From contig JAZDOK010000004.1 in assembly GCA_043798715.1 (NCBI GenBank), forward strand, positions 114,537 to 178,536: 64,000 bases of DNA. Reading direction: 5' to 3'. This document shows, one piece after another, positions 1 through 64,000 of this stretch. A model generated the notes under the pieces. That model saw nothing but the letters and a program-made list of their open reading frames with translations, did no database searches and was not told the DNA's origin. The stretch's first letter is position 1. Each line of letters starts with the position of its first letter. This stretch comes from a bacterium (lineage in GTDB: Bacteria > Vulcanimicrobiota > JAZDOK01). The translations under genes and the position numbers were made by a program.

Positions 1-615
1 CCCGGTCAGTCTCCCGTTCTCAATCCCCATCTTGCCGCCCGGGGGCACAGGGGTCTTCGGCGTGACGTTGGTGAGCTTCATGGCGGCGGTATTGATGACC
101 GCATTGTGTCCGAGAGTATCGCACAGAAAGGCCGGATGATTGCCGGTCACCGCATCTATTTTAGCCAGATCCGCCAGGGACCACTTATCGTAATCCCTCA
201 GGGAGTATCCTAGTCCCAGAATAATCCCGCCGTCGGGGATGGATTTTACCTTCTCTTCCAGAACCCTGGCCATCGAATCGGCATCGGTCGTGCCGAGGAG
301 GTAGGCTCCGACATATAGGGAATACCCGGCCTCCATCAGATGGACATGGCTGTCGCAGAAGCCGGGATAGGCGGCCGCACCTTTAAGATCGATGACCGCG
401 GCCTTTCCATGTTCGGCCGGGGCGACATTATAACCAGCCACTACCCCGTCCTTCACCAGCAGATTGTCGACCTTTTTATCGGCATTTATATAGATAGAAC
501 CGTTGGTAAAAAGCTGTTCATTGACCGGCTCTTGAGAGAAACTCCGTGAAAACGAAAGAATGACCAGTGCAAGAATGAGTACCAGATTAAGACCTGATTT
601 TTTCAGATTGCTCAT
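1..615 (-). CDS. Amidohydrolase-family protein with N-terminal signal peptide; 3' end runs off the left edge of the window
   Basis: Minus-strand ORF starts at 615 with a GGAGG RBS at 620-626. The reverse-complement translation reads MSNLKKSGLNLVLILALVILSFS...GFCDSHVHLMEAGY, and the HVH motif is typical of metal-dependent amidohydrolases. This ORF is not in the supplied track because it runs off the edge. Confidence 0.5.
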   Translation of the reverse strand, partial: MSNLKKSGLNLVLILALVILSFSRSFSQEPVNEQLFTNGSIYINADKKVDNLLVKDGVVAGYNVAPAEHGKAAVIDLKGAAAYPGFCDSHVHLMEAGYSLYVGAYLLGTTDADSMARVLEEKVKSIPDGGIILGLGYSLRDYDKWSLADLAKIDAVTGNHPAFLCDTLGHNAVINTAAMKLTNVTPKTPVPPGGKMGIENGRLTG

Positions 616-680
616 TATTTTGTTCCTCCATTTAAGGTGTGTTTCGAGTTTACTATAATTGGAAAATAGTATTATGTCCC

Positions 681-718
681 TATTTACCCTCTATTTACCC
701 TATTTACCCTATTTACCC
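681..718. repeat. Tandem repeat, four copies of TATTTACCC, upstream of the amidohydrolase start
   Basis: Direct read: ccctatttaccctctatttaccctatttaccctatttacccc. The four units lie about 65-100 bp upstream of the start at 615 and could be iterons or a regulator-binding array. Confidence 0.8.
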
Positions 719-756
719 CATGCAAAAAAAAGTCTGGCGCCGACGGCTGATACCTC

Positions 757-1452
757 TTATCTGGAGCCCTGTTTCATGAGAAAATCAGCCACGTCAAAGT
801 ACCCCTCCTTACGGGCCTCTTTGGAGGGGGTGTTCCCCTGGAAGTCGGGAAGGTTGAAATCCGCGCCCCTGGAAACGAGGTTCTTCACCGTATCTAAGCG
901 GCCGTTGTCCGCGGCTCTGTAGAGGGGGGTTTCCCCTTTCTCATTGCGTGCGTTTATCTCGGCTCCCTTCGATATGAGATATTCTGCGACGTCCGTGTGT
1001 CCCTGGGAAGCGGCTTCGTGGAGAGGAGTGTTCCCATCGTCGTCCCTGGAGTTGAGATCGGCGCCCTTCGCAACAAGGATTTTCACCAACTCCAGGTAAC
1101 CCTCTGAAGCTTCGATGAGTGGGGTGTCCCCGTCGTTCTCCTTCGCATTCACGTCGGCCCCGGAGGAAATCAGGAACTCGACGATCTCCTTCCGGTTCTT
1201 GTCACAGGCCTTGTGAAGGAGGGTGCATCCCTTGTCGTCCCGGGCATCGAAGAGCGCGGGGTCTTTCTTTAGAAGGTCTTTCACGGTGGCAAGATCCCCT
1301 AGATTGATGGCGGCCCAGATCGTGACGTACTGGGAGTAAGGCACGGGCGTAGCTGAAGGTTGCGGCGATGCCTGGGCTTTGGTGAGAGCCCCCAAAAACA
1401 CCGTGATAATGACGGCGAGGAGTAAAATTACAGGGATAGATTTTTTCTTCAT
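757..1452 (-). CDS. Secreted ankyrin-repeat protein
   Basis: Signal peptide MKKKSIPVILLLAVIITVFLGA, then repeated ankyrin motifs of the form GxTPLHxAAxxGHxxVVxxLLxxGADxNA. Confidence 0.8.
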   Translation of the reverse strand: MKKKSIPVILLLAVIITVFLGALTKAQASPQPSATPVPYSQYVTIWAAINLGDLATVKDLLKKDPALFDARDDKGCTLLHKACDKNRKEIVEFLISSGADVNAKENDGDTPLIEASEGYLELVKILVAKGADLNSRDDDGNTPLHEAASQGHTDVAEYLISKGAEINARNEKGETPLYRAADNGRLDTVKNLVSRGADFNLPDFQGNTPSKEARKEGYFDVADFLMKQGSR

Positions 1453-1540
1453 TTTTTCACATCCTTACAACAATTTAGTTTTACAACCATTTCTTGTTTC
1501 CCTTTTGAAAGTATTTTGTAAATTTCCACAGAACTCCTGT

Positions 1541-2410
1541 CTATAAACCCCTTGCGTATTCCGGCCTGAGCCTGATCTCTCCGTCTATGGCAGAGTTCAG
1601 CTTTTCCAAAAGCACTCTTTTATCTTTGGGAAACGTCCCTTCCAGCGCCAGGTAATTTGAAGCGTGATTCGAGCGAAATACGGTCTGCTTGAGCTCAAGC
1701 CCCCTTACAATTTCGCAGGACTCTTTCAACAACTCTATGGGATTTAATTCCTCAAAGTCGCCCCTCCCGGCATCTTCCGCCATGGCTGTCCCGGGGATGA
1801 TCATCAGGGAAAGGAATGAAAGGTATCTTGGCTGCATCCTGTTTAAAGCTTCTATGGTGCCCTTGACATGTTCTTCGGAATATTTCCTGCCGCCCAGCCC
1901 CAGCAAAACAATCACCGATGACTTTATCCGCTCTTCAGCCGCTTTATGGACCGCCTCGATCATGTCTTCGACACCCGAAGATTTTCCACACCGGTCCAGG
2001 AGGGCCTGGCTGCCGCTTTCCAGCCCCATGTAGATAAGACTTAGCCTGTGATCGCGCAACTCTTTTAATTCAGATGCATTCCTTCGTGTGATGTTCGTTC
2101 CATTCGCGTAACTTGAGACCCGGGAAAGATGAGGGAAAGCCTGTTCCAGCCTTTCCAGTATTGGAACGAGCCTGTTGTTGCCAAGGACAAGGGCATCGCC
2201 GTCCATCAGGAAAACACGCCGTTCTTCCCGATGCCTGAGGGAGTGCCGATCTATATCAGCCAGGATCTCCTCATGATCTTTGACACGGAAGCTTTTATTC
2301 TTGTATGCGCCGCAGAAACGGCAGGTATTGGCCGAGCATCCCAGGGTTACCTGCAAAAGAAAGCTGTCGGCTTCCGCCGGAGGTCTGATTACAGGTTCAA
2401 TTATGGCCAT
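1541..2410 (-). CDS. Radical SAM protein; I trimmed the start to MAIIEPV
   Basis: CxxxCxxC motif (CSANTCRFCGAYKN) plus a downstream glycine-rich region. The track ORF extends to 2680, but the in-frame Met at 2410 gives a more plausible N-terminus. Confidence 0.7.
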   Translation of the reverse strand: MAIIEPVIRPPAEADSFLLQVTLGCSANTCRFCGAYKNKSFRVKDHEEILADIDRHSLRHREERRVFLMDGDALVLGNNRLVPILERLEQAFPHLSRVSSYANGTNITRRNASELKELRDHRLSLIYMGLESGSQALLDRCGKSSGVEDMIEAVHKAAEERIKSSVIVLLGLGGRKYSEEHVKGTIEALNRMQPRYLSFLSLMIIPGTAMAEDAGRGDFEELNPIELLKESCEIVRGLELKQTVFRSNHASNYLALEGTFPKDKRVLLEKLNSAIDGEIRLRPEYARGL

Positions 2411-2472
2411 TGAGCTTGCACCCCCTCGTGACTTGCCATAATACTTTTTAAACGCCGCTCTTAATCCGGGGA

Positions 2473-3696
2473 TCACCCGTTGCCGGCCGGAGCGGCAGTA
2501 CGCGCCGTCCGGCTGTATACCCACAGGAGAATAATGGTCAGCAAGCCTATACCCATGTAATAATACCACATGAGAGGGGCATCTCCCCTGAATCCCTCCT
2601 GGGGGCAGTAGCGCGTCAGCATGGCCCCGGCCAGCAATCCCCCGAAGAGGTTGCCGAAGAAACTGGATAGATAGTAACACCCCATGTAAACCCCGGTCTG
2701 CCCCGGAGGGGCCTGGGAGGAGACAAACTCCAGCGCCCTGGGGGCCATCGCCATTTCGCCCAGGGCAATGGTCGCGATTCCCATCAGCATAAGCGGGACG
2801 CTGGGCCGGTGCGAGAATATGAACATGGCAATGCTTATTATGAAGACGCCCAGAATGATTGATTGGAGGGGCTTCATCCGCCTGAGGAGTGCCGTAACCG
2901 GCAGCTGGAAGAGGACGATCATGAGAGGATTCACATTAACCATCCACTCGGGGGCGATCTTATCGCCCAGGGTGCGCAGGGTGTAGAGCGGGAGGGTGAA
3001 GTACATCTGGATGTAGAGCGTATGAAAACCGCTGAGGAGGATCAGAAATACCAGGAGCCGGTAGTTGGTGACCGCCCGCCACAGGTTCAGGAGAACTTCG
3101 GACGGGGTTTTAGCGGCGCTACCCTCCACTCCCGGATCCCGGTAGAAAAAAAAGACCGCGACAAAGGCCAGCACCGCGAGGCCCGCCGAGGCCAGGCAGA
3201 TATACTGGATGCCGAAATGAATGCGCATGGGATAGGCCAGGGTCTTCCCCAGGAATCCGCCGATGTTCACAATGAGGTAGAATATCGAAAAACCCTGGGC
3301 CGCCCGATCTGGGGGAGAGGTTCGCGAGACCGTCCCGGAGATGGTGGGCTTGACGAAGGCCCCGCCCAACGCGATGAATATAAGCGCTATAATCACCGTT
3401 CCCTTCGAGGGAAAGAGGCCCATCACCAGGTAGCCGAAAAAGAGGAGTGAAAAGGCGGCCAGAAGGGCGTTCCTGAATGTAATACGGTCGGCAAGAGTCC
3501 CGCAGAGAGAGGGCAGGATATAGAGGAGCGCCGAGAAAGTTCCGGCGATGGCTCCCGTCTCCATGTCAGAAAACCCCACCAGCCGGGAAAGGTAAAGGGT
3601 TAGGGCGATATACATCCCGTAGTAGGCAAAGCGCTCGAGGAGCTCGATGCCGTTGGCAATCCAGAAAAGACGAGGAAACTTCAAATGATGTTCCAC
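2473..3696 (-). CDS. POT/PTR2-family proton-dependent oligopeptide transporter (MFS)
   Basis: POT signature FWIANGIELLERFAYYGM and GGAFVKPTISGTV; 12-TM hydrophobic profile. Confidence 0.8.
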   Translation of the reverse strand: MEHHLKFPRLFWIANGIELLERFAYYGMYIALTLYLSRLVGFSDMETGAIAGTFSALLYILPSLCGTLADRITFRNALLAAFSLLFFGYLVMGLFPSKGTVIIALIFIALGGAFVKPTISGTVSRTSPPDRAAQGFSIFYLIVNIGGFLGKTLAYPMRIHFGIQYICLASAGLAVLAFVAVFFFYRDPGVEGSAAKTPSEVLLNLWRAVTNYRLLVFLILLSGFHTLYIQMYFTLPLYTLRTLGDKIAPEWMVNVNPLMIVLFQLPVTALLRRMKPLQSIILGVFIISIAMFIFSHRPSVPLMLMGIATIALGEMAMAPRALEFVSSQAPPGQTGVYMGCYYLSSFFGNLFGGLLAGAMLTRYCPQEGFRGDAPLMWYYYMGIGLLTIILLWVYSRTARTAAPAGNG

Positions 3697-3760
3697 TGGA
3701 TATGCAGTCTTGTTTTCCCTTTACCCGGCGTCTTTTTCCCTTTGATGCAAAAATTAAAAC

Positions 3761-5677
3761 TTAAATTCGGCATGAAAGACTTTCCGCCTGGCTCGTGCGG
3801 TTATTATTGGAAAATTCCAATTGAGAAAGTCTCTGTATGTTTTCGTTGCGCTTCTGGCGCTTGCGTTCAAAAGAAGAGAGAATTTTTTTTCGAATCCTCA
3901 CGGACTTGGGAGTTACTTCCACCAATTCATCCGGGCCAATATATTCCAGGGCAAAATCCAGATTGGCATCCCTGGGCGGAGTCAGGATAATCGCATCATC
4001 GGCCCCGGAGGAGCGCATGTTGGTAAGTTTTTTTGTTTTGCAGGCATTAAGCTCAAGATCTGTTGAGGTGGCGTGGATTCCCACCACCATGCCTTCGTAC
4101 ACTTCCACGGCCGGACCGATAAACAGAGTGCCTCTTTCCTGGGCGTTATTCAAGCCGTAAGAATTGGAAAACCCGGCTTCGGAAGAAACCAGACTGCCGT
4201 GTTCGTTACAGCGCAAGTCAATTTCGTGTACGGGTTGGTAGGAGTCAAACAAGTTATTGATTATTACAGTGCCGCGAGTGCGGGTCATCAGTGTATTTTT
4301 AAGGCCGATCAACCCGCGGGTGGGGATTACGTACTCGGCGTGGACGTCGCCGGCGGCATTTGAGTCCAGTTGTTGCATCTGCCCGCCGCGGCGGCCCAAT
4401 TCCTCAATCACCACTCCCTTGAAATCGCCCGGCACATCCACCGTAACAAATTCGTACGGTTCAAGTTTGATTCCATTTTCTTCGTGATAAATCACTTCGG
4501 GCTGTGAAACCTGCAATTCATAACCTTCGCGCCGCATGGTTTCCACCAGCACCGCCAGGTGCAGTTCGCCTCTTCCGGAGACCAGAAAATTGTCACGGCC
4601 TTCATCAAGCCCGTCAACTCTTAAAGACACGTTGGTTTCCAATTCCTTTATCAGACGGTCACGCAAATTACGGGAAGTGAGATATTTCCCTTCGCGTCCG
4701 GCAAAGGGGGAAGTGTTTACGCCGAAAGTCATTTTTATGGTCGGCGGCTCAATATGCACGGGAGGCAGGCTCACCGGGTTTAAAGGGTCCGTCAGCACAT
4801 CGCCGATGTGAATGTCGTCAAAACCGGCCACGGCCACGATGTCTCCGGCCACCGCTTCTACTGCATCAACCTGCTTGAGCCCGGCGTACATCTGCAGGGC
4901 GGTAACCCTGGATGTGTTTATAGTACCGTCCATTTTTACAAGGAGCAGATTCTGGGCTTTGGAAATTTTGCCGGACTTTATTTTTCCGATGCCCAGGCGA
5001 CCTTTGTAGTTGTCGTAATTGAGAGCCAGAATCTGCAGGGCCAGAGGTTCCTCCGGAAAGACTTCCGGGGCCGGGATATAATCGATAATTGCCTGGAACA
5101 GAGCGGAAACATCGGCCTCTGCGGAATTGCTTATTTTTAATTTCAAATCATCCAAATCATTATTGGCCAGGCCCATGACGCCGGATGCAAAGATTATCGG
5201 AAAATCCAACTGGTCGTCATTGGCGCCCAACCTGACGAAAAGGTCAAATGTTCTGTCCACGGTCATATTGGCTTCTTCGCCGTCTTTGTCCACTTTGTTA
5301 ATGACCACGATTGCCTTGAGCCCGAGCTCCAGGGCTTTTTTCAACACGAACTTGGTTTGGGGCATGGGACCTTCCTTGGCGTCAACCAGAAGCAGAACAC
5401 CGTCGGCCATTTTCAGGGTGCGTTCCACTTCTCCGCCAAAATCAGCATGGCCCGGCGTGTCCACGATGTTGATTTTAATGCCTTCGTAAACCACGGAAGC
5501 GTTCTTGGCCTTGATGGTAATGCCGCGTTCGCGCTCCAGGTCCATGCTGTCCATTATCAAGTCCTGCTGGTCATTTTTGACCGATTTGGTCTGTCTTAGC
5601 ATGGCGTCCACCAGCGTGGTTTTGCCGTGGTCAACGTGGGCGATAATCGCGATATTCCTGATGTTGTCTCTTTTCAT
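3761..5677 (-). CDS. typA: Translational GTPase BipA/TypA
   Basis: IAIIAHVDHGKTTLVD G1 motif, DTPGHADFGGEVER, NKVD. Start trimmed to MKRDNIRN (ATG at 5677, with an AAGGGA RBS). The track ORF begins 19 codons upstream. Confidence 0.9.
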   Translation of the reverse strand: MKRDNIRNIAIIAHVDHGKTTLVDAMLRQTKSVKNDQQDLIMDSMDLERERGITIKAKNASVVYEGIKINIVDTPGHADFGGEVERTLKMADGVLLLVDAKEGPMPQTKFVLKKALELGLKAIVVINKVDKDGEEANMTVDRTFDLFVRLGANDDQLDFPIIFASGVMGLANNDLDDLKLKISNSAEADVSALFQAIIDYIPAPEVFPEEPLALQILALNYDNYKGRLGIGKIKSGKISKAQNLLLVKMDGTINTSRVTALQMYAGLKQVDAVEAVAGDIVAVAGFDDIHIGDVLTDPLNPVSLPPVHIEPPTIKMTFGVNTSPFAGREGKYLTSRNLRDRLIKELETNVSLRVDGLDEGRDNFLVSGRGELHLAVLVETMRREGYELQVSQPEVIYHEENGIKLEPYEFVTVDVPGDFKGVVIEELGRRGGQMQQLDSNAAGDVHAEYVIPTRGLIGLKNTLMTRTRGTVIINNLFDSYQPVHEIDLRCNEHGSLVSSEAGFSNSYGLNNAQERGTLFIGPAVEVYEGMVVGIHATSTDLELNACKTKKLTNMRSSGADDAIILTPPRDANLDFALEYIGPDELVEVTPKSVRIRKKILSSFERKRQKRNENIQRLSQLEFSNNNRTSQAESLSCRI

Positions 5678-5871
5678 AGTTTTCCCTTTTAATAAAATTC
5701 CGTCAGGTTTGTTAATTCTGTCCGGTCTGATCAATACGGATTGAATCCTGATGCAGCATCGTAAGTCTACCTGAAATTACGAAAATGTCAACGAGGGATC
5801 GAGGATATTAGTAAAATCCCAAAATCGGACGTTTCCACCGACGGCAGGATTTCTTTCGCAGGAATCCCGCT

Positions 5872-7557
5872 TCAGTCCCTGGTGAGGCTCTTGTAACGGA
5901 TCCTGTTGTGCATCAAAACCTCGGCTCCGAGACGTTTGAGCCGGTGCTCTTCGTAATCGGAGTAGTTGCCGGGAAACCAGTAGACCTTCCCATCTCCCTC
6001 AAAAGCCATTATATGGGTGGCAATCCTGTCGAGGAACCAGCGGTCGTGGCTGATGACCACCGCGCAGCCGCCGAATTGCTCCAGCCCCTCTTCGAGCGCC
6101 CGCATGGTGTTCACGTCCAAATCGTTCGTGGGCTCGTCCAGGAGGAGCACGTTAGCTCCCTCTTTCAGCATCATGGCCAGATGCACCCGGTTGCGCTCTC
6201 CGCCCGATAGCATCCCCACCCTTTTTTGCTGGTCCTGGCCGGCGAAGTTGAAACGCGCCACGTAGGCCCGGGAGTTCATCTGGTACTTGCCGAGTGCCAG
6301 GGTCTCCGCCCCGCCGGTGATGACTTCCCATACTGATTTCTCCGGGTCGAGAGCCTCCCGGCTCTGATCCACGTAGGCCAGTTTCACCGTCTCGCCGATA
6401 CGGAAGGCGCCGCTGTCAGGCGTCTCCTGGCCGGTAATCATCCTGAAGAGCGTTGTTTTCCCCGCCCCGTTGGGGCCGATGATGCCCACGATACCGCCGG
6501 GCGGCAGCGAAAAATTCATATCTTCTATCAGGACCCGGTCGGCGTAGCCCTTGGAGACTTTAGAGGCATCGATAACCACATCCCCAAGGCGGGGGCCCGC
6601 GGGGATGAAAATTTCCATGTCCCGCATGCGACTCTCCGACTCCTGTTCCAGGAGCTTCTCATAGGCGCTGATGCGGCCCTTGGCCTTGGCCTGCCGCGCC
6701 TTCGGCGCCATGCGGATCCACTCAAGCTCCCGCTGGAGCGTTTTCTGGCGCTGGCTCTCGGTCTTCTCCTCCAGGCGCAGGCGGTTTTCCTTCTGCTCGA
6801 GCCATGAAGAGTAGTTTCCTTTCCAGGGGATGCCGTAACCCCGGTCGAGTTCGAGGATCCATCCCGCCACGTTGTCGAGGAAGTAGCGGTCGTGGGTCAC
6901 CGCGATGACGGTGCCCTGGTAATCCTTGAGGTGCCGCTCGAGCCAGCCCACCGATTCGGCGTCGAGGTGGTTCGTAGGCTCGTCGAGGAGGAGAATATCG
7001 GGCTTCTTGAGGAGCAACCTGCACAAAGCCACCCGGCGCCGCTCCCCCCCCGAGAGCACCTTTATCGGCGTGCCGCCGTCCGGGCATCCAAGCGCATCCA
7101 TGGCTATATCCAGGCGGTTATCGAGGCTCCAGCCGTCGAGAATTTCGATGCGCTCCATGAGTCCGGCCTGTTTATCGAGAAGTTTCGTCATCTCGTCTTC
7201 GGAGATATCGCCTGACAGGCGCTCGCTGACCTCGTTGTACTGCTTCAGGACTTCGACGGTCTCGCTGAGCCCCTGCTCCACCACCTGCCGCACCGTGAGC
7301 GAATCGTCGAGAGACGGCTCCTGCTCCAGTAATCCCACGGAGTAGCCCGGCGAAAAAACAACTTCCCCGTTATATTCTTTCTCCACGCCGGCAATAACCC
7401 TGAGAAGCGTGCTCTTGCCCGCGCCGTTCAAGCCCAGTACCCCGATCTTCGCCCCGTAAAAGAAGGACAGGGAGACGTCCTTGATAATGGGGCGCTTGTC
7501 AATGAGCTTGCTCACTTTTACCATGGAAAAAATAATCTTGTACGCCTCAGCACTCAT
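5872..7557 (-). CDS. ettA: ABC-F ATPase, energy-dependent translational throttle EttA
   Basis: Two ABC cassettes (GLNGAGKST and GPNGAGKTT, LSGGERRR / LSGGERNRV). The length, 561 aa, and the N-terminus are both like EttA. Confidence 0.85.
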   Translation of the reverse strand: MSAEAYKIIFSMVKVSKLIDKRPIIKDVSLSFFYGAKIGVLGLNGAGKSTLLRVIAGVEKEYNGEVVFSPGYSVGLLEQEPSLDDSLTVRQVVEQGLSETVEVLKQYNEVSERLSGDISEDEMTKLLDKQAGLMERIEILDGWSLDNRLDIAMDALGCPDGGTPIKVLSGGERRRVALCRLLLKKPDILLLDEPTNHLDAESVGWLERHLKDYQGTVIAVTHDRYFLDNVAGWILELDRGYGIPWKGNYSSWLEQKENRLRLEEKTESQRQKTLQRELEWIRMAPKARQAKAKGRISAYEKLLEQESESRMRDMEIFIPAGPRLGDVVIDASKVSKGYADRVLIEDMNFSLPPGGIVGIIGPNGAGKTTLFRMITGQETPDSGAFRIGETVKLAYVDQSREALDPEKSVWEVITGGAETLALGKYQMNSRAYVARFNFAGQDQQKRVGMLSGGERNRVHLAMMLKEGANVLLLDEPTNDLDVNTMRALEEGLEQFGGCAVVISHDRWFLDRIATHIMAFEGDGKVYWFPGNYSDYEEHRLKRLGAEVLMHNRIRYKSLTRD

Positions 7558-7750
7558 CGTTTCATAAACCTCGTATTCACGTAATCATGGCCCCGCCGAT
7601 GGCGGGGCGAAATACTATGGTTCCCCCTCGCCCCCTGAAACCCTGCCGACGTAACTTCGCCCGGGGTGGAAGACAGTTCCTCCACTTGAAAAAGCCGTCT
7701 TTCCCGGTTATAATGTCGCAGGAGATAGATCCTGTCCTTCAAATCGGCAA

Positions 7751-9295
7751 ATGAAAAAAACAAGCTTTAAAGAAATCGAAATATCCCTCCCTGTCGGCTA
7801 TTCCGAAGAAGAACTTAAAACGAAGATCGGCCGAAGCGTGCGCTCGGCCGAATTTGCTTTTGAAATACGGAAAAAAAGCCTGGATGCCCGGAAGAAGAGC
7901 AATATTCACTGGGTCATGAAAATTATCGTTTACGATAAAAATATCAGCCGTAATCTTATTCAGTCAACACCCGGGCTGGAAATTCCCATAGCCGGTAAAA
8001 AGAAAAAGGCGATCGTAGTCGGCAGCGGTCCGGCCGGTTTTTTTGCTGCGGACATTCTTTTGCGGTCCGGCCTGGAAGTCGTAATTTTAGAAAGAGGATA
8101 TGATGTAAGCAAGCGTACCGAAGACATTGAAAATTTTGAATCATCGGGAAAGCCGGTTGAAAATTCAAATTATGCCTATGGCGAAGGCGGAGCGGGAACA
8201 TTCTCAGACGGCAAACTGACTTCCCGAACCAAGGATATTTCCTTGGAACGCCAATATGTTTTCGATGCCTTTGTCAAAGCCGGAGGGCCTGAGGAGATAA
8301 AATTTCTCGCCATGCCGCATCTGGGGAGTGACAATTTAATAAACATCGCAGCCGCTTTGCGCCGGGACTATATCAGCCGCGGTGGCCGGATTCTTTTCAG
8401 CCACCAGGTTACCGATATTATGCTGGATGACTCCAGGGTCAAAAGCGTCGTAGTCGACGGCCGGGAATTTGAGGCTGACCACTTTGTTTTTGCCATCGGT
8501 CACAGCGCCTATGACACTTATTCGCTTCTGAACTCCAAGGGTGTTCAGATGGAAAGCAAGCCTTTTGCCATTGGTGTTCGCGTTGAGCATCCCCAGGAAA
8601 TGATCAATGTCAACCAGTGGGGCGTCAAAGATTTGCCGGGCCTTAAGGCGGCTGAATATCGCCTGACGTTTCCGGGACGTTATTGCCTGCCGGTATATTC
8701 TTTTTGCATGTGTCCCGGCGGACGGGTTATCCCGGCAACGCCAAGGGCTGGTCTGAACATCGTAAACGGCGTATCCGATTACCGGAGAAGCTCCCGATAC
8801 GCCAATTCGGCGATTGTGGCGGCGGTGGATCTGGAAAAAATATCGGGCAAGGCGATGAAGTTTGAAGATATCGCCGCCTTCATGGAAGATTTGGAAAGCC
8901 GCGCCTATAAGATCAATAACGATTATTCGGCGCCGGCCAATCGCATCCGGGATTTTATTCAGGGCAATGTGGCCGATAATTTGCCTGAAAGCAGTTATCC
9001 TTTCGGGCTTATTCCCTGTGATTTTGCCGAACTATTGCCGAAAGAGGTGGTCGAGGCCCTGAGATTCGGGTTGTCGGACTTTTCCAACAAAATCAGGGGC
9101 TTTGAAAATGGAATCATGCTCGGCATTGAGGCGACAACTTCCAGCCCGATTCGCCTGATCCGCGACGAACAGAGGAGACTTGTGGGATTTTCCAATTTAT
9201 ATGCCGCCGGCGAAGGCAGCGGGTACAGCGGAGGCATTGTTTCTTCGGCCGCCGACGGTATTCTGACCGCTTTAGCCATTATCAACAGCCTGTGA
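7751..9295 (+). CDS. FAD-dependent protein (COG2509-like uncharacterised dehydrogenase)
   Basis: Rossmann dinucleotide-binding motif IVVGSGPAGFFAAD..LEVVILERG and a C-terminal GEGSGYSGGIVSSAADG motif. Confidence 0.6.
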   Translation: MKKTSFKEIEISLPVGYSEEELKTKIGRSVRSAEFAFEIRKKSLDARKKSNIHWVMKIIVYDKNISRNLIQSTPGLEIPIAGKKKKAIVVGSGPAGFFAADILLRSGLEVVILERGYDVSKRTEDIENFESSGKPVENSNYAYGEGGAGTFSDGKLTSRTKDISLERQYVFDAFVKAGGPEEIKFLAMPHLGSDNLINIAAALRRDYISRGGRILFSHQVTDIMLDDSRVKSVVVDGREFEADHFVFAIGHSAYDTYSLLNSKGVQMESKPFAIGVRVEHPQEMINVNQWGVKDLPGLKAAEYRLTFPGRYCLPVYSFCMCPGGRVIPATPRAGLNIVNGVSDYRRSSRYANSAIVAAVDLEKISGKAMKFEDIAAFMEDLESRAYKINNDYSAPANRIRDFIQGNVADNLPESSYPFGLIPCDFAELLPKEVVEALRFGLSDFSNKIRGFENGIMLGIEATTSSPIRLIRDEQRRLVGFSNLYAAGEGSGYSGGIVSSAADGILTALAIINSL

Positions 9296-9368
9296 CGGTC
9301 AGGGTCATTTAAGGGTCAAAAGCGGGTTCTTTGTGAGCGGCGGTTTGGTGGAGAACGGCCCCTGAAGC

Positions 9369-9446
9369 TGGTCGGAGTGGGCGGACTTGAACCGCCGACC
9401 CCTAGCCCCCCATGCTAGTGCTCTAGCCAACCTGAGCTACACCCCG
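9369..9446 (-). tRNA. tRNA-Pro, anticodon GGG
   Basis: I folded the reverse complement by hand: acceptor CGGGGUG/CACUCCG, D-stem GCUC/GAGC, anticodon stem CUAGC/GCUAG with loop AUGGGGG, T-arm GGCGG-UUCAAGU-CCGCC, discriminator A, then CCA. Confidence 0.8.
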
Positions 9447-9613
9447 ACGCGCCCTATTATAACAAAACATTTGCTCATATGCAAGCGCCTTCATGAAAGG
9501 CGTTCATTCAAAGATGTGAGCCCTTCCGGGATGCGGGAGTACCGTCGCAAGGAGATGAAGAAGAGGAATCGAATATCTTTAAATAACGGGATGAAAGAAA
9601 GAGGAATGATGTA

Positions 9614-10642
9614 ATGTCAGAAAAGATCCGAGTTGCCGTCGACGCCATGGGCGGAGACTTTGCACCGGCGGAGATAGTCATAGGGGCTCTCATAGCGGCC
9701 CGGGAGTCGGCAGTCACACCGATCCTGGTCGGAGACGAAACCAAGATTAAAAACGAGTTGCCCGGCCAGGAGATTCCCCCCGGAATTGAGATCGTCCATA
9801 CGAGCGAATATATCTCCATGGAAGACTCCCCCTCGGCCGCCGTAAAAAAGAAAAAAAACGCTTCCATGGCGGTGGCGGCCAGACTGGTGAAAGAGGGAAA
9901 AGCGGATGCCATGGTTTCCGCCGGAAACACGGGCGCGCTCATGGAAGTCGCCCTGCTCACCTTCGGCAGAATTCACGGAATAAAACGCCCGGCGATTGCC
10001 ACCGTCTGGCCGGTAAAAACAGGGAGGGCCATGCTGCTGGATGCGGGAGCCAACGCCGAGTGCCGCCCGGAACATCTCCTTCAGTTTGCGATCATGGGTT
10101 CCATATACTGCGAAAAAGTTCTGGACATCGCGAACCCCAGAGTGGGCCTGATAAACATCGGGGAAGAATCCGGCAAGGGGAATTCTCTGACCGTTCAAAC
10201 CTATCAGCTCCTGAAGGGCTCAAACCTGAATTTTTACGGCAACGTGGAGGTGCAGGAATTCATCAACGGGGTTGTGGACGTCGCGGTTTGTGACGGTTTT
10301 GTCGGAAACATAGTACTTAAGACCGCCGAGGGCGTGGCCGCCTTAATTACGCAGATTCTGAAGGATTCCATTCCGAAGACTTTTATGAGAAAAATTGGAG
10401 GGCTTCTTCTTAAGCCCGTTTTCAGGGAACTTAAACACAAGCTGGACTCCAGCGAATACGGAGGAGCCCTTTTACTGGGCCTGCGGGGGATCTGCATCAA
10501 AAGCCACGGCCGGGCCAACGCCAAGGCGATAAAAAACGCCATCCGGGTGGCTGAGAAAGCCGTTGAAAGCCGTTTCATCGAAAAAATCAAGGAAAATTTC
10601 GAGAATTTTTCAGCGACGTCCAAACCGGAAGCCCGGCCGTGA
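9614..10642 (+). CDS. plsX: Phosphate acyltransferase PlsX
   Basis: N-terminus IRVAVDAMGGDFAP and overall PlsX-like sequence. It sits in the conserved neighbourhood upstream of recG. Confidence 0.9.
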   Translation: MSEKIRVAVDAMGGDFAPAEIVIGALIAARESAVTPILVGDETKIKNELPGQEIPPGIEIVHTSEYISMEDSPSAAVKKKKNASMAVAARLVKEGKADAMVSAGNTGALMEVALLTFGRIHGIKRPAIATVWPVKTGRAMLLDAGANAECRPEHLLQFAIMGSIYCEKVLDIANPRVGLINIGEESGKGNSLTVQTYQLLKGSNLNFYGNVEVQEFINGVVDVAVCDGFVGNIVLKTAEGVAALITQILKDSIPKTFMRKIGGLLLKPVFRELKHKLDSSEYGGALLLGLRGICIKSHGRANAKAIKNAIRVAEKAVESRFIEKIKENFENFSATSKPEARP

Positions 10643-12755
10643 AGAGAATTTCAAGCATGATCCCGCCCATAAAACCGAAGTGAATCCACCCGCCTCCCCC
10701 CTTGATTCTCCCGTCCAGTATGCCAAAGGCGTGGGGCCGGCCGTTTCGGCCAGGTTAAACCGCCTCGGCATCAATGTAATCGAGGATCTTTTCTACCATT
10801 TCCCCAGGCGCTACGAGGACCGGAGCCATATCAAACCCATCGCTGAAACCGTGGAAGGGTCTTTTGAAACAGTCTCCGGAACTCTGGGAAAAGTCTTTGA
10901 GAAAAGGATACGCCGCGGTCTTACGATCACCAGAATTCCGCTCTTCGACGGGAGAGACATCATCTACCTCGTCTGGTTCAATCAGCCCTACCTGAAAAAT
11001 TCCCTGAAAACGGGAATGAAAGTCATCGCCAGCGGAAAAGTGGAGAAAAAATACAAGGAAATCCAGATCAACGCCCCCGAGTACGAAACGATTGGAGAAG
11101 ACGAAGACCTCCTGAACACCGGGAGAATCGTGCCGATATACCCTCTTACCGAGCGCCTCAGCCAGAAATACCTCCGGAAAATCATCCGGGGAGGCCTGGA
11201 GCGCTATGCCCAATTTTTCGCCGAGGATCTTCCGGAGGAACTCCGGATGAAATACAGCCTGCCGGGCATAGCCGAGGCCTTGAGGGAGATTCATTTCCCC
11301 GACAGTTTCCCCCTCATGGAAAAGGCCCGGAGGCGCCTGGTCTTTGAGGAATTCCTGCTCCTCCAGCTGACTCTGGCCATGATGAGGAATAAGAGGGAAC
11401 GGCAGGTCCGCATCCTCCATTATTCAACTTCAGGGAAGATTCTCGATGAATTCTCCGAAAAACTCCCCTTCCGCCTAACCGGCGCCCAGATCCGGGTCAT
11501 GGAGGAGATCCTCTCCGACACGAAAAAAGAGCGCCCGATGAATCGCCTCCTCCAGGGCGATGTCGGCGCCGGCAAGACCGTGGTGGCGGCTTTTGCCGTC
11601 CTCTGCGCCGCACGCAGCGGTTTCCAGGCGGCCGTAATGGCCCCCACCGAGATACTGGCCGAACAGCATTTCAGGAATTTTTCCGGCCTGCTTTCTCTCC
11701 ATGGAATCCGGGTCAGCCTCCTCACCGGAAATTGCCCGAAAAAAAAGAAAGAGGAGACCTACCGGGAAATAAAAAATGGAGAAATTGACCTCCTGGTGGG
11801 AACTCACGCCATTATCCAGGAGGGAGTTTCATTTTTGCGCCTTGGCCTTACTGTAGTGGATGAACAGCACAAGTTCGGAGTCATGCAGAGGGCCACGCTC
11901 AAGGAAAAAGGCCTGAGCCCGGACCTGCTGGTCATGACCGCCACCCCCATCCCCCGGACACTGGCCCTGACACTCTACGGAGACCTGGACATTTCCGTCA
12001 TAGACGAACTTCCTCCCGGGCGGCGGAAAATCAAGAGCTACTGGGTCAGCGCCTCGCTTTCGGAGCGGGTCTTCCAGTTCGTGAGCCGCCTGGCCGGGGA
12101 AGGTAAACAGGCCTACGTCGTATGTCCCCTGATCGAAGAATCGGACAAAATAGAGGCCAAGGCGGCGGTGAAGGAGGCCGAGCGCCTCCGGAAGGAAGTC
12201 TTTTCGGAGCAGCCGGTCGGCCTTCTGCATGGGAAGATGAAAAGTCGCGACAAGGAAAGCGTCATGCAGTCGTTCAGAGATGGGGAGCTGAAGATCCTGA
12301 TATCCACCACGGTCATCGAAGTCGGGGTGGACGTGAGCAACGCCTCCATCATGGTGGTCCTCAATGCGGACCGCTTCGGGCTGGCCCAGCTCCACCAGCT
12401 AAGAGGGCGAGTGGGCCGGGGAAATGAGCAGGCCTACTGCATCTTCATCTCCGATCCCCCCTCGGAAGATGGCCGTCAAAGGATGGAGGCCATCGTAAAG
12501 AACACCGACGGATTCCTCCTGGCGGAGGAGGACCTGCGCCTCCGGGGGCCGGGGGAATTCTACGGGACGCGCCAGCACGGTCTGCCGGAACTAAAGATCG
12601 GGGATCTCATAAGCGACCTCAAAGTCATGGAAGAGGCCCGCGCTGAAGCAGCGAAATTGCTGGCTCTGGATCCCTGCCTGGAAAAGGCGGAAGTAAGGGA
12701 ACTGAAAAAAAAGCTTGACCGAAAATTCAGTCTGTCCGCGGACATGGTCCACTGA
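10563..12755 (+). CDS. recG: ATP-dependent DNA helicase RecG; start position uncertain
   Basis: GVGP...L..LGI..IEDLFYHFPRRYEDRS wedge region, GDVGAGKT Walker A, DEQHKFGV, TATPIPRTLALT. The annotated ATG overlaps plsX by 80 bp, so the true start may lie further downstream. Confidence 0.9.
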   Translation: MKAVSSKKSRKISRIFQRRPNRKPGREENFKHDPAHKTEVNPPASPLDSPVQYAKGVGPAVSARLNRLGINVIEDLFYHFPRRYEDRSHIKPIAETVEGSFETVSGTLGKVFEKRIRRGLTITRIPLFDGRDIIYLVWFNQPYLKNSLKTGMKVIASGKVEKKYKEIQINAPEYETIGEDEDLLNTGRIVPIYPLTERLSQKYLRKIIRGGLERYAQFFAEDLPEELRMKYSLPGIAEALREIHFPDSFPLMEKARRRLVFEEFLLLQLTLAMMRNKRERQVRILHYSTSGKILDEFSEKLPFRLTGAQIRVMEEILSDTKKERPMNRLLQGDVGAGKTVVAAFAVLCAARSGFQAAVMAPTEILAEQHFRNFSGLLSLHGIRVSLLTGNCPKKKKEETYREIKNGEIDLLVGTHAIIQEGVSFLRLGLTVVDEQHKFGVMQRATLKEKGLSPDLLVMTATPIPRTLALTLYGDLDISVIDELPPGRRKIKSYWVSASLSERVFQFVSRLAGEGKQAYVVCPLIEESDKIEAKAAVKEAERLRKEVFSEQPVGLLHGKMKSRDKESVMQSFRDGELKILISTTVIEVGVDVSNASIMVVLNADRFGLAQLHQLRGRVGRGNEQAYCIFISDPPSEDGRQRMEAIVKNTDGFLLAEEDLRLRGPGEFYGTRQHGLPELKIGDLISDLKVMEEARAEAAKLLALDPCLEKAEVRELKKKLDRKFSLSADMVH

Positions 12756-12769
12756 AACAGGAGGGCGGC

Positions 12770-13321
12770 ATGATCAGAATAACCGGCGGCGAGTTCGCCG
12801 GAAGACGTCTTAAGATGATCGAGGGAGCGCTCAGCCGCCCGACCTCGCAGAAAGTTCGCCAGGCGCTCTTTAATATTCTGGCGCCCCGGATAGCGGGCTC
12901 CACCTTCCTGGATCTTTTTGCCGGTGTCGGCACCGTGGGCCTTGAGGCCCTGAGCCGGGGCGCTGACAGGGCCGTTTTTGTGGAGAAAAACCCCGGAGCG
13001 GCCAGAATTCTGGCGGCGAACATAGAGACGCTGAAAGTCGCCCCCCAGAGCAGGATCTGGAACGTTGACGCATTGTTGTTCCATCGCAGGACGGAAGAAA
13101 AATATGATATCATTTTCGTGGATCCGCCCTACCTCGGGCCTTTGGCGGACTTGGCTATCCGGGCACTTGGCTGGAAGGATCTTTTAAAAGGAGGAGGAAT
13201 AGTGGTGGTCGAACATTATTCCAAGACTCCCCTGCCCTCTGAGGAGGGGAATCTGGTTCTGAGCCGCACGGAAAGGTACGGCCAGACGGGACTTTCTTTC
13301 TACAAGGGAGCGAATGCGTGA
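12770..13321 (+). CDS. rsmD: 16S rRNA (guanine966-N2)-methyltransferase RsmD
   Basis: IRITGGEFAGRRL..P...TRPT...RQALFNIL and DLFAGVGTVGLEALSRGA SAM-binding motif; the recG-rsmD-coaD order is conserved. Confidence 0.8.
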   Translation: MIRITGGEFAGRRLKMIEGALSRPTSQKVRQALFNILAPRIAGSTFLDLFAGVGTVGLEALSRGADRAVFVEKNPGAARILAANIETLKVAPQSRIWNVDALLFHRRTEEKYDIIFVDPPYLGPLADLAIRALGWKDLLKGGGIVVVEHYSKTPLPSEEGNLVLSRTERYGQTGLSFYKGANA

Positions 13322-13836
13322 AAACGGCTGTTTATCCCGGAAGTTTTGATCCGGTCACCAATGGGCATTTGGATATCATCACCCGGGCGGCCTTCCTCTT
13401 TGACCGCCTCATCGTCGCCGTCGTCCGTAATCCGGGCAAGGCGCCGCTTTTTTCCATGGAGGAACGGGTGGCTCTGCTCCAGGAGATTCTGGCCTCCCAC
13501 CGCAATATCGAGGTGCAGAGTTTCAACGGCCTTCTGGTTGATTTTGCCGAAAAGACGGGGTCCTCCGTCATTGTCAAAGGCATGCGCGCGCTCTCCGACT
13601 TTGATTTCGAATACCAGATGGCATTGATGAACAAAAAACTCAAGCCCTCGCTTGAGACAATTTTTCTCATGACCTCCGAGAATTTTGCCTTCTTAAGTTC
13701 CAGCTCAGTCAGGGAAATCGCTTCCCTCGGTGGAAGAGTGAAAGGCCTGGTCCCCTCAAACGTGGAAAAAGCGCTGGCAAAAAAATTCCGAAACAGGAAG
13801 GGAATTGCCCGGGGTCAGGATGTCGCCAAGGATTAG
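13318..13836 (+). CDS. coaD: Phosphopantetheine adenylyltransferase CoaD
   Basis: AVYPGSFDPVTNGHLDII nucleotidyltransferase motif. Confidence 0.9.
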   Translation: MKTAVYPGSFDPVTNGHLDIITRAAFLFDRLIVAVVRNPGKAPLFSMEERVALLQEILASHRNIEVQSFNGLLVDFAEKTGSSVIVKGMRALSDFDFEYQMALMNKKLKPSLETIFLMTSENFAFLSSSSVREIASLGGRVKGLVPSNVEKALAKKFRNRKGIARGQDVAKD

Positions 13837-13848
13837 GAGGAATATCAT

Positions 13849-14415
13849 ATGAGTATTTTCAGGGTCCTCGACAAGATTGAAAACGCCATTTTCAACAGCA
13901 CCCCCCTGTGGCCATTCAAGGACCGGATTATCGTCAACAGGGAAAAATTTCTCGCCCTGATAGAAAAGACCCGGAAGACCCTTCCGGAGGAGATGAAACA
14001 GGCCCGTCTGGTGACCAAGGACAACCAGAGGATTATTCAGGAGGCGAGGGACAAGTCTGAAGAAATTCTCCGGGAATCCCAGGAAAGGGTTCGAAAGATG
14101 CTCGATGGAGCGAAGGAGGAGGCCGCCAGGCTTCTGGATCAGAGCGACATCCTGACGCAGGCCCGGAAGAAGGCGGAGGATCTTACGCGACAGACCCAGG
14201 AAGAGGCCCAGGAGCACCTTCGCCTGGCGCATGAAAAGGCGATAAGAGAGACCGCGGAGACGGAGGCCCAGGTTCGGGAACTCGTCCTGGGCGCCAATGA
14301 ATACGCTGAAAAAATCCTCTCCGGGCTGGAAAGCGAATTGACGAGAATTCTGCCCATAATCCAGAAGGGACGAAAGCAGCTTCAGGAGGCTATCAAGGAG
14401 CATAATGACGATTGA
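13849..14415 (+). CDS. Hypothetical coiled-coil protein
   Basis: Charged, helix-forming E/K/R-rich sequence with no recognisable catalytic motif; strong RBS. Confidence 0.4.
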   Translation: MSIFRVLDKIENAIFNSTPLWPFKDRIIVNREKFLALIEKTRKTLPEEMKQARLVTKDNQRIIQEARDKSEEILRESQERVRKMLDGAKEEAARLLDQSDILTQARKKAEDLTRQTQEEAQEHLRLAHEKAIRETAETEAQVRELVLGANEYAEKILSGLESELTRILPIIQKGRKQLQEAIKEHNDD

Positions 14416-14469
14416 ACCATCGAGCCCGGTTTTTTTCTGCCACCGGTCTTTTATAATTTTGAGGATTCC

Positions 14470-15708
14470 ATGATCATTCTTGTAGTCAACTGCGGCAGCT
14501 CATCCCTCAAGTTTGAGCTGATAGACACCGAAAGCTTCAGTAAGCTCGCCGGGGGGATCATAGACCGAATCGGACAGGAAGGCTCCCTCATAAACCTCCG
14601 GATGGGCCAGGACAAGATCTCTTCCCCTATTCAGGCCAATAATCACAAGGAGGCGATCTCGGACGTCTTCCAATTCCTGACGGGCGAGGGGGGCGTGCTG
14701 AAAAGCCCCGACGAAGTTCACGGAATAGGCCACCGGGTCGTCCATGGCGGCGAAAAATTTCAAAGCGCGACGCTCATCACCGGGGAAGTTCTGAAGGGAA
14801 TTCAAGATTGCATAGGGCTGGCGCCCCTGCACAATCCCGCCAATCTCATGGGTATAGACGCCTGCAGGACGCTGTTTCCGTCCACTCCCCAGGTGGCGGT
14901 CTTCGACACCGCCTTCCACCATACCATTCCCCCCGAAGCCTACACCTATGCCATTCCATACGATCTCTACCTGAAATACGGCATTCGCCGATACGGCTTT
15001 CACGGAACTTCCCACAAGTTTGTCAGCTGGAGGCTGGCCCAGATAAAGAAGAAAAAGATTGAGGAGATGAAGATAATCTCCTGCCACCTCGGCAACGGCT
15101 GCAGCATCACCGCCATAAAAAACGGAATCTCTACCGACACATCCATGGGGATGACCCCTCTCGAGGGACTGGTCATGGGCACCCGTTCGGGGGACCTGGA
15201 CCCTGCCATCATCACCTTTCTCATCGAGAAGGAGAACGTCTCATTCGCTGAAATTGACTTCCTCCTCAACCGGAGGAGCGGACTTCTGGGAATCTCCGGA
15301 AGGTCCAATGACATGCGGGACCTCATGGAAGGAGCCGAAAAAAACAACGACAAGCTCTCGATACTGGCCTTAAATGTCTTCTGCTACCGCCTGAAAAAAT
15401 ACATCGGTTCCTATGCCGCCGCCATGGGCGGGGTGGATGACATCATTTTCACCGCCGGCATCGGTGAAAATTGCCCCTGGGTAAGAAAAAAAGTCATGGA
15501 AAACATGGATTTTCTCGGGGTCTCCATAGATGAGAGCCTCAACGAATCGGCCGCCGGTGAAACCCTTATAAGCACGCCCTCGTCGAAAGTGGGCCTCTGG
15601 GTCATCCCCACCAATGAGGAACTCATGATTGCCACCGAGACGAAAGCGATCCTGGAGGAGAAAGCCTCCGGAAAACCCCTGTTTCAGACGGCTCCGGCAA
15701 TAAGGTAG
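14470..15708 (+). CDS. ackA: Acetate kinase
   Basis: ILVVNCGSSSLKFEL N-terminus, plus the motifs HGTSH and GNGCS. Confidence 0.9.
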   Translation: MIILVVNCGSSSLKFELIDTESFSKLAGGIIDRIGQEGSLINLRMGQDKISSPIQANNHKEAISDVFQFLTGEGGVLKSPDEVHGIGHRVVHGGEKFQSATLITGEVLKGIQDCIGLAPLHNPANLMGIDACRTLFPSTPQVAVFDTAFHHTIPPEAYTYAIPYDLYLKYGIRRYGFHGTSHKFVSWRLAQIKKKKIEEMKIISCHLGNGCSITAIKNGISTDTSMGMTPLEGLVMGTRSGDLDPAIITFLIEKENVSFAEIDFLLNRRSGLLGISGRSNDMRDLMEGAEKNNDKLSILALNVFCYRLKKYIGSYAAAMGGVDDIIFTAGIGENCPWVRKKVMENMDFLGVSIDESLNESAAGETLISTPSSKVGLWVIPTNEELMIATETKAILEEKASGKPLFQTAPAIR

Positions 15709-15739
15709 AGAAAACCGTCTTTCGCGTCCACTTCCAGGA
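15703..15739. repeat. Left copy of a perfect 37-bp direct repeat (aggtagagaaaaccgtctttcgcgtccacttccagga) bracketing the nucleotidyltransferase insertion
   Basis: Identical to 16593-16629. This left copy overlaps the ackA stop codon. Its reverse complement would encode the last roughly 12 codons (LEVDAKDGFLYL) of the 16574-17314 gene. Confidence 0.9.
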
Positions 15740-15864
15740 TGGCTCCACCAATATAAAAAATTCTAAATCAAAGTTATATGGTTTTCAGGGGGCGGGTCAA
15801 TTTCTTTCTTTATTGAAGTGCCAAATGGCATTTTCGGACAGCCTGTCAATGTCTTACCCTGGTG

Positions 15865-16377
15865 TTATTTGATTTCCAGGCGGCCGAGTTCGAGCAGGTT
15901 GTCAAAATCCTCCAAAGAGGACGGCTCCATCCTGGAAAAGAAGGCTCGGGCTTTGCGGATGTTTCCCTCATCGGCCAGGCCGAGCATCCGGGAGATGTCC
16001 GCCAGATCCTGGACCCTTCCGGAGCGAAACTTGAGGAGGATGAAAGATTCGAAGGGCAGGATGGGAAGACCCTGGGCGTCCCGGTTATAAGCGGCATTTC
16101 GGATGGCCTCCGCCTGCCACTCCTCTCGTGCCTCCAGAAGGTCCACCTCAATGCCTTCAGGCGAGTTCCAGGCGGAGCCGCCGATGGAAAGTTCCTGTTT
16201 AAATCCAAAACCCGCCCCTGCGAGGCGCCTGTGAACCTCACCTGCATGAGAAGCCTCTATGAAGACATCCAGGTCGGCCGTCGTTCTTTCCGGCATGTAG
16301 GCGCGGGTAGCGACGCCTCCCACGACGGCCCAGGGAATTTCCCCCAGTGCAGGTGTCAAATCAGGCCAGGTTTTCAT
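15865..16377 (-). CDS. Small nucleotidyltransferase-fold protein (minimal NTase family)
   Basis: hGGx(9-13)DhDh motif in WAVVGGVATRAYMPERTTADLDVFIE. AGGAGG RBS directly upstream of ATG 16377. I preferred this minus-strand call over the overlapping plus-strand ORF 15862-16392. Confidence 0.55.
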   Translation of the reverse strand: MKTWPDLTPALGEIPWAVVGGVATRAYMPERTTADLDVFIEASHAGEVHRRLAGAGFGFKQELSIGGSAWNSPEGIEVDLLEAREEWQAEAIRNAAYNRDAQGLPILPFESFILLKFRSGRVQDLADISRMLGLADEGNIRKARAFFSRMEPSSLEDFDNLLELGRLEIK

Positions 16378-16573
16378 CGCAGTCCTCCTTGAAAGAAATT
16401 CCCGGCTGGTGCCGGAGCCTGGCTTGGCCAGACGAAGGGACAGCCCTATCAGGAATTTTGTGGAGTCTCTTTTTGAAAGAGCCATCTGTTTTACTCCTCT
16501 TTTATTACCTGCAAAATTAGAGCAAGAAGTCAAGATCAGAGCCTCAGAGAAGAAATCTTTCTGAAATACCCGT

Positions 16574-17314
16574 TTATACCGCGCCGGCGATGAGGTAGAG
16601 AAAACCGTCTTTCGCGTCCACTTCCAGGAGCGACCCCTCCAACTTTGCCGGTATGATCTTCTCCAGGTCCACCGTTATTTCCCGGCCGTGCAGGGTCAAC
16701 CCCTCGCCCTGAATGTATTTCCTGGAGCGCTCCATGATGAAGGCCGTCAGGAAATTGGGGATCAAGATCAAAAAGAGCAGGCTGATGTTTTCGATTTTTA
16801 CGGCCAGTTGCCAGGGTCCTTTTACGGCCAGGACAACCTCCCCTGAGAACGGGAATAACTTATAGAAACCGTTGACGTGGATTCTTCCGCCTTCGCGGAA
16901 CTCAAATTTAAGGGAGAGATCCAGCGACTTGAAAAACTTCCGGCTGGAGGGGGAATTCAGCCATTCCCCGGACAGGATAACGGACAGATCTTCGAGTTTG
17001 AAGGTGGTGTCGGAAAGGGAATCCTTTATGCCGGGCTTATCCTCCGAATCGGCTGGCTCTGCGAGTTCTTCTTTGATGGAACCGTCCGAAAGGGAATCCT
17101 TTTTATCATTCGGTTCCTCTTCAGCGTCGCTCAAGGGAGCATCCAGAAGGAAGCTCAGTTTTTCAATCATCAGGCCCTGGAGTTCCCCCTGCCCCGCCTC
17201 CAGAGAATCCAGGGAGCATTTGAGTTTTATTCGGCCTTCCGGGGCTTCCAGCAGCTGGAAACGCAGCTTGTCAAGGGATATGAAATCCAGCAGGTCCTTG
17301 ATTGAATTTTTCAT
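16574..17314 (-). CDS. Hypothetical protein
   Basis: Long ORF with an acidic central region; no motif I recognise. Confidence 0.4.
   Translation of the reverse strand: MKNSIKDLLDFISLDKLRFQLLEAPEGRIKLKCSLDSLEAGQGELQGLMIEKLSFLLDAPLSDAEEEPNDKKDSLSDGSIKEELAEPADSEDKPGIKDSLSDTTFKLEDLSVILSGEWLNSPSSRKFFKSLDLSLKFEFREGGRIHVNGFYKLFPFSGEVVLAVKGPWQLAVKIENISLLFLILIPNFLTAFIMERSRKYIQGEGLTLHGREITVDLEKIIPAKLEGSLLEVDAKDGFLYLIAGAV
16593..16629. repeat. Right copy of the 37-bp direct repeat, lying inside the 3' end of the 16574-17314 gene
   Basis: Exact match to 15703-15739; the flanking similarity extends to about 46 bp with 2 mismatches. Confidence 0.9.
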
Positions 17315-17583
17315 TCTGAGCTGTCCGCCTTTTTGGTGTTGTCGGTTTTAGGCACCGTTTTTTTCTCCGCAGCGGAGGTCGTTTCCGGAGGGGGCACCAA
17401 GTTGCCTCTCCCGTAGTCGTTGACATGGAAACCGCTTCCCTTGAAGACGATCCCGATGGAGCCTATCATTTTCCTTACTTTCCCGCCGCAGAAAGGACAT
17501 TCACTTATCGGCGGATCGTCCATTTTCTGGATAAGCTCGCTAATCTCGCCGCAGCCGAGACAGCGGTATTGATAAATCGGCAT
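17311..17583 (-). CDS. FmdB-family zinc-ribbon protein
   Basis: MPIYQYRCLGCGEISE...CPFCGG matches the FmdB CxxC...CxxC zinc ribbon. Confidence 0.7.
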   Translation of the reverse strand: MPIYQYRCLGCGEISELIQKMDDPPISECPFCGGKVRKMIGSIGIVFKGSGFHVNDYGRGNLVPPPETTSAAEKKTVPKTDNTKKADSSE

Positions 17584-17630
17584 TCTCTACCTCCCTTAAT
17601 TAAGACCCTGAAAGAATCCCTATTCAGGCC

Positions 17631-19553
17631 TTACATCCCTGAAAGTACCTTCCCGGTATGGGTGATGTCGTATCCGCCCTGCGAGGCCAGTTCTCCCCTG
17701 AATTCCTGCGAGCGGATGACCTGGATCAGGCTCCGGATGGGATGCTGGTTGAAAAACTTCTGCGGGATGACGATATCGAACCGCTCCGGATAAAGCGGAA
17801 TGAAATCCAGATCCAGAGCCTTCGCCGCGGGCAGAATTCCCACCCCGACATCCGCCTTCTCACCGGCCACTATCGAGGCCAGGGCCATGTGGTTGGACGC
17901 TTCCTCCTCATATCCCCTGATGCCGGCCGGATCAATGCCCTCGTTTTTAAGAAGAAAATCCAGCACCAGTCTCGTCCCGGAGAGAGTGTCTCTTCCTATG
18001 AAAGACACGTCTTTTCTTAAAAGATCCTTCAACCCGCAGATGTTTTTCGGGTTCCCCTTTTTTATCAAGAGGCCCAGATGACGATGGAAAAGCGTCATGA
18101 CGACCACCGGCAGATCGGGAAGCATCCTGGGAATAAAGGGCAGGTTGTACTCCCCGCTCTCCGGGTCGAATATATGCACCCCGGCCAGATGGCAATAGCC
18201 CTCTCTGAGAGACACGAGGCCGGAAATGCTCCCCACGTTCGAAGAGAACAGCTCGAGATGGGGAAAATTAAAAGACAGGAAATTGCTGAGGTAATCCAGG
18301 CAGAAGTCGTGGGTCCCCATCATGATGATGCGGTTTTCAACCCTTTCGCGCATTTCCAGCAATGCGATTGAGACCTTTTCTCCAGCTTCGATGGTTTCGG
18401 AGGCGGCCGGGACCCGGATGAATCCGTCCGCCTTCACCAGGGACATGAGGAAACCCGCACCTCTGGAAATGGGAACCGCGATCTCCCGTCCCTCGACAGA
18501 GCCCATCTTGACCCGGATAAATTCCTCTATTCCCGCCGGGGAGATGATTTTTCTGGCCAGCCGGGCCTCTATTTTCGGCCGCTCGGGCAGGGTCAGTCCC
18601 AGCTTGGAGGCGATTACGGGTTTGACAAAAATATCAAAGGTGAGGAAAGTGGATACTGGATAGCCAGGAAGCGCCGCGACCGGCTTATTGTCAACAATTC
18701 CCAGACAGACCGACTGCCCCGGCTTGATGTTTACCCCGTCAACAATGACCTCGCCGATTTCGTGGAATACCTTGGCCGGCATGAACGTTCCCCATGAGGG
18801 ACCGGCGATCACCACGGCCAGATCGACGGAGCCGAGCGCCGTCTTAAGAACATCTCTTAAAAGTTCCGGTTTTTCCGGGACGATATCGAAAATCCGTCCC
18901 TCGGCGCCCATATCCTCAACCAGGCTGGCTAAGACGTGCGAGTTGTATTCGATGGTCTGCCCGACTTCGGGCGTCGCACCCGGAGGAACGAGCCCGGCAC
19001 CGACTGGTATTATGCCGACCACGGGCTTTTCTCTTACCGACACCGAGGACAGGCCTCCCGTGAGCATCGGCCCGAGATCCAGAGGGCGCACCCGGCGGTT
19101 CATCGGGAGGATCATCTCGCGCAGTCCCACGTCCTCTCCTACGGCCCGGATATTCTGCCAGGGGGCCGCGGGCCCGGAGATAAAAACGCTCTCAAGAGAA
19201 GGCAGCCTGATATCTTCAATGGGGATCACCGAGTCAAATCCCTGGGGGATGGGCCGCCCCGTATCGACAAAAAAAGCTTCTTTCCCGAGCTTAAGCTCTT
19301 TCGGAGAGTCCAAAGAGGCCCCATAAGTCGTGCTCGAAACGACGACGATACCGTCCATCCCGGCGGCATAATAATTGGGAGAGGGCATCTTCGCGGTCAC
19401 AGGCCTGGCCGTCACCCTTCCAACGGCTTCCTGAACAGGGATTTCAACCTGCTTCGTAAGGGAGGCCGCCTCCCTGAATTCCAGGTCGCAGAGCCATCTT
19501 TCAAGGGCCTCTTCGAGCGGGACCATGTCCTGCATGAGAATATCCGTGGACAT
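17631..19553 (-). CDS. moeA: Molybdopterin molybdotransferase MoeA fused to a C-terminal periplasmic-binding-protein-like domain
   Basis: MoeA N-terminal and MoCF-biosynthesis regions (GGTGP-like VIAGPSWGT, PGYPVS), followed by about 230 aa with PBP-like character. Confidence 0.75.
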   Translation of the reverse strand: MSTDILMQDMVPLEEALERWLCDLEFREAASLTKQVEIPVQEAVGRVTARPVTAKMPSPNYYAAGMDGIVVVSSTTYGASLDSPKELKLGKEAFFVDTGRPIPQGFDSVIPIEDIRLPSLESVFISGPAAPWQNIRAVGEDVGLREMILPMNRRVRPLDLGPMLTGGLSSVSVREKPVVGIIPVGAGLVPPGATPEVGQTIEYNSHVLASLVEDMGAEGRIFDIVPEKPELLRDVLKTALGSVDLAVVIAGPSWGTFMPAKVFHEIGEVIVDGVNIKPGQSVCLGIVDNKPVAALPGYPVSTFLTFDIFVKPVIASKLGLTLPERPKIEARLARKIISPAGIEEFIRVKMGSVEGREIAVPISRGAGFLMSLVKADGFIRVPAASETIEAGEKVSIALLEMRERVENRIIMMGTHDFCLDYLSNFLSFNFPHLELFSSNVGSISGLVSLREGYCHLAGVHIFDPESGEYNLPFIPRMLPDLPVVVMTLFHRHLGLLIKKGNPKNICGLKDLLRKDVSFIGRDTLSGTRLVLDFLLKNEGIDPAGIRGYEEEASNHMALASIVAGEKADVGVGILPAAKALDLDFIPLYPERFDIVIPQKFFNQHPIRSLIQVIRSQEFRGELASQGGYDITHTGKVLSGM

Positions 19554-19564
19554 CGAGCCTCCTC

Positions 19565-19762
19565 CTATTTAAAACAGCCTAACTGGCAGTGTTCAAACTT
19601 GATCTCAAGCTTATTGGCCGCCTCGCCTACCAGCCGGGGGTTCACCTTTAGATCATCTGCAATCCTGAGCGCCTCTGAACACGGAATGCGCCCATCCACG
19701 GCCTTTTCCCTCAGTTTTTTTTCAATAAGTTCGGTTTTGTTCACTTCAAACAACCTTTCCAA
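19565..19762 (-). CDS. Small hypothetical protein with a C-terminal CQLGC motif
   Basis: ORF overlaps the gatB stop by 17 bp; no identifiable family. Confidence 0.3.
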   Translation of the reverse strand: MERLFEVNKTELIEKKLREKAVDGRIPCSEALRIADDLKVNPRLVGEAANKLEIKFEHCQLGCFK

Positions 19763-21188
19763 TTTCTTCGCTCAACAGCCTGTTAAGAGTCTCCGGGTTC
19801 GCCTTTCCCTGGGTTTCCTTCATGGCCTGGCCGATCATGAAACGCAGGCCCTTCTCCTTGCCGGCGAGAACATCCCTGGCGACCTCGATATTGGCCGCCA
19901 CGATCCGGCTTACAACGGGGCGGAGCTCTTCTTCTCCCGAGATCTGGAGCCATCCTTTTTTCCGTACGATTGCCATCGGCTCCCCGCCGCCGTCAAGCAT
20001 CTCTTCCATCAGGGACTTGCCGATTTTCCCGCTGATGGCCCCCGATTCGATCAGCTTGAGCATCTCGGCCAGATGAGAAGGCAAAAGCCGGGTCCCGTCA
20101 ATCTCCAGGTTGGCCGTGTTCAGAAAACGGGTAACATCCCCCATCAGCCAGTTGGCCACGGTCTTGGGCTGGAGATAAAGTTTTACGGTCTCTTCGAAAA
20201 AATCCGCCATCGGACGGGAAGAAACCAGGATTCCCGCATCATAAGCCGGTATTTTGTAATCGGAGACGAACCTGGCCCTTCGTTTTTCGGGAAGCTCGGG
20301 AAGCTGCCTCCTGACATCATCGAGCCATTCGTTCCCTATTTCGAGCGGAACAAGATCGGGCTCGGGGAAATAGCGGTAGTCGTGCGCAAATTCCTTGGAA
20401 CGCATACTGAAGGTGGCCTCACGGGCCTCATCCCAGCCCCGCGTCTCCTGGACTACTTTATCTCCCTTTCCGAGCGCCTCGCGCTGCCGCCTGATCTCAA
20501 AAGCCAAGGCCTTCTGTACCGCCTTGAAGGAATTCATGTTCTTGATCTCGGTCTTGACTCCCATGTTCCCGCCGGCATCCCGGATGGAGACATTGGCGTC
20601 GCACCTGAGCGAGCCCTCCTCCATCTTGCAGTCGCTGACCTTAAGCCATCGCAGTATATCCCTGATTCCGCGCAGGTAGGCATGGGCCTCCTCCGGCGAG
20701 GAGATATCAGGTTCCGAGACAATCTCAAGGAGCGGGACCCCGGCCCGGTTATAATCCTCCAGGGTGGAGAGCGACTGATCTATCGTGCCCTGGTGGATGG
20801 ATTTCCCGGTGTCTTCCTCCATGTGTATCCGCTTGATCCGGACCTTTTTCTCAAGGCCCTCCACGGAAATAACGAGGTGTCCGTCCACCGCCAGAGGCAT
20901 GTCGTACTGGGAGATCTGATAGTTTTTCGGCATGTCGGGATAAAAATAATTTTTCCGATCGAATTTCGAGCGGGGCGGAATCCGGCAATCCAGAGACAAA
21001 GCAGACATAAGAAGAAGTTCAACGGCCGCCCGGTTGACGACCGGGAGAACACCGGGAAGTCCCAGGCAGACCGGACAGACCTGGGAATTAGCCGCAGAGC
21101 CGAATTTTGTCGAACATCCGCAGAAGAGCTTGCTTCCGGTGAGGAGCTCGACGTGAACTTCAAGGCCGACAACCACATCTTTTTTCAT
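19746..21188 (-). CDS. gatB: Asp/Glu-tRNA amidotransferase subunit B
   Basis: VVGLEVHVELLTGSKLFCGCS N-terminal GatB signature. Confidence 0.9.
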   Translation of the reverse strand: MKKDVVVGLEVHVELLTGSKLFCGCSTKFGSAANSQVCPVCLGLPGVLPVVNRAAVELLLMSALSLDCRIPPRSKFDRKNYFYPDMPKNYQISQYDMPLAVDGHLVISVEGLEKKVRIKRIHMEEDTGKSIHQGTIDQSLSTLEDYNRAGVPLLEIVSEPDISSPEEAHAYLRGIRDILRWLKVSDCKMEEGSLRCDANVSIRDAGGNMGVKTEIKNMNSFKAVQKALAFEIRRQREALGKGDKVVQETRGWDEAREATFSMRSKEFAHDYRYFPEPDLVPLEIGNEWLDDVRRQLPELPEKRRARFVSDYKIPAYDAGILVSSRPMADFFEETVKLYLQPKTVANWLMGDVTRFLNTANLEIDGTRLLPSHLAEMLKLIESGAISGKIGKSLMEEMLDGGGEPMAIVRKKGWLQISGEEELRPVVSRIVAANIEVARDVLAGKEKGLRFMIGQAMKETQGKANPETLNRLLSEEIGKVV

Positions 21189-21387
21189 GTCGTAATTTTA
21201 TTTCTTCAAGGCCCTTCCAAATCCTTTTTTCGTCACGCTCCCGGCCGCCTCGGGGGATTTTCCCATAAATTTCCTGAACATAGTTGACGAAATCTTTTGC
21301 GACTAATATACTAGGGGGGAAGAAGTTTCTTTACCTGAGAGAAATCGGGCATCTTCCATCAAGGGAAGGAGGTTTGGATCTCACGAC

Positions 21388-22740
21388 ATGAAAAACACAG
21401 CAATATGTCTGATTTTTCTGTTGATCATGGCCCTGGGGGGCGCATCTGCGGCCACCGCCCAGAGCGGGTTCACCCCGGTCTATGTCAACGGAGTCAGAAT
21501 CAATGTTTTTCCGGTTATCAAGGACGGGGTCGTCTTCCTGCCGCCCTACACCATGGCTCAATCACTGGGGGCCAGCATCAAGTATGACTACAGCCTGAAC
21601 ATTCTCAAGATCAACGACATCATGGTTTCAGCCACTCCGTACACTCCACCGGACGGCCAGATTCTTGTTCCGGCGGAGGCTCTTTGCCAGACCATCGGAG
21701 GCTCCCTGGAGTGGGATGGGCAGACCCGGGCCATTCGCATCACCACCCCCCGCTCGGGTGCCACTGTCGCCCAGCCCTATTCCCCGCCACCCATGGTTGC
21801 TCAGGCGCCGACAATCCCCAGTCTGGCTCCAATATCACCCACAATCACCGAACCGACGGGACCTTCCCCTTCATCCTCCTCCAAATCAGCCCCCAATCCT
21901 TACCAGGCCCAGGAAGCTCCTTTCCAGCCCCAGGCGGCACCCTACCAGCCATCCAATTCCGCCCCGAATCCCTACCAGGCCCAAACGTCTTCATCCTTTC
22001 CACCGCCCCCTTCCGGCTCTTCTTCCCTTTCATACTATCCGAGTGGCATTATCCCCATAACCACTCCTGTAACCACTAATAATCCACCTTACCAGCCCAC
22101 CGCTCCCTCATACAACCCCCCTGCTGCCGGCAACCAGGCGCCCGCCGGCAGTCCCCAAACCACCTCCCCTCAGGACACGATGAACTACAATCCGACAATG
22201 CCCCAGACGAGTTTCCCATCCGGCTCCATCTACCAGCAGCCGGCCTATTCAGCCAAATCCCCAACCTCCGCTCCCCCGCAGATCCCGTCATCAGTGCAGC
22301 AGCTCTCCCAGGCCACCATCTATAACCCCCCGGGGGCGGCTCCGCTGACTCCCAGCAACATACCGACTTTCTCCACCGACATTTTCCGGCCGGTCACGGC
22401 CAATAATTCGGTTTTTTCAGTGACCGTCACCAACATCGAAACCATGAATACCATTAAGGACTACTACAAGCCCAAGACCGGCTATAAATTTGTAACGGTC
22501 TACCTCTCCCAGCAGAACGTCTCAAATGAAGTGCAGATCTACACCGGCCGCTTCTCCATGCTTGACCAGAGCAACACCTCCTACGACTACGCCGAGCAGT
22601 TGAGCAACTTCTGGCTGATTATTCTCAAGCCGGGAGGAATCAACTTCGGATACCTGGTCTTTGAAGTGCCCCAGGATGCCAGACCCGCGCGCCTGCTTCT
22701 GCATGCGTTGAACCAGGCGCCGCTCAGCCTGAACTTGTAA
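21388..22740 (+). CDS. Secreted protein: Cu-amine-oxidase N-terminal-like domain, a Pro/Gln/Ser-rich linker, and a C-terminal DUF4352-like domain
   Basis: Signal peptide; VYVNGVRINVFPVIKDGVVFLPPY; roughly 200 aa of low-complexity P/Q/S/T/A sequence; C-terminal YKPKTGYKFVTVYLSQQNVSNEVQIY. Confidence 0.6.
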   Translation: MKNTAICLIFLLIMALGGASAATAQSGFTPVYVNGVRINVFPVIKDGVVFLPPYTMAQSLGASIKYDYSLNILKINDIMVSATPYTPPDGQILVPAEALCQTIGGSLEWDGQTRAIRITTPRSGATVAQPYSPPPMVAQAPTIPSLAPISPTITEPTGPSPSSSSKSAPNPYQAQEAPFQPQAAPYQPSNSAPNPYQAQTSSSFPPPPSGSSSLSYYPSGIIPITTPVTTNNPPYQPTAPSYNPPAAGNQAPAGSPQTTSPQDTMNYNPTMPQTSFPSGSIYQQPAYSAKSPTSAPPQIPSSVQQLSQATIYNPPGAAPLTPSNIPTFSTDIFRPVTANNSVFSVTVTNIETMNTIKDYYKPKTGYKFVTVYLSQQNVSNEVQIYTGRFSMLDQSNTSYDYAEQLSNFWLIILKPGGINFGYLVFEVPQDARPARLLLHALNQAPLSLNL

Positions 22741-22757
22741 AGGAGTGATAGGAAACC

Positions 22758-24059
22758 ATGCATTTTAAGCCCAAATTTTTCACTTTCCTCTCGAGAATGC
22801 TCGCGCTTGCTTTCATTTTCTTCCTCCTCGGGTCCAGGCAGATTCCCGCCCAGGATTCCCAGGTCTATGTCACTTTCTGGCATGCCATGGATGGGTACAA
22901 GGGCGAGGTTTTAAGAACTCTGGTGGAGCGCTTCAACATGACTCACCCCGGCATCATCGTGGACGAAAAGTGCGTCGGCAAGTCGGAGCGGTCCTTTGCG
23001 GATGCTTATAATATTCTTTTTTCAAGCATCCTCGAAAACCTGGCCATGAAGAATCCGCCCGACATCGCGCAGGTCTATGAAAACTGGACCACCCAGCTCA
23101 TTGAATGCGGGGCTCTCGTGTCCATGGAAAATTTCATTCGCAGCCCGCAGGGCTTCAGCCAGAATGAATTAAAAGACATCTTTCCGGTCTTTATGGAAGC
23201 GAACACCTACGGAAAGAAGATCTGGACCCTCCCCTTCAATAAAAGCATCTACGTCCTCTACTACAACAAGGACGCCTTCTGGAGAGCGAATGCGGCCCCC
23301 CCGAAAACATGGGCCGAACTTCGGCAACTGGCCAAGAAACTGACTGTCTCCCAGGGGGATTACGTCCAGCAGTACGGGCTCGCCTTTGACCCCAGCGTGG
23401 ACACTTTCGGCCACTGGCTGTATGCCCACGAGGGCAACTTCCTCACTAAAAGCAACGAAGTCGGCTTCAACAACACGCTGGGCTACAAGGACATTCAGTA
23501 CTGGGTGGACCTCGTAAACACCGACCATTCGGCCCTGCCGCTTCCTTCCGGCGAGGCGCTGAAGGAATTTCAGAATCAGCATGCCGCGATGTACATCGAG
23601 ACCACCTCCAAGCTTTCCTCTATGGAAAAATGCAACTTCAGATGGGGGATGGCCACCCTTCCCAAGGGGAGCGTAAAGGCCTACGGCTTTGCGGGAACCA
23701 ACCTGGCCATTTTCGCCAACTCCTCCCCCGATAAACGCCGGGCCGCCTGGACTTTCGTAAAATGGCTTCTGGACACGGAGAATACCACCGAATGGGCCAT
23801 ACAGACAGGCTACCTTCCGGTGAGAAAATCAGCCGTCGAGAGTTTCCAGTATCAGGCCTACCTCCGGAAAAACCCGGAATTCAACGCGGCCATCGATTCG
23901 CTGGAACACGCCATCTGCCAGCCCCGTATATCGACCTGGCAGACAATCCGGGGGATCATCAACGATGCCCTTTTTGAGGCTATTTCGAGACAGAAGACGC
24001 CGAAAAAAGCGCTGGATGACGCGGCCAAGGTCATCATCAGCCAGCGCTATGTAAAATAA
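22758..24059 (+). CDS. ABC transporter substrate-binding protein (family 1, sugar-type)
   Basis: Signal peptide plus solute-binding-protein family 1 features (YVTFWHAMDGYKG, WTLPFNKS); no permease or ATPase gene next to it. Confidence 0.75.
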   Translation: MHFKPKFFTFLSRMLALAFIFFLLGSRQIPAQDSQVYVTFWHAMDGYKGEVLRTLVERFNMTHPGIIVDEKCVGKSERSFADAYNILFSSILENLAMKNPPDIAQVYENWTTQLIECGALVSMENFIRSPQGFSQNELKDIFPVFMEANTYGKKIWTLPFNKSIYVLYYNKDAFWRANAAPPKTWAELRQLAKKLTVSQGDYVQQYGLAFDPSVDTFGHWLYAHEGNFLTKSNEVGFNNTLGYKDIQYWVDLVNTDHSALPLPSGEALKEFQNQHAAMYIETTSKLSSMEKCNFRWGMATLPKGSVKAYGFAGTNLAIFANSSPDKRRAAWTFVKWLLDTENTTEWAIQTGYLPVRKSAVESFQYQAYLRKNPEFNAAIDSLEHAICQPRISTWQTIRGIINDALFEAISRQKTPKKALDDAAKVIISQRYVK

Positions 24060-24130
24060 TAGATATGCGGCTAATACGCTTGAGGGTTTGAACGCCTTCC
24101 AACACGGAAAGGAGGTTTAGATCTGACGAG

Positions 24131-24988
24131 TTGAAAAAAACAGCTTTATGCCTCGTTTTCCTGATGGTTATGGCCCTTCGGGGATCTCTTTCGGTCACCG
24201 CCCAGGGCGAATTCACCCGGGTCTATGTCAACGGGGTCATTGTCGATGTTTTCCCGGTCGTCAGGGAGGGAATAGTCTACCTGCCGCCCTATGTCATGGC
24301 TAAGTCGCTGGGGGCCAGCATCAGGTATGATTACAACCTGAAAATCCTCGCTATCAACGACATTATAATCCCTTTTTACACTCCCCCGGACGGCCGGACG
24401 CTGGTTCCCGTGGAAGAGCTCTGCCAGGCCATCGGATGCACCGTGGAGTGGGATGGGCGGACCCGGGCTATTCGGATCTCCACCTTCCCACCGGAGGTGA
24501 AACCTTCCCCGAAACCCACCGAAAATCCCTACGATAAGCAGTCTGTTCCCCTCCCCACCTCCACTCCGTCCTTTTTCCCCTCCGAAACTCCCATGCCAAC
24601 TCCCTTCAACCCAGGAAGCGACATCTTTATGCCGGTTACAGTCTCCAACGGAATTTTTTCGGTGACCGTCTCCGACATGAAAACAGTGAATGCCATAAAG
24701 GACTACTACAAGCCCAAGACCGGCTATAAATTTGTAACGGTCTACCTCTCCCAGCAGAACGTCTCAAACGAAGTGCAGATCTACTCAGGCCGATTCTCCA
24801 TGATTGACAAGAAAAACGCCACCTACGACTACGCCGAGCAGTTGAGCAACTTCTGGCTGATCATTCTCAGGCCTGGTGGAATCAACTTCGGATACCTGGT
24901 CTTTGAGGTGCCCCAGGATGCCAGACCCGTGCGCCTGCTCCTGCAGGCGAAGGCGCCGCTCAATATTAATTTGACAGGGGAGCGATAG
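24131..24988 (+). CDS. Secreted paralog of the 21388-22740 gene, lacking the low-complexity linker (TTG start)
   Basis: About 100 bp is nearly identical (1 mismatch) to 22455-22545, and the RBS region (ggaaggaggtttRgatctSacga) is also conserved. Confidence 0.6.
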   Translation: MKKTALCLVFLMVMALRGSLSVTAQGEFTRVYVNGVIVDVFPVVREGIVYLPPYVMAKSLGASIRYDYNLKILAINDIIIPFYTPPDGRTLVPVEELCQAIGCTVEWDGRTRAIRISTFPPEVKPSPKPTENPYDKQSVPLPTSTPSFFPSETPMPTPFNPGSDIFMPVTVSNGIFSVTVSDMKTVNAIKDYYKPKTGYKFVTVYLSQQNVSNEVQIYSGRFSMIDKKNATYDYAEQLSNFWLIILRPGGINFGYLVFEVPQDARPVRLLLQAKAPLNINLTGER

Positions 24989-25088
24989 GAAATGCAGAAG
25001 ATGCCTTGCGCAGATTCAAAAAACCGTCGGATTATCGTGAGGAATACCCCCGACAGCCCCGAACAAAGTAACGCTTAGCTGTTCACGC

Positions 25089-26357
25089 TTGATGAAGAGT
25101 GGATTCTGGCGATACTCGGACGAACTGATTCTTCTCGGAGTATCGCTTTTTCTTTTTCTGGTGGCCTCGAACACCCAGGCCGGCTGGCTCTATCTCCTCA
25201 ATTCCGTATTGCTTGGAACCCTTCTGGCCGGTTTCATCATATCCAGATTTTCCATTCGGGGACTTGAGATCGAACGGCGCCTCCCCCTTATTGCCTGCGA
25301 GGGAGATACGATCCGCGTTACCCTGAGGGTACTCAACAAAAACCGCCTGGCCAGCTACTTTTTTTCAATCGAGGAATACTTCCCCGCGGCCTCCCCCGAA
25401 GATTTAAAAAGCAGCCGAATGTTTGTCTTTGAGCGCCTGTCCGGGAAAACGGCGGATTCTGTCACCTACGAGGCCGAATGCTATAAGCGGGGGATTTATC
25501 ACTTCCCGCCCATGCGCGCATCGGCGGGTGCTCCGATTGGTTTTTTCAATGCCATGAAGACCCTGAAAGTCCCCGGCGTCCTCACCGTCCTGCCGACCGC
25601 TCCCGTCCTGCGCGACGGGCATTTCAGCACGGCCCGTTTTGAGTCTTCCACCCAGAACACGGCCCGCTTGAGAAGCGGCCACAGCCACGATTTTTTCGGG
25701 ATACGCCAGCACCAGCCCGGAGAGAGCACCCGCATGCTCCACTGGCCCTCCGTCGCCAGAACGGGTTTACTGATGCTCAAGGAATTCGAAAATCCTGCCG
25801 GTAGCCAGGTCTTTATCTTTCTGGATACGAACAGGCGCTTCCATACCGGCCTGGGAAGAGAGGCCTCCATCGAATACGCGGTCAAGCTGGCGACTTCCGT
25901 GGCGCGCCATGCCCTTTTGCACGGACATACGATCCGCCTGATGGCGGCCCGCAAAGGGGAATTTCTTGCGCTGAAAACACGGGATCTCCTCCAGGCCCTC
26001 CGATGGCTGGCGGCAGTGGAGGCCGACGGCGAGATGGAAAATGAACAATTATTCGTAAAACTCAATGATGAAATTACCCGCGGGAGCCGACTCCTGCTGA
26101 TCCAGCCGGAGTCATCCATAAATCCCGAACTATTCGTCCCGCTCCTGGATAAGAAGATAAAATGCCGCCCGCTGCTCCTGAAAACTGAAACTTTCATCAA
26201 AAACATTGAAAGTATGACTCCTGCTACTGATGAAAGCCGGCAGCAGGAGGTAATTCTTTTAAACCGGATGCGCTCTCTCGGCCTCTCCCCGGTCGTGTGC
26301 GGCAGAGGGGATGACCTGCTCCAATGCCTCAGGGAGCTGGGAGGGCTTTTCAAGTGA
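25089..26357 (+). CDS. DUF58-domain protein
   Basis: N-terminal TM helices and HDFFGIRQHQPGESTRMLHWPSVARTGLLMLKEFE, which is the DUF58 core (vWA-like). Confidence 0.7.
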   Translation: MMKSGFWRYSDELILLGVSLFLFLVASNTQAGWLYLLNSVLLGTLLAGFIISRFSIRGLEIERRLPLIACEGDTIRVTLRVLNKNRLASYFFSIEEYFPAASPEDLKSSRMFVFERLSGKTADSVTYEAECYKRGIYHFPPMRASAGAPIGFFNAMKTLKVPGVLTVLPTAPVLRDGHFSTARFESSTQNTARLRSGHSHDFFGIRQHQPGESTRMLHWPSVARTGLLMLKEFENPAGSQVFIFLDTNRRFHTGLGREASIEYAVKLATSVARHALLHGHTIRLMAARKGEFLALKTRDLLQALRWLAAVEADGEMENEQLFVKLNDEITRGSRLLLIQPESSINPELFVPLLDKKIKCRPLLLKTETFIKNIESMTPATDESRQQEVILLNRMRSLGLSPVVCGRGDDLLQCLRELGGLFK

Positions 26358-28549
26358 AATTTAAATTAAAAATACATCGCCATCCCCCCGAACACTCCGT
26401 GCCCTTCCGCATCTCCGTTCTGGTGATGGTTCTGGTCGCCATTGTGACGACCCTGATGCAGCAGTTTGAATGGCCGCCCTGGGGATGGCAGGTCCTCGCG
26501 GGCACCATCACGGGCTTCTGGGTCAGTTACCTCCGGAGGGAGAAAAAAAACTGGTGGATAAAGCTCATCATCGCAGCACTGATGATCTGGGCTTTTTACG
26601 ATTTCTTCCGAAACCTCCTCCTCAATGTATACGACCCGAGGATACCCCTGACCAGCTTTCTGATCTGGCTTCAGACCCTCCACAGTTTCGACCTGCCTTC
26701 CCGGAGGGACTTGAATTATACGATGTGGGTGGCCCTGATCCTGATGAGCGCCGCCGCCGTCCTAAGCCGGGACATGTCATTCGGGATCGCCCTTGTCCTC
26801 TTTGTCCTCTGCTCCATCTATCCCCTTTACTTTAATTACCTCTGCGCGCTCCGGGAAAAGGCCCGCCTTCCTCCGCTTACCCGCTGGAACTGGTCATTGG
26901 GCCTGTATTCCGGGACACTGCTCATCATCATGGCCTTGAGCCTGGTCATCTATCTGGTGGTCCCCCGTACCCGGCGGATCAACATGCGTCCACTGCCAAT
27001 GTCTTTTAACCTCCACCTTCCCCGCTTCGGGATGGGCCGGATAAAAAATCCCGCCTATCCCTCATCTCAATCGGGAATGCTGCGGCTCAGGAGAATTTTC
27101 AACGCCGGAGCCTACTTCGGATTCAATGCCTTTCTGGATCTTAATATGCGGGGGCGCCTCGACAGCGAGGTCGTCATGCGCGTCAGAATGAGCAACGAAC
27201 TATACCTGCGCGGGCTTGCCTTTGACTTTTACGACGGCGCCGCCTGGTCCTTCAGCCGCGAGACCACCCAGGAGCTCAAGACGACAATGCCCCCCATTGT
27301 CGCTATTCCAGCTAAAACAAACGGATTTTTCTCTGAATTATCCACCGGCTCCCACCAGGAGATTCAGATCATCCATGTGGAAAAAGAACTGCCGAATATA
27401 ATATTTTCCGCTTACCGCCCCTGGCAGCTCTATTTTCCCTCCGACTATATCTTTTCGGACGCATTTTTCGGCTTAAGAAGCCCGTTTCCCCTTGAAAAAG
27501 GCATGATCTACAGCGTCGTCAGCCTCGTCAACGAATTTGCGCCGGCCCGATTATCCAGGTCGAAGAGCTTAAGGTACCCTCCCGGAATCAGAGAACTCTT
27601 TCTTCAATTGCCGCCTCTTTCGGACAGGTTGAAAAAGAAGGCCTCGGAGATTGCCTCCCGCTACAGGACGCCCTCACACAAAGCCCAGGCCATTTGCCTC
27701 TATCTACAAAATCACTTTCAGTATGACCTCGATATTCCGCCGTTTCCACAAAACGCCGAGACGGTGGATTATTTCATGTTTGTTACAAAACGGGGTTATT
27801 GCGAACACTTTGCAACCGCCATGGCCGTCCTTTGCCGCCTGTCGGGAGTCCCGGCCCGCCTGGTCACCGGATATACACCCGGCACTTACAATCCCCTGAC
27901 CGGCTACTATGAGATCCGCAACAAAGATGCCCATGCCTGGGTCGAGGTCTTCATCCCCAGGTTCGGCTGGATCTCCTTTGAACCCACCCCGGGATGGTCT
28001 CCGGCCCCGGAAGAAAGCGAAAAAGAACAATCTTTCTGGCTGGCCTCCCTGCTTATCAATTACCTGAAAGAGACCCCGCTTAAAGAGGCCCTGGAGGCCT
28101 CTGCCCGCTTTATTAAAAGTATCGCCGCCCCGGAGCAGCGCTCCCTCTTCCGCTCCTTCTATTTAAAAGGAGGGATCCTGGTTGTTCTTGCCATGCTGGT
28201 CCTGTTTTTTTCAAGGCGCTGGTGGAGGAAGCTTTTCCGGGGAAAGTCCCTCAATGCGCCGCATCCGGGAAAACTCCCGCCTCAAATACCCGATGAATTC
28301 AGAAAATCCATCGTTGAAAATTATCTGGCGCTGTGCCGCACCCTGAAAGCGCATGGCCAGATAAAGAATGCCGGACAGACACCCCTTGAATTCATCAGGA
28401 TCCTTCCGCCGCAACTTCCGCAGACCGAAATAATAGCTCTGACCCTGCTCTACCTTGAGGCCCGCTACAGCCTCCACACCATGGGGCCGGATGAAGTCAG
28501 AACTTCAAAATCGCTCCTCAATGCCGTGCGTGCCCGCGGGTTGTTGTAG
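26324..28549 (+). CDS. Transglutaminase-like membrane protein (TgpA-like)
   Basis: Multi-TM N-terminus followed by GYCEHFATAMAVLCRLSGVPARLVTGY...DAHAWVEVF, i.e. the Cys-His-Asp transglutaminase core. Confidence 0.8.
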   Translation: MPQGAGRAFQVKFKLKIHRHPPEHSVPFRISVLVMVLVAIVTTLMQQFEWPPWGWQVLAGTITGFWVSYLRREKKNWWIKLIIAALMIWAFYDFFRNLLLNVYDPRIPLTSFLIWLQTLHSFDLPSRRDLNYTMWVALILMSAAAVLSRDMSFGIALVLFVLCSIYPLYFNYLCALREKARLPPLTRWNWSLGLYSGTLLIIMALSLVIYLVVPRTRRINMRPLPMSFNLHLPRFGMGRIKNPAYPSSQSGMLRLRRIFNAGAYFGFNAFLDLNMRGRLDSEVVMRVRMSNELYLRGLAFDFYDGAAWSFSRETTQELKTTMPPIVAIPAKTNGFFSELSTGSHQEIQIIHVEKELPNIIFSAYRPWQLYFPSDYIFSDAFFGLRSPFPLEKGMIYSVVSLVNEFAPARLSRSKSLRYPPGIRELFLQLPPLSDRLKKKASEIASRYRTPSHKAQAICLYLQNHFQYDLDIPPFPQNAETVDYFMFVTKRGYCEHFATAMAVLCRLSGVPARLVTGYTPGTYNPLTGYYEIRNKDAHAWVEVFIPRFGWISFEPTPGWSPAPEESEKEQSFWLASLLINYLKETPLKEALEASARFIKSIAAPEQRSLFRSFYLKGGILVVLAMLVLFFSRRWWRKLFRGKSLNAPHPGKLPPQIPDEFRKSIVENYLALCRTLKAHGQIKNAGQTPLEFIRILPPQLPQTEIIALTLLYLEARYSLHTMGPDEVRTSKSLLNAVRARGLL

Positions 28550-30139
28550 CAAAAACAGGGCATCCTGGTCCGAATATTTTTTGATGCGAACAAGCTCGAA
28601 ATTCTTTGTAATCCCTTTTTTAAGCTCCAGGCAGTCTTTTAATCCGAAACAGATGAGTCTCCCCCCGGGTTTGCCCCGAAGGTTTGCGCATTCGCTTTCG
28701 GTGACTTCTATCTTCGCTTCGTCGCTCAGATAATAGCAGACCGGGCGGAAATTTGCCGGGTTGTCATGCAGGAAAACCTTATGGCCCTGCTCCATGAAAC
28801 TCCGGACCTGGCTACTCACGCAATCCGCCACTTTTTGCCCTTTGTAAAAATTCGCCTCATTATAAATATCCAGCACTTCACATTTCGCGAAGTAGGAGAA
28901 ATACAGCGCAAAAAAGCCCGTGGTCAGGACCACGTTCCCGGGAGCGAGGTCCCGCGAATAGAGCTGGACCGCCCCGATACAGGGATCCGTCCGGCCCTGA
29001 TGGAGGGGAAGAAAGCTGTCAACCATGTTCAGGCAAAAGATGACCATTCCTGCCAGCACCAGCAATGCCATCAGGCCCCAGCGGAAGATCTTTGCGGCCT
29101 CCCCCCGGAAAAAGGATCGCGACACGACGGACAACAGGACGCCCACCAGGATCCAGAATGGGAAGAGGACTACGTAGAGATTGGCATTTTCCCAGAGGTA
29201 GAGGAAGAAGCTGAAGACGCCCCAGACCAGACAAAGCAGGACTGCCTGGGCATGGGGTTTCATTTTTTTCCAGAAAATCAGAAGAAGGGCCGGGAGGAGA
29301 AGCGGCAGCCACATCTGGAAGAACTCCTCGCAGGCAACCACCTGGAAGACGTATCTGGTAAACCCCGAGGCCGCACCGGTTATTTGCGCGTTGAAGCGCG
29401 CCATATTCATTATCCCGGCGGCATTTCTCACGAGTTCCCACGGGGAAAGCCCCTGGTTCTGGGCGAGGAGCGGGCCCAGAATAATCAGGAGGAGAACCAG
29501 GGAGAACGCGTAAGCCAGGAGGTTCAGGATTTTCTCCCGTAAAGGACGCCGGACCGCGAGGAGCCCGGCCAGCACGGGCAAAGCAAAAAGGATATTCGTC
29601 GCATGGCCCAGCAGAGCCAGGCCATGTGCAGCTCCAAGCGCCAGGGACCAGCGGGCATCCCCGCGGGAGGCCTTAAGCAGCAGGAAAAAACACACCAGGA
29701 GCAACCCGGAGATGGGATAGAGCTTGTCCGTCACGCACATGAACCAGTAGTTCACGGAAAAACCCATGAGGAGGGCCGTGATAAAGGGGACCGCCGTTTC
29801 CCCCACCAGAAAGACGAGCAGCAGAAAGAAGAAACTCAGGCTCAAGGCCCCGAAGAAGGCGCTGATGCCTTCCATGATCCAGATCCCCCGCACTGTCATC
29901 CCCAGGTGCTGCAGGAGACCGTAAACCGCTTTCCCAAGGGGAATCCAGAGAAGGTGAAAAAACTCCCGCACCCCCGGAGTATCGCCCCCTTCTACGACCC
30001 GGCCGTAGAAAAGGTAGTCGCTGTCGTTGGAAAAATCCCCGGAGAGGGTCAGAAGATAAACTCCAAAGGCGACGACGAAAATTATCGACGCAAGGAGAAG
30101 AATAAAGCCGACGGATTTTTTTTGTTCAGCGTTTATCAA
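28505..30139 (-). CDS. Polytopic membrane protein, possibly a GT-C-type glycosyltransferase
   Basis: More than 10 predicted TM helices followed by a C-terminal soluble region; apparently co-oriented with, and immediately downstream of, the POT transporter. Confidence 0.4.
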   Translation of the reverse strand: MINAEQKKSVGFILLLASIIFVVAFGVYLLTLSGDFSNDSDYLFYGRVVEGGDTPGVREFFHLLWIPLGKAVYGLLQHLGMTVRGIWIMEGISAFFGALSLSFFFLLLVFLVGETAVPFITALLMGFSVNYWFMCVTDKLYPISGLLLVCFFLLLKASRGDARWSLALGAAHGLALLGHATNILFALPVLAGLLAVRRPLREKILNLLAYAFSLVLLLIILGPLLAQNQGLSPWELVRNAAGIMNMARFNAQITGAASGFTRYVFQVVACEEFFQMWLPLLLPALLLIFWKKMKPHAQAVLLCLVWGVFSFFLYLWENANLYVVLFPFWILVGVLLSVVSRSFFRGEAAKIFRWGLMALLVLAGMVIFCLNMVDSFLPLHQGRTDPCIGAVQLYSRDLAPGNVVLTTGFFALYFSYFAKCEVLDIYNEANFYKGQKVADCVSSQVRSFMEQGHKVFLHDNPANFRPVCYYLSDEAKIEVTESECANLRGKPGGRLICFGLKDCLELKKGITKNFELVRIKKYSDQDALFLLQQPAGTHGIEERF

Positions 30140-30169
30140 GGCGTTTTCCTTTATTGAAAACAGTTGTCC

Positions 30170-31531
30170 CTATTTTTTTTCTTCCATGGCCGATGCCTCA
30201 TGCAGACCCGGGGCCAGAAAGACGTTATATAGGAAGAGAAGGAAGGCGGTCAGAAGACCGACACAGCCGATTATATACCACATGGTGGAGAGCGAAATCA
30301 GGTGCGCATCGGATGCGGCATAGAGTTTTCCGCCCAGCACGTTGGCTATCAGGCTGCCGATACCTATCGGCAGGAATCCATAGCCCAGGAAAACAGCCAC
30401 CTTGTCTTTGGGAGCGATTCTCCCGACGTATTCAAGGAACTTGGGACTGGCCGCCATCTCGCCGAAAGCCAGGAGCACGATGGAAAGCACCACCAGCCAG
30501 GGATTGCGGGTGGATCCCGCCAGGAACATGGCGCCAGCGCTCAGGAGAACCCCCGCGATCATCGAGTGAAGAGGTTTGAACATCCCTGAGATCCGGCTCA
30601 CCAGTATCTGGAAGATGATGATGGCCGCGGCGTCCATGTCCGTCAGAATCTCGGGAGGAATCGCCTCCCCGACCCGTATCTGGCCGGAGGCCACCAGGGC
30701 CAGGCGGCCCTGGAGCACGTCGGCCCAGGGACGATAGAGGTGCGAGGCGGTGTCCTTTAAAAACTGGAGAATGGGCACCGTGTTTACATGATCCCGAAGG
30801 TAGAGCGTCATGGTGAGGTAGAGCTGAAAGAACATGACCCAGAAGCCTGAAAAAATGACGAGAAGAATGATGAAGCGCCAGTTGCGGAGCACCCCCACCG
30901 AATTCATGAGAACTTTACCGACCCCGCACGACGAGCGCACTTCGGAGGCCTCGCGGGGTTCCTTATAAAGAAATATGGCCGGAAGGAGCATGAGGCCCAC
31001 CCAGAGGGCCGAGGCCCAGAAGACCCACTGCCAGTTATGGGCCCTTAAGTAGCTGGCCACGAAGGGGCCGGCAAATCCCCCGATGTTGACTATCATGTAG
31101 TAGATCCCGAATCCCAAAGAACAGGTCTTCTCGTCCGTCGTGCGCGAGATGGTTCCCGTCAGGGTCGGCTTGAATAGAGCGCCCCCTATTGAAACCATTA
31201 GCAGAGCCGCAAAAATCCCTCCGTATGTCCTGAAATTACCGGACAGGAAATAGGCCAGGGACAAGGTGCTGAGGGCGATGACAAAGGACCTTTTATAGCC
31301 GTAGCGCTCGGCCACGGCGCCCCCGAAGATTGGAAGCATGTAGAGGAAGAAGGTATAGATCCCCATCATGAGGCCGGTCTGCTCCTTGGAAAAACCAAGG
31401 CAGCCCTCCCCCACCGCGCCCGTAAGATAAAGGGCCAGCACGTTGAACATGCCGTAGTAGGACATCCGCTCGAAGAGCTCCATGAAATTGCCGACCCAGA
31501 AACTGCGGGGAAACTTCCCGAGAATACTCAT
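30170..31531 (-). CDS. POT/PTR2-family peptide transporter, second copy
   Basis: FWVGNFMELFERMSYYGM and GGALFKPTLTGTISRTT. Start trimmed to MSILGKF (ATG 31531, GGAG RBS). Confidence 0.8.
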   Translation of the reverse strand: MSILGKFPRSFWVGNFMELFERMSYYGMFNVLALYLTGAVGEGCLGFSKEQTGLMMGIYTFFLYMLPIFGGAVAERYGYKRSFVIALSTLSLAYFLSGNFRTYGGIFAALLMVSIGGALFKPTLTGTISRTTDEKTCSLGFGIYYMIVNIGGFAGPFVASYLRAHNWQWVFWASALWVGLMLLPAIFLYKEPREASEVRSSCGVGKVLMNSVGVLRNWRFIILLVIFSGFWVMFFQLYLTMTLYLRDHVNTVPILQFLKDTASHLYRPWADVLQGRLALVASGQIRVGEAIPPEILTDMDAAAIIIFQILVSRISGMFKPLHSMIAGVLLSAGAMFLAGSTRNPWLVVLSIVLLAFGEMAASPKFLEYVGRIAPKDKVAVFLGYGFLPIGIGSLIANVLGGKLYAASDAHLISLSTMWYIIGCVGLLTAFLLFLYNVFLAPGLHEASAMEEKK

Positions 31532-31689
31532 CGCGCCACTCCTTCCAATCTCTTTATCCTTTTCTGCGCCAACAGTTCTCTTCCTCCCTCTTCCATTATT
31601 CAAAGATGGAGAAAATCGCATAACCGGAAGGAGTTCCTCCGATTCCTATAGAAAATTTCCAGAGCTGAAAATAAATCAGGAGGGCTCTA

Positions 31690-33068
31690 TGCAGTTCCAT
31701 GGGATTCCCAAAATTGTTCTCTTTCTGATTCTATCCCTTCTTCTCATGACCCCTCTGACCGCTCAGGCCGGAAATGAGACATCACCCCCCGAAGAGCCCA
31801 TGCTCTCCCTGGATGAGGCTGTTAAGATCGCCCTTAAGAGCAATCGAGATATTCAGAGTGCCTCTCTTGGCGTCGGCCGCTCGAAAAATTCCGTCTCAGC
31901 CGCAAAATCGGCCCGCTATCCCCAGGTGAGCGTCGGCGCCAAGCAGTCGAACGTTCTCACCCCGCAGGATTTCATGGTCAATGCCGGAGCTCTGGGCACC
32001 TACCCTGGAATCGGGCCCATTCCGTCCGAGACCCGCTCCATCGGACAGATTTCCGGCTCCACCACCATGGTGAGCCTGGAACTTGAACAGCCCATCACGA
32101 GCCTTTATAAAGCCAACATGAACGTGGGAGCCCAGAAGGCCCAGCTCGGAATCGCCTCGGAGGGAGAGCGAAGCCAGAGACAGGTGGTGGTACAAAACGT
32201 CAAACAGTCCTACTTCGAGATGCTGAATTATCAGAACTCTCTTATGGCCACCCGCGACTCTCTTAAATTTCTGACGGATCTCCGCCGGGTGGTGAACAAC
32301 CAGATCGGACAGGGAACGGCACTTAAGACCGATCTTCTCCAGGTGAATTCTCAGCTTGCCGAAACCCGCTACCAGGAGTCGGCTCTGGCCGACCAGCTCA
32401 TCACTTTGAAGCAGAAATTCAACATCCTTCTCGGGCGACCCATCGAAACTCCGTTCAGTATCGCTCTCCCTGAAAATTTTCAACAACAGCTCGGGGAGCA
32501 GGAAGACCTTGCCTCTCTTGAGGCCATCGCCGCAAAACAGCGCCCGGAGGTCCTCCAGAGCGCCCTTCAAATCAGCCAGGCCGAGTACCAGCGCGAAGTA
32601 CAGCGATTTGACTGGTACCCGGATATCGGCCTCTACGCAAGCTATTTAAATCAAAGCAATTCCGGCATCCTCCCCGGCAACATGACCTTTGCCGGGATAA
32701 AAGGCCAATGGGCGGTCCTGGATTGGGGACGCCGCGACAACCAGGTGGCCGGCCAGTCCAAGGCCGTCGAACAGGCAAAAAAACAGTCCGAACAGGTTAG
32801 AGATCAGGTGATGACGGAGGTCAGCTCCTCCTGGCGCAAACTTGGCCTGATCCGCTCCCGCCAGGAGGCCGACAAAGCCGCCCTGGATGCGGCGGAGGAG
32901 AATTTCCGCATCACTAACAATCGTTTCAAGGAAAAGCTGGCCCTGACCAAGGACGTACTTCAATCGCAAGCCCAGTTTTCCCAGGCCCGCCAGCAGTATC
33001 AGAAATCGCTGATGGACGAGGCGGCCGTCCGGGCGGAAATAGATCGGGTAACAGGGAGGAATCCATGA
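31690..33068 (+). CDS. Outer-membrane efflux protein (TolC family)
   Basis: Signal peptide MQFHGIPKIVLFLILSLLLMTPLTAQA (ATG 31690, AGGAGG RBS). The rest is repetitive coiled-coil/beta-barrel OMF-like sequence. The track ORF starts upstream at 31482. Confidence 0.7.
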
Positions 33069-34444
33069 AAAAGCTTTTGACCATTTTTACACTATGCCTG
33101 GCGGCGACCCTGGGGGGATGCACCCAGGCGCCAAAACCCCAGCCCAGGCCCCTCGCCCTGGTTCAGGTGGAGACGGTGGAGAAAAACTCCGTCGGAGCGC
33201 CTGTATCCACCTACTCGGCCTCCATAGATGCTTACAGCCGCGTTCAGCTCACCTTCCGGGGACAGGGCTATATCACCTCCATCCACCTGGTCAAAGAACC
33301 CGATGGAAGCACCCGCCTGGTGGACCAGGGAGACGAAGTGACCGCCGGCACCGTGCTGGCCTGCCTTCGTCCCGCGGATTTTCAGAACCTGGTGAACAGC
33401 GCCCAGTCGCAAATGGACAGAACGGTGGCCGGAGTTCAGCAATCAAAGTCCCAGGTGCTCCAGGCGCAGGCGGCGGAGGTTTCAGCCAGGGCCGCCGTGA
33501 AGCAGGCGGAAGCGGCCGAAGGAGAGGCCCGGGCCCAGGTGGCCGCGGCCCAGGCTGATTACGACAATAACCGGGCCAACTATGACAGGGCCGTCAATTT
33601 GCTGGCCAGCGAGAGCATGGCCCAATCTGATTATGACTCGGCCAAAGCCGCCTGCGACTCCTCCAAAGCCCGCCTGGATCAGACCAAACAGCAGATTTAC
33701 GCGGCCCAGGCCCAGCTCAGGTCCGTCCGGGCCAAGGTTGGCGAGGCAGTAAGCTCCGTGGGCATGTCCGTCGCAGCGCTCAACTCTCAGAAAGCCGCCG
33801 TACTGGGATCCCAGTCCCAGCTGGATCAGGCTAAACTTAATTATTCCGATGCCTTCCTGAAAGCGCCGTTCAGCGGCGTCATCCTGGATCGCAACGTGGA
33901 ACTGGGAACCCAGGTAACACCTGGAACGGTGGCATTTGAAATAGTGGCTCTGGACACCGTCAAGGTCACCTTCGGGGTTCCGGACATGGTGGTAAACCAC
34001 CTTAGGATTGGCCAGAAGGTGGACGTCATCTGCGACGCCCTCCCCGGCAAACTCTTTCACGGACGCATCCTGACCCTGGCGGCCGGAGCCGACCCCAAGG
34101 AGCGGACCTTCCAGGTCGTCGTCAAGCTGGCCAACACCAATCACCTCCTTCGAGTCGGCATGATCGCCTCTTTAGATCTTACTACTACTAACAGGAAAGC
34201 GATGGTGGAATTATCCATCCCTCTTTCCTCAATTGTCGAGGATCCAAATAATCCCGGTCAATACTGCGTATACATCGTCGAGGGCCAGGGAAATAATCTC
34301 ATGGCCCGGCTCCGCCGGATAAAGACCGGCGAGGCGATTGGAGATCGCATCACCATTAAGGAAGGCATTTCTCACGGAGACCGGGTGGTAACAAGCGGCC
34401 TCCAGCTCATCAAGGACGGGGATCCCATAAAGATCGGAGATTAA
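33065..34444 (+). CDS. Efflux RND periplasmic adaptor (membrane fusion protein)
   Basis: Lipoprotein signal LGGC, a long A/Q-rich coiled-coil hairpin, and a C-terminal beta-barrel region. Confidence 0.75.
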   Translation: MKKLLTIFTLCLAATLGGCTQAPKPQPRPLALVQVETVEKNSVGAPVSTYSASIDAYSRVQLTFRGQGYITSIHLVKEPDGSTRLVDQGDEVTAGTVLACLRPADFQNLVNSAQSQMDRTVAGVQQSKSQVLQAQAAEVSARAAVKQAEAAEGEARAQVAAAQADYDNNRANYDRAVNLLASESMAQSDYDSAKAACDSSKARLDQTKQQIYAAQAQLRSVRAKVGEAVSSVGMSVAALNSQKAAVLGSQSQLDQAKLNYSDAFLKAPFSGVILDRNVELGTQVTPGTVAFEIVALDTVKVTFGVPDMVVNHLRIGQKVDVICDALPGKLFHGRILTLAAGADPKERTFQVVVKLANTNHLLRVGMIASLDLTTTNRKAMVELSIPLSSIVEDPNNPGQYCVYIVEGQGNNLMARLRRIKTGEAIGDRITIKEGISHGDRVVTSGLQLIKDGDPIKIGD

Positions 34445-34448
34445 TAAA

Positions 34449-37400
34449 GTGGCACACGGAAAAAGCGACGCCGACTATATCAAAACCACCAGCAACCTGG
34501 CCCGTTTCTGCGTCAACAACCCGTCCGTTGCGATCGTCTTCCTTCTGATCGCCATGGGCATCGGTTTCCTGGGCTATCGCTCAATGCCCCAGCGCAAGGA
34601 TCCGGATATCCCGATCCGACAGGCCGCCGTGCAGGTTCCCTGGCCGGGTAACACGCCCATGCAGATCGAGCTTCAAGTCACCAAAAAGATTGAGGACATC
34701 TGCGCGACGAACAAGAACTTCAAGAAAATTGAGTCCACCGTCCAGCCGGGCCTGTCGATCACTTACATCGAACTGGAAGACAGCATCAAAGACGCCGACA
34801 AGGAGTTCGACGACATAGGGATCAAGCTCATCAATGCAGCCCCGAGCCTGCCGCAGGGAGCCGGTCCCATCTACTACATAAAGGATTTCGGGGACACCGC
34901 GGCCCTGATGCTCACGGTAGCCAGTCCCCCCCTGTCCAATGTCGAGATCGAAGCCAGGGCGACGCCCATCGTGGAGCGGATCAATAAGACCCGGGCGAAG
35001 CGCAAGATCAAAAGTCCGGGATTTCCCTACACCATCGTCTACTGTTATCCCAAAAACGCGGACATGCGACTTCTCCAGAGCACCGTGGGAACCTTCCAGA
35101 TTGACGCCGCCGTGAGTGGATTTGCCCGCGACATCCGCCTCATCCAGGGAGAAGGCTTCCTCGGCATCGACCTTTTGAGCACCGGGAGCGAGCAGGATGT
35201 CATGGCCTATCTTCAAAATTACATGGCCCACAATCTGAAGCTCGAAGAGATGAATCCGGACACCTGGCTCCCGGTGGTAGTCCAGGATCCGCTACAGTTA
35301 AAAGATCGGCTGTCGGTTGCGGCCCCGGACCGCTATACCTACCGGGAGATGGACGATTTCACCCGAACCATAGCCGACGGCCTTCGTACCGTCCCCCTGG
35401 CCACTTCGGTGGGTCGCAAAGGTGCCCTGGGAGAGGCGATCTACCTTAACTATTCGCAGAGCCGGGTGGCCGCCTATGGGTTCAACCCGAGCAAATTGCC
35501 CGAGCTTCTGGGCGCCCGCAATATTACCGGAGCCTCCGGAACCGCCCAGGCCGAGGGACAGGGGATCCTCTTTCAGACGGCCGGTCAGTTCAAAAATCAG
35601 GACGAGATCGGAAACATGATGATAGGTCAGGCCCAGGGCTCGCCGGTTTACCTCCGCGACGTAGTGGGGATCACCCGCAGCTACAATCTGCCGGCCACCT
35701 ACCTCAACTACCTCACCTGGAAGAACGATGCCGGAGCGTGGCACCGAAACCGGGCCATCACCATCTCGGTGCAGATGAAGCCGGGGCAGAAGATCCATGT
35801 GCTCGGGAAACAGATCGACGATAAGCTCGCGGATCTGCGCCGCCTGGTGCCCTCCGACCTGGTCATCGTCCGCACCTCCGACCAGCCGCGGCAGGTGGCG
35901 GAGAACATCGAACTTTTGAACACCGCCCTCATCGAAGCCGTGCTTCTGGTGGTGCTCGTCTCCCTCATCGGTTTCTGGGACTGGCGCTCGGCCTTGCTTA
36001 TGGCGCTCTCCATCCCCCTTACCTTATCCATGACCTACGGTTGCATGAGCCTGCTGGGTCTTGACCTCCAGCAGGTCTCCATCGCCTCCCTCATCATCGC
36101 TCTGGGACTTCTGGTCGACAACCCGGTGGTGGCGGGAGACGCCATCAAGGTCTCCATGGCCTCCGGGCAGCCGGCTAAGATCGCCGCCTGGCTGGGGCCC
36201 ACGAAGCTCCTTAAGGCCATCACGTTTGCCACTCTCACCAATATTGCAGCCTACGTGCCGCTGGCCTTCCTGCCCGGAGATCCAGGGAAATTCTTATACA
36301 GTCTGCCTCTCGTCGTAGGCTCTTCCCTCATTTGCTCGGTCATTGTAGCCCAGGCCTTCGTACCGACCATCGGGCGCTTCCTCCTTCGGCCCCAGAAGGA
36401 GGCTTCCGTGGAAGCGATGCGAACCACCGGATTCACCCGCTACTACTATCGTTTTGCCAACTTCTGCGTTCATCACCGCTGGAGAGTGGTCGGCGTGTCG
36501 CTGGTTCTTCTCATGCTCGGGCTTTTCCTGGCCTCCAGTCTCCCGACCCAGATGTTCCCCGATGACGAACAGTATATCTCCACCGTGGACCTCTACATGC
36601 CCTGCAACGCCGGCCTTATGGCCACCAATATAAAGGCGAAGGAAGTGGAAAGAGCGATAGGCAATATCGCCACCAAGCTCGGGCAGGACCTTACAAAGCG
36701 GAATAAACCGGATGTGCACGTCATCAAGACGATCACCACCTTTGTCGGCGGCGGCGGCCCCCGCTTCTGGTTCTCCATACAGCCGGAGATGTCCATGCTA
36801 AGCTACGCGCAACTGATTGTGGAATGTAATGACAAACATTACACCAACACCCTGGTGGACCGCCTGATGGAACAGCTTCCGCAGCAGGTGGCCGGAGTCC
36901 GTATAGACGTGCGCAAACTCCAGAGCGGGACCTCCTTCAAAGTCCCGGTGCAGCTCTATGTGAGCGGCTCGGACAACGCGTGGAAACCGCTGGTGGGCCT
37001 CTCCAATAAGATCCAGCAGATCTACCGGGCGGACCCCCAGGCCATGTCCATCCAGGACGATTGGGGTGAGCCCATCGGGACGGTGAACCTGGAGCCCGAT
37101 CAGGACAAGGCCAACATGGTCGGGATTACCAGCCTGGACGTGGCCCGATCCATGGCCCTGGCCGTGCAGGGACTTCCCGTGGGCACAGTGCTGGAGGGTC
37201 AGTACAGCATTCCCATCATTGCACGCTTAAACTCCGATGAGCGGGCCCAGCTCTCCGACCTTCGCAACCTCTATATCTACTCCTCCGCCACCGGAAACAA
37301 GGTGCTTTTGAGCCAGGTGGTCAAGGGGAACATCGACCTCAGCCCGTATTATATTCAGCGCCGCAATTTTCACCGCTGCATCAAGCCGGGGGCCTTCCCC

Positions 37401-38075
37401 GTGCCTGAGGCCTGGGGCTCGACCATTTTCAAAAAGGCCTGGAAGCAGGTTAAAACTCTCACTCTTCCACCCGGCTACCGCATCGAGATCGGCGGGGAAA
37501 TGGAGAAGCAGCAGGAAAACTTCCCCCCCATGGGCATGGCCATGCTGATGTCCATCGTCGGAATCTTCCTTTGCCTGGTGCTGCAGTTCAACAGCGCCGC
37601 CAAGCCCTTTATCGTATTTGCCGCCGTGCCCTTCGGTCTGGTGGGCGCCCTTGGAGGCCTTATTCTTACGCACATGCCCTTCGGCTTCATGGCCTTCCTG
37701 GGAATCGCCAGCCTGGTCGGGGTCATAGTTAGCCATATCATCGTGCTCTTCGACTACATCGAAGTCATGCACTCCGAGGGGAAACCCATCATTGAGGCGG
37801 TCATCGATGCGGGCCTGGCCCGTCTTCGCCCCGTTCTCATCACGGTGTGCGCGACGGTCTTCGCCCTCTTCCCGCTGGCGGCACACGGAGGACCCCTCTG
37901 GCAGCCCATGTGCTTTACTCAAATCGGCGGCCTGACCCTGGCCACCCTGGTCACCCTGGTGCTGGTGCCGACCATCTACTGCATCTTCGTCCTGGATCTC
38001 AAGATCGTGAAGTGGGAAACCGCCCCCGCGACGGAAGCGGAGGGTGCGCTACCGACGGGAAAGAAAGATTCCTGA
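34449..38075 (+). CDS. RND efflux permease (AcrB/HAE1-like), unusually long at 1208 aa
   Basis: 12-TM architecture with two large periplasmic loops and characteristic TM4/TM10 regions. Confidence 0.85.
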   Translation: MAHGKSDADYIKTTSNLARFCVNNPSVAIVFLLIAMGIGFLGYRSMPQRKDPDIPIRQAAVQVPWPGNTPMQIELQVTKKIEDICATNKNFKKIESTVQPGLSITYIELEDSIKDADKEFDDIGIKLINAAPSLPQGAGPIYYIKDFGDTAALMLTVASPPLSNVEIEARATPIVERINKTRAKRKIKSPGFPYTIVYCYPKNADMRLLQSTVGTFQIDAAVSGFARDIRLIQGEGFLGIDLLSTGSEQDVMAYLQNYMAHNLKLEEMNPDTWLPVVVQDPLQLKDRLSVAAPDRYTYREMDDFTRTIADGLRTVPLATSVGRKGALGEAIYLNYSQSRVAAYGFNPSKLPELLGARNITGASGTAQAEGQGILFQTAGQFKNQDEIGNMMIGQAQGSPVYLRDVVGITRSYNLPATYLNYLTWKNDAGAWHRNRAITISVQMKPGQKIHVLGKQIDDKLADLRRLVPSDLVIVRTSDQPRQVAENIELLNTALIEAVLLVVLVSLIGFWDWRSALLMALSIPLTLSMTYGCMSLLGLDLQQVSIASLIIALGLLVDNPVVAGDAIKVSMASGQPAKIAAWLGPTKLLKAITFATLTNIAAYVPLAFLPGDPGKFLYSLPLVVGSSLICSVIVAQAFVPTIGRFLLRPQKEASVEAMRTTGFTRYYYRFANFCVHHRWRVVGVSLVLLMLGLFLASSLPTQMFPDDEQYISTVDLYMPCNAGLMATNIKAKEVERAIGNIATKLGQDLTKRNKPDVHVIKTITTFVGGGGPRFWFSIQPEMSMLSYAQLIVECNDKHYTNTLVDRLMEQLPQQVAGVRIDVRKLQSGTSFKVPVQLYVSGSDNAWKPLVGLSNKIQQIYRADPQAMSIQDDWGEPIGTVNLEPDQDKANMVGITSLDVARSMALAVQGLPVGTVLEGQYSIPIIARLNSDERAQLSDLRNLYIYSSATGNKVLLSQVVKGNIDLSPYYIQRRNFHRCIKPGAFPVPEAWGSTIFKKAWKQVKTLTLPPGYRIEIGGEMEKQQENFPPMGMAMLMSIVGIFLCLVLQFNSAAKPFIVFAAVPFGLVGALGGLILTHMPFGFMAFLGIASLVGVIVSHIIVLFDYIEVMHSEGKPIIEAVIDAGLARLRPVLITVCATVFALFPLAAHGGPLWQPMCFTQIGGLTLATLVTLVLVPTIYCIFVLDLKIVKWETAPATEAEGALPTGKKDS

Positions 38076-38122
38076 ACTGACATAATCTTGCGTTATTAAA
38101 CGCTTACAAAGTTGATTGCGTG

Positions 38123-38150
38123 AAAGGCCAAGGTTATGCCTTGGCCTTTT
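38123..38150 (+). terminator. Rho-independent terminator after the RND operon
   Basis: aaaggccaagg-ttatg-ccttggccttt, a perfect 11-bp stem followed by TTTT. Confidence 0.6.
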
Positions 38151-38208
38151 AGCGCTCACCTCTTGACTTACCTTAAGGTAGGCTGTAAGATATATATGGA
38201 GGTATAAT

Positions 38209-38490
38209 ATGTTGGAATATATTTTGGGCGTTGAGGAGGCCAGAAAGAATCTGGGCGATTTGATCGTCCGTGTTGCCAGAAAAAAACAACCTGTTGTGAT
38301 CACCCGCCGGACGAAAGAAAAAGCGGTCCTTGTAAACTACGAAGAGTACAAGAAACTGGAAGAAATGGCGGAGTCGGTTGCGGCCAATGACGTTTCCCTG
38401 GCATTAAAAAGAATCAGACGTTCGGTGGCTGCTGAGGGATTATCGGTTGAGACGGTTGAAATGTCTATCCGCGAGGTTCGCGGCAGGTGA
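38209..38490 (+). CDS. Phd/YefM-family antitoxin
   Basis: N-terminus EARKNLGDLIVRVARKKQPVVITRRTKEKAVLVNYEEY; 4-bp overlap with the downstream PIN gene; a TTGACT-N17-TAAGAT promoter lies upstream. Confidence 0.7.
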   Translation: MLEYILGVEEARKNLGDLIVRVARKKQPVVITRRTKEKAVLVNYEEYKKLEEMAESVAANDVSLALKRIRRSVAAEGLSVETVEMSIREVRGR

Positions 38491-38894
38491 AAGTGGTCCT
38501 TGATACCAACACCCTGGTTTCAGCAATCGGCTGGTCGGGACCTCCCCAAAGAATTTTAAATGCGTGCTTGCAAGGAAAATTCGAGCTTTACATCAGCCAG
38601 GCTCTCCTGGAGGAATTTATCCGGGTCATTTCCCGACCGAAACTCAAGGTTATTGCGCAGCATCCGGATTTGCCCTTGATATTATCCTGGCTCTATCAGC
38701 CATCGCACATCGTTCGCCCCAAAACCGTTATCAATGCCATTAAGAAGGACCCCGCGGACAACAAAGTGCTTGAATGCGCCGTGGAAGCAGGCGCCGAGGT
38801 TATAGTTTCCGGCGACAAGCACCTTCTTGCCCTGGAGGAGTTTCAAGGGATCCAAATACTGACGCCCGCCGCTGCAACCAGATTGTTTTTATAG
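38487..38894 (+). CDS. PIN-domain toxin (TIGR00305-type)
   Basis: VLDTNTLVSAI..., and conserved acidic residues of the PIN fold. Confidence 0.7.
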   Translation: MKVVLDTNTLVSAIGWSGPPQRILNACLQGKFELYISQALLEEFIRVISRPKLKVIAQHPDLPLILSWLYQPSHIVRPKTVINAIKKDPADNKVLECAVEAGAEVIVSGDKHLLALEEFQGIQILTPAAATRLFL

Positions 38895-38967
38895 CCTCCG
38901 CACCTTATTTCCCCAGCAACCGATCACTAATTCCATACCCATGTCCCCTTCATTTTTCCCCCATATT

Positions 38968-40203
38968 CTACCACGATATATCCGGCCAATCACTCATTAA
39001 AAGTTGGCGAATCTGAGTGGCTGGGAAATCGTTATTATTTGCAATGCGCAAGGCCAGGTTCTGAATAAATTTCACGGAGACCGCAGGTTTTCCAAGAGCG
39101 GCGGCGGCGTCTCTCAGTGCGTCGACCGCTCTGACCAGAGTTGCCCACTCGATTTCGTAGCCGTATCCTTCAAGAAGCAGGTCCATGGCCCGCAAGGCCA
39201 CGGCGAACGAGAATTCGGGAGCGTCAAACCTGTTCTGATAAGCAGCCGTTATTAACGTGCCGGGGTTCAGTGTCCCATTTAAGGCGCACGTGTAAGCAAT
39301 ATCCATATGTCCGGCACTGCCGGCCGCTGCGAACCAGTTTCCGGGGTTGTCCGAATCGTCAATGAGATCCTGGAGGATGCGCCGGGTTTCGAGCTGCGGA
39401 TATTTTTTTACGATCGCACGATACTGGTTGAGATAGGTGTGGCCTACCCGGAGAAAGCGGCCATATTGCTTATAAGCCTGCTCCCAATGGCCCTCCTCTA
39501 TCAAGAGACGCTCGCAGAAACAGGTTATGGCCGTATCATCGTATCCCAGCGGGGAGCGGCAGTCTTCGGCGAAAGAAATAGCTTCTTCGATTTTCCCCTG
39601 GCGGCGCAGAGCTTCCGCCCAATAGTATTGCTCGGACCAATGTCGGTGGGAAGCTGATTTTAAAAGCGATTGGAGTTCATTATATCGTCCGGCTTCCAGC
39701 AGGCAGGAGAAGCACATGATGTTGTCCGGTGAATAGATGAACTTTCCGGAAAGCGAGGATAAGCTCGAGACCAACTCCAACAATCGGTCCGCCCACTCGC
39801 GGATCAGGTCCGGCTCTTTGCAAATTATCCCCCAAATCCGGCGCACCTGAAAAAGATAGTCAACGCCGTCATCCTGAACGGCCGAATAAAGCCTGTCAAT
39901 CCATTTGCGCCTGGTGGCCGTATCAGCCGGCGCCTGGACAAGGAGGGGAAGGAGTTTGTCAAGCGTGAGCCAGACGGCTGTCCCAAGTGCCCCCGAGGAG
40001 GAGTCCACCGCCTGAAGCGCCGGCCAGAGGCGTTCGCAAAGAGTCACGACGCCCTCCCCGGCACGAATAGGATCGGCCTTCGATGTTCGCTTGATCTCCG
40101 AAGTTGCCTCATTCAGCCTTTTACAGGCCAAAACAGACCCCCGCCACCCGAAGGCTCTGGTTCTTAAATATCGCTTAAACTGCCAAGCCGCTGACGTCGT
40201 CAT
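38968..40203 (-). CDS. Hypothetical 411-aa alpha-helical protein inside the toxin-antitoxin/defence island
   Basis: No recognisable motif; a possible TPR-like stretch (YYWAEALRRQGKIEEAISFAED). Confidence 0.4.
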   Translation of the reverse strand: MTTSAAWQFKRYLRTRAFGWRGSVLACKRLNEATSEIKRTSKADPIRAGEGVVTLCERLWPALQAVDSSSGALGTAVWLTLDKLLPLLVQAPADTATRRKWIDRLYSAVQDDGVDYLFQVRRIWGIICKEPDLIREWADRLLELVSSLSSLSGKFIYSPDNIMCFSCLLEAGRYNELQSLLKSASHRHWSEQYYWAEALRRQGKIEEAISFAEDCRSPLGYDDTAITCFCERLLIEEGHWEQAYKQYGRFLRVGHTYLNQYRAIVKKYPQLETRRILQDLIDDSDNPGNWFAAAGSAGHMDIAYTCALNGTLNPGTLITAAYQNRFDAPEFSFAVALRAMDLLLEGYGYEIEWATLVRAVDALRDAAAALGKPAVSVKFIQNLALRIANNNDFPATQIRQLLMSDWPDISW

Positions 40204-40342
40204 TATTTTTCAATTCTTTTAAATGATTTGAATTTGACCTGATAGCTTAAGGTCGTCCAGATTTCGGTTTCAAGACTCTTGACATTCTCTACATTCGTGT
40301 TGACGGAGAAATCAATTCCGATTCGGGGAAAAGAGGATACTG

Positions 40343-40398
40343 CCTTTTTAGCACGGCAGATTCTCATTCGGCGTAAAAGGCTCTGACCCCTTTATTCC
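40343..40398. repeat. Junction repeat, modules W-X (cctttttagcacggcagattctcattcggcgtaaaagg + ctctgacccctttattcc)
   Basis: Matches 44461-44515 with a few mismatches. Confidence 0.8.
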
Positions 40399-40450
40399 TG
40401 GCGAAACGAGGACGACGACAGGGCAGGAGCATCAGCGACAGCCTCAAATA

Positions 40451-40750
40451 TCAGGAGGCGCGTGGCAGCTTTCGGATGTCTTTTAATTCCTCTTCAATCC
40501 TCTGTTTTTCTTCATCCAGGTCGTAGTCGTTCTGGAGGCCGAGCCAGAACTGGGGGGAATTTCCGAAATAACAGCTGAATCTAAGAGCCGTATCTGCAGT
40601 AATTCTCCGCTTCTTTTTCAGAATCTCAGAAATTCTCGTCTGGGGTATTTTAGTTTCTTTCGCAAGGCGATAGGGTGTGATCCCGAGCGGTTTTAAGAAC
40701 TCCTCATCCAGTACCTCCCCCGGATGGATGTTTGCAAGTTTCAGCATCAT
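40451..40750 (-). CDS. higA: HigA-family antitoxin (XRE helix-turn-helix)
   Basis: IHPGEVLDEEFLKPLGITPYRLAKETKIPQTRISEI matches the HigA helix-turn-helix. Confidence 0.85.
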   Translation of the reverse strand: MMLKLANIHPGEVLDEEFLKPLGITPYRLAKETKIPQTRISEILKKKRRITADTALRFSCYFGNSPQFWLGLQNDYDLDEEKQRIEEELKDIRKLPRAS

Positions 40751-40765
40751 TTCACCTCTATTTCT

Positions 40766-41047
40766 CTAATGATAGTCAACGATTTCTACGTTATAACAAT
40801 TCCCGTTTTGCCATTCGAAACAAATCCTCCATCGGTCATTGATGCGGATGCTGTACTGTCCTTCCCGATCGCCTTTTAGCCTTTCAAGAAAATTCGAGGG
40901 CGGCACCCGCAAATCATTGAGCATATGGGAATTATTGAGCATCCTTAACTTTCTCCTGGCGATGGCCTGAATGTCAAAAGGCAATTTTCTCGAAGGGAGG
41001 CCATCCCATATTTTTCTGGTTTCTTTCGAGCGAAATGACTGAATCAC
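40766..41047 (-). CDS. higB: HigB toxin (RelE/ParE superfamily)
   Basis: FRSKETRKIWDG...NDRWRICFEW..G.CYNVEIVDYH; toxin-first HigBA gene order. Confidence 0.85.
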   Translation of the reverse strand: MIQSFRSKETRKIWDGLPSRKLPFDIQAIARRKLRMLNNSHMLNDLRVPPSNFLERLKGDREGQYSIRINDRWRICFEWQNGNCYNVEIVDYH

Positions 41048-41302
41048 AGCACTATAGTATCACATCGCGTTACTATTGTCAAAAAGCAGCAATCAAGGGG
41101 ATATGCCTACACAGAACTAAGTAAGATGTCCCCATAAATGTTAGGAGGATGACAGAATCCCTGGGTAATTAAGGTGACATATTCCCTGGGGAAGGACACC
41201 GGCACGAAGGAAAAGGAGAACCGGGCAAAAATCTTGAATTTTCCCTTGGAACAAGTTTTACGCGTTCCGTCTAATTATTATTAGACCACAGGGATGGGAT
41301 GA

Positions 41303-41618
<316 letters not shown>

Positions 41619-41646
<28 letters not shown>

Positions 41647-41712
41647 GCTTTGTCGTAAAGGGCTCTGACCCTTTTCCCCCTATTCTGTCAATTGTGTAGA
41701 CGTGACCCCTAT
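41619..41712. repeat. Junction repeat, modules Y-X-Z; module Y overlaps the 3' end of brnA
   Basis: Y = cagccgacgcacaggaacgcgcggctgagctttgtcgt (identical at 44517-44554). X = ctctgaccctttt. Z = tattctgtcaattgtgtagacgYgacccctat (also at 43040-43071 and 44585-44617). Confidence 0.85.
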
Positions 41713-41713
41713 G

Positions 41714-42976
41714 TCATAAGGCAAACCAGGGATAGACAATCGTTCCAGCTCTTTTAAAGGACGAATCCCCGCCATACACAAGAGCGGCCGGATCGTTGGA
41801 GCGGCTGGAGAGATTCCGCCAGTCATTCAATCCTTTGAAAAAGTCGCCCGCAATGGTCTGAGCTGATTTAACCTCCACCGGAGTCAGCCGGCCACCCTGT
41901 TCGACGAGGAGATCCACCTCCCGTCCGGATGTGTCACGCCAGAAACTCAGGGCAGGCAGCTCGCCCCGGTTCAAGAAGTTCTTGTAGAATTCGGATAAGA
42001 CGTAACTTTCAAAAATGCCGCCCTTCATCGCGTGATGGTGAAGCTCCTCCGGGAATCGAATCTGAAGAAGGAAGCACAAAAGACCGGTGTCCAGGAAATA
42101 AAGCTTCGGGCTTTTGATAAGGCGTTTCCCGAAGTTCTGGTGATGAGGTCTGAGAAGCACGATCAGAAAGCTGGCCTCCAGAACCGAAATCCAGCGTCTT
42201 GCGGTCGTATGCGTGATGCCGCAGTCTGAGGCCAGGGACGACAAATTTAACAGCTGGGCGTTCCGACCGGCACAGAGCCGGACAAATCGGCCGAAGGACT
42301 CCAGGTCGCCCATCTTCAAAACATTCCGGACGTCCCGCTCCAGGTAAGTCTGGTAATAATTTCCCAGCCAGTCCTGCGGGGGTAGCCTTTTGTCGTGAAT
42401 CCGTGGATAAAAACCTGTAAAAAGGACTTCTGCCAGTTTTTTTCCCGGTGCTCCGGTACCCTGATAAGTTTTTCTTCCCAGTTCCGAAAGAGTAAAAGGC
42501 TTATGACCGGACAGTTCGGCATGGGAAAACGGCAAAAGGTGCAGAACGGCACATCGTCCGGCCAGAGATTGGGAAATGCCCTGGAGAAGGAGAAAATTAT
42601 GCGAGCCTGTCAGGATGAATTGTCCCGCTTTATTCTGTTCATCCACCATGACTTGAATATAGGAAAACAAGTCCGGGACGCGCTGGGCTTCGTCCAGAAT
42701 AACCGGGCCTTCAAACTGCGAGAGAAACCCCCGGGGATCTTCCATAGCAAAAGCGCGTTGATCGGGAAGCTCTAGAGTTGAGTAGGCGTAATCTTTAAAT
42801 ACGGCTCTGACCAGGGTGGTTTTGCCCGATTGACGCGGCCCCGTGACTGTTACGACCGGATATCGGCCGGCGGCCTCCTTGAGTTTTTTCGCCAGGGTTC
42901 GAGGAATCATGGCCGTACCTCTTTTGCTATTTGAATATCCAATATTCAATTTACATGATATCTCGAATTTTGTCAA
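41714..42976 (-). CDS. AAA+ ATPase with a C-terminal DUF4143 domain (COG1373-type)
   Basis: Walker A GPRQSGKTT, Walker B VILDEAQ, and a C-terminal DUF4143-like region. Confidence 0.75.
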   Translation of the reverse strand: MTKFEISCKLNIGYSNSKRGTAMIPRTLAKKLKEAAGRYPVVTVTGPRQSGKTTLVRAVFKDYAYSTLELPDQRAFAMEDPRGFLSQFEGPVILDEAQRVPDLFSYIQVMVDEQNKAGQFILTGSHNFLLLQGISQSLAGRCAVLHLLPFSHAELSGHKPFTLSELGRKTYQGTGAPGKKLAEVLFTGFYPRIHDKRLPPQDWLGNYYQTYLERDVRNVLKMGDLESFGRFVRLCAGRNAQLLNLSSLASDCGITHTTARRWISVLEASFLIVLLRPHHQNFGKRLIKSPKLYFLDTGLLCFLLQIRFPEELHHHAMKGGIFESYVLSEFYKNFLNRGELPALSFWRDTSGREVDLLVEQGGRLTPVEVKSAQTIAGDFFKGLNDWRNLSSRSNDPAALVYGGDSSFKRAGTIVYPWFAL

Positions 42977-42999
42977 CCGATGGAGGCAGACTTCTCCTC

Positions 43000-43093
43000 A
43001 AGGGCAGCCTGCCCCCTTTATTCTCGGCATCTTTTCCCCTATTCTGTCAATTGTGTAGACGCGACCCCTATATCCTTCGACCCCTATATCCTT
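43000..43093. repeat. Junction repeat, diverged X plus Z, followed by a tandem 16-bp duplication (cgacccctatatcctt, twice)
   Basis: Module Z lies at 43040-43071; the 16-mer copies are at 43062-43077 and 43078-43093. Confidence 0.8.
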
Positions 43094-43361
43094 GCCTCCA
43101 GGAAAATGATTGTTTCTTTCCCGGATAGATCCGACATAAAAAGTATTTTTCCTACTGAATTGGAAAACTATTTTCTGACAGCCTGTGCCCCCAATGTCAC
43201 CCGTTCGCCCTGAGCCTGTCGAAGGGCAAGACCCATCCGTTCATGGTTCGACAAGCTCACCACGAACGGAAACGAAGCGAGAAGGAGAAAGGAGACGCTT
43301 GTTTTTTTCAGGGAATTCGTGACTGGCACAAATTATTCAATTTCCATTTTCGGACAGCCTG

Positions 43362-44348
43362 TCAAGGCTTGTCCTTCGTTGGCGGCGGCAATTGCTTGAC
43401 GGCGCGGTCGAAGTCGGATTCGAGGTGCCGATCCTCGATATTGCGAAACTCGACGAACTCGCGTTCCGAGTGGGTTCGGGCCAACTCGGCCGACACTTTA
43501 CCGGCGTTCTGTAATATTTCCCGGTCGTTCAATGTCAAAAAACCCTCCAGCTTCGTGATCCAATCGTTCATCGTCATGGCTATCCGACGCTCGGCCTGGG
43601 ACTCGGCAAAGATGAGATACTGTTCGACGAGGTTATTGAGCGCACGCAGCTCTTCTTCATTTAAATAGTTTTTTGCAATGGCGACGTCCGATTTGCGGAT
43701 ACGCGCCCCCTCCCAGTTAGTGAGACCCATGTTCGGCATTCTGCTGTCAGCGCGGAACAAGATAACCTCGACGGCGGTCTGGCCGTGAATAGCGTAATGC
43801 ACCTTGTTTTGCACCGTAGCGAAGAACTCCTGGGTGAGCGGGTGGTCCTTGTCGTAGTCTATGCTCGTGGCGTAGATGTCTGTGATTTTCTGGTAAAAAC
43901 GCCGCTCGCTCGTGCGGATATCCTGGATGCGCCGGGTGAGCTCCTCGAAGTAGTCGTTTCCTGCTTTCGGGTTTTTCAGACGCTCGTCATCCAGCACAAA
44001 GCCCTTGATGATGTACTCTTTAAGCTTGTCTGCGGCCCACTGACGGAAGCGCACGGCCACCGGGCTACGCACCCTGAAACCCAGGGCCAGGACCATGTCG
44101 AGGTTGTAATGAGCCACCTCGTACTGTTTACCGTCTGCGGCAGTTGTTCGGAAAAACCGAACAACTGAATCTTCCTCCAGTTCTTCGTCCTCAAAGATGT
44201 GTTTGATGTGTTCACTGATGGTGCCCTTGGCCTTGCCGAACAACTCCACGAGCTGCTTCTGGTTGAGCCAGATGTTCCGGTCTTCGAGGCGAACGTCGAG
44301 TTTCGTGCGGCCGTCCTCGCTCTGGTAGATGAGAATCTGGTTCATCAC
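43362..44348 (-). CDS. RhuM-family protein (virulence/defence-associated, DNA-binding)
   Basis: N-terminus IYQSEDGRTKLDVRLEDRNIWLNQKQLVELFGK...VRFRQWA; overall pattern like rhuM. Confidence 0.7.
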   Translation of the reverse strand: MMNQILIYQSEDGRTKLDVRLEDRNIWLNQKQLVELFGKAKGTISEHIKHIFEDEELEEDSVVRFFRTTAADGKQYEVAHYNLDMVLALGFRVRSPVAVRFRQWAADKLKEYIIKGFVLDDERLKNPKAGNDYFEELTRRIQDIRTSERRFYQKITDIYATSIDYDKDHPLTQEFFATVQNKVHYAIHGQTAVEVILFRADSRMPNMGLTNWEGARIRKSDVAIAKNYLNEEELRALNNLVEQYLIFAESQAERRIAMTMNDWITKLEGFLTLNDREILQNAGKVSAELARTHSEREFVEFRNIEDRHLESDFDRAVKQLPPPTKDKP

Positions 44349-44460
44349 AGGCTCCTCACGTTTAGTAGCCCGTGCTGGCTGAGGATGGCGGCAAGGTTGG
44401 TCTTGGCGACATCATCGGCAAAGGCGCTGTCACGGAAGACGCAAGAGAAAAGAGGACAGA

Positions 44461-44617
44461 GCCTTTTTAAGCACGGCAGATTCTAATTCGTCGTAAAGGG
44501 CACTGTCCCCTTTATCCCAGCCGACGCACAGGAACGCGCGGCTGAGCTTTGTCGTTCGTCGTAAGGGGCTCTGACCCTTTTATCCTTATTCTGTCAATTG
44601 TGTAGACGCGACCCCTA
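44461..44617. repeat. Most complete junction repeat: modules W-X-Y-(tail of W)-X-Z
   Basis: Contains a copy of the 3' end of brnA (module Y) detached from any brnA gene. Confidence 0.85.
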
Positions 44618-44744
44618 TGACCTTGAATTTTCCCTCCCAGATCATCTCCTTAAAAAAAACATGAAGTCGAGCATCCCGACTGATTGTACCACACCCACTG
44701 TGACAAAGACTGTCATTGTGATTTCAGATGACGATTTTTTTATA

Positions 44745-44784
44745 TAATCCCCGGCATAAACCTGATTGCCTCGCCCATTGCCAA
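44745..44784. repeat. Left imperfect direct repeat flanking the NERD cassette
   Basis: aatccccggcataaacctgattgcctcgcccattgccaag, compared with 45784-45833 aatccccggcatcgacctgatttaccctcccccttgccag. Confidence 0.75.
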
Positions 44785-44965
44785 GGAAGTCCAATTGAAG
44801 CCCCTCTACTGTCACCAATAGAAAATCATCTCAATTTCGCCGTTTTCCCCTGCATGCAAGAAAAAAGACCTGTCACAGACCGCCTTTCCCCCGCCAAAAA
44901 GGTGTGGCGGCCACTTTTGTATAATTGAAACCAATAAAAATTTTTCCAAAAAACGGAGTGAGTGT

Positions 44966-45766
44966 ATGCAAGAGGCTAAAAAAAGAACAGGTAAAAAATC
45001 TCCCATAAAAAAAGCACCTCTTCGTCTTCCCGGACAGTTCTTGGATGAGAAGATAAAAGATATAAAGTATGACATGCTATGGAATGTCTTTGTGTGCCTT
45101 ATGTATTTAACTTCGCTTGTAATCGCATGGCTGTTCTACTTGTTCCCAAAGACATTTTTGTTGCCTCTTTTACTTCTACTGACCCTTGTTTCTGTACTTG
45201 TTTTTATTTTCTATGGGACAAGAATTTCTAAACAATGGAAGGAAATAGACAACCACAAGCTCGGCCGCGTCGGGGAAATAGAAGTCGGGCAGACCTTGGA
45301 AAAATTACGAGAGCAGGGCTGCCGGATCTTTCACGACATTCAGATGGGAAATTATAATATCGATCATGTCGTTTTATCTACTAAGGGGGTTTTCGTGATT
45401 GAGACGAAGACGCGAAGAAAACCGGCAGAAGGCCGCACTGAGATTGTTTATGAGGGTGATTTGATTAGAATAAACGGTTCGCCGAATAAAACTGACATTG
45501 AGCAGGCAAAAAGTCAGGCCTGCGGTTTTCATAAATTTTTCAAGCTAATTACAGGGAATTCTTATTTTGTAAGGCCTGTTATTGTGTATCCTGGTTGGTA
45601 TGTGACTTCTTCTTTTGATCCCGAGAAAAGCGATATGTGGGTGCTAAACCCCGATCAACTCAGTCAAAAGATCGCAGCTCAACCTGAAGTCATCAAACCC
45701 AAGGAACTGGAGACTATTGCAAATCAATTGGAATACCATATACGCGAAAAATCTGATTTAAAGTAG
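44966..45766 (+). CDS. NERD-domain (nuclease-related) protein with N-terminal TM helices
   Basis: GRVGEIEVGQTLEKLREQGCRIFHDIQMGNYNIDHVVLSTKGVFVIETKT is the NERD core. GC content is about 38% against roughly 60% for the surrounding genome. Confidence 0.75.
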   Translation: MQEAKKRTGKKSPIKKAPLRLPGQFLDEKIKDIKYDMLWNVFVCLMYLTSLVIAWLFYLFPKTFLLPLLLLLTLVSVLVFIFYGTRISKQWKEIDNHKLGRVGEIEVGQTLEKLREQGCRIFHDIQMGNYNIDHVVLSTKGVFVIETKTRRKPAEGRTEIVYEGDLIRINGSPNKTDIEQAKSQACGFHKFFKLITGNSYFVRPVIVYPGWYVTSSFDPEKSDMWVLNPDQLSQKIAAQPEVIKPKELETIANQLEYHIREKSDLK

Positions 45767-45783
45767 ATACATTTTTTAAATAA

Positions 45784-45833
45784 AATCCCCGGCATCGACC
45801 TGATTTACCCTCCCCCTTGCCAGAACAGGAGTA
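45784..45833. repeat. Right imperfect direct repeat flanking the NERD cassette
   Basis: See 44745-44784. Confidence 0.75.
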
Positions 45834-46042
45834 TCGACGGGAGAGGTTGTGAGCCACAGAGCGAAAGCGCTGGATCGAAGAAGGTTAAAGTGAAGGCTTC
45901 GTAGAGATAACGGCTCTGGGTAGAGCAGACCTTTAGGTCTGCAAAACTAGCTTCATGCCCCCGCACAGTCATCGTCCTAATCATGGCGTCCACCGGTACT
46001 TTTTCATCCGGCTTCTCGGCTTTTCAGGGAAGTTCGAACCCT

Positions 46043-46249
46043 TTATTTCAAGACCTCCCACCGCCCGCCCTTGTCGGGGCCGATTCGTTTCAAGCAGCCG
46101 TGCATCTTGCACATGGCGATGACACGGTTTGTCCCACGGCCCCAGACCTCCACCGCTCCGGCACGGTGGAAGAGGTCGGCTGTAGTGGGGTTTCGCAGAA
46201 GGTCTGTAAGTTGCCTTGATTCAGTGAAATTTCGCATGTTATTCCCCAT
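46043..46249 (-). pseudogene. C-terminal fragment of an AlbA_2/HATPase_c_4-type putative transcriptional regulator
   Basis: ADLFHRAGAVEVWGRGTNRVIAMCKMHG resembles the conserved C-terminus FRRxGLIERWGSGIxRI of that family; the ORF is only 68 aa. Confidence 0.4.
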
Positions 46250-46481
46250 AGTACCTATTTTATTACTCGTTTAATCAGGTATTACCTGTTTCCCTTTTTC
46301 CATGTTGCATCCCGTCCTCGTCCAAGGCACTCCACCCTTTTGACACGGTTCTCTTTTTTCAGCACTTTGCGTATCATATCAACGCTCCCCCCTCTGCCTA
46401 ATTCTTCAAATAATGAGATGAAACCGGCCATAATTCCTCCGCTTGGGAGGAAAGATGAGGCGTTTACCTAATTATTGACAG

Positions 46482-47690
46482 GTGAGGATTCTTTTTGTCC
46501 ATCAGTTTTTTACGACCGAGAAGGAGCCGGGAGAGGTGCGGCATATCGAGATGTTCCGCCATCTCGCCAAAGACGGCCACGAGTTTTTCATAATCGGCGG
46601 AGCATTGAACTACCTGACCGGAAAGCTCTATCCTGATTTTAAAGGTCCGGTACAGGAGATAGACCTGGGGAATCCGGCCCTCCGCTTTATCCGGGTCCCT
46701 GCGGCCCCCACCTACCGGAAGGGATTTGCCGGACGACTCTGGACCTACCTCACCTTTGCCGCCAATGCCCTCCGAGCGGGCCTTAAAGCCCCCAAACCCG
46801 ACCTGGTGATGACGACCTCCCCTTCTCTCTTCCCCGCCCTCTCCGGATACATTTTAAGCCGCCTCAAGGGCGTCCCCTGCCTCTTTGAAATCCGCGACCT
46901 CTGGCCCCGGGCCCCCATTGAAATGGGCCTTCTTAAAAACAAGGCCGTCATCGCGTTTTCCTACTGGCTGGAAAAGTATCTCTGCCAAAGGGCTGAGAAG
47001 ATAGTGGTCATTACGCAGGGCTATAAGGATTACCTGGTCTCGCGGGGCATCCGGGCCGAAAAAATTCACATCGTCCCCAACGGCGTGGACGAATGGATGC
47101 TCGATTACCAGGGCTCTCCCCTGCCCCAGGAACTGGCCTCTCTTAAAGACAAATTCATCGTGGCCTATGCCGGGGCCATCGGGAAATTCAACCACTTGAG
47201 CGAACTAATCGGGGCGGCGGAAATCTTAAGAAATGAAAAGGACATCGCTTTCATACTCATCGGGGATGGAAACGACCGGGAGAATCAGGAGAGAGTCTGC
47301 CGGGAGAAAAATCTGGATAACGTTATCTTTCTCGGTTTAAAACAAAGGCAGGAAATCCCGGCTTTCCTCCAGGCGGCGGATCTTACCGTCGTCATCCATC
47401 CGCCCATCCCCTTAAGCCGCCTCCTCCTTCAGAACAAGGTGCTCGACTGCCTGGCCCTCGGGAAATTCATCCTCCTGGTCTCCGAGGAAGGCGACACGTC
47501 CAGGATCATCGAGGAGGCCGGGTGCGGCGAGCGTCTTCCCTACGGCCCGGGTGAGCTCGCCAAAAAGATTTTATGGTGCCGCGATCACCGGGACGAATGC
47601 CGGAATATGGGCGAGCGGGGACGCAAATATGCCCGGGAGCACTTCCTGCGCAAAGACCTGGCAGGGAAACTGGGGGAGATACTGGCCTGA
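46482..47690 (+). CDS. Glycosyltransferase family 4 (GT-B, WbuB-like)
   Basis: MRILFVHQFF N-terminus and a C-terminal GT4 E-x7-E-like region; probable GTG start. Confidence 0.75.
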   Translation: MRILFVHQFFTTEKEPGEVRHIEMFRHLAKDGHEFFIIGGALNYLTGKLYPDFKGPVQEIDLGNPALRFIRVPAAPTYRKGFAGRLWTYLTFAANALRAGLKAPKPDLVMTTSPSLFPALSGYILSRLKGVPCLFEIRDLWPRAPIEMGLLKNKAVIAFSYWLEKYLCQRAEKIVVITQGYKDYLVSRGIRAEKIHIVPNGVDEWMLDYQGSPLPQELASLKDKFIVAYAGAIGKFNHLSELIGAAEILRNEKDIAFILIGDGNDRENQERVCREKNLDNVIFLGLKQRQEIPAFLQAADLTVVIHPPIPLSRLLLQNKVLDCLALGKFILLVSEEGDTSRIIEEAGCGERLPYGPGELAKKILWCRDHRDECRNMGERGRKYAREHFLRKDLAGKLGEILA

Positions 47691-47697
47691 ATAGCAC

Positions 47698-48240
47698 TTG
47701 GAGGACTTTACCGAGAATAATCCAATAGATAGAATGATGATTTGCCTGACATGCGGATATTTCAACGAAGGAACGACAGGAAACTGCGTGAAGTGCGGAT
47801 CCCCTCTCATCCCGTTTCCGGCAGCCCCCCCTTTTCTGGAGGGACAGCTTTCCACCCTGAAAGATTCGGCCCGGAATGTCATCCTGGGGCAGATCTCAAT
47901 TGAAGATTTTGAAGCAGTGCTGGAACGCTTTGAAAATCGCCTGAACGAAGTCTCATCCTTTCTTGAAACCCTGGCTGTTCCGGAGGAAATGAGACTTGAT
48001 CTTCTTCCGGAGCTGACCGTGGGCTCCGAAGGGCTCCGCCTGCACCAGGAAGCTCTCCAGGCCATGCGGGACTACGTCTCTTCCCGGAGCCTGAGAGTCC
48101 TTCAGGAAGGCCTTGAAAAAGCCGAGAAAGCCAATGAAAAAATCAACGAAGCCATGCAGTTGAACTGGAAATCATTCCTCAACTGGAAGGAAATGACGGA
48201 AGACCTCCTGACACAGTACCTGCCGGGGTCACCTACTTGA
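47698..48240 (+). CDS. Zinc-ribbon protein with a C-terminal helical domain, paralog A
   Basis: CLTCGYFNEGTTGNCVKCG plus a C-terminal ...KINEAMQLN; paralog of 49112-49618. Confidence 0.4.
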   Translation: MEDFTENNPIDRMMICLTCGYFNEGTTGNCVKCGSPLIPFPAAPPFLEGQLSTLKDSARNVILGQISIEDFEAVLERFENRLNEVSSFLETLAVPEEMRLDLLPELTVGSEGLRLHQEALQAMRDYVSSRSLRVLQEGLEKAEKANEKINEAMQLNWKSFLNWKEMTEDLLTQYLPGSPT

Positions 48241-49027
48241 TAAATATATCCATCGGCTTAAAAAGATTATCCTGGAGACCGACGTTGATCGCCACCGCCC
48301 GATATACAACGACCTTTTCCATAACCTCGTTCTCATAATATTCAATCACAAAAGGCATCCAGCGCCCGTCCTTCAACTGGATGATTTCCTTATAGAGAAC
48401 CCGCAAAAAAGCCGGCTTGTCCTTCTCCGAGGAGCTTCTGGAGACTCTCCGCATCTCCAGTTTCAAGGGGACCCAGCGGCTCCGGTCGATCCATACTTTT
48501 ACCATCTGCTCCGGGGAGGCCGGATTTACGATTCCTACGACGTCCGTCGGAATCCCCCCAACCGACTCCTTGCCTAAAATGACATACTCCTGGTTGAGGT
48601 CCTGCTGGTAAATCTGCAGATTAAAGGGGAGCATGAGGCTGGCGCTTGGCTCATCCGGCCCCTTTTTGACGGGGTATTGCCCGGCAGAGACATACATCCA
48701 GCGATTGATTCCGTCCCGGATGATGATCGCCTGCTTTCCATCCGTAGGATCGCCTGGAGCAATAGTTACGCTATCAACTCTTAACTTGTTCGGCTTTTTA
48801 AAAAAAATCGTATCCCTCGAGGCCGGTTGAAGAACGCCGGAAGAACCGGAATTAGTCAGAGTCGTGCGGCTGACATCCAACTCTATCATGATGTCCTGGA
48901 TGGGAAGCTGGTTTGAGGTGACAAAGAGATGATCCACCAGTTGTCTGGCGGATGTTTCCGACGCCAGAACTCCTGTCGAGGAAACCAGAACCAGTATTAT
49001 GACCGTGCAGATGATTTTTCTTGTCAA
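48233..49027 (-). CDS. LolA-like beta-barrel lipoprotein-sorting-fold protein; fold assignment is tentative
   Basis: Signal peptide, then a beta-rich sequence of about 240 aa; the family assignment is weak. Confidence 0.4.
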   Translation of the reverse strand: MTRKIICTVIILVLVSSTGVLASETSARQLVDHLFVTSNQLPIQDIMIELDVSRTTLTNSGSSGVLQPASRDTIFFKKPNKLRVDSVTIAPGDPTDGKQAIIIRDGINRWMYVSAGQYPVKKGPDEPSASLMLPFNLQIYQQDLNQEYVILGKESVGGIPTDVVGIVNPASPEQMVKVWIDRSRWVPLKLEMRRVSRSSSEKDKPAFLRVLYKEIIQLKDGRWMPFVIEYYENEVMEKVVVYRAVAINVGLQDNLFKPMDIFIK

Positions 49028-49111
49028 TTTATTCCCTCTTTCCTTCCAGCAGGAAAATATTGCATTTTCGCGAATATTATGTTACATTGAGTCATAAAGG
49101 AGGTCAGCATC

Positions 49112-49618
49112 TTGATCTGTATCAAGTGCGGCGGTAGCAATCCGGACAGCGTCAACTACTGTGAGAGCTGCGGAGCCGCTCTTCCAAAGATGCCCCAGTC
49201 TCACGTGGCTCCTCCCCAGCAGGTGAACGAGCGGTACAACCAGTTGCGCGATGCGGGGGAAAAGGTAATCAACGGCGAGTGGACCACCGAAGAATTTATT
49301 TCTTTCCTGAACGGAATTTCCTCTGTTCTGGCCCAGAAGGAACATGAGATCAAAGAGATTCTGGAAACCGAAATACCACAGGAGGCCTACTCTGACTTTG
49401 AAGACGAACTGAACGTAGGCTTCAGCGGCATTGATTCCTATAACCAGGGAATTGTGGAAATGCTTTATTATGGTGAAGATCAGGACCCGGCCCACATTGA
49501 TGCCGGCTTGAACATGATCAAGGACGGAAACGAATTGATCAACGAGGCGATGCGCATTAACCGGGACAACCGCCGCAAGCTGGAAGAAATGTATATAGAC
49601 ACTTCGACGTTCCTGTGA
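49112..49618 (+). CDS. Zinc-ribbon protein with a C-terminal helical domain, paralog B
   Basis: CIKCGGSNPDSVNYCESCG plus ...LINEAMRIN; aligns with paralog A over the full length. Confidence 0.4.
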   Translation: MICIKCGGSNPDSVNYCESCGAALPKMPQSHVAPPQQVNERYNQLRDAGEKVINGEWTTEEFISFLNGISSVLAQKEHEIKEILETEIPQEAYSDFEDELNVGFSGIDSYNQGIVEMLYYGEDQDPAHIDAGLNMIKDGNELINEAMRINRDNRRKLEEMYIDTSTFL

Positions 49619-49724
49619 TTTTTCTGCGTTCCTGAAGTACACGGTTGGCTCCTGATTCTTGGAATAAAGCCTCCAGACATTGCCTGGAGGCTTATTGTTT
49701 CGCGAAAAAAACTACCTGTCCCGT

Positions 49725-50372
49725 TTAGTCACCCTTGGCAAGCTTGTCCCACATTTCGAAGACCTTGTTCTGCACGGCCACCCGGTTGGCATAGGCTTCC
49801 TGCCATATTTTGAAGATCTCATTCTGGGTGTCCTGCATGATTTTCCAGACATTGGCCCACCATTTTGACTGATCGGCCTTCATCTGCCACCAGACGCTCA
49901 TGGCGTTATTGACGTCTTCCTGGTGAGCCTTGGCCTTGTTGGCGGCATCCGTCGCAGAGGTAGTACCCACCGGCGCCGCTCCTCCGTCCGCCGGTTCAGC
50001 AGAGGGGCTGCCGGCTGCGGGCGGCTGGGTGCCCGTTGCAGGAGGCTTCTGAGACGGCGCGCCCGGTGCGGTCGGAACCTTATCCTGTGGCGGCTTTGCG
50101 GCGGGAGTCTCTTCCTTCGGAGTTTTTGTTTCCTGAGGAGCCGCGCCCTTGGCCCCCTTGACCTTCTGCATGGCCAGGTTCTGCAGAAGACCCGTCTGAA
50201 GACCGGCTCCCTGAGAGGCCCGGCTCAAATCAACCGAATCCATGGTCCCTTCCGACCGGGAAGGCTCCTCTTTGCTCCCGGCAACTTTTTTCTGGTCGTC
50301 CAGGGAGAGAGCTGACTGCTGTGCCAATCCGACCTGCTGGCCGGCCTTGATATTGACGTTGATATCGCTCAC
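49725..50372 (-). CDS. Protein with a Pro/Ala-rich N-terminus and a C-terminal Trp-rich helical domain paralogous to 53666-53905
   Basis: The C-terminal about 60 aa (NNAMSVWWQMKADQSKWWANVWKIMQDTQNEIFKIWQ) aligns with NNAMTVGIQMQADAQKQQMERWKILQDTQTKIFEIQQ. Confidence 0.45.
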   Translation of the reverse strand: MSDINVNIKAGQQVGLAQQSALSLDDQKKVAGSKEEPSRSEGTMDSVDLSRASQGAGLQTGLLQNLAMQKVKGAKGAAPQETKTPKEETPAAKPPQDKVPTAPGAPSQKPPATGTQPPAAGSPSAEPADGGAAPVGTTSATDAANKAKAHQEDVNNAMSVWWQMKADQSKWWANVWKIMQDTQNEIFKIWQEAYANRVAVQNKVFEMWDKLAKGD

Positions 50373-50413
50373 TAAAATGACCCCCTTCGGCTTGAAATAA
50401 CCGTTCCATGGTC

Positions 50414-50442
50414 ATTATATCAATTGTTGCTTGAAATGTAAA
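50414..50442 (-). promoter_or_regulatory. Sigma-70-like promoter TTTACA-N17-TATAAT for the 49725-50372 gene
   Basis: Read on the reverse complement as ctTTTACAtttcaagcaacaattgaTATAATg; the same architecture is found upstream of 53905. Confidence 0.55.
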
Positions 50443-50474
50443 GAATCAGGTGTTAAAAATATGTTAACATTTGG

Positions 50475-50511
50475 AAGGGTCAGACCTTTATCTTCAAAAG
50501 GTCTGACCCTT
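50475..50511. terminator. Perfect 15-bp-stem hairpin built from the tctgaccc repeat motif, downstream of the response-regulator gene
   Basis: aagggtcagaccttt-atcttca-aaaggtctgaccctt; a related motif, agtctgacccc, occurs at 50537. Confidence 0.5.
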
Positions 50512-50551
50512 ATTCTAAAACTTAATCTTCCAGAAAGTCTGACCCCTGTTC

Positions 50552-50986
50552 TCAGACCTCGTCGATCGAATAAATCGGCCTTCCATCGAAATGGGTATCC
50601 TTCTTGTCCTCTGTGTGCGCGAAAATACGCTTGACGAAGGCGATGAGCTCGGCGGGATTGAAGGGTTTAGTCAGGTAACAATCCACCCCGGATTGCCACC
50701 CCTTGAGAATATCTCCATCCTGGGCCTTCGCGGTCAGCATGATGATCGGTATGTCCGCGGTCTCCGGGTTGGATTTCAATTCCTTCAGCGTCTGAAAGCC
50801 GTCTTTTCTGGGCATCATGATGTCCAGGACGATAAGGTCCGGCCTCTGGACGGCGACTTTCTTCAGACATTCCACTCCGTCATAGGCGCAGTCCACCTCG
50901 TACCCCAGCTTCATCAGATTGATCTGGATAAGCCGAACGATATTTTTATTGTCGTCCACCGCCAATATTTTTCTCTTTCCTGCCAT
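50552..50986 (-). CDS. Single-domain response regulator (CheY-like receiver)
   Basis: ILAVDD...D55 (LIVLDIMMP)...LTAK acidic pocket and conserved Lys. Confidence 0.85.
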   Translation of the reverse strand: MAGKRKILAVDDNKNIVRLIQINLMKLGYEVDCAYDGVECLKKVAVQRPDLIVLDIMMPRKDGFQTLKELKSNPETADIPIIMLTAKAQDGDILKGWQSGVDCYLTKPFNPAELIAFVKRIFAHTEDKKDTHFDGRPIYSIDEV

Positions 50987-51010
50987 TAGATTAATCCTCC
51001 TTTAGTCGCT

Positions 51011-52756
51011 TCAACTGGATGATTCTTCTTCACTGCTTTCGGGGGTTTCATACTTTATGGGGAGAGTAAAGTTGAATGTGGAGCCGAAACCGGGCTGGCT
51101 CTCCACCCAGATCCTGCCCTTATGGGATTCCACCAGATTTTTTACTATGAAGAGGCCTATGCCGGCCCCCTCGGTCATCCTGGTATCCTCGGTATTGACC
51201 CGATGGAACTTGTCGAATATTTTGTCCATATGCTCTTCGGGAATCCCCACGCCCTGATCCGTGATGGAAAAATGGACCTCGTGATGATTGGCGTAAACCT
51301 TGAGCGTTACGGTCCCGCCCTCCGGAGAATACTTGACGGCATTCCCCAGAAGATTGACGAGAATCTGGTCCACCTTGTCCTTGTCCGCAACAATGGTGGG
51401 CAGTTTGTCTTCCTCCATGTTAAGAGCGAATTCATGCATGGTGGAGGAGGACTTAATGGCCTGAAGCGAACGTTTGACCACGGGAGGAATCTGCATGGGG
51501 GCCATCTTGAGGTCCAGGCTCCTCCCGGCCTCGATGCGGGAGATCGTCAGAAGATCGGAGATAAGCCGGATCAGGCGATCGCATTCCTCATCTATGATGT
51601 GGTAGAATTCCATCCTGGAATCCTTATCAAAGGAGTCGTCCTCATCATCCAGCAGGGTGGATATGAAACCCTTGATGGAGGTCAGGGGGGTGCGCAATTC
51701 ATGGGAGGCGGTAGAGACAAACTCGGTTTTCAATTGTTCAAGGCGTTTTATTCTGGTAATATCGGTGAAGGATGCGACGACTCCGACATCAGTGGAGGAG
51801 GATTCCGGCTCCGGGACGATGTTCAGCTGAAAAGTCAGCTCCTGCGTCGAACGGGGGTTCAGAGTGAGTTCATCGTTTATGACCTCCCGCTCTCTTATGG
51901 AGCGGTTCAGGAGATCCAGGACCTTCAGCTCTTTGATCGCATCGGTGGCCCTCAGATTCCTCGGATCGCCTACCTGCACGTTCAATATTTCCCTGGCCTT
52001 CGGGTTACAGAAGAGTACTCGCCCGAAACGATCGAGGACCAGCACTCCGGTCAGCATGGACAGCAGCGTCGTCTCCAGCTCGGTCTTCCTGGCCATAAGG
52101 GTGATGAAAGTCTTGGTGTTCTGGATAATGACGGAGGCCTGCCGGGCCAGGGTACTCAGGATCTGGGTATCTTCGTCGTTGAATTCCTCGTTATAGGACT
52201 TGTTGAAAACATGGAGAACCCCGATGGTCTGGGGCGGCTCTGAAGGGCCCTTCCGAAGGAGGAGCGGCATGCTCAGGCTGGAGCGCACTCCCAGCATGTT
52301 GGCCAAGTTGGCATCCCAGAGGGGATCATTAAGGGCATCGTTCACCAGCACCGGGACCCCCTCCCGGAAGACCTTGCCGCTTACGCCGTTGTTCGGATCC
52401 ACCCGGAAGAGTCGCAGTTCCTTGTCGCCTATCCCCTTGGCCGGTTTCTGGGCGAGCAGTTGGGTTTCTTTTTCATCCGGAAGCATGAAGACGCACTTCT
52501 CCGCCTGCATGATCATGCCCACCTTGTTTACGAGCTGTTTCAGGGTGTCTTCGATCCCGGGAATCGTCTCGACCTCGGGCGAAACCTCCTGCATGGAATT
52601 ATACGCCGTGAGGCGGACTTCCATCTCCTCATGGTATTTTTCAAGCTGGGTCGCATAGGCCTGAAGACGGTGATATTCCTCGATGGAAACATTCTGAGGC
52701 TCTTTTACGCCCGCATTAGCTGCCTTGTTAAGCTCGTTTGACATCGTTATCCCCAC
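51011..52756 (-). CDS. Cytoplasmic sensor histidine kinase with a GAF domain
   Basis: H-box ASHELRTPLTSIKGF, N and G boxes (LGNAVKYS, GAGIGL); no TM segments. Confidence 0.85.
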   Translation of the reverse strand: MGITMSNELNKAANAGVKEPQNVSIEEYHRLQAYATQLEKYHEEMEVRLTAYNSMQEVSPEVETIPGIEDTLKQLVNKVGMIMQAEKCVFMLPDEKETQLLAQKPAKGIGDKELRLFRVDPNNGVSGKVFREGVPVLVNDALNDPLWDANLANMLGVRSSLSMPLLLRKGPSEPPQTIGVLHVFNKSYNEEFNDEDTQILSTLARQASVIIQNTKTFITLMARKTELETTLLSMLTGVLVLDRFGRVLFCNPKAREILNVQVGDPRNLRATDAIKELKVLDLLNRSIREREVINDELTLNPRSTQELTFQLNIVPEPESSSTDVGVVASFTDITRIKRLEQLKTEFVSTASHELRTPLTSIKGFISTLLDDEDDSFDKDSRMEFYHIIDEECDRLIRLISDLLTISRIEAGRSLDLKMAPMQIPPVVKRSLQAIKSSSTMHEFALNMEEDKLPTIVADKDKVDQILVNLLGNAVKYSPEGGTVTLKVYANHHEVHFSITDQGVGIPEEHMDKIFDKFHRVNTEDTRMTEGAGIGLFIVKNLVESHKGRIWVESQPGFGSTFNFTLPIKYETPESSEEESSS

Positions 52757-52783
52757 ACACCTTTATAATATTGTTCCCAAGTT

Positions 52784-53656
52784 CTACGTCCCGGACTTTT
52801 TTCCCTGCTTGGACGGATCGGAAAAGGAAGCAAGGGAAACCACGCTTCCTAGCTCAAGGGTAAAGGCGCCCAGATACTGGGCATCGCTCCCGCTCTGAAG
52901 AATATAGGTTTCATTCTCCTTCAGGTAATGGGGCAGAAAATGGTGGGAGCGGCCGCCCACAATTACGGAAATCCGGGGAAAAGCCCGGGCCAGCGCCATA
53001 TCCTCCTCCAGCCCAAGTTGGGAAAGAAGGATGACCACCTGGACCCCTTCATCGCTGAAATGCTGGAGGACTTCCCCAACAACACCGGCCGGCGCCTCAA
53101 GGTGGAGATTACCCGTCATTTTCACGGGGTAAGAGAGGCCGAAAATTCCGACTGACAGAGGCCCGACCTTCTTCTGCACCCACCTCAGGACAAAAGGAGG
53201 AGGCATCTTCCCCCCTGCAAAAACATTCGAACAGACAAATGGGAAAGCCGCCTTTTCCGCCCATTTCGCCATCGCCGGGAGCGGCCATCCAAAATCGCCC
53301 TCCCCGAGACCAACCGCATCATACCCGATGGCGTTCATGATCTCCACCATCGGCATCCCCTCAAAACGCTCACAGAGAGGATGCCCCCGGGACCAGTCAC
53401 CGCTGTCCACCAGAAGAGACGGCCCATCCTTCCACCGCTTTCCCTTTACCAGGGTGGAGACAAAAGGCATTCTCTCGACCTGCCCGTGAAGATCATTGGT
53501 ATAAAGGATCTGAAGGCCCGTGATATCGGGGATACCAATTTCAAATCTTTCTTCCGTTGAATCCGCCTCCCTGAAGAAGAAAGTCCCCCCGCCGCCGGCA
53601 GGGAGAACCTCGGGAATAAAAAAAGGGCGAAGGCAAAGCCCCCGCCCGAAAAACAC
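52784..53656 (-). CDS. Calcineurin-like metallophosphoesterase (5'-nucleotidase N-domain-like)
   Basis: ILYTNDLHG and GDW..GH motifs. Confidence 0.6.
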   Translation of the reverse strand: MFFGRGLCLRPFFIPEVLPAGGGGTFFFREADSTEERFEIGIPDITGLQILYTNDLHGQVERMPFVSTLVKGKRWKDGPSLLVDSGDWSRGHPLCERFEGMPMVEIMNAIGYDAVGLGEGDFGWPLPAMAKWAEKAAFPFVCSNVFAGGKMPPPFVLRWVQKKVGPLSVGIFGLSYPVKMTGNLHLEAPAGVVGEVLQHFSDEGVQVVILLSQLGLEEDMALARAFPRISVIVGGRSHHFLPHYLKENETYILQSGSDAQYLGAFTLELGSVVSLASFSDPSKQGKKSGT

Positions 53657-53665
53657 AACCTGGCA

Positions 53666-53905
53666 CTAACTCCTGATATACTCGTCCCACTTGTTGAACA
53701 TCTTGTCGGTTGTCTTTGCCTTGTTGACCGTGACATCCTGCTGAATTTCAAAGATCTTCGTCTGAGTATCCTGCAGGATTTTCCAGCGCTCCATCTGCTG
53801 CTTCTGAGCATCGGCCTGCATCTGAATGCCGACTGTCATGGCATTGTTGTAGTCATTCTGCTGGAGCTGGGTCGCTGAGAAAATGTTTGAGAGCACTCCA
53901 CCCAT
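53666..53905 (-). CDS. Small 79-aa protein paralogous to the C-terminus of 49725-50372; possibly a YjfB-like motility-associated protein
   Basis: Sits immediately downstream of the flagellar genes. SATQLQQNDYNNAMTVGIQMQADAQKQQ weakly resembles the YjfB family consensus. Confidence 0.4.
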   Translation of the reverse strand: MGGVLSNIFSATQLQQNDYNNAMTVGIQMQADAQKQQMERWKILQDTQTKIFEIQQDVTVNKAKTTDKMFNKWDEYIRS

Positions 53906-53945
53906 ACCTACACCTCCTCTCCTACTATACTATCCACTTACCTGT

Positions 53946-53974
53946 ATTATCGCACCAATCTCCTGAAATGTAAA
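53946..53974 (-). promoter_or_regulatory. Sigma-70-like promoter TTTACA-N17-GATAAT for the 53666-53905 gene
   Basis: Reverse complement reads ccTTTACAtttcaggagattggtgcGATAATac; it shares ctttacatttca with the promoter at 50414-50442. Confidence 0.5.
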
Positions 53975-54054
53975 GGGATATTTGTTAACAGAATGTAAAT
54001 TATTCGTGAATAAATTGTTAAAACCCTACTCCTTTTCCTGATGCGTTGGGGCCT

Positions 54055-54345
54055 TCAATCCGAAAAGGCTTCTCCCTCGGCGGGCGCCAGCGGATCTTCC
54101 TGTTCAGGGAAGGGAATCCCGGCCTGCTTGAGATCGTAGTAGACTTTCTCGTTGTTCTCATACATGGTAAGAATGGCCCCATCCCTGGCGGCGGTGATCA
54201 CTACCTCCAGGACTTCGAGCAGGAGCTTGGGAACGTCGGTCTCCTTCCAGTTGATGCGCTCCCGGGTCTTTTCCCAGACATCCAGGTACATCCGGTTGAA
54301 GATGCTTATCATCTCTTCAGGAGTCAGGCCCAGATGGGTTTCCAT
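54055..54345 (-). CDS. Hypothetical 96-aa protein between flhA and the YjfB-like gene
   Basis: No recognisable motif. Confidence 0.3.
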   Translation of the reverse strand: METHLGLTPEEMISIFNRMYLDVWEKTRERINWKETDVPKLLLEVLEVVITAARDGAILTMYENNEKVYYDLKQAGIPFPEQEDPLAPAEGEAFSD

Positions 54346-54405
54346 AAGGTCGATACCCCCCTTTCACACTTATTGAAAAGTTCGCCTGATCCGGCAAATA
54401 TCCTG

Positions 54406-56520
54406 CTAAACCGAGAGCATCCCTGCAGACTGCACGTTCACTCTCGGAGCGATCTCGTTCCAGGACAGGACGATCAATTGAGGGAAGGAGCGCTCCGTCA
54501 GCTTCTTCACGGCCGGCCGGATCTGGGGAGCGCACAGGACAATCGGCTGAAGGCCCCGTTCGTTGAACTTTTCGACCTCTCTTCCGAGCATCGAGAGAAT
54601 CTCCTGGCCGATATTGGGGTCCAGAGTCAGGAAGCTTCCCATCTCCGTCCTCTGGATGGATTGAGAGATCACCTGCTCGATCTGGGGATCCATCGTAAGC
54701 ACGTTTATGATGCCGTCATTGTTCATGTATTCCTTGCAGATGATCCGGGAGAGAGCCACCCGGACGCACTCCGTCAGAATCTCAGGATCCTTGGTGGCGT
54801 GAACGTTGTCGGCGATCGTCTCAAGAATGGTGACCAGATCCCTGATGGAAACCCGCTCCCTTATCAGGTTCTGGAGGACCTTCTGGACGTCTCCGAGCGA
54901 AAGCGCGTCCGGAATGACCTCCTTGATGACCGCCGGGTGCGTCTTCTTGACCGTATCCACCAGGGCCTGGACCTCCTGTCTCCCAAGAAGCTCCGCCCCG
55001 TGGGAACGGACGACCTCCGTAATCTGGGTGGCGATGACGCTCACCGGATCAAAGATCATGCAGCCGAGGCGTTCGGCCTCTCCCCGTTGTTCAGGCGAGA
55101 TCCAGACCCCGGGCATGCCGTATGTCGGATCCACGGTTTTGGTGCCGCGCAGACTCCGGAGCTTATCCTCCGGGCCGATGGCCAGAAACTGATTGACCAT
55201 GACCTCCCCCGTGGCCACCTCTACTTCCTTGATCTTGACTGCGTAGGCATTGGGCTTGAGTTGGAGGTTGTCCCTGAAGCGGACCCCCGGCAGGACCAGC
55301 CCCATCTCGAGGGCTATATGGCGGCGGATGGAGGTGACCCGTTCCAGCAGTTTGGCCCCCTGGTTGGGATCCACCAGAGAAAGGAGCCCTCTGCCGACTT
55401 CGAGCGAAATGGGATCCACCTGCATCATGGTGACCACGCTCTCGGGCTTTTTGACATTATCCTGCTTCTGGGCCTCCAGCGCCTGGGAGGCCGAGGCCTC
55501 ATGTTCCTGGGTCTGCCTCTCCAGGATCGTCCCTATCCCGAATGAGAGCCCACCGAGCAGAAAGAAGGGGAGCCAGGGGAGGCTTTTCGTGAGCAGGCCG
55601 ATGGTGCCCAGAATGAACATGAAGATGGAGGCAATCTTGAGAGCCTTGGGCTGGCCGGTGACCTGGCGCACCACGTCCTGCCCCAGGTTGGCGTCAGAGG
55701 CCGCCCTGGATACCACCATGCCCATGGCAGTCGACATGAGGAAGGCCGGGAGTGTAGTCACCAGGCCGTTTCCTATCGTGAGGAGCGAATAAGTGTTCAT
55801 GGCGTCCCCCGGGGACATATGATGGAAGAGAACCCCGATGATGAGCCCACCGATGATATTGACGATCATGATGATGACGGAGGCGATGGAGTCCCCTTTG
55901 ACGAACTTTCCGGACCCGTCCATGGATCCGTAGAAATCGGCCTCCCTCTCGATCTCCTTCCGCCTCTTCTTGGCGCTTTCGGCGTCAATGAGGCCGGAGT
56001 GAAGATCCGCGTCAATGGCCATCTGTTTTCCGGGCATGGCGTCCAGGGTGAAGCGTGCCGCCACTTGAGCGATACGCTCGGCGCCCGAGGTGATAACCAT
56101 AAACTGGATGATGATGAGGATGATGAACATTATGAAGCCGACCACCAGGTTTCCCCCGACGACGAAATTTCCGAAAGCCGGGATGACCCTCCCCGCCCCG
56201 ATGGGCACTCCCAGCGCATCTTTGATGTGGCCGTGAAGAAGAATCATCCTGGTGGCCGATACGTCGAGGGAAAGGCGGAAGAGGGTGGCCACCAGGAGCA
56301 TGGTCGGAAACACGGCGAACTCCAGCGGGTTGCTGATGTAAATGGAAATAAGGATGACGACGATCGAGGCCGAGATATTCAGCACCAGGAGGACGTCCAG
56401 AACCTCCGGAGGGAGGGGCACGATCAGCATCATTATGATGCCGATGACGACCACGGCGATCCCGATGTCGGAGTATTTTATATACTTGACAAACGGGTCT
56501 CTGTTGTCGGGCATGGTCAT
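54406..56520 (-). CDS. flhA: Flagellar biosynthesis protein FlhA
   Basis: N-terminal TM helices and a conserved FHIPEP region (GDAMNTYSLLTIGNGLV...); 704 aa. Confidence 0.9.
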   Translation of the reverse strand: MTMPDNRDPFVKYIKYSDIGIAVVVIGIIMMLIVPLPPEVLDVLLVLNISASIVVILISIYISNPLEFAVFPTMLLVATLFRLSLDVSATRMILLHGHIKDALGVPIGAGRVIPAFGNFVVGGNLVVGFIMFIILIIIQFMVITSGAERIAQVAARFTLDAMPGKQMAIDADLHSGLIDAESAKKRRKEIEREADFYGSMDGSGKFVKGDSIASVIIMIVNIIGGLIIGVLFHHMSPGDAMNTYSLLTIGNGLVTTLPAFLMSTAMGMVVSRAASDANLGQDVVRQVTGQPKALKIASIFMFILGTIGLLTKSLPWLPFFLLGGLSFGIGTILERQTQEHEASASQALEAQKQDNVKKPESVVTMMQVDPISLEVGRGLLSLVDPNQGAKLLERVTSIRRHIALEMGLVLPGVRFRDNLQLKPNAYAVKIKEVEVATGEVMVNQFLAIGPEDKLRSLRGTKTVDPTYGMPGVWISPEQRGEAERLGCMIFDPVSVIATQITEVVRSHGAELLGRQEVQALVDTVKKTHPAVIKEVIPDALSLGDVQKVLQNLIRERVSIRDLVTILETIADNVHATKDPEILTECVRVALSRIICKEYMNNDGIINVLTMDPQIEQVISQSIQRTEMGSFLTLDPNIGQEILSMLGREVEKFNERGLQPIVLCAPQIRPAVKKLTERSFPQLIVLSWNEIAPRVNVQSAGMLSV

Positions 56521-56532
56521 ACTGTTATACTC

Positions 56533-57642
56533 CTAAGCCGTCCGGAAGAGGGGCTTGGCCTTCTGACGGCGGCGGCGCAGAAGCTCTCTCTTGCGTTTCA
56601 GCTTGTAAATGTACGCCAGGACCTCGGCCACCGCCTTGTAGAGCTCAGCCGGAATGGAATCCCCGATCTCACAGCCGTTGTAGAGGGCTCTGGCCAGTTC
56701 CACGTTTTCCAGGATGGGAACCTCATGGTCCTCGGCGACGAGCTTGATCTGCATGGCCATTAGACGGGCCCCCTTGGCTACGACCATGGGAGCGCCCCCG
56801 CCCGCCTGATCGTATTTGAGGGCCACTGCCAGGTGGGTGGGGTTGGTCAGCACCGCCGTCGAATTCGGCACTTCCTCCATCATCCGCGACATGGCTCCCT
56901 GGCGCATGAGCTGCCTTATCTTGCCCTTAACCTGGGGATTTCCCTCGGTGTCCTTGAACTCGTCCTTAAGCTCCTGGAAGGACATCTTCATCTGCTTTAA
57001 GTACTGCTTCTTCTGGAAGAGATAATCCACGACCGCGATTACGGCCATGGCCACGATGACCTGGAAAATAATCTTGACTACGATGGAATGAAGGAGATGG
57101 AGAGTCTGCGGGAGTTCCCATAGCACCCCGAGCCGGAGGGACATGAGGTTTGCCGCCACCACCTTGTAGCAGATATAGCCGATAATCACAAGCTTGACCA
57201 CCTGTTTGGCCAGTTCCATGAGAGACTTCATCGAGAAAATTCGCTTGAATCCCTCGATGACACTTATTTTGCTGGCCGTGGGTTTGAGAGGCTCCGTGCT
57301 GAAAATCATCTTGATCTGGCCGATATTGGCGACAATGGCCATTACAAAACCAGCCAGAAGGAGTGGCAGGAGTACCTTCATGAAATTCCAGAGCACATAG
57401 GCGGCATCGTAGAAAGTGTTCCGCTGAGAAAAATCGTAATACGGAATCAGACCGAAAAGGTGCCTGGTAAAGTCGCCGAGTGAACGACACATCCAGCTCC
57501 CCAGCGCATAGAGAACTCCCGCCGTCGCAATCAGCACGAGCGTCGAGACGATATCCTGACTCTTGAAAATCTGACCTTTTTTTCTCGCCTCCTGAAGCTT
57601 GTGTTCAGTCGGCTCCTCGGTCTTGTCGCTGTCGTCAGCCAT
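56533..57642 (-). CDS. flhB: Flagellar biosynthesis protein FlhB
   Basis: N-terminal DKTEEPTEHKLQEARKKGQ, TM helices, and the NPTH autocleavage motif. Confidence 0.9.
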   Translation of the reverse strand: MADDSDKTEEPTEHKLQEARKKGQIFKSQDIVSTLVLIATAGVLYALGSWMCRSLGDFTRHLFGLIPYYDFSQRNTFYDAAYVLWNFMKVLLPLLLAGFVMAIVANIGQIKMIFSTEPLKPTASKISVIEGFKRIFSMKSLMELAKQVVKLVIIGYICYKVVAANLMSLRLGVLWELPQTLHLLHSIVVKIIFQVIVAMAVIAVVDYLFQKKQYLKQMKMSFQELKDEFKDTEGNPQVKGKIRQLMRQGAMSRMMEEVPNSTAVLTNPTHLAVALKYDQAGGGAPMVVAKGARLMAMQIKLVAEDHEVPILENVELARALYNGCEIGDSIPAELYKAVAEVLAYIYKLKRKRELLRRRRQKAKPLFRTA

Positions 57643-57648
57643 TCTCCG

Positions 57649-58449
57649 TCACCTCCCTGTTCCCATCATTTGTATGGCATTCATAACCTGAGCGTCATTC
57701 TTTATAAAAAGATTCTGAAGCGCGATATAGACGATCGGCAGTGAGACGGTGACCAGGATGAGCCCCACCGCGATATTCAGAGGAAATGAGAGCATGAAGA
57801 CATTCATCTGGGGCGCCACCCGGGCCAGCATTCCCAGGGCCACCTGGGTGATGAAGAGCGCCGCCAGAGCGGGCGCCGCGATCTGAAGGCCCGCGTAGAA
57901 AATCTCACCGACCATGTGTATGATATCCGTGACGAGAACGCCGGGGAAATTAAGCCCCGTCACCGGGATGACCACAAAGCTCTTCTGAAGTGCCCTGAGG
58001 AGCGTGTGGTGCCCGTCCAGAAGGAGATAGATGATCATGGCCAGGTAAAATTTGAAACGCCGGATGAGGTTGACCGCCCCCTTGCTGGCCGGATCAAAGC
58101 TGGCGGCCGTGGATAGACCGGTCTGGATGTCGATCATCTCCCCGGCGAACTGGGCCGTGGCCATCACCAGGAAGGAGACAAAGCCGATCACCAGCCCGAC
58201 CAGGGCCTGGGCGAGGATGGCAAGGCACAGACTGATGATGTCCATGGGAAAAGACCCGGGCATCGGGATCGAGGGATAGATGATGATGGTCACCAGAGTC
58301 GCAATCCCTATCAGCACCTGGTTGGGCGCATGGTGACTTCCCCAGATGGGCGCCTGCACAAAAAAAGTGACTACGCGCACCAGGCACAGAAGAAAGATCC
58401 CGAAATAAACGTAGGCATCCGCAGTCATCCAGCGCCTCTCAATGAACAA
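57649..58449 (-). CDS. fliR: Flagellar biosynthesis protein FliR
   Basis: Six-TM hydrophobic protein at the expected position in the cluster. Confidence 0.8.
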   Translation of the reverse strand: MFIERRWMTADAYVYFGIFLLCLVRVVTFFVQAPIWGSHHAPNQVLIGIATLVTIIIYPSIPMPGSFPMDIISLCLAILAQALVGLVIGFVSFLVMATAQFAGEMIDIQTGLSTAASFDPASKGAVNLIRRFKFYLAMIIYLLLDGHHTLLRALQKSFVVIPVTGLNFPGVLVTDIIHMVGEIFYAGLQIAAPALAALFITQVALGMLARVAPQMNVFMLSFPLNIAVGLILVTVSLPIVYIALQNLFIKNDAQVMNAIQMMGTGR

Positions 58450-58714
58450 TACTCATTTTGGGAATATCCTCTAAAATCTTTATGGTAAACTTGGAGATCA
58501 TCCCCGCCATCCAGGTGCCGCAGACGAGGACCGCGACAAAAGTGGCCACGATCTTGGGCACGAATGAAAGGGTCTGCTCCTGAATCTGGGTGGTCGCCTG
58601 CAAAATGCTGATAAGAAGCCCGACCACCAGGGCCGAGATCAGCATCGGAGCCGAAAGAATGAGAATCAGGTAGAGCGCCTGCCCGCAGATGAACATCACA
58701 TAATCTTCGGTCAT
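58439..58714 (-). CDS. fliQ: Flagellar biosynthesis protein FliQ
   Basis: 91 aa with two TM helices; SALVVGLLISILQATTQIQEQTLSFVPKI. Confidence 0.85.
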   Translation of the reverse strand: MTEDYVMFICGQALYLILILSAPMLISALVVGLLISILQATTQIQEQTLSFVPKIVATFVAVLVCGTWMAGMISKFTIKILEDIPKMSIVH

Positions 58715-58727
58715 ACTGCATTCCCCC

Positions 58728-59552
58728 CTAATGAAAACTTTTGATGAGCCCGATTACAATGAGATCCCAACCGTCAATCATAACGAAGAGGAGAAGTTTG
58801 AACGGCAGGGAGATTGACATGGGAGAGAGCATGAACATCCCCATGGACATGAGGACCGAGGCCACCACCATGTCTATGACTAAAAACGGCAGATAGATGA
58901 TAAATCCGATTTCAAAGGCCGTCTTCACTTCGCTGATGACAAAGGCGGGAAGAAGAACGTGGAAAGGAACGTCCTTCTTTGTCTTTACCTTGCTCTGAAT
59001 CTTGGCCATGGTGACGAAGAGCTTGAGATCCTTGGACCGCGTCTGCCTGAGCATGAAATCCCTGAGGGGTACGGTTGCCTTGGATAGGGCCTCGTTCTGG
59101 GAAATGGTCCCCTTTATGAGCGGTTGAATAGCCGTCTTGTTCATGGCGGAGCCCACCGGCATCATCACATAGAGCGTCATGAAAAGAGCCATGCCCATCA
59201 AAACCTGGGTGGGAGGGACCTGCTGGGTGCCCATGGCGCTCCTCAGGAAGGAAAGAACTATCGTAATCCGGATAAAGGCGGTGGTCATGACCAGGATGTA
59301 GGGCGCCAGGGTCAGGGTCGTCATGAGCAGAAGAATCTGAAGCGGAAGAGCCAGGGCCTTGGAGCCCTTCACCATCTGATCCCCGATCTGTATCTTGGGC
59401 AGGACGATCTGGGGGATAGGAGGCGCCATGGCGGGCGAGGAGACTACCGCCACCAGACAGAGGACCAGAAGGAAAATAAATATTCCACCACGGACCCCGA
59501 CTTTCCCTCTTAGCCGGGCCATGACGGCCCGGATACCGATGCGATCAATCAC
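58728..59552 (-). CDS. fliP: Flagellar biosynthesis protein FliP
   Basis: Conserved ALGMM..P.. and LPFKLLLFV motifs. Confidence 0.9.
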   Translation of the reverse strand: MIDRIGIRAVMARLRGKVGVRGGIFIFLLVLCLVAVVSSPAMAPPIPQIVLPKIQIGDQMVKGSKALALPLQILLLMTTLTLAPYILVMTTAFIRITIVLSFLRSAMGTQQVPPTQVLMGMALFMTLYVMMPVGSAMNKTAIQPLIKGTISQNEALSKATVPLRDFMLRQTRSKDLKLFVTMAKIQSKVKTKKDVPFHVLLPAFVISEVKTAFEIGFIIYLPFLVIDMVVASVLMSMGMFMLSPMSISLPFKLLLFVMIDGWDLIVIGLIKSFH

Positions 59553-60139
59553 GATTGTTTCCTGCTTCCCTTCTTTGCAAACAGATTCGCAAGATATATC
59601 TGAAAGGGGCTGAATTCCGCGGAGATTGCCTCTCCCTGGGGATAGAGCGCAGCCGCCTTTTCTTTGTCCAGCTCCGTCAGCACGTTGATCTGTGACTCCC
59701 CTACGCCCAGGAGATAGTAACGATCCGCCGCCTCCACCACGCAGAGAAACTTCTGGGGGGTGAGGGCCTGCTTTTCCAGAATCCTGAGCGCTTTTTTTCT
59801 TCCAGCCGTCCCGCCTGCCTTAGTGGATATTCCCCCTCCATAAAAAAGCCGCAGGGTAAGATAAATCGCTCCCGAGATGACGAGGAGGGCCAGAACAACG
59901 TTGATATAGAAACGAATGTTTAAAAAGCGATCCAGGGGAGAGGGCGTGTTGGCATCGAATTTCTCCTCACTGACGGCGGGTGCCGGCAGAGGCGACGCCG
60001 GGGCGTTCGAAACCGCCGGGAGGCCCCGGCCTTCTTCGGCGCCAACAGACCACGCCGGAACCACCAGAGCCCCGGCATGCAGGAGCAGGCACGCTATAAC
60101 GAGGAGAAATGCCTTCCTCAATATTTTTTTCCTCCCCAA
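59549..60139 (-). CDS. fliO: FliO/FliZ-like flagellar protein
   Basis: Single TM helix plus its position between fliN and fliP. Confidence 0.45.
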   Translation of the reverse strand: MGRKKILRKAFLLVIACLLLHAGALVVPAWSVGAEEGRGLPAVSNAPASPLPAPAVSEEKFDANTPSPLDRFLNIRFYINVVLALLVISGAIYLTLRLFYGGGISTKAGGTAGRKKALRILEKQALTPQKFLCVVEAADRYYLLGVGESQINVLTELDKEKAAALYPQGEAISAEFSPFQIYLANLFAKKGSRKQS

Positions 60140-60146
60140 GCCGCAT

Positions 60147-60491
60147 TCAGCGACTCAGTATTTCCTGAATACGCACCCCGAAATTGCCGTCGATTTCCAC
60201 CACCTCGCCCCTGGCGATGAGCTTGTTGTTGACCAGAATGTCCACCGGTTCCCCGGCCTCCTTGTCCAACTCCACCACTGATCCGACGCCAAGCTTGAGA
60301 ATCTCTTTGACCAGCAGCTTGGTCCTTCCCAGTTCCGCCTGAACCAGAAGAGGGACATCCCTCAGCAGATCAATACTGCTGGGAGTAGCCTTGGCCGCCG
60401 AAGTTTCGTCCAGAGTCCCAAATTGGACCGATCTTACCTTCGGCTGATCTTCTTCCTGGTTAAAACGTCCGTCATTCTTCAAATTCTTCAT
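60147..60491 (-). CDS. fliN: Flagellar motor switch protein FliN
   Basis: C-terminus GEPVDILVNNKLIARGEVVEIDGNFGVRIQEI, the SpoA/FliN fold. Confidence 0.8.
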   Translation of the reverse strand: MKNLKNDGRFNQEEDQPKVRSVQFGTLDETSAAKATPSSIDLLRDVPLLVQAELGRTKLLVKEILKLGVGSVVELDKEAGEPVDILVNNKLIARGEVVEIDGNFGVRIQEILSR

Positions 60492-61491
60492 CCCCCTCGG
60501 TCAGCACTTTGCAAATCTGGATGCCGACTTTATTATCTTTGGTCTTTCCCGGTCTACCGAGAAATTTGGTGCGCTCGTTGACCTTCAGCCTAACGGGATC
60601 CCCTATTTGCGTGTCCAGTACCAGACAGTCTCCCGGCTCGATGTGGAGGAGATCCTCAAAAAGTACTTCCGTCCGCCCCAGTTCACAGGAAATGGGGACC
60701 CGGGCCGACTCTATTTTTCCGGCGAAGAGAGGGGAGACCGTTTGCCCGGAGGCGGCCTGACTGGTCTTGGAAAGGATAAACTGTTCGAAGCTGGCATTGG
60801 GAACGATCGCCTTGAGATGCTTGAAAGGCAGACACAGCTCAAACCTTCCCTGTGCCTGGGCGATCCTGGCTGAAAAAGGCACGATCACCATGTTTTCGCT
60901 GGAGCCGGCGACAACCACTCCCAGGGGATTCAGCCGGATCTCCACCAGCTGGGGCTTGAAATCGCGGACTTCTCTCCAGGCCTCGGAGTAGCATTCTACG
61001 AGCCGGACGATGGTCTTCTGGAGAAGAATCATCTCGATTTCCGTAAACTCCCGAATCCCCTCCGAAGTCTCGCCCTTGCCCCCCATCAGCTTGTCCAGGA
61101 GGGCAAAGGAGAGCGGGAAATCAAGAGAGAGCAGCGCCTTGGTCTCTGGGTCAATCTTGAAGACCACCATGGTCGAGGGATCGGGAAGTGAGTGCAGATA
61201 GTCGGCGTATGTCGCCACCGAAATCTGCCCCAGCTCCAGTTGGACCCTGGACTGAAGCATCGGAGCCAGCTTGGTGGTTACCGCATCGGCATACTGCTGG
61301 AATACATTATAAATAAACCTGTACTGATCGGCGTTGAGCTTATCGGCGGTGGCAAAGTCATACCGCGCGACCGAACCCTTGGCAGCCTTCATCATCTGTT
61401 CAATTTTGCCGCTCTCAGTATCCCCCAACAAGAACTTCCCCCCTTCAGAAGGTCGAAATTGAGACTCTCCATTCCCCGGCCACCTGATCAA
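60472..61491 (-). CDS. fliM: Flagellar motor switch protein FliM
   Basis: YDF...QLR, LSLDFPLSFALLDKLMGGKG and central CheC-like motifs; the true start may be at the internal MMKAAKG. Confidence 0.85.
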   Translation of the reverse strand: MIRWPGNGESQFRPSEGGKFLLGDTESGKIEQMMKAAKGSVARYDFATADKLNADQYRFIYNVFQQYADAVTTKLAPMLQSRVQLELGQISVATYADYLHSLPDPSTMVVFKIDPETKALLSLDFPLSFALLDKLMGGKGETSEGIREFTEIEMILLQKTIVRLVECYSEAWREVRDFKPQLVEIRLNPLGVVVAGSSENMVIVPFSARIAQAQGRFELCLPFKHLKAIVPNASFEQFILSKTSQAASGQTVSPLFAGKIESARVPISCELGRTEVLFEDLLHIEPGDCLVLDTQIGDPVRLKVNERTKFLGRPGKTKDNKVGIQICKVLTEGDEEFEE

Positions 61492-61519
61492 TTCCTGCCC
61501 GGGAAGGGGGAAACAGACG

Positions 61520-62341
61520 CTACTTTATGAGGCCTATCGCGTTCTCCTGCATTTTGTCCATCGCTCTGAAAGACGCGAAATTGGCGTTATAGTTCATCCT
61601 GGCCTGGCCCAGGGCGGCTGCTTCCCTGGCGTAGTCCACATTAGCCATTTCGAGGCTCTGCGGAGACACCTGCCCCAGGGCCCCCTGCCCGGCGACGCCG
61701 ACCACTGCGCCTCCCGAGTTTTCGGACTCCATAAAAGTGGTAAGACCCGACTTTTGAAGGCCCGAGGGATTGGCGAAGGAACCGATGGCCGCCTGGTAAA
61801 GCGGTACGGAGCTGACGATCGTCTGCCTGGTCAGGGTGTCGGTGGTCACCATCTCGCCGTAGAGCTTGCCGGATTCATCGAAATGGTATGAGGTGTATTT
61901 GCCCCCGTAAAGCTTGGTGGCGGGATCAAGGTTGAGAGAAATCGGCTGCATCTGCCCTGAGATGTTGCCGTACTCGTCCATGGCATACCCCTGCACCTTC
62001 ATGTTGGTGGGGCCGTGCACCAGGAAACCGTCCCGCATGACGAAGCGTCCGTCCCGGGTGTAGTGGTTGGTCCTCCCGTCATTGACCAGGAAGAAACCGT
62101 TTCCGTTGATGGCCAGGTCGGTGGGAGACGCCGTCCGCACGATCTGCCCCTGCGAGAAGACGATGCCGTTGCTTCTGAAAGTGGCCCCATGTCCCCCCAT
62201 GCTCTGATTGAGAGCCTCCGAGAAATTCACCGACTCCGACTTGTAACCCGGGGTGAACTGGTTCTGGAGGTTGTTGAAATTGGCATTCATCTGCTGCTGG
62301 TTCCCCATGATGGCGTTGGTCTGATAGTTTAAATCAAACAT
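61520..62341 (-). CDS. Flagellar hook or rod protein (FlgE/FlgG family)
   Basis: N-terminal flg_bb_rod motif NNLQNQFTPGYK and a C-terminal SLEMANVDYAREAAALGQARMNYNA region. Confidence 0.6.
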   Translation of the reverse strand: MFDLNYQTNAIMGNQQQMNANFNNLQNQFTPGYKSESVNFSEALNQSMGGHGATFRSNGIVFSQGQIVRTASPTDLAINGNGFFLVNDGRTNHYTRDGRFVMRDGFLVHGPTNMKVQGYAMDEYGNISGQMQPISLNLDPATKLYGGKYTSYHFDESGKLYGEMVTTDTLTRQTIVSSVPLYQAAIGSFANPSGLQKSGLTTFMESENSGGAVVGVAGQGALGQVSPQSLEMANVDYAREAAALGQARMNYNANFASFRAMDKMQENAIGLIK

Positions 62342-62359
62342 TTTTTTTCCTCCTTCCGC

Positions 62360-63247
62360 TTACGCGATTTTTTCCACAAGATTTACCAGGACGCGCCCGA
62401 CGCGCAGTCCCTTGTCGCTGAACGCCTTCTCGAGTTCCTTGAGGCTCTCCTCAAGAAATTCTCTCGTCTGCTTGGAGGTCGTCTCAAAGCGGGCCGTGAC
62501 CCGGCTCCCTTCGACTTCCATTTTAAGGCCCAGTTCGCCGAGAAAGGCGGGGTTCAGTTTCATGATCACCTGGGTGGCGTCCTGAAGCTTCAGGATCTCC
62601 AGGTGCTGAATGACCTGCTGCATGACCTCTTCGCGGGTATTGTCCGCCCCCCCGCGATCGTTGGTCTGAGCCGAGAGATTCTTCATCTCCGGGGTCTTCT
62701 GAGAAGGATCCGCTTCGGGACGTGCAACCATCTGACCGCCGTCCGCCCGATCCTTCCGGCCCCGGTCCTTGACCATATCGTCCAGGTAGGCGGCCAACTG
62801 CCACTTGTCGTTCTTGTGCATAAGCTGGGTTATCTGCTCCGAGGTCAGCTCCTGCAGTTTAAGGCCCCTCTGGGCCAGCATCTTCTGGAGCTGCGTGAGG
62901 CCGATGTCCCCAAGCAGTGGATCTCCCAGATGCAGCGACTGCTTCTGGGCCAGGCTCATCGCGTCCTTGTCCATCCAGAGCATGTTGTAGAGGAAGTTAT
63001 GAAGAGAACGGAGCTCCTCCCGGGATTCTTTTTTCCTGGGAGCGTTTTCCCGTCCCTTCTCCTCCTCCTTTTTTTCGGAGGAGATGAACTTGTTGGACTC
63101 TTTGCTCTCCTCTTTTTCCGACTTCTTGGCCTGCTCCTCGAGCATCTGGGCGAAGATCCCGTCTTCCTGGCCGGAGCCGGAGGCGGCAGACGATTTCTGC
63201 TGAGACTGGCGCAGGGTGTTTACCAGGGATGAAACCATGTTATCCAC
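62360..63247 (-). CDS. FliK-like hook-length control protein
   Basis: The C-terminus resembles the Flg_hook domain (LNPAFLGELGLKMEVEGSRVTARFETTS...LRVGRVLVN), and its position precedes the hook gene. Confidence 0.5.
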   Translation of the reverse strand: MDNMVSSLVNTLRQSQQKSSAASGSGQEDGIFAQMLEEQAKKSEKEESKESNKFISSEKKEEEKGRENAPRKKESREELRSLHNFLYNMLWMDKDAMSLAQKQSLHLGDPLLGDIGLTQLQKMLAQRGLKLQELTSEQITQLMHKNDKWQLAAYLDDMVKDRGRKDRADGGQMVARPEADPSQKTPEMKNLSAQTNDRGGADNTREEVMQQVIQHLEILKLQDATQVIMKLNPAFLGELGLKMEVEGSRVTARFETTSKQTREFLEESLKELEKAFSDKGLRVGRVLVNLVEKIA

Positions 63248-63262
63248 GGTCTGACCTCCTTC

Positions 63263-63850
63263 CTATCCTTTTTTCCTGAAATCGGCGTACATCGCCAGGA
63301 TGTTTTCAACGTAGTGCTGGGTCTCCTGGTAGGGCGGAACGCCGCCGTGCTGTTCCACCGCCCCGGGGCCGGCATTGTAAGCCGCCAGGGCCTTGGTGAG
63401 GTTGCCGTCGAAGCGATCCAGCATGCTCCTGAGATACTTGGCGCCTCCCATGAGATTCTCCCGGGCATCCATCGGATTATTCACCCCGAGTTCCCGGGCG
63501 GTGTCCGGCATGAGCTGCATGAGACCCATGGCCCCAGCCCCGGAGACGGCCGAAGCGTTAAAGCCCGACTCCTGCTTGACCACGGCCTTGAGGAGCGCCG
63601 GATCCAGTTTCCACTGACGGGCCGCCTCGTTGATGGAGTTGGCGTAGTCCTGCTCTCCGCCGCCCCCGGACGCAGAGGCGGGAAGTTTCATCTGGGCCTC
63701 CTGCATGGAGCTTAAAATACGGGAAAAATTGACGCCGGATGTTTCCGGTGTCCCCTGAGGCGGGGCCACCGGGGCATTGAAGGTGTTGAACTTCGCCTTG
63801 ATCTCCTGCATCCTCATCTCGATGGCGCTGATATTCTCAAACATCGCCAT
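63263..63850 (-). CDS. Lytic transglycosylase (SLT domain) associated with the flagellar locus
   Basis: ESGFNASAVSGAGAMGLMQLMPDTA...AYNAG, the catalytic Glu and the SLT motifs. Confidence 0.7.
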   Translation of the reverse strand: MAMFENISAIEMRMQEIKAKFNTFNAPVAPPQGTPETSGVNFSRILSSMQEAQMKLPASASGGGGEQDYANSINEAARQWKLDPALLKAVVKQESGFNASAVSGAGAMGLMQLMPDTARELGVNNPMDARENLMGGAKYLRSMLDRFDGNLTKALAAYNAGPGAVEQHGGVPPYQETQHYVENILAMYADFRKKG

Positions 63851-64000
63851 TGTCGTTCCCCCCTTCTTTCTTTTCCTCTTTCAATCTATGTGAACGGATA
63901 GTTGCCAGCTCGTCGATGAACTTCCTCTCCTCGGCCTCCATCTCAGTCACCCATACTTCCCGGTGCTTTTCCTTCAGTTTTTCCAGGGTCTTCTTCTCCT
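63838..64000 (-). CDS. 3' end of an unidentified gene extending beyond the right edge (possibly flagellar)
   Basis: Open frame with no stop up to the window edge, ending ...IDELATIRSHRLKEEKKEGGNDNGDV and overlapping the SLT start by 13 bp; it is absent from the track because it has no in-window start. Confidence 0.3.

Follow-up and report, generated by a model that had tools for sequence, protein, structure and literature searches.

A foreign membrane NERD nuclease-domain gene between imperfect direct repeats in a hypervariable chromosomal slot

The region from ~44.6/44.74 to 45.82 kb of the 64,000-nt DNA stretch analysed here (called the window throughout, with positions counted from its first letter) is best explained as a horizontally acquired single-gene module, in which a pair of direct repeats would be the attL/attR-like product of an insertion junction and the encoded protein, which contains a NERD domain, would be a membrane-tethered defence nuclease. 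We place the probability of this reading at about one half. The features around which the argument is built are the following.

44735..44783, plus strand: left repeat copy, TTTTTTTATATAATCCCCGGCATAAACCTGATTGCCTCGCCCATTGCCA (local alignment and core-pattern scan)
44966..45766, plus strand: NERD gene, an intact coding sequence of 266 aa (Pfam NERD PF08378, 1.1e-15), beginning 182 nt past the left repeat copy
45773..45822, plus strand: right repeat copy, TTTTTAAATAAAATCCCCGGCATCGACCTGATTTACCCTCCCCCTTGCCA (local alignment and core-pattern scan), starting 6 nt past the NERD stop codon

The NERD gene lies in a hypervariable slot

The window is ordinary chromosome, containing genes for PlsX, RecG, BipA, acetate kinase, MoeA, GatB, an RND efflux operon and flagellar export. 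Comparison with relatives by blastn places conserved slot edges at window positions 38080 and 46445, between a gene for an AcrB-type RND pump (34449-38075) and one for a GT4 glycosyltransferase (46482/46536-47690). Relatives of the GT4 protein with 92%, 89% and 80% identity are encoded on contigs that are syntenic with the window on both sides of this slot.

38081..46444, no strand assigned: variable island of 8.4 kb, with edges set by blastn against relatives
46445..46469, plus strand: conserved native site GGGAGGAAAGATGAGGCGTTTACCT at the right slot edge, single-copy in the window (blastn and pattern search)

The contents of the slot differ from locus to locus, as listed here.

Window: an 8.4-kb TA/defence island that includes the NERD gene
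L015: slot empty, with 109 nt between the RND pump and GT4 genes
L013, L014 and L017: a different antitoxin/PIN pair (PIN 36% identical), scraps in common with the window island, and an HNH_2 gene
L016: an RHS toxin cluster

The region separating the RND pump and GT4 genes is a hypervariable insertion hotspot. Its empty state in L015 demonstrates an empty site for the entire island, whereas none was found for the NERD module itself. In the window, the island contains a Phd-like antitoxin/PIN toxin pair, a TPR protein, a HigBA-like pair, a decayed BrnT/BrnA pair, a DUF4143 ATPase, RhuM, the NERD gene and minus-strand gene fragments that include a HATPase_c_4 remnant. Two of these proteins belong to PADLOC candidate families, RhuM to PDC-S05 and the DUF4143 ATPase to PDC-S01.

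Short direct repeats bracket several other blocks in this slot. For example, L013 has two copies of the native 25-mer GGGAGGAAAGATGrGGCrTTTACCT, one on each side of a 1.7-kb block that includes the HNH_2 gene. In the window island, an element of 41-43 nt (…TATTCTGTCAATTGTGTAGACGYGACCCCTAT) is found at 41673-41715, 43032-43077 and 44584-44624 with 93% identity, and brackets first the DUF4143 gene and then RhuM; longer repeat pairs join 41617-41713 with 44516-44619 and 40328-40404 with 44447-44524. Repeat-bracketed, gene-sized blocks of this kind fit a serial insertion or exchange of small modules, a pattern that does not by itself identify a mechanism. In addition, a contig of an unrelated MAG matches the RhuM gene with 91.7% DNA identity over the length of the gene, and this homology runs only from 42 nt before the start codon to the stop codon, so gene-sized transfers without conserved flanks do occur in this island. 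RhuM was also considered as a handle for finding empty sites, and was rejected since its identity of 84-94% across many phyla makes it useless for synteny.

Composition of the NERD gene

Among all 1-kb windows of the sequence (mean GC 0.541, sd 0.034), the NERD stretch has the lowest GC, ~4 sd under the mean. GC is 40.3% in the NERD coding sequence and 41.1% from repeat to repeat, compared to 54.2% in the whole window and 52-57% in the flanking genes, so an earlier reading of this DNA (the sequence-only reading) had the direction of the difference right when it gave ~38% against ~60% elsewhere, but the figures are 40-41% against 54%. The same holds at third codon positions, where GC3 is 0.42 in the NERD gene and 0.57-0.78 in neighbouring genes.

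The low GC could in principle result simply from the codons that a hydrophobic membrane segment requires, with the repeat as a coincidence, and GC2 is indeed lowest (0.28) in the part of the gene that encodes a membrane hairpin. The sequence-only reading had itself raised membrane bias as a possible sole cause of the skew. This explanation is refuted, and next to no weight is left on it: the soluble domain of 180 residues is about as AT-rich as the membrane part, with a GC of 0.42 and a GC3 of 0.44 that is again below the range of the neighbours; NERD homologues that have the same membrane hairpin, on three other contigs, match the GC of their hosts (0.49 in 0.50, 0.55 in 0.55 and 0.39 in 0.40); and the repeat scores ~9 sd or more over background, as described below. 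The low GC3, the AT-rich soluble domain and the homologues that match host GC make the NERD gene compositionally foreign, so its foreign origin is well supported, and the NERD stretch is the least ameliorated layer and the newest-looking piece of the island.

Segmentation of the window by composition gave limits for this foreign stretch.

44577..45786, no strand assigned: maximum-likelihood low-GC segment (two-breakpoint segmentation; GC 0.406 inside and 0.547 outside)

The support interval of the right boundary (45781-45811) falls inside the right repeat copy. That of the left boundary (44542-44647) misses the left copy by 100-190 nt and lies close to where the last island junction repeat ends (44624). 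These two positions bear differently on how the gene may have entered, and are taken up again below.

The repeat pair that brackets the gene

Local alignment of 44735-44783 with 45773-45822 gives a direct repeat of 49 and 50 nt that is ~80% identical, with one small indel zone. Both copies contain the exact blocks AATCCCCGGCAT (12 nt) and ACCTGATT (8 nt), and their similarity continues on both sides of these cores. The pair has a Smith-Waterman score of 21. Across 627 pairs of 200-nt windows taken at the same spacing, scores average 8.4 (sd 1.4), and those of 1000 shuffles average 8.0 (sd 1.1) and never exceed 14.5. In addition, with ≤3 mismatches allowed, a 20-base core pattern matches the 64-kb window at two places and no others, where none is expected, and the repeat pair is above chance. 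The sequence-only reading had drawn this pair at 44745-44784 and 45784-45833 as imperfect direct repeats of ~40 bp; the pair is as imperfect and as direct as it was described, but by alignment its copies start ~10 nt further left, the right one ends at 45822/3, and the length is ~50 nt. That reading had also kept this repeat apart from the other island repeats, which it labelled W, X, Y and Z, and self-blastn agrees, giving no cross-matches between what are distinct families.

It is possible for such a pair to be two copies of a dispersed host repeat of the REP/MITE type that gathers at module junctions and flanks the NERD gene by coincidence. Almost all of the island junctions carry repeats, and the view of this genome is one of 64 kb, both of which speak for this explanation. 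We nonetheless consider it doubtful, since no third copy occurs in the 64-kb window at ≤3 mismatches and none, at the same threshold, in five syntenic loci of relatives. Furthermore, in public collections that do not include the source genome, exact-pattern scans for the repeat core gave two matches in genome contigs, five in metagenome contigs and none in viral contigs; all seven lie in unrelated coding sequence and show no flank similarity, and their number is about what chance predicts. The copies also lack the hairpin and the terminal inverted repeats that such elements would bring.

Known types of recombination site were compared with the repeat as well. An integron-cassette attC site was rejected: folding of both copies on both strands is no better than that of shuffles (z from -0.9 to +1.4), and the repeat sequence contains no GTT-type boxes (GTTRRRY; R''/R'), so the repeat is not attC-like. 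Insertion of an IS or MITE was rejected for want of terminal inverted repeats in the copies; the sole inverted pair near the module ends (12/14 nt) lies 35 nt inside the coding sequence and, as one of 37 such pairs, is no more than chance would give. A dif site has 28 bp, in the form of two 11-bp arms around a 6-bp spacer. On inspection, the one resemblance to a XerC arm is GCATAA in the left copy, which the right copy does not keep, and no XerD-like arm is present, so a Xer/dif-type site was set aside. A σ54 promoter on the reverse strand, again judged by inspection, has the wrong spacing and is not kept in the second copy.

The sequence AATCCCCGGCAT..ACC is loosely like the T-arm/acceptor end of a tRNA. 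As a candidate in its own right, an att core formed by the 3' end of a tRNA or tmRNA was rejected, because ARAGORN and Rfam both gave null results and the similarity of the copies exceeds a tRNA end on both sides; no Rfam family was found in or near the repeats at either gathering or E-value thresholds.

Expression signals

Each repeat copy contains a hexamer like a -10 element (TATAAT and TAAAAT), and the right copy scores as promoter-like (TTTAAA-18-TAAAAT), which could mean that the repeat is a duplicated promoter or operator element unrelated to mobility. This explanation appears improbable. The spacing is not kept in the left copy, which carries a 3-nt indel; no plus-strand gene begins within 650 nt past the right copy, where the genes are minus-strand fragments; and a better candidate for the NERD promoter is found 40 nt upstream of the start codon. 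This candidate and other putative signals are listed here.

44665..44681, minus strand: terminator-like hairpin, in the AT-rich 110 nt that extend from the junction-repeat end (44624) to the left NERD repeat
44891..44910, plus strand: terminator-like GC hairpin CCGCCAAAAAGGTGTGGCGG followed by a T run CCACTTTTGT, just upstream of the putative NERD promoter
44918..44925, plus strand: extended -10-like element TGTATAAT, the candidate NERD promoter (inspection)
44955-44958, plus strand: GGAG ribosome-binding site (inspection)

The element TGTATAAT was missed by a scan for consensus promoters since it has no -35 hexamer. The arrangement of these elements suggests that the module may carry its own expression signals.

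How the module may have entered

Insertion at the repeat is the most likely origin of the pair, though unproven. According to this model, a small circular or excised DNA would have recombined into a similar pre-existing sequence, with a crossover inside AATCCCCGGCAT or ACCTGATT that would leave an attL/attR-like repeat of ~50 bp at the module edges, and with the recombining enzyme supplied in trans from a gene encoded elsewhere. As expected of attL and attR, direct repeats are present at both ends (~50 nt, ~80% identity, with 12-nt and 8-nt exact cores). Additional support comes from the change point in GC at the right, which falls in the right copy, from the score of the repeat far above chance combined with its presence in two copies only, and from the other repeat-bracketed blocks of this slot, namely HNH_2 in L013 and DUF4143 and RhuM in the window island.

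Other observations fit a simple event less well. The module is one gene, and among the ORFs scanned in the module, the island and the window, none encodes an integrase, transposase or resolvase domain. The left GC boundary, 100-190 nt beyond the left copy, also counts against insertion at the repeat. An identity of ~80%, together with similarity that runs past the cores, is unusual for the simple product of an attP x attB reaction. The sequence-only reading had described a recent, site-specific insertion that left attL/attR-like repeats; a foreign gene in a hotspot and a right GC boundary in the right copy agree with it, but neither an empty site for the NERD module nor a recombinase was found and, given copies that are only ~80% alike, "recent" and "site-specific" are interpretations of the pattern. 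It had also proposed a search for a single-copy ancestral site, and no sequence with a single copy of the repeat was found among the relatives fetched or in the public collections. NERD homologues in three other loci (L008, L009 and L010) have no comparable flanking repeats. Disruption of a resident gene was rejected too: the HATPase_c_4 fragment at 46043-46249 carries a stop codon of its own, and nothing indicates that the NERD gene split a minus-strand ORF.

The main rival explanation is that both repeat copies were imported. A NERD gene that was already flanked in its donor by a local intergenic element could have been pasted in as ~1.2 kb (~44.6-45.8 kb) by illegitimate or homology-facilitated recombination, in which case the repeats would say nothing about the mechanism of insertion. 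The left edge of the low-GC segment (44542-44647), which lies to the left of the left copy at the last junction-repeat end (44624), is fitted equally well by such a fragment, and its position favours this rival. In both copies the left half shares the AT-richness of the insert, and the RhuM gene next door, 91.7% identical in DNA to the unrelated MAG contig, exemplifies gene-sized transfer without flanks. On the other hand, the 110 nt that shift the left boundary are intergenic, and host intergenic DNA is AT-rich too; the right halves of the copies are GC-rich, and the jump in GC at the right occurs inside the right copy, not past it. Nor is there a known donor: the nearest known relatives of the NERD protein are only 41-42% identical to it, which indicates that the donor is unsampled. 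On this evidence, import of both copies seems unlikely, though it deserves more weight than the dispersed-repeat and regulatory explanations.

A broader form of the insertion reading would be a cassette-like exchange outside integrons, in which a recombinase with its gene elsewhere would insert or swap promoter-bearing, gene-sized modules at short stretches of similarity and leave imperfect direct repeats of 25-50 bp behind, and in which the NERD protein would be a new stand-alone membrane defence nuclease. Candidate modules for such an exchange are NERD, RhuM and the DUF4143 ATPase in the window and HNH_2 in relatives. This extension is speculative, and we hold it to be rather improbable.

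A predicted membrane-tethered nuclease

The NERD protein (MFH0801033.1) matches the PF08378 profile with 58.6 bits against a cutoff of 22.1, over residues 100-209 and profile positions 2-111 of 111. From its N terminus it has a basic motif (KKSPIK..PLR.PGQSL), then two helices that form a membrane hairpin (~residues 37-86), then a cytoplasmic NERD / PD-(D/E)XK domain. In an alignment of 18 diverse members, E104, H123, D124, N131, D133, H134, E146, T147, K148 and T149 are invariant, a set that includes the residues E104, D133, E146 and K148 expected of the PD-(D/E)XK superfamily. The AlphaFold (AF2) model, of high confidence (pLDDT 89.6, pTM 0.79), has two long helices followed by an alpha-beta domain, and its top Foldseek matches in the PDB are the PD-(D/E)XK nucleases SfsA, AF1548, Can2, McrC and Hjc, with weak E-values of 3e-3 or worse; no solved structure is detectably related to the protein by sequence. 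The protein is therefore a predicted nuclease that keeps an intact D...ExK catalytic set, with a hairpin that would tether it to the inner face of the membrane.

Proteins with this full-length architecture form ~222 clusters at 50% identity (E≤1e-30), and the NERD domain ~1750 clusters at E≤1e-10, so the membrane-NERD subfamily is sizeable; it is also uncharacterised, with no member studied. No PADLOC-DB 2.0 profile matches the NERD protein at E≤0.01, and known plasmids and phages hardly ever carry the family: their collections yielded one partial plasmid match, no phage match and one IMG/VR contig. Both results count against the proposed reading. The genomic neighbourhoods of homologues are summarised here.

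L008: homologue among housekeeping genes
L009: homologue beside HsdM, HNH_2 and DUF2726
L010: homologue in a prophage with an integrase
L018 and L019: homologue near Mrr, HNH and a resolvase
L020: homologue near IS3 and an SLFN-type helicase

Contexts of the restriction, defence, prophage or IS type account for four of the five examined. The likeliest role of the protein would be that of a stand-alone defence or exclusion nuclease that acts at the membrane on incoming nucleic acid, a proposal for which genomic context and the intact catalytic site are the entire basis.

Relation to known systems

NERD is a Pfam family assigned to the PD-(D/E)XK superfamily (Grynberg and Godzik, 2004, as cited in PMC9040797). 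The protein described here shares with single-domain Pfam NERD proteins the domain itself, the acidic and lysine catalytic residues and the PD-(D/E)XK fold match, and differs from them in its additional basic N-terminal motif and two-helix membrane hairpin.

Two NERD proteins with experimental histories offer comparisons, which we make from their published descriptions only. [quoted passage not shown] This anti-phage precedent counts in favour of the proposed defence role. However, ZwsA is a large protein with VHS, DUF647, NERD and S4 domains for which no membrane hairpin is described (10.64898/2026.04.06.716636), whereas the protein here has NERD as its sole domain in 266 aa, and while ZwsA cuts RNA, nothing points to an RNA target for the protein here. 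SmdA of Staphylococcus aureus is membrane-anchored with a cytoplasmic NERD-like domain, and is an essential, lineage-conserved cell-division factor (PMC9040797). It has one membrane helix and is without several of the most conserved NERD residues (PMC9040797), unlike the protein here, which keeps these residues and is encoded by an accessory foreign gene. SmdA is the only experimentally studied membrane-anchored bacterial NERD protein that we found, and its role in cell division, not defence, counts against the proposed defence role.

At the level of the locus, the slot resembles defence/TA hotspot islands: relatives differ in what they carry between one and the same pair of core genes, with an empty state among the variants, and the cargo consists of TA pairs, candidate defence genes, nucleases and decaying fragments. 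It differs in that no integrase or transposase was seen in or beside it and in having gene-sized modules parted by short direct repeats. The likeness to integron cassettes and attL/attR elements lies in a promoter-bearing single gene between similar direct sequences and in an array of repeat-bounded modules, but the island has no attC hairpin, R''/R' motifs, IntI or integrase, and its genes are in mixed orientations.

Implications

Viewed in this way, the NERD module is ordinary horizontally acquired defence-island cargo whose boundary repeat is suggestive. Should the repeats prove to be genuine recombination junctions, the locus and its relatives would provide a small natural series for the entry of single defence genes into a hotspot that has no resident integrase; the series comprises an empty slot, three different fillings of it and several modules bounded by repeats. 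Members of the NERD subfamily mostly sit in restriction/defence neighbourhoods, which makes the protein a reasonable candidate for defence screens. The four-state hotspot series and this unstudied membrane-NERD subfamily are useful by-products of the analysis.

A hypervariable slot between the RND pump and GT4 genes

When the window is compared with syntenic contigs of relatives, the slot between the AcrB-type RND pump gene and the GT4 glycosyltransferase gene is seen to be a hypervariable hotspot, with four states within the lineage.

States of the RND pump/GT4 slot
38081-46444, window: 8.4-kb island
7444-9909, L013: AbrB-type antitoxin/PIN and HNH_2
9892-10000, L015: empty
3632-9963, L016: RHS toxin cluster

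The left breakpoint of the slot falls at the identical nucleotide in the window and L013, directly after TGAACTGA, and the TA modules found at this shared position are unlike, with PIN proteins that are only 36% identical. On the right, a 25-nt native site lies directly 5' of the GT4 gene and is present in two copies in L013 (8169-8193 and 9910-9934, 23/25 identical), an arrangement also found in L014 and L017. The L013 pair flanks a 1.7-kb block that contains an HNH_2 gene plus scraps of the RhuM and BrnT regions; this is a second repeat-bounded block in the slot.

The window's GT4 gene has probably been annotated with 18 surplus codons (46482-46538). The GTG at 46536 is the called start in relatives and is preceded by a GAAGGAG ribosome-binding site, and the native hotspot site consists of the conserved DNA 5' of this codon, from 46445 onward.

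Repeats and decaying genes

Within the island, direct repeats flank the DUF4143 ATPase gene and then the RhuM gene, and contain a 31-nt hairpin unit, TTCGTCGTAAAGGGCWCTGWCCCYTTTATCC, that is present in four copies.

Island junction repeats in the window, all in direct orientation
41673-41715, 43032-43077 and 44584-44624: junction repeats
41617-41713 with 44516-44619: longer pair
40328-40404 with 44447-44524: longer pair

These are probably the W, X, Y and Z families named by the sequence-only reading, and they may be either REP-like or att-like products of serial insertion. A further sequence between the RhuM and DUF4143 genes (43185-43300, GTTCGCCCTGAGCCTGTCGAAGGGC…GTTCGACAAGCTCACCACGAACGG) is probably a copy of a repeat type that is widespread in environmental bacteria and yields spurious 'PEPVEG'/'SLSNHE' ORFs.

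Decaying genes are found at 41303-41407 and 46043-46431 (-). A BrnT-like toxin ORF is cut down to 34 aa and adjoins an intact-looking BrnA, and the DNA from the right NERD repeat to the GT4 gene holds an HATPase_c_4 fragment (2.9e-5) and a wHTH-like fragment.

Elsewhere in the window, 21353-22676 and 24096-24918, which are ~2.7 kb apart and overlap ORFs at 21388-22740 and 24131-24988, share 78-87% DNA identity and look like a local paralogous duplication.

Relationships of the RhuM, NERD and HNH_2 genes

The window RhuM gene (43362-44390, -) has 91.7% DNA identity over 1029 nt to positions 4956-5984 of L021, which is contig QYPO01000100.1 from a MAG that carries the label Methanosarcinales archaeon. 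The stop codon is the exact limit of this homology on one side, and on the other it ends 42 nt 5' of the start; a DUF4143 ATPase gene directly follows RhuM in L021 but is without DNA similarity to that of the window. RhuM proteins 84-94% identical occur in MAGs from many phyla (6553 matches, E<=1e-100). Behind the L021 match is either a gene-sized unit that crossed between domains very recently or an error in binning.

In L009 (4001-5853), a NERD homologue is directly upstream of an HNH_2 gene, and in L013 an HNH_2 gene (8619-9578) is at the position held by NERD in the window. These placements could be a coincidence or could reflect a functional link between both nuclease families.

Follow-up and report, generated by a model that had tools for sequence, protein, structure and literature searches.

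A multi-phylum domain predicted to form one long helix, encoded beside the flagellar export gate in Xenobia, may be exported cargo

The genes flhB (56533-57642; Pfam Bac_export_2, E 4e-123) and flhA (54406-56520; Pfam FHIPEP, PF00771, E 3e-259) encode the flagellar type III export gate and stand on the minus strand at the end of a fliK/flgE/fliM/N/O/P/Q/R cluster (flhB-flhA, 54406..57642) in the window, the whole 64,000-nt stretch of DNA analysed here. On the same strand follow a gene for a 96-aa protein, orf96 (54055..54345), a gene for a 79-aa protein (53666..53905, the short paralog) and, further on, a gene for a 215-aa protein (49725..50372, the long paralog). The order of flhA, the 96-aa ORF and the 79-aa gene, already read in this way by an earlier note on this DNA, is confirmed. 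What could be the role of the two paralogs next to the export gate? We tentatively favour the reading that they are abundantly expressed cargo proteins for export, which may use the flagellar export apparatus and have the 96-aa protein as their chaperone or neutraliser.

The earlier note's claim of paralogy between the 79-aa protein and the C-terminal part of the 215-aa protein is borne out by BLASTP, in which residues 147-213 of the long protein align with residues 12-78 of the short one without gaps (28/67 identities, 42%; E 1e-15). The description of the pair as Trp-rich holds for the long paralog, with seven Trp in its last 61 residues, but not for the 79-aa protein, which has two in total. 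The short protein consists of a variable N-terminus of small residues and a helical domain with the core RWKILQDTQTKIFEIQQDVTVNKAKT.DKMFNKWDEYIR, and its more than 230 homologs (65-100% identity) are all hypothetical proteins from Xenobia/Eremiobacterota MAGs. AF2 models it as one helix from residue 3 to 78 (pLDDT 80), with the C-terminal half above 90 and residues 1-20 at a low confidence of 58-66. Between its conserved N-terminal region (aa 1-75) and its helical domain (aa 147-213, encoded at 49731-49934; domain HMM match, E 7e-30), the long protein, which has five close homologs, has a linker rich in Pro and Ala (aa 76-145). Its N-terminus places it in a class of 'long' proteins that have the motifs ..Q(Q/H)VG.Q..KK.. 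and D.V.LS..A in common, the latter also found as D.V.(L/I)S..A, and that also carry ..IN.N...

Both window ORFs belong to a large and previously undescribed family whose hallmark is an unannotated domain of 65-75 aa, predicted to form one long α-helix. The family has 450 representatives (50%-identity clusters) at E<=1e-3 and 217 at E<=1e-10, in host proteins of 78-1938 aa, and the domain is found mostly at the exact C-terminus. The helix would be about 9 nm long and is conserved on all faces at positions 38-62. Neither paralog has a match in Pfam, NCBIfam or PADLOC, and in PHROGs there are marginal matches only, the best of which ('tail assembly chaperone', E 0.012) was treated as noise. Profiles built for the domain, for orf96 and for the long N-terminus found nothing significant among PDB sequences; the best profile matches, CcdA (E 0.63) and BRE1 (E 0.043), were judged to be chance. 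A Foldseek search of the single-helix model against the PDB returned no hits, and Pfam was uninformative on ten 'medium' proteins, a further class described below. Here, then, is a multi-phylum domain with hundreds of diverged representatives that has no entry in these collections and no PDB relative.

Rhs, VgrG and PAAR proteins of other phyla have the domain at their extreme C-terminus, as do ThsB-like TIR proteins, an autotransporter passenger and many signal-peptide proteins or lipoproteins. In two representatives (P0166, P0172) it directly follows the end of the Rhs core (...YDP..G.F...D..G...NLYR..GN.P....DP.G), a third (P0162) is a VgrG fragment that carries it, and at locus L082 a PAAR module, a Gly-rich linker and the domain make up one protein within a ClpV-VgrG-...-FHA/DUF4123 locus. 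The 103 fused representatives include nine with TIR_2, as well as CHAT, trypsin, autotransporter and SLH fusions, and the N-terminus is hydrophobic in about 25 of 149 representatives. These four Rhs, VgrG and PAAR proteins hold the domain in the C-terminal position of polymorphic toxins and follow the layout of T6SS effectors, in which a low-complexity linker joins an N-terminal routing module to a small module at the C-terminus. Unlike the C-terminal domains of such toxins, however, this domain is a single predicted helix with no catalytic signature, is far more conserved, and has no cognate immunity gene that we could find: the gene after the Rhs gene at L005 is on the opposite strand, that after the PAAR gene at L082 encodes FHA-DUF4123, neither looks immunity-like, and in Xenobia the neighbour orf96 is upstream. 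Moreover, T6SS/Rhs fusions make up only a few percent of the family, and most members, both window proteins included, have no known toxin-delivery module.

The distribution of the domain bears on the suggestion of the earlier note that the window proteins resemble YjfB-type small motility proteins. Small size, a Gln-rich helical sequence and a place beside a flagellar locus do recall YjfB_motility (PF14070), a family linked to motility by annotation. The similarity was not upheld by HMM searches, in which neither window protein matched any Pfam family at E<=1 and ten 'long' relatives gave no PF14070 match at E<=10; nor is PF14070 among the families listed for the 103 fused relatives. As length, conserved motifs and domain architectures are also unlike those of YjfB, we consider this identity highly improbable. 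A purely motility-related function is likewise not the best reading, because the domain is carried by T6SS/Rhs, TIR and secreted proteins outside Xenobia.

In the class Xenobia (Eremiobacterota, uncultured, known from rumen, gut and sludge samples), the domain occurs as free short proteins of 78 aa in one to four copies and also as the C-terminal part of two further classes of protein, 'medium' and 'long'. At least 27 loci have the gene order flhB-flhA-(insert)-orf96-short(x1-3)-medium-long-ZnR-LolA-ZnR. Overall, orf96 adjoins short genes in 31 loci, and flhB-flhA lies just before orf96 and the short gene(s) in 27 of 30 informative loci; the link to the flagellar locus first noticed in the window is real. 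Metabolic genes at times stand between flhA and orf96 (L004, L041). Three orf96-short clusters (L006, L023, L032) and several short-gene arrays (L001-3, L006, L007) are found away from flhA and from flagellar genes, respectively, which means that the synteny may reflect inheritance rather than function. A search of the literature on Xenobia flagella and on the motif strings found nothing useful.

Found in Xenobia alone, orf96 is conserved as the partner that precedes the short genes. It is acidic, with 20 Asp/Glu and 9 Lys/Arg, and is predicted to form a helical hairpin (pLDDT 87); scans of Pfam, NCBIfam, PADLOC and PHROGs gave nothing significant. In being small, acidic, all-helical and encoded beside a putative substrate and flagellar genes, it has the general profile of a chaperone. 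It resembles in this way the chaperones of flagellar export pairs (flagellin-FliS, FlgK/L-FlgN, FliD-FliT), and the C-terminal helix of the proteins encoded beside it could be where it binds, but it has no match in sequence or fold to the known chaperone families FliS, FlgN and FliT.

How are these genes expressed? The earlier note had proposed twin sigma-70-type promoters with a 17-nt spacer before the two paralogs, and a consensus scan of the 11 kb from 47 to 58 kb returned the same coordinates on the minus strand: 50442-50414 for the long gene (TTTACA-17-TATAAT, 11/12, the best in the region) and 53974-53946 for the short gene (TTTACA-17-GATAAT, 10/12). These two rank at the top, all other sites scoring 9/12, and they share an identical 12-nt block, CTTTACATTTCA. 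The promoter of the short gene is kept elsewhere: a set of 107 unique upstream regions taken from other species has 56 occurrences of TTTACW at -90..-61 and 43 of GATAMT at -60..-41 relative to the ATG, and GTGATAAT is enriched about 100-fold in short-gene upstream regions. Long genes of at least 15 other loci keep the TATAAT -10 but have a weaker -35. From their hexamers, their spacer and the conservation of their orthologous positions, the twin promoters are predicted to be of sigma-70 type. Late flagellar genes are read from sigma-28 (FliA) promoters with TAAA-N15-GCCGATAA-type elements; such an assignment was rejected by eye, the -35 being TTTACA/TTGACA and the -10 being (G/T)ATAAT without GCCG. 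Each short gene in Xenobia combines a strong conserved promoter of this kind with a strong ribosome-binding site and a terminator. In the window, the short gene has a 43-nt leader that is purine-rich and predicted to be unstructured (0 kcal/mol), the ribosome-binding site AGGAGAGGAGG, and an intrinsic terminator on the minus strand (53625..53647; a 10-bp stem with 8 GC pairs, then TTTTTTTATT). An Rfam scan from 49.0 to 54.5 kb found nothing near gathering thresholds.

The likeness of the two upstream regions extends beyond the promoters first noted, as a 36-nt direct repeat (50432-50467 and 53964-53999). It includes an operator-like element, TTNACA-N5-TTNACA, that lies 8 nt upstream of both -35 hexamers with the same geometry and has only these two matches in the 64 kb, against an expectation of 0.04; two matches were reached in none of 100 shuffles. 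At the long gene the element is TTAACA-N5-TTAACA (50451..50467, minus strand). At the short gene the match (53983-53999) is part of a longer array on the same strand (53983..54021), TTAACA-N5-TTCACG-N5-TTTACA-N5-TTAACA, with a spacing of about 11 nt. The relative L092 has the repeat at both of its genes too, and related GTTAACA elements are found at -84..-110 before the first short gene in at least ten other loci. Since the short and long genes of the window share this repeat, they are probably co-regulated, and the repeat offers a possible handle on their regulator. In form it recalls the direct-repeat operators of CtrA type, TTAA-N7-TTAAC, which are bound by OmpR-family regulators: the long-gene repeat can be written TTAA-CATATTT-TTAAC and the short-gene repeat TTTA-CATTCTG-TTAAC, with half-sites 11 nt apart that abut the -35. 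The resemblance to this consensus is one of form only, however; the host is not an alphaproteobacterium, and the response regulator encoded nearby lacks a DNA-binding domain.

To account for both the fusions in other phyla and the cluster in Xenobia, we propose that the domain may be a delivered or exported cargo module, with the N-terminal part of each protein setting the route. The free short proteins and the long protein of Xenobia would then be abundant export substrates, and the neighbouring flagellar type III apparatus would be their most plausible way out. The hairpin of orf96 could pack against the long helix as a chaperone or neutralising partner and, once outside the cell, the helix might assemble into a helical bundle or bind a conserved target. 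Like flagellar type III substrates, the short proteins are encoded directly after flhA and have variable N-termini modelled with low confidence; unlike such substrates, they have sigma-70-like rather than sigma-28-like promoters and are also encoded away from flagellar loci. No Sec signal was found in the short proteins, and the only candidate for a flagellar export signal is their variable, small-residue N-terminus. Several of the observations above weigh against the cargo reading, namely a conservation unusual for a conflict protein, the lack of an immunity gene at L005 and L082 and of a chaperone match for orf96, the low share of T6SS/Rhs fusions, the metabolic genes that at times separate flhA from orf96, and the short arrays and orf96-short clusters away from flhA.

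One alternative is that the proteins stay inside the cell as coiled-coil adaptors or regulators of flagellar assembly, the long protein being a secretion-coupled regulator like FlgM, the anti-sigma-28 factor that leaves through the flagellar apparatus, and the short protein and orf96 being a chaperone pair or partner switch that signals the state of the gate. The conserved position directly after flhA would fit, as would the co-regulation implied by the shared operator-like repeat, a FlgM-like size with a low-confidence N-terminus, and the ..IN.N.. and D.V.(L/I)S..A motifs of the 'long' N-termini, which we take to be reminiscent of FlgM. Against it, no match to FlgM (PF04316) appears even at E<=10, and a profile of 20 'long' N-termini finds no PDB chain, FlgM included, at the same threshold, so that the identification of the long protein as FlgM was dropped and is kept only as a lead. 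Multi-copy, highly conserved, sigma-70-driven genes would also be atypical for FlgM, and the Rhs, VgrG, PAAR, signal-peptide and TIR fusions are left unexplained; a regulatory role is therefore unlikely in our judgement.

Those same Rhs, VgrG and PAAR proteins, in which the domain takes the place of the toxin, suggest a different alternative: a bacteriocin-like toxin, antibacterial or anti-eukaryotic, in short and long forms, with orf96 as its immunity protein, release by a route other than the flagellum, and an incidental synteny with flhA. Tandem multi-copy small genes with strong promoters and a small acidic partner next to them are consistent with this. However, the Rhs and PAAR loci have no orf96 homolog or other immunity-like gene, orf96 does not occur beyond Xenobia, solitary short arrays have no orf96 beside them, the helix lacks the hydrophobicity or amphipathicity expected of an obvious membrane toxin, and the flhA linkage in 27/30 informative loci is hard to call an accident, which together make the toxin explanation doubtful. 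Could the helix instead be structural, a self-assembling subunit from which a filament, a sheath or a matrix is built, or else serve generally for oligomerisation, with the fusions docking through it? A single helix of some 9 nm with every face conserved is what would be seen in tightly packed helical polymers, and the high copy number, the strong expression predicted from the promoters and the many fusion partners that are oligomers or surface proteins agree with it. We nevertheless hold a structural role to be distinctly unlikely, as a module placed after the Rhs cleavage motif would be cargo inside the Rhs cage rather than an oligomeriser, and the family has no similarity to flagellin, needle or pilin families.

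Returning to exported cargo, a bolder version would be that flagellar export in Xenobia doubles as a secretion system for free-standing helical effectors of polymorphic-toxin type (short, medium and long), with orf96 as their dedicated chaperone, while the same cargo travels by T6SS/Rhs in Acidobacteriota and other phyla. We think this improbable as a whole; if true, one effector module would have moved between unrelated secretion routes. In Xenobia the domain has become a multi-copy gene that is linked to the flagellar export gate and has a promoter both strong and conserved. Learning the target or the assembly of the helix could add a new type of payload to the secreted effectors, and the same work would test the flagellar export of non-flagellar cargo and give a function to a seven-gene block conserved in Xenobia.

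The genes between the two paralogs, all on the minus strand, are those named by the earlier note, and Pfam or NCBIfam supports each: a receiver-only response regulator (50552-50986; PF00072), a GAF-PAS-HisKA-HATPase histidine kinase (51011-52756; Pfam) and a SoxB/UshA-like metallophosphoesterase (52784-53656; NCBIfam only, start uncertain). The short-gene terminator falls within the 5' end of this phosphoesterase ORF as mechanically called. Only the window and L092, its 91%-identical relative, have the three genes (50552..53656) at this position, and by this comparison they are a lineage-specific insert. The bracketing of a two-component pair by the paralogs, to which the earlier note had drawn attention, thus has no general meaning, and most other species have the third, 'medium' paralog there. 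Homologs of the phosphoesterase also follow short genes in L023, L032 and L034. A weak BLAST match of B. subtilis Hag to 31482-33068 was set aside as a flagellin candidate, the gene encoding a TolC-like outer-membrane efflux protein.

Downstream of the long gene lies a block (47698..49618) of three genes assigned by Pfam, a Zn-ribbon protein (49112-49618, plus strand), a LolA/RseB-like secreted protein (48233-49027, minus strand) and a second Zn-ribbon paralog (47698-48240, plus strand); about 15 loci show synteny between this block and the long gene. In the gap between the convergent long and Zn-ribbon genes, a hairpin with a 10-bp stem (49667..49693) is likely a bidirectional terminator.

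The 79-aa short paralog (53666-53905, minus strand) and the 215-aa long paralog (49725-50372, minus strand) are both present as described earlier. Residues 147-213 of the long protein align without gaps with residues 12-78 of the short one at 42% identity (BLASTP, E 1e-15), which bears out their paralogy. That the two are Trp-rich holds for the long paralog, with seven tryptophans in its last 61 residues, but not for the short one, with two. The earlier note also suggested a likeness to YjfB-type motility proteins. PF14070 was matched by neither paralog, Pfam at E<=1 returned zero families for both, NCBIfam and PADLOC gave no match, and matches in PHROGs were marginal only; we regard a YjfB-type function as highly improbable.

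The region shared by the paralogs is a new domain, predicted to be a single helix. In the AF2 model of the 79-aa protein, one continuous helix spans residues 3-78 (pLDDT 80, and >90 in the C-terminal half). Nearly all of positions 38-62 are conserved among 139 non-redundant members (ERWKILQDTQTKIFEIQQDVT.NKA), and this conservation spans every face of the helix, beyond a coiled-coil seam. More than 230 close homologs of the short protein, 65-100% identical, nearly all 77-80 aa long and none named, come from MAGs of Eremiobacterota/Xenobia, e.g. Ca. Xenobium, Ca. Bruticola, UBP9 and 'Vulcanimicrobiota'. Among 1.84 billion representatives, a profile search recovered 450 at E<=1e-3, 217 of which reach E<=1e-10; these proteins are 78-1938 aa long, their N-termini are unrelated, and in most of them the helical domain is the exact C-terminus. 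No match to the domain turned up among curated families, solved structures (PDB, searched with the family profile) or papers, and full-text literature searches for its motif strings returned nothing. We class it as an undescribed module of C-terminal cargo type, of which a free-standing version linked to a flagellar locus is unusual.

Such free proteins have expanded in Xenobia. We compared 79 loci, mostly from Xenobia, collected by context look-ups and a scan of species-representative genomes and analysed by local HMM and BLAST. The recurring order is flhB, flhA, one or two metabolic genes in some loci, orf96 (encoding an acidic 96-aa protein in the window), one to three short genes, a medium gene (130-330 aa, its domain copy divergent), a long gene (215-455 aa), and then a Zn-ribbon gene of opposite orientation, a LolA-like gene and a second Zn-ribbon gene. 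The linkage to orf96 is tight and conserved, a homolog lying upstream of the short genes in 31 loci, and that to flhA is usual, flhA being just upstream in 27 of the 30 loci with sufficient upstream sequence (exceptions L006, L023 and L032). Further short genes, single or in arrays of three to four, occur elsewhere in the same genomes (L001-3, L006, L007).

In the window, orf96 (54055-54345) follows a same-strand flagellar cluster encoding an SLT-domain protein, FliK, a hook-type protein, FliM, FliN, FliO, FliP, FliQ, FliR, FlhB and FlhA. The response regulator (receiver-only), histidine kinase (GAF-PAS) and metallophosphoesterase (SoxB/UshA-like) reported before do sit between the paralogs. 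Only in this lineage and its 91.5%-identical relative L092 does this block replace the medium gene, and phosphoesterase homologs follow the short genes in three other loci. Downstream of the long gene come a convergent Zn-ribbon gene (49112-49618, plus strand), a gene for a LolA/RseB-like secreted protein (48233-49027) and a second, paralogous Zn-ribbon gene (47698-48240, plus strand). Some 15 Xenobia loci keep these three genes in synteny with the long paralog. In both Zn-ribbon proteins the zinc ribbon is N-terminal, and the C-terminal part is helical and ends ...NEAMRINRDNRRKLEEMYIDTSTFL.

By sequence, the promoters of the short and long genes are strong and conserved, and they are probably co-regulated. 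The twin promoters proposed earlier are the two top-scoring sites in a scan of 47-58 kb: TTTACA-17-TATAAT before the long gene (50442-50414, minus strand; 11/12 match) and TTTACA-17-GATAAT before the short gene (53974-53946, minus strand; 10/12), the remaining sites each scoring 9/12. The two upstream regions also have in common an identical 12-nt block, CTTTACATTTCA, and a 36-nt direct repeat. TTNACA-N5-TTNACA repeats lie at 50451-50467 and 53983-53999, the only two matches in the 64 kb (0.04 expected; 0/100 shuffles reached two). Each stands 8 nt upstream of its -35, so beyond the core hexamers the promoters share an operator-like element of identical geometry.

Among 107 unique short-gene upstream regions, TTTACW occurs 56 times at -90 to -61 from the ATG and GATAMT 43 times at -60 to -41, and 37 regions carry the complete -35/17/-10 pattern. 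GTGATAAT is ~100-fold above background upstream of short genes, and some species have a canonical TTGACA-17-GATAAT. These elements fit the sigma-70 form rather than the sigma-28 consensus. At long genes, the TATAAT -10 is retained in at least 15 loci, and the -35 is weak except in the window and L092. GTTAACA/TTAACA is ~30-fold enriched immediately before the -35 of the short gene that first follows orf96, and it occurs ahead of long genes too; in form these elements may be likened to the CtrA box, a direct-repeat operator.

The short gene has a purine-rich, unstructured 43-nt leader and a strong intrinsic terminator (53647-53625), and Rfam gave no family matches in the short/long-gene region. 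Strong hairpins at 50465-50560 (minus strand; MFE -37.8 kcal/mol, z = -4.8), between the response-regulator stop codon and the long-gene operator and promoter, include a perfect 15-bp stem (AAGGGTCAGACCTTT/AAAGGTCTGACCCTT) without a U-tract, and may be a terminator, an insulator or a protein-binding site.

The domain is also fused to other modules. Among 103 longer representatives, Pfam found TIR_2 in nine, TIR in six, and one each of Rhs repeats (with DUF6531 and SLH), VgrG modules (Phage_base_V + Gp5_C), autotransporter, CHAT and trypsin. In T6SS/Rhs proteins the domain occupies the cargo position: in P0166 and P0172 it starts a few residues past the Rhs core-end motif, and in an Acidobacteriaceae MAG (L082, 1590-9686) a T6SS effector locus encodes, in this order, ClpV, VgrG, a 172-aa ORF, a 381-aa protein in which PAAR is joined to the helical domain by a long Gly/Ala-rich linker, and an FHA-DUF4123 fusion protein. 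The TIR parts are ThsB-like. At L011/L012 (5485-7960), a TIR-domain gene whose product ends in the helical domain neighbours a second TIR-domain gene amid phage-type integrases, an 8xMP membrane protein and an AAA_15/AAA_21 ATPase, a setting that resembles a defence island. A hydrophobic N-terminus, which suggests a signal peptide or membrane anchor, is seen in about 25 of 149 representatives. At least 11 of the 149 carry an unannotated ~100-aa N-terminal domain starting M..(L/I)VVE(I/L)SGP.F..SA (P0131, P0132, P0136, P0144, P0151, P0153, P0157, P0165, P0183, P0215 and P0268 among them); one such fusion, in Bryobacterales (L083, 7644-8189), has a housekeeping-type context.

Tentatively, we take the helical domain to be a module that is exported or delivered. 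In Xenobia, the free short and long proteins would then be made in abundance and exported, plausibly through the flagellar apparatus next to them, and orf96 could be a chaperone or neutraliser. Against this, only a small fraction of the family consists of T6SS fusions, some clusters are remote from flhA, and no immunity-like gene was found after the Rhs gene of L005 or the PAAR gene of L082. Flagellin was found neither in the window nor in the fetched loci. The motifs D.V.LS..A and ..IN.N.. are suggestive of a FlgM-like intracellular regulator, but FlgM HMM and profile tests were negative, and we consider such a role unlikely. It is likewise doubtful that the proteins are bacteriocin-like toxins unrelated to the flagellum, for which orf96 provides immunity, and a self-assembling structural subunit appears distinctly unlikely.

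Several genes of the window deserve comment. The mechanically called GTG start (53656) of the metallophosphoesterase ORF (52784-53656, minus strand) overlaps with the terminator hairpin of the short gene. From that hairpin to the DLHG metal-binding motif the frame offers no canonical start codon, and the L092 gene is called 62 codons shorter; this start is doubtful, or else the gene is damaged. The protein matches SoxB/UshA-like models in NCBIfam and nothing in Pfam. A single FliN-type gene follows fliM (60147-60491 and 60472-61491, respectively, minus strand), where related Xenobia loci (L004, L009) have two small FliMN_C genes. The sole match of the 273-aa hook-type protein (61520-62341) is a weak one to the FlgE/F/G D1 domain (E 1e-6). 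An 8.4-kb segment (38031-46447) encoding a PIN-domain protein, a TPR protein, an AAA_14/DUF4143 ATPase, a RhuM-family protein and a NERD-domain protein is missing from L092, where the glycosyltransferase gene directly adjoins the RND efflux pump; the segment resembles a mobile or defence island that was inserted here.

Xenobia-type loci also occur on contigs from MAGs labelled Burkholderiales (L035, L038, L050, L052), Chloroflexota (L040, L044), Riflebacteria (L071, L072) and Bacillota (L014, L031, L032). Because those examined match Xenobia in gene order or promoter (L038 and L050 are near-identical to Ca. Xenobium loci in both, and L040 has a Xenobia-type promoter in front of its short gene), our results suggest mis-binning or mislabelling in public records.
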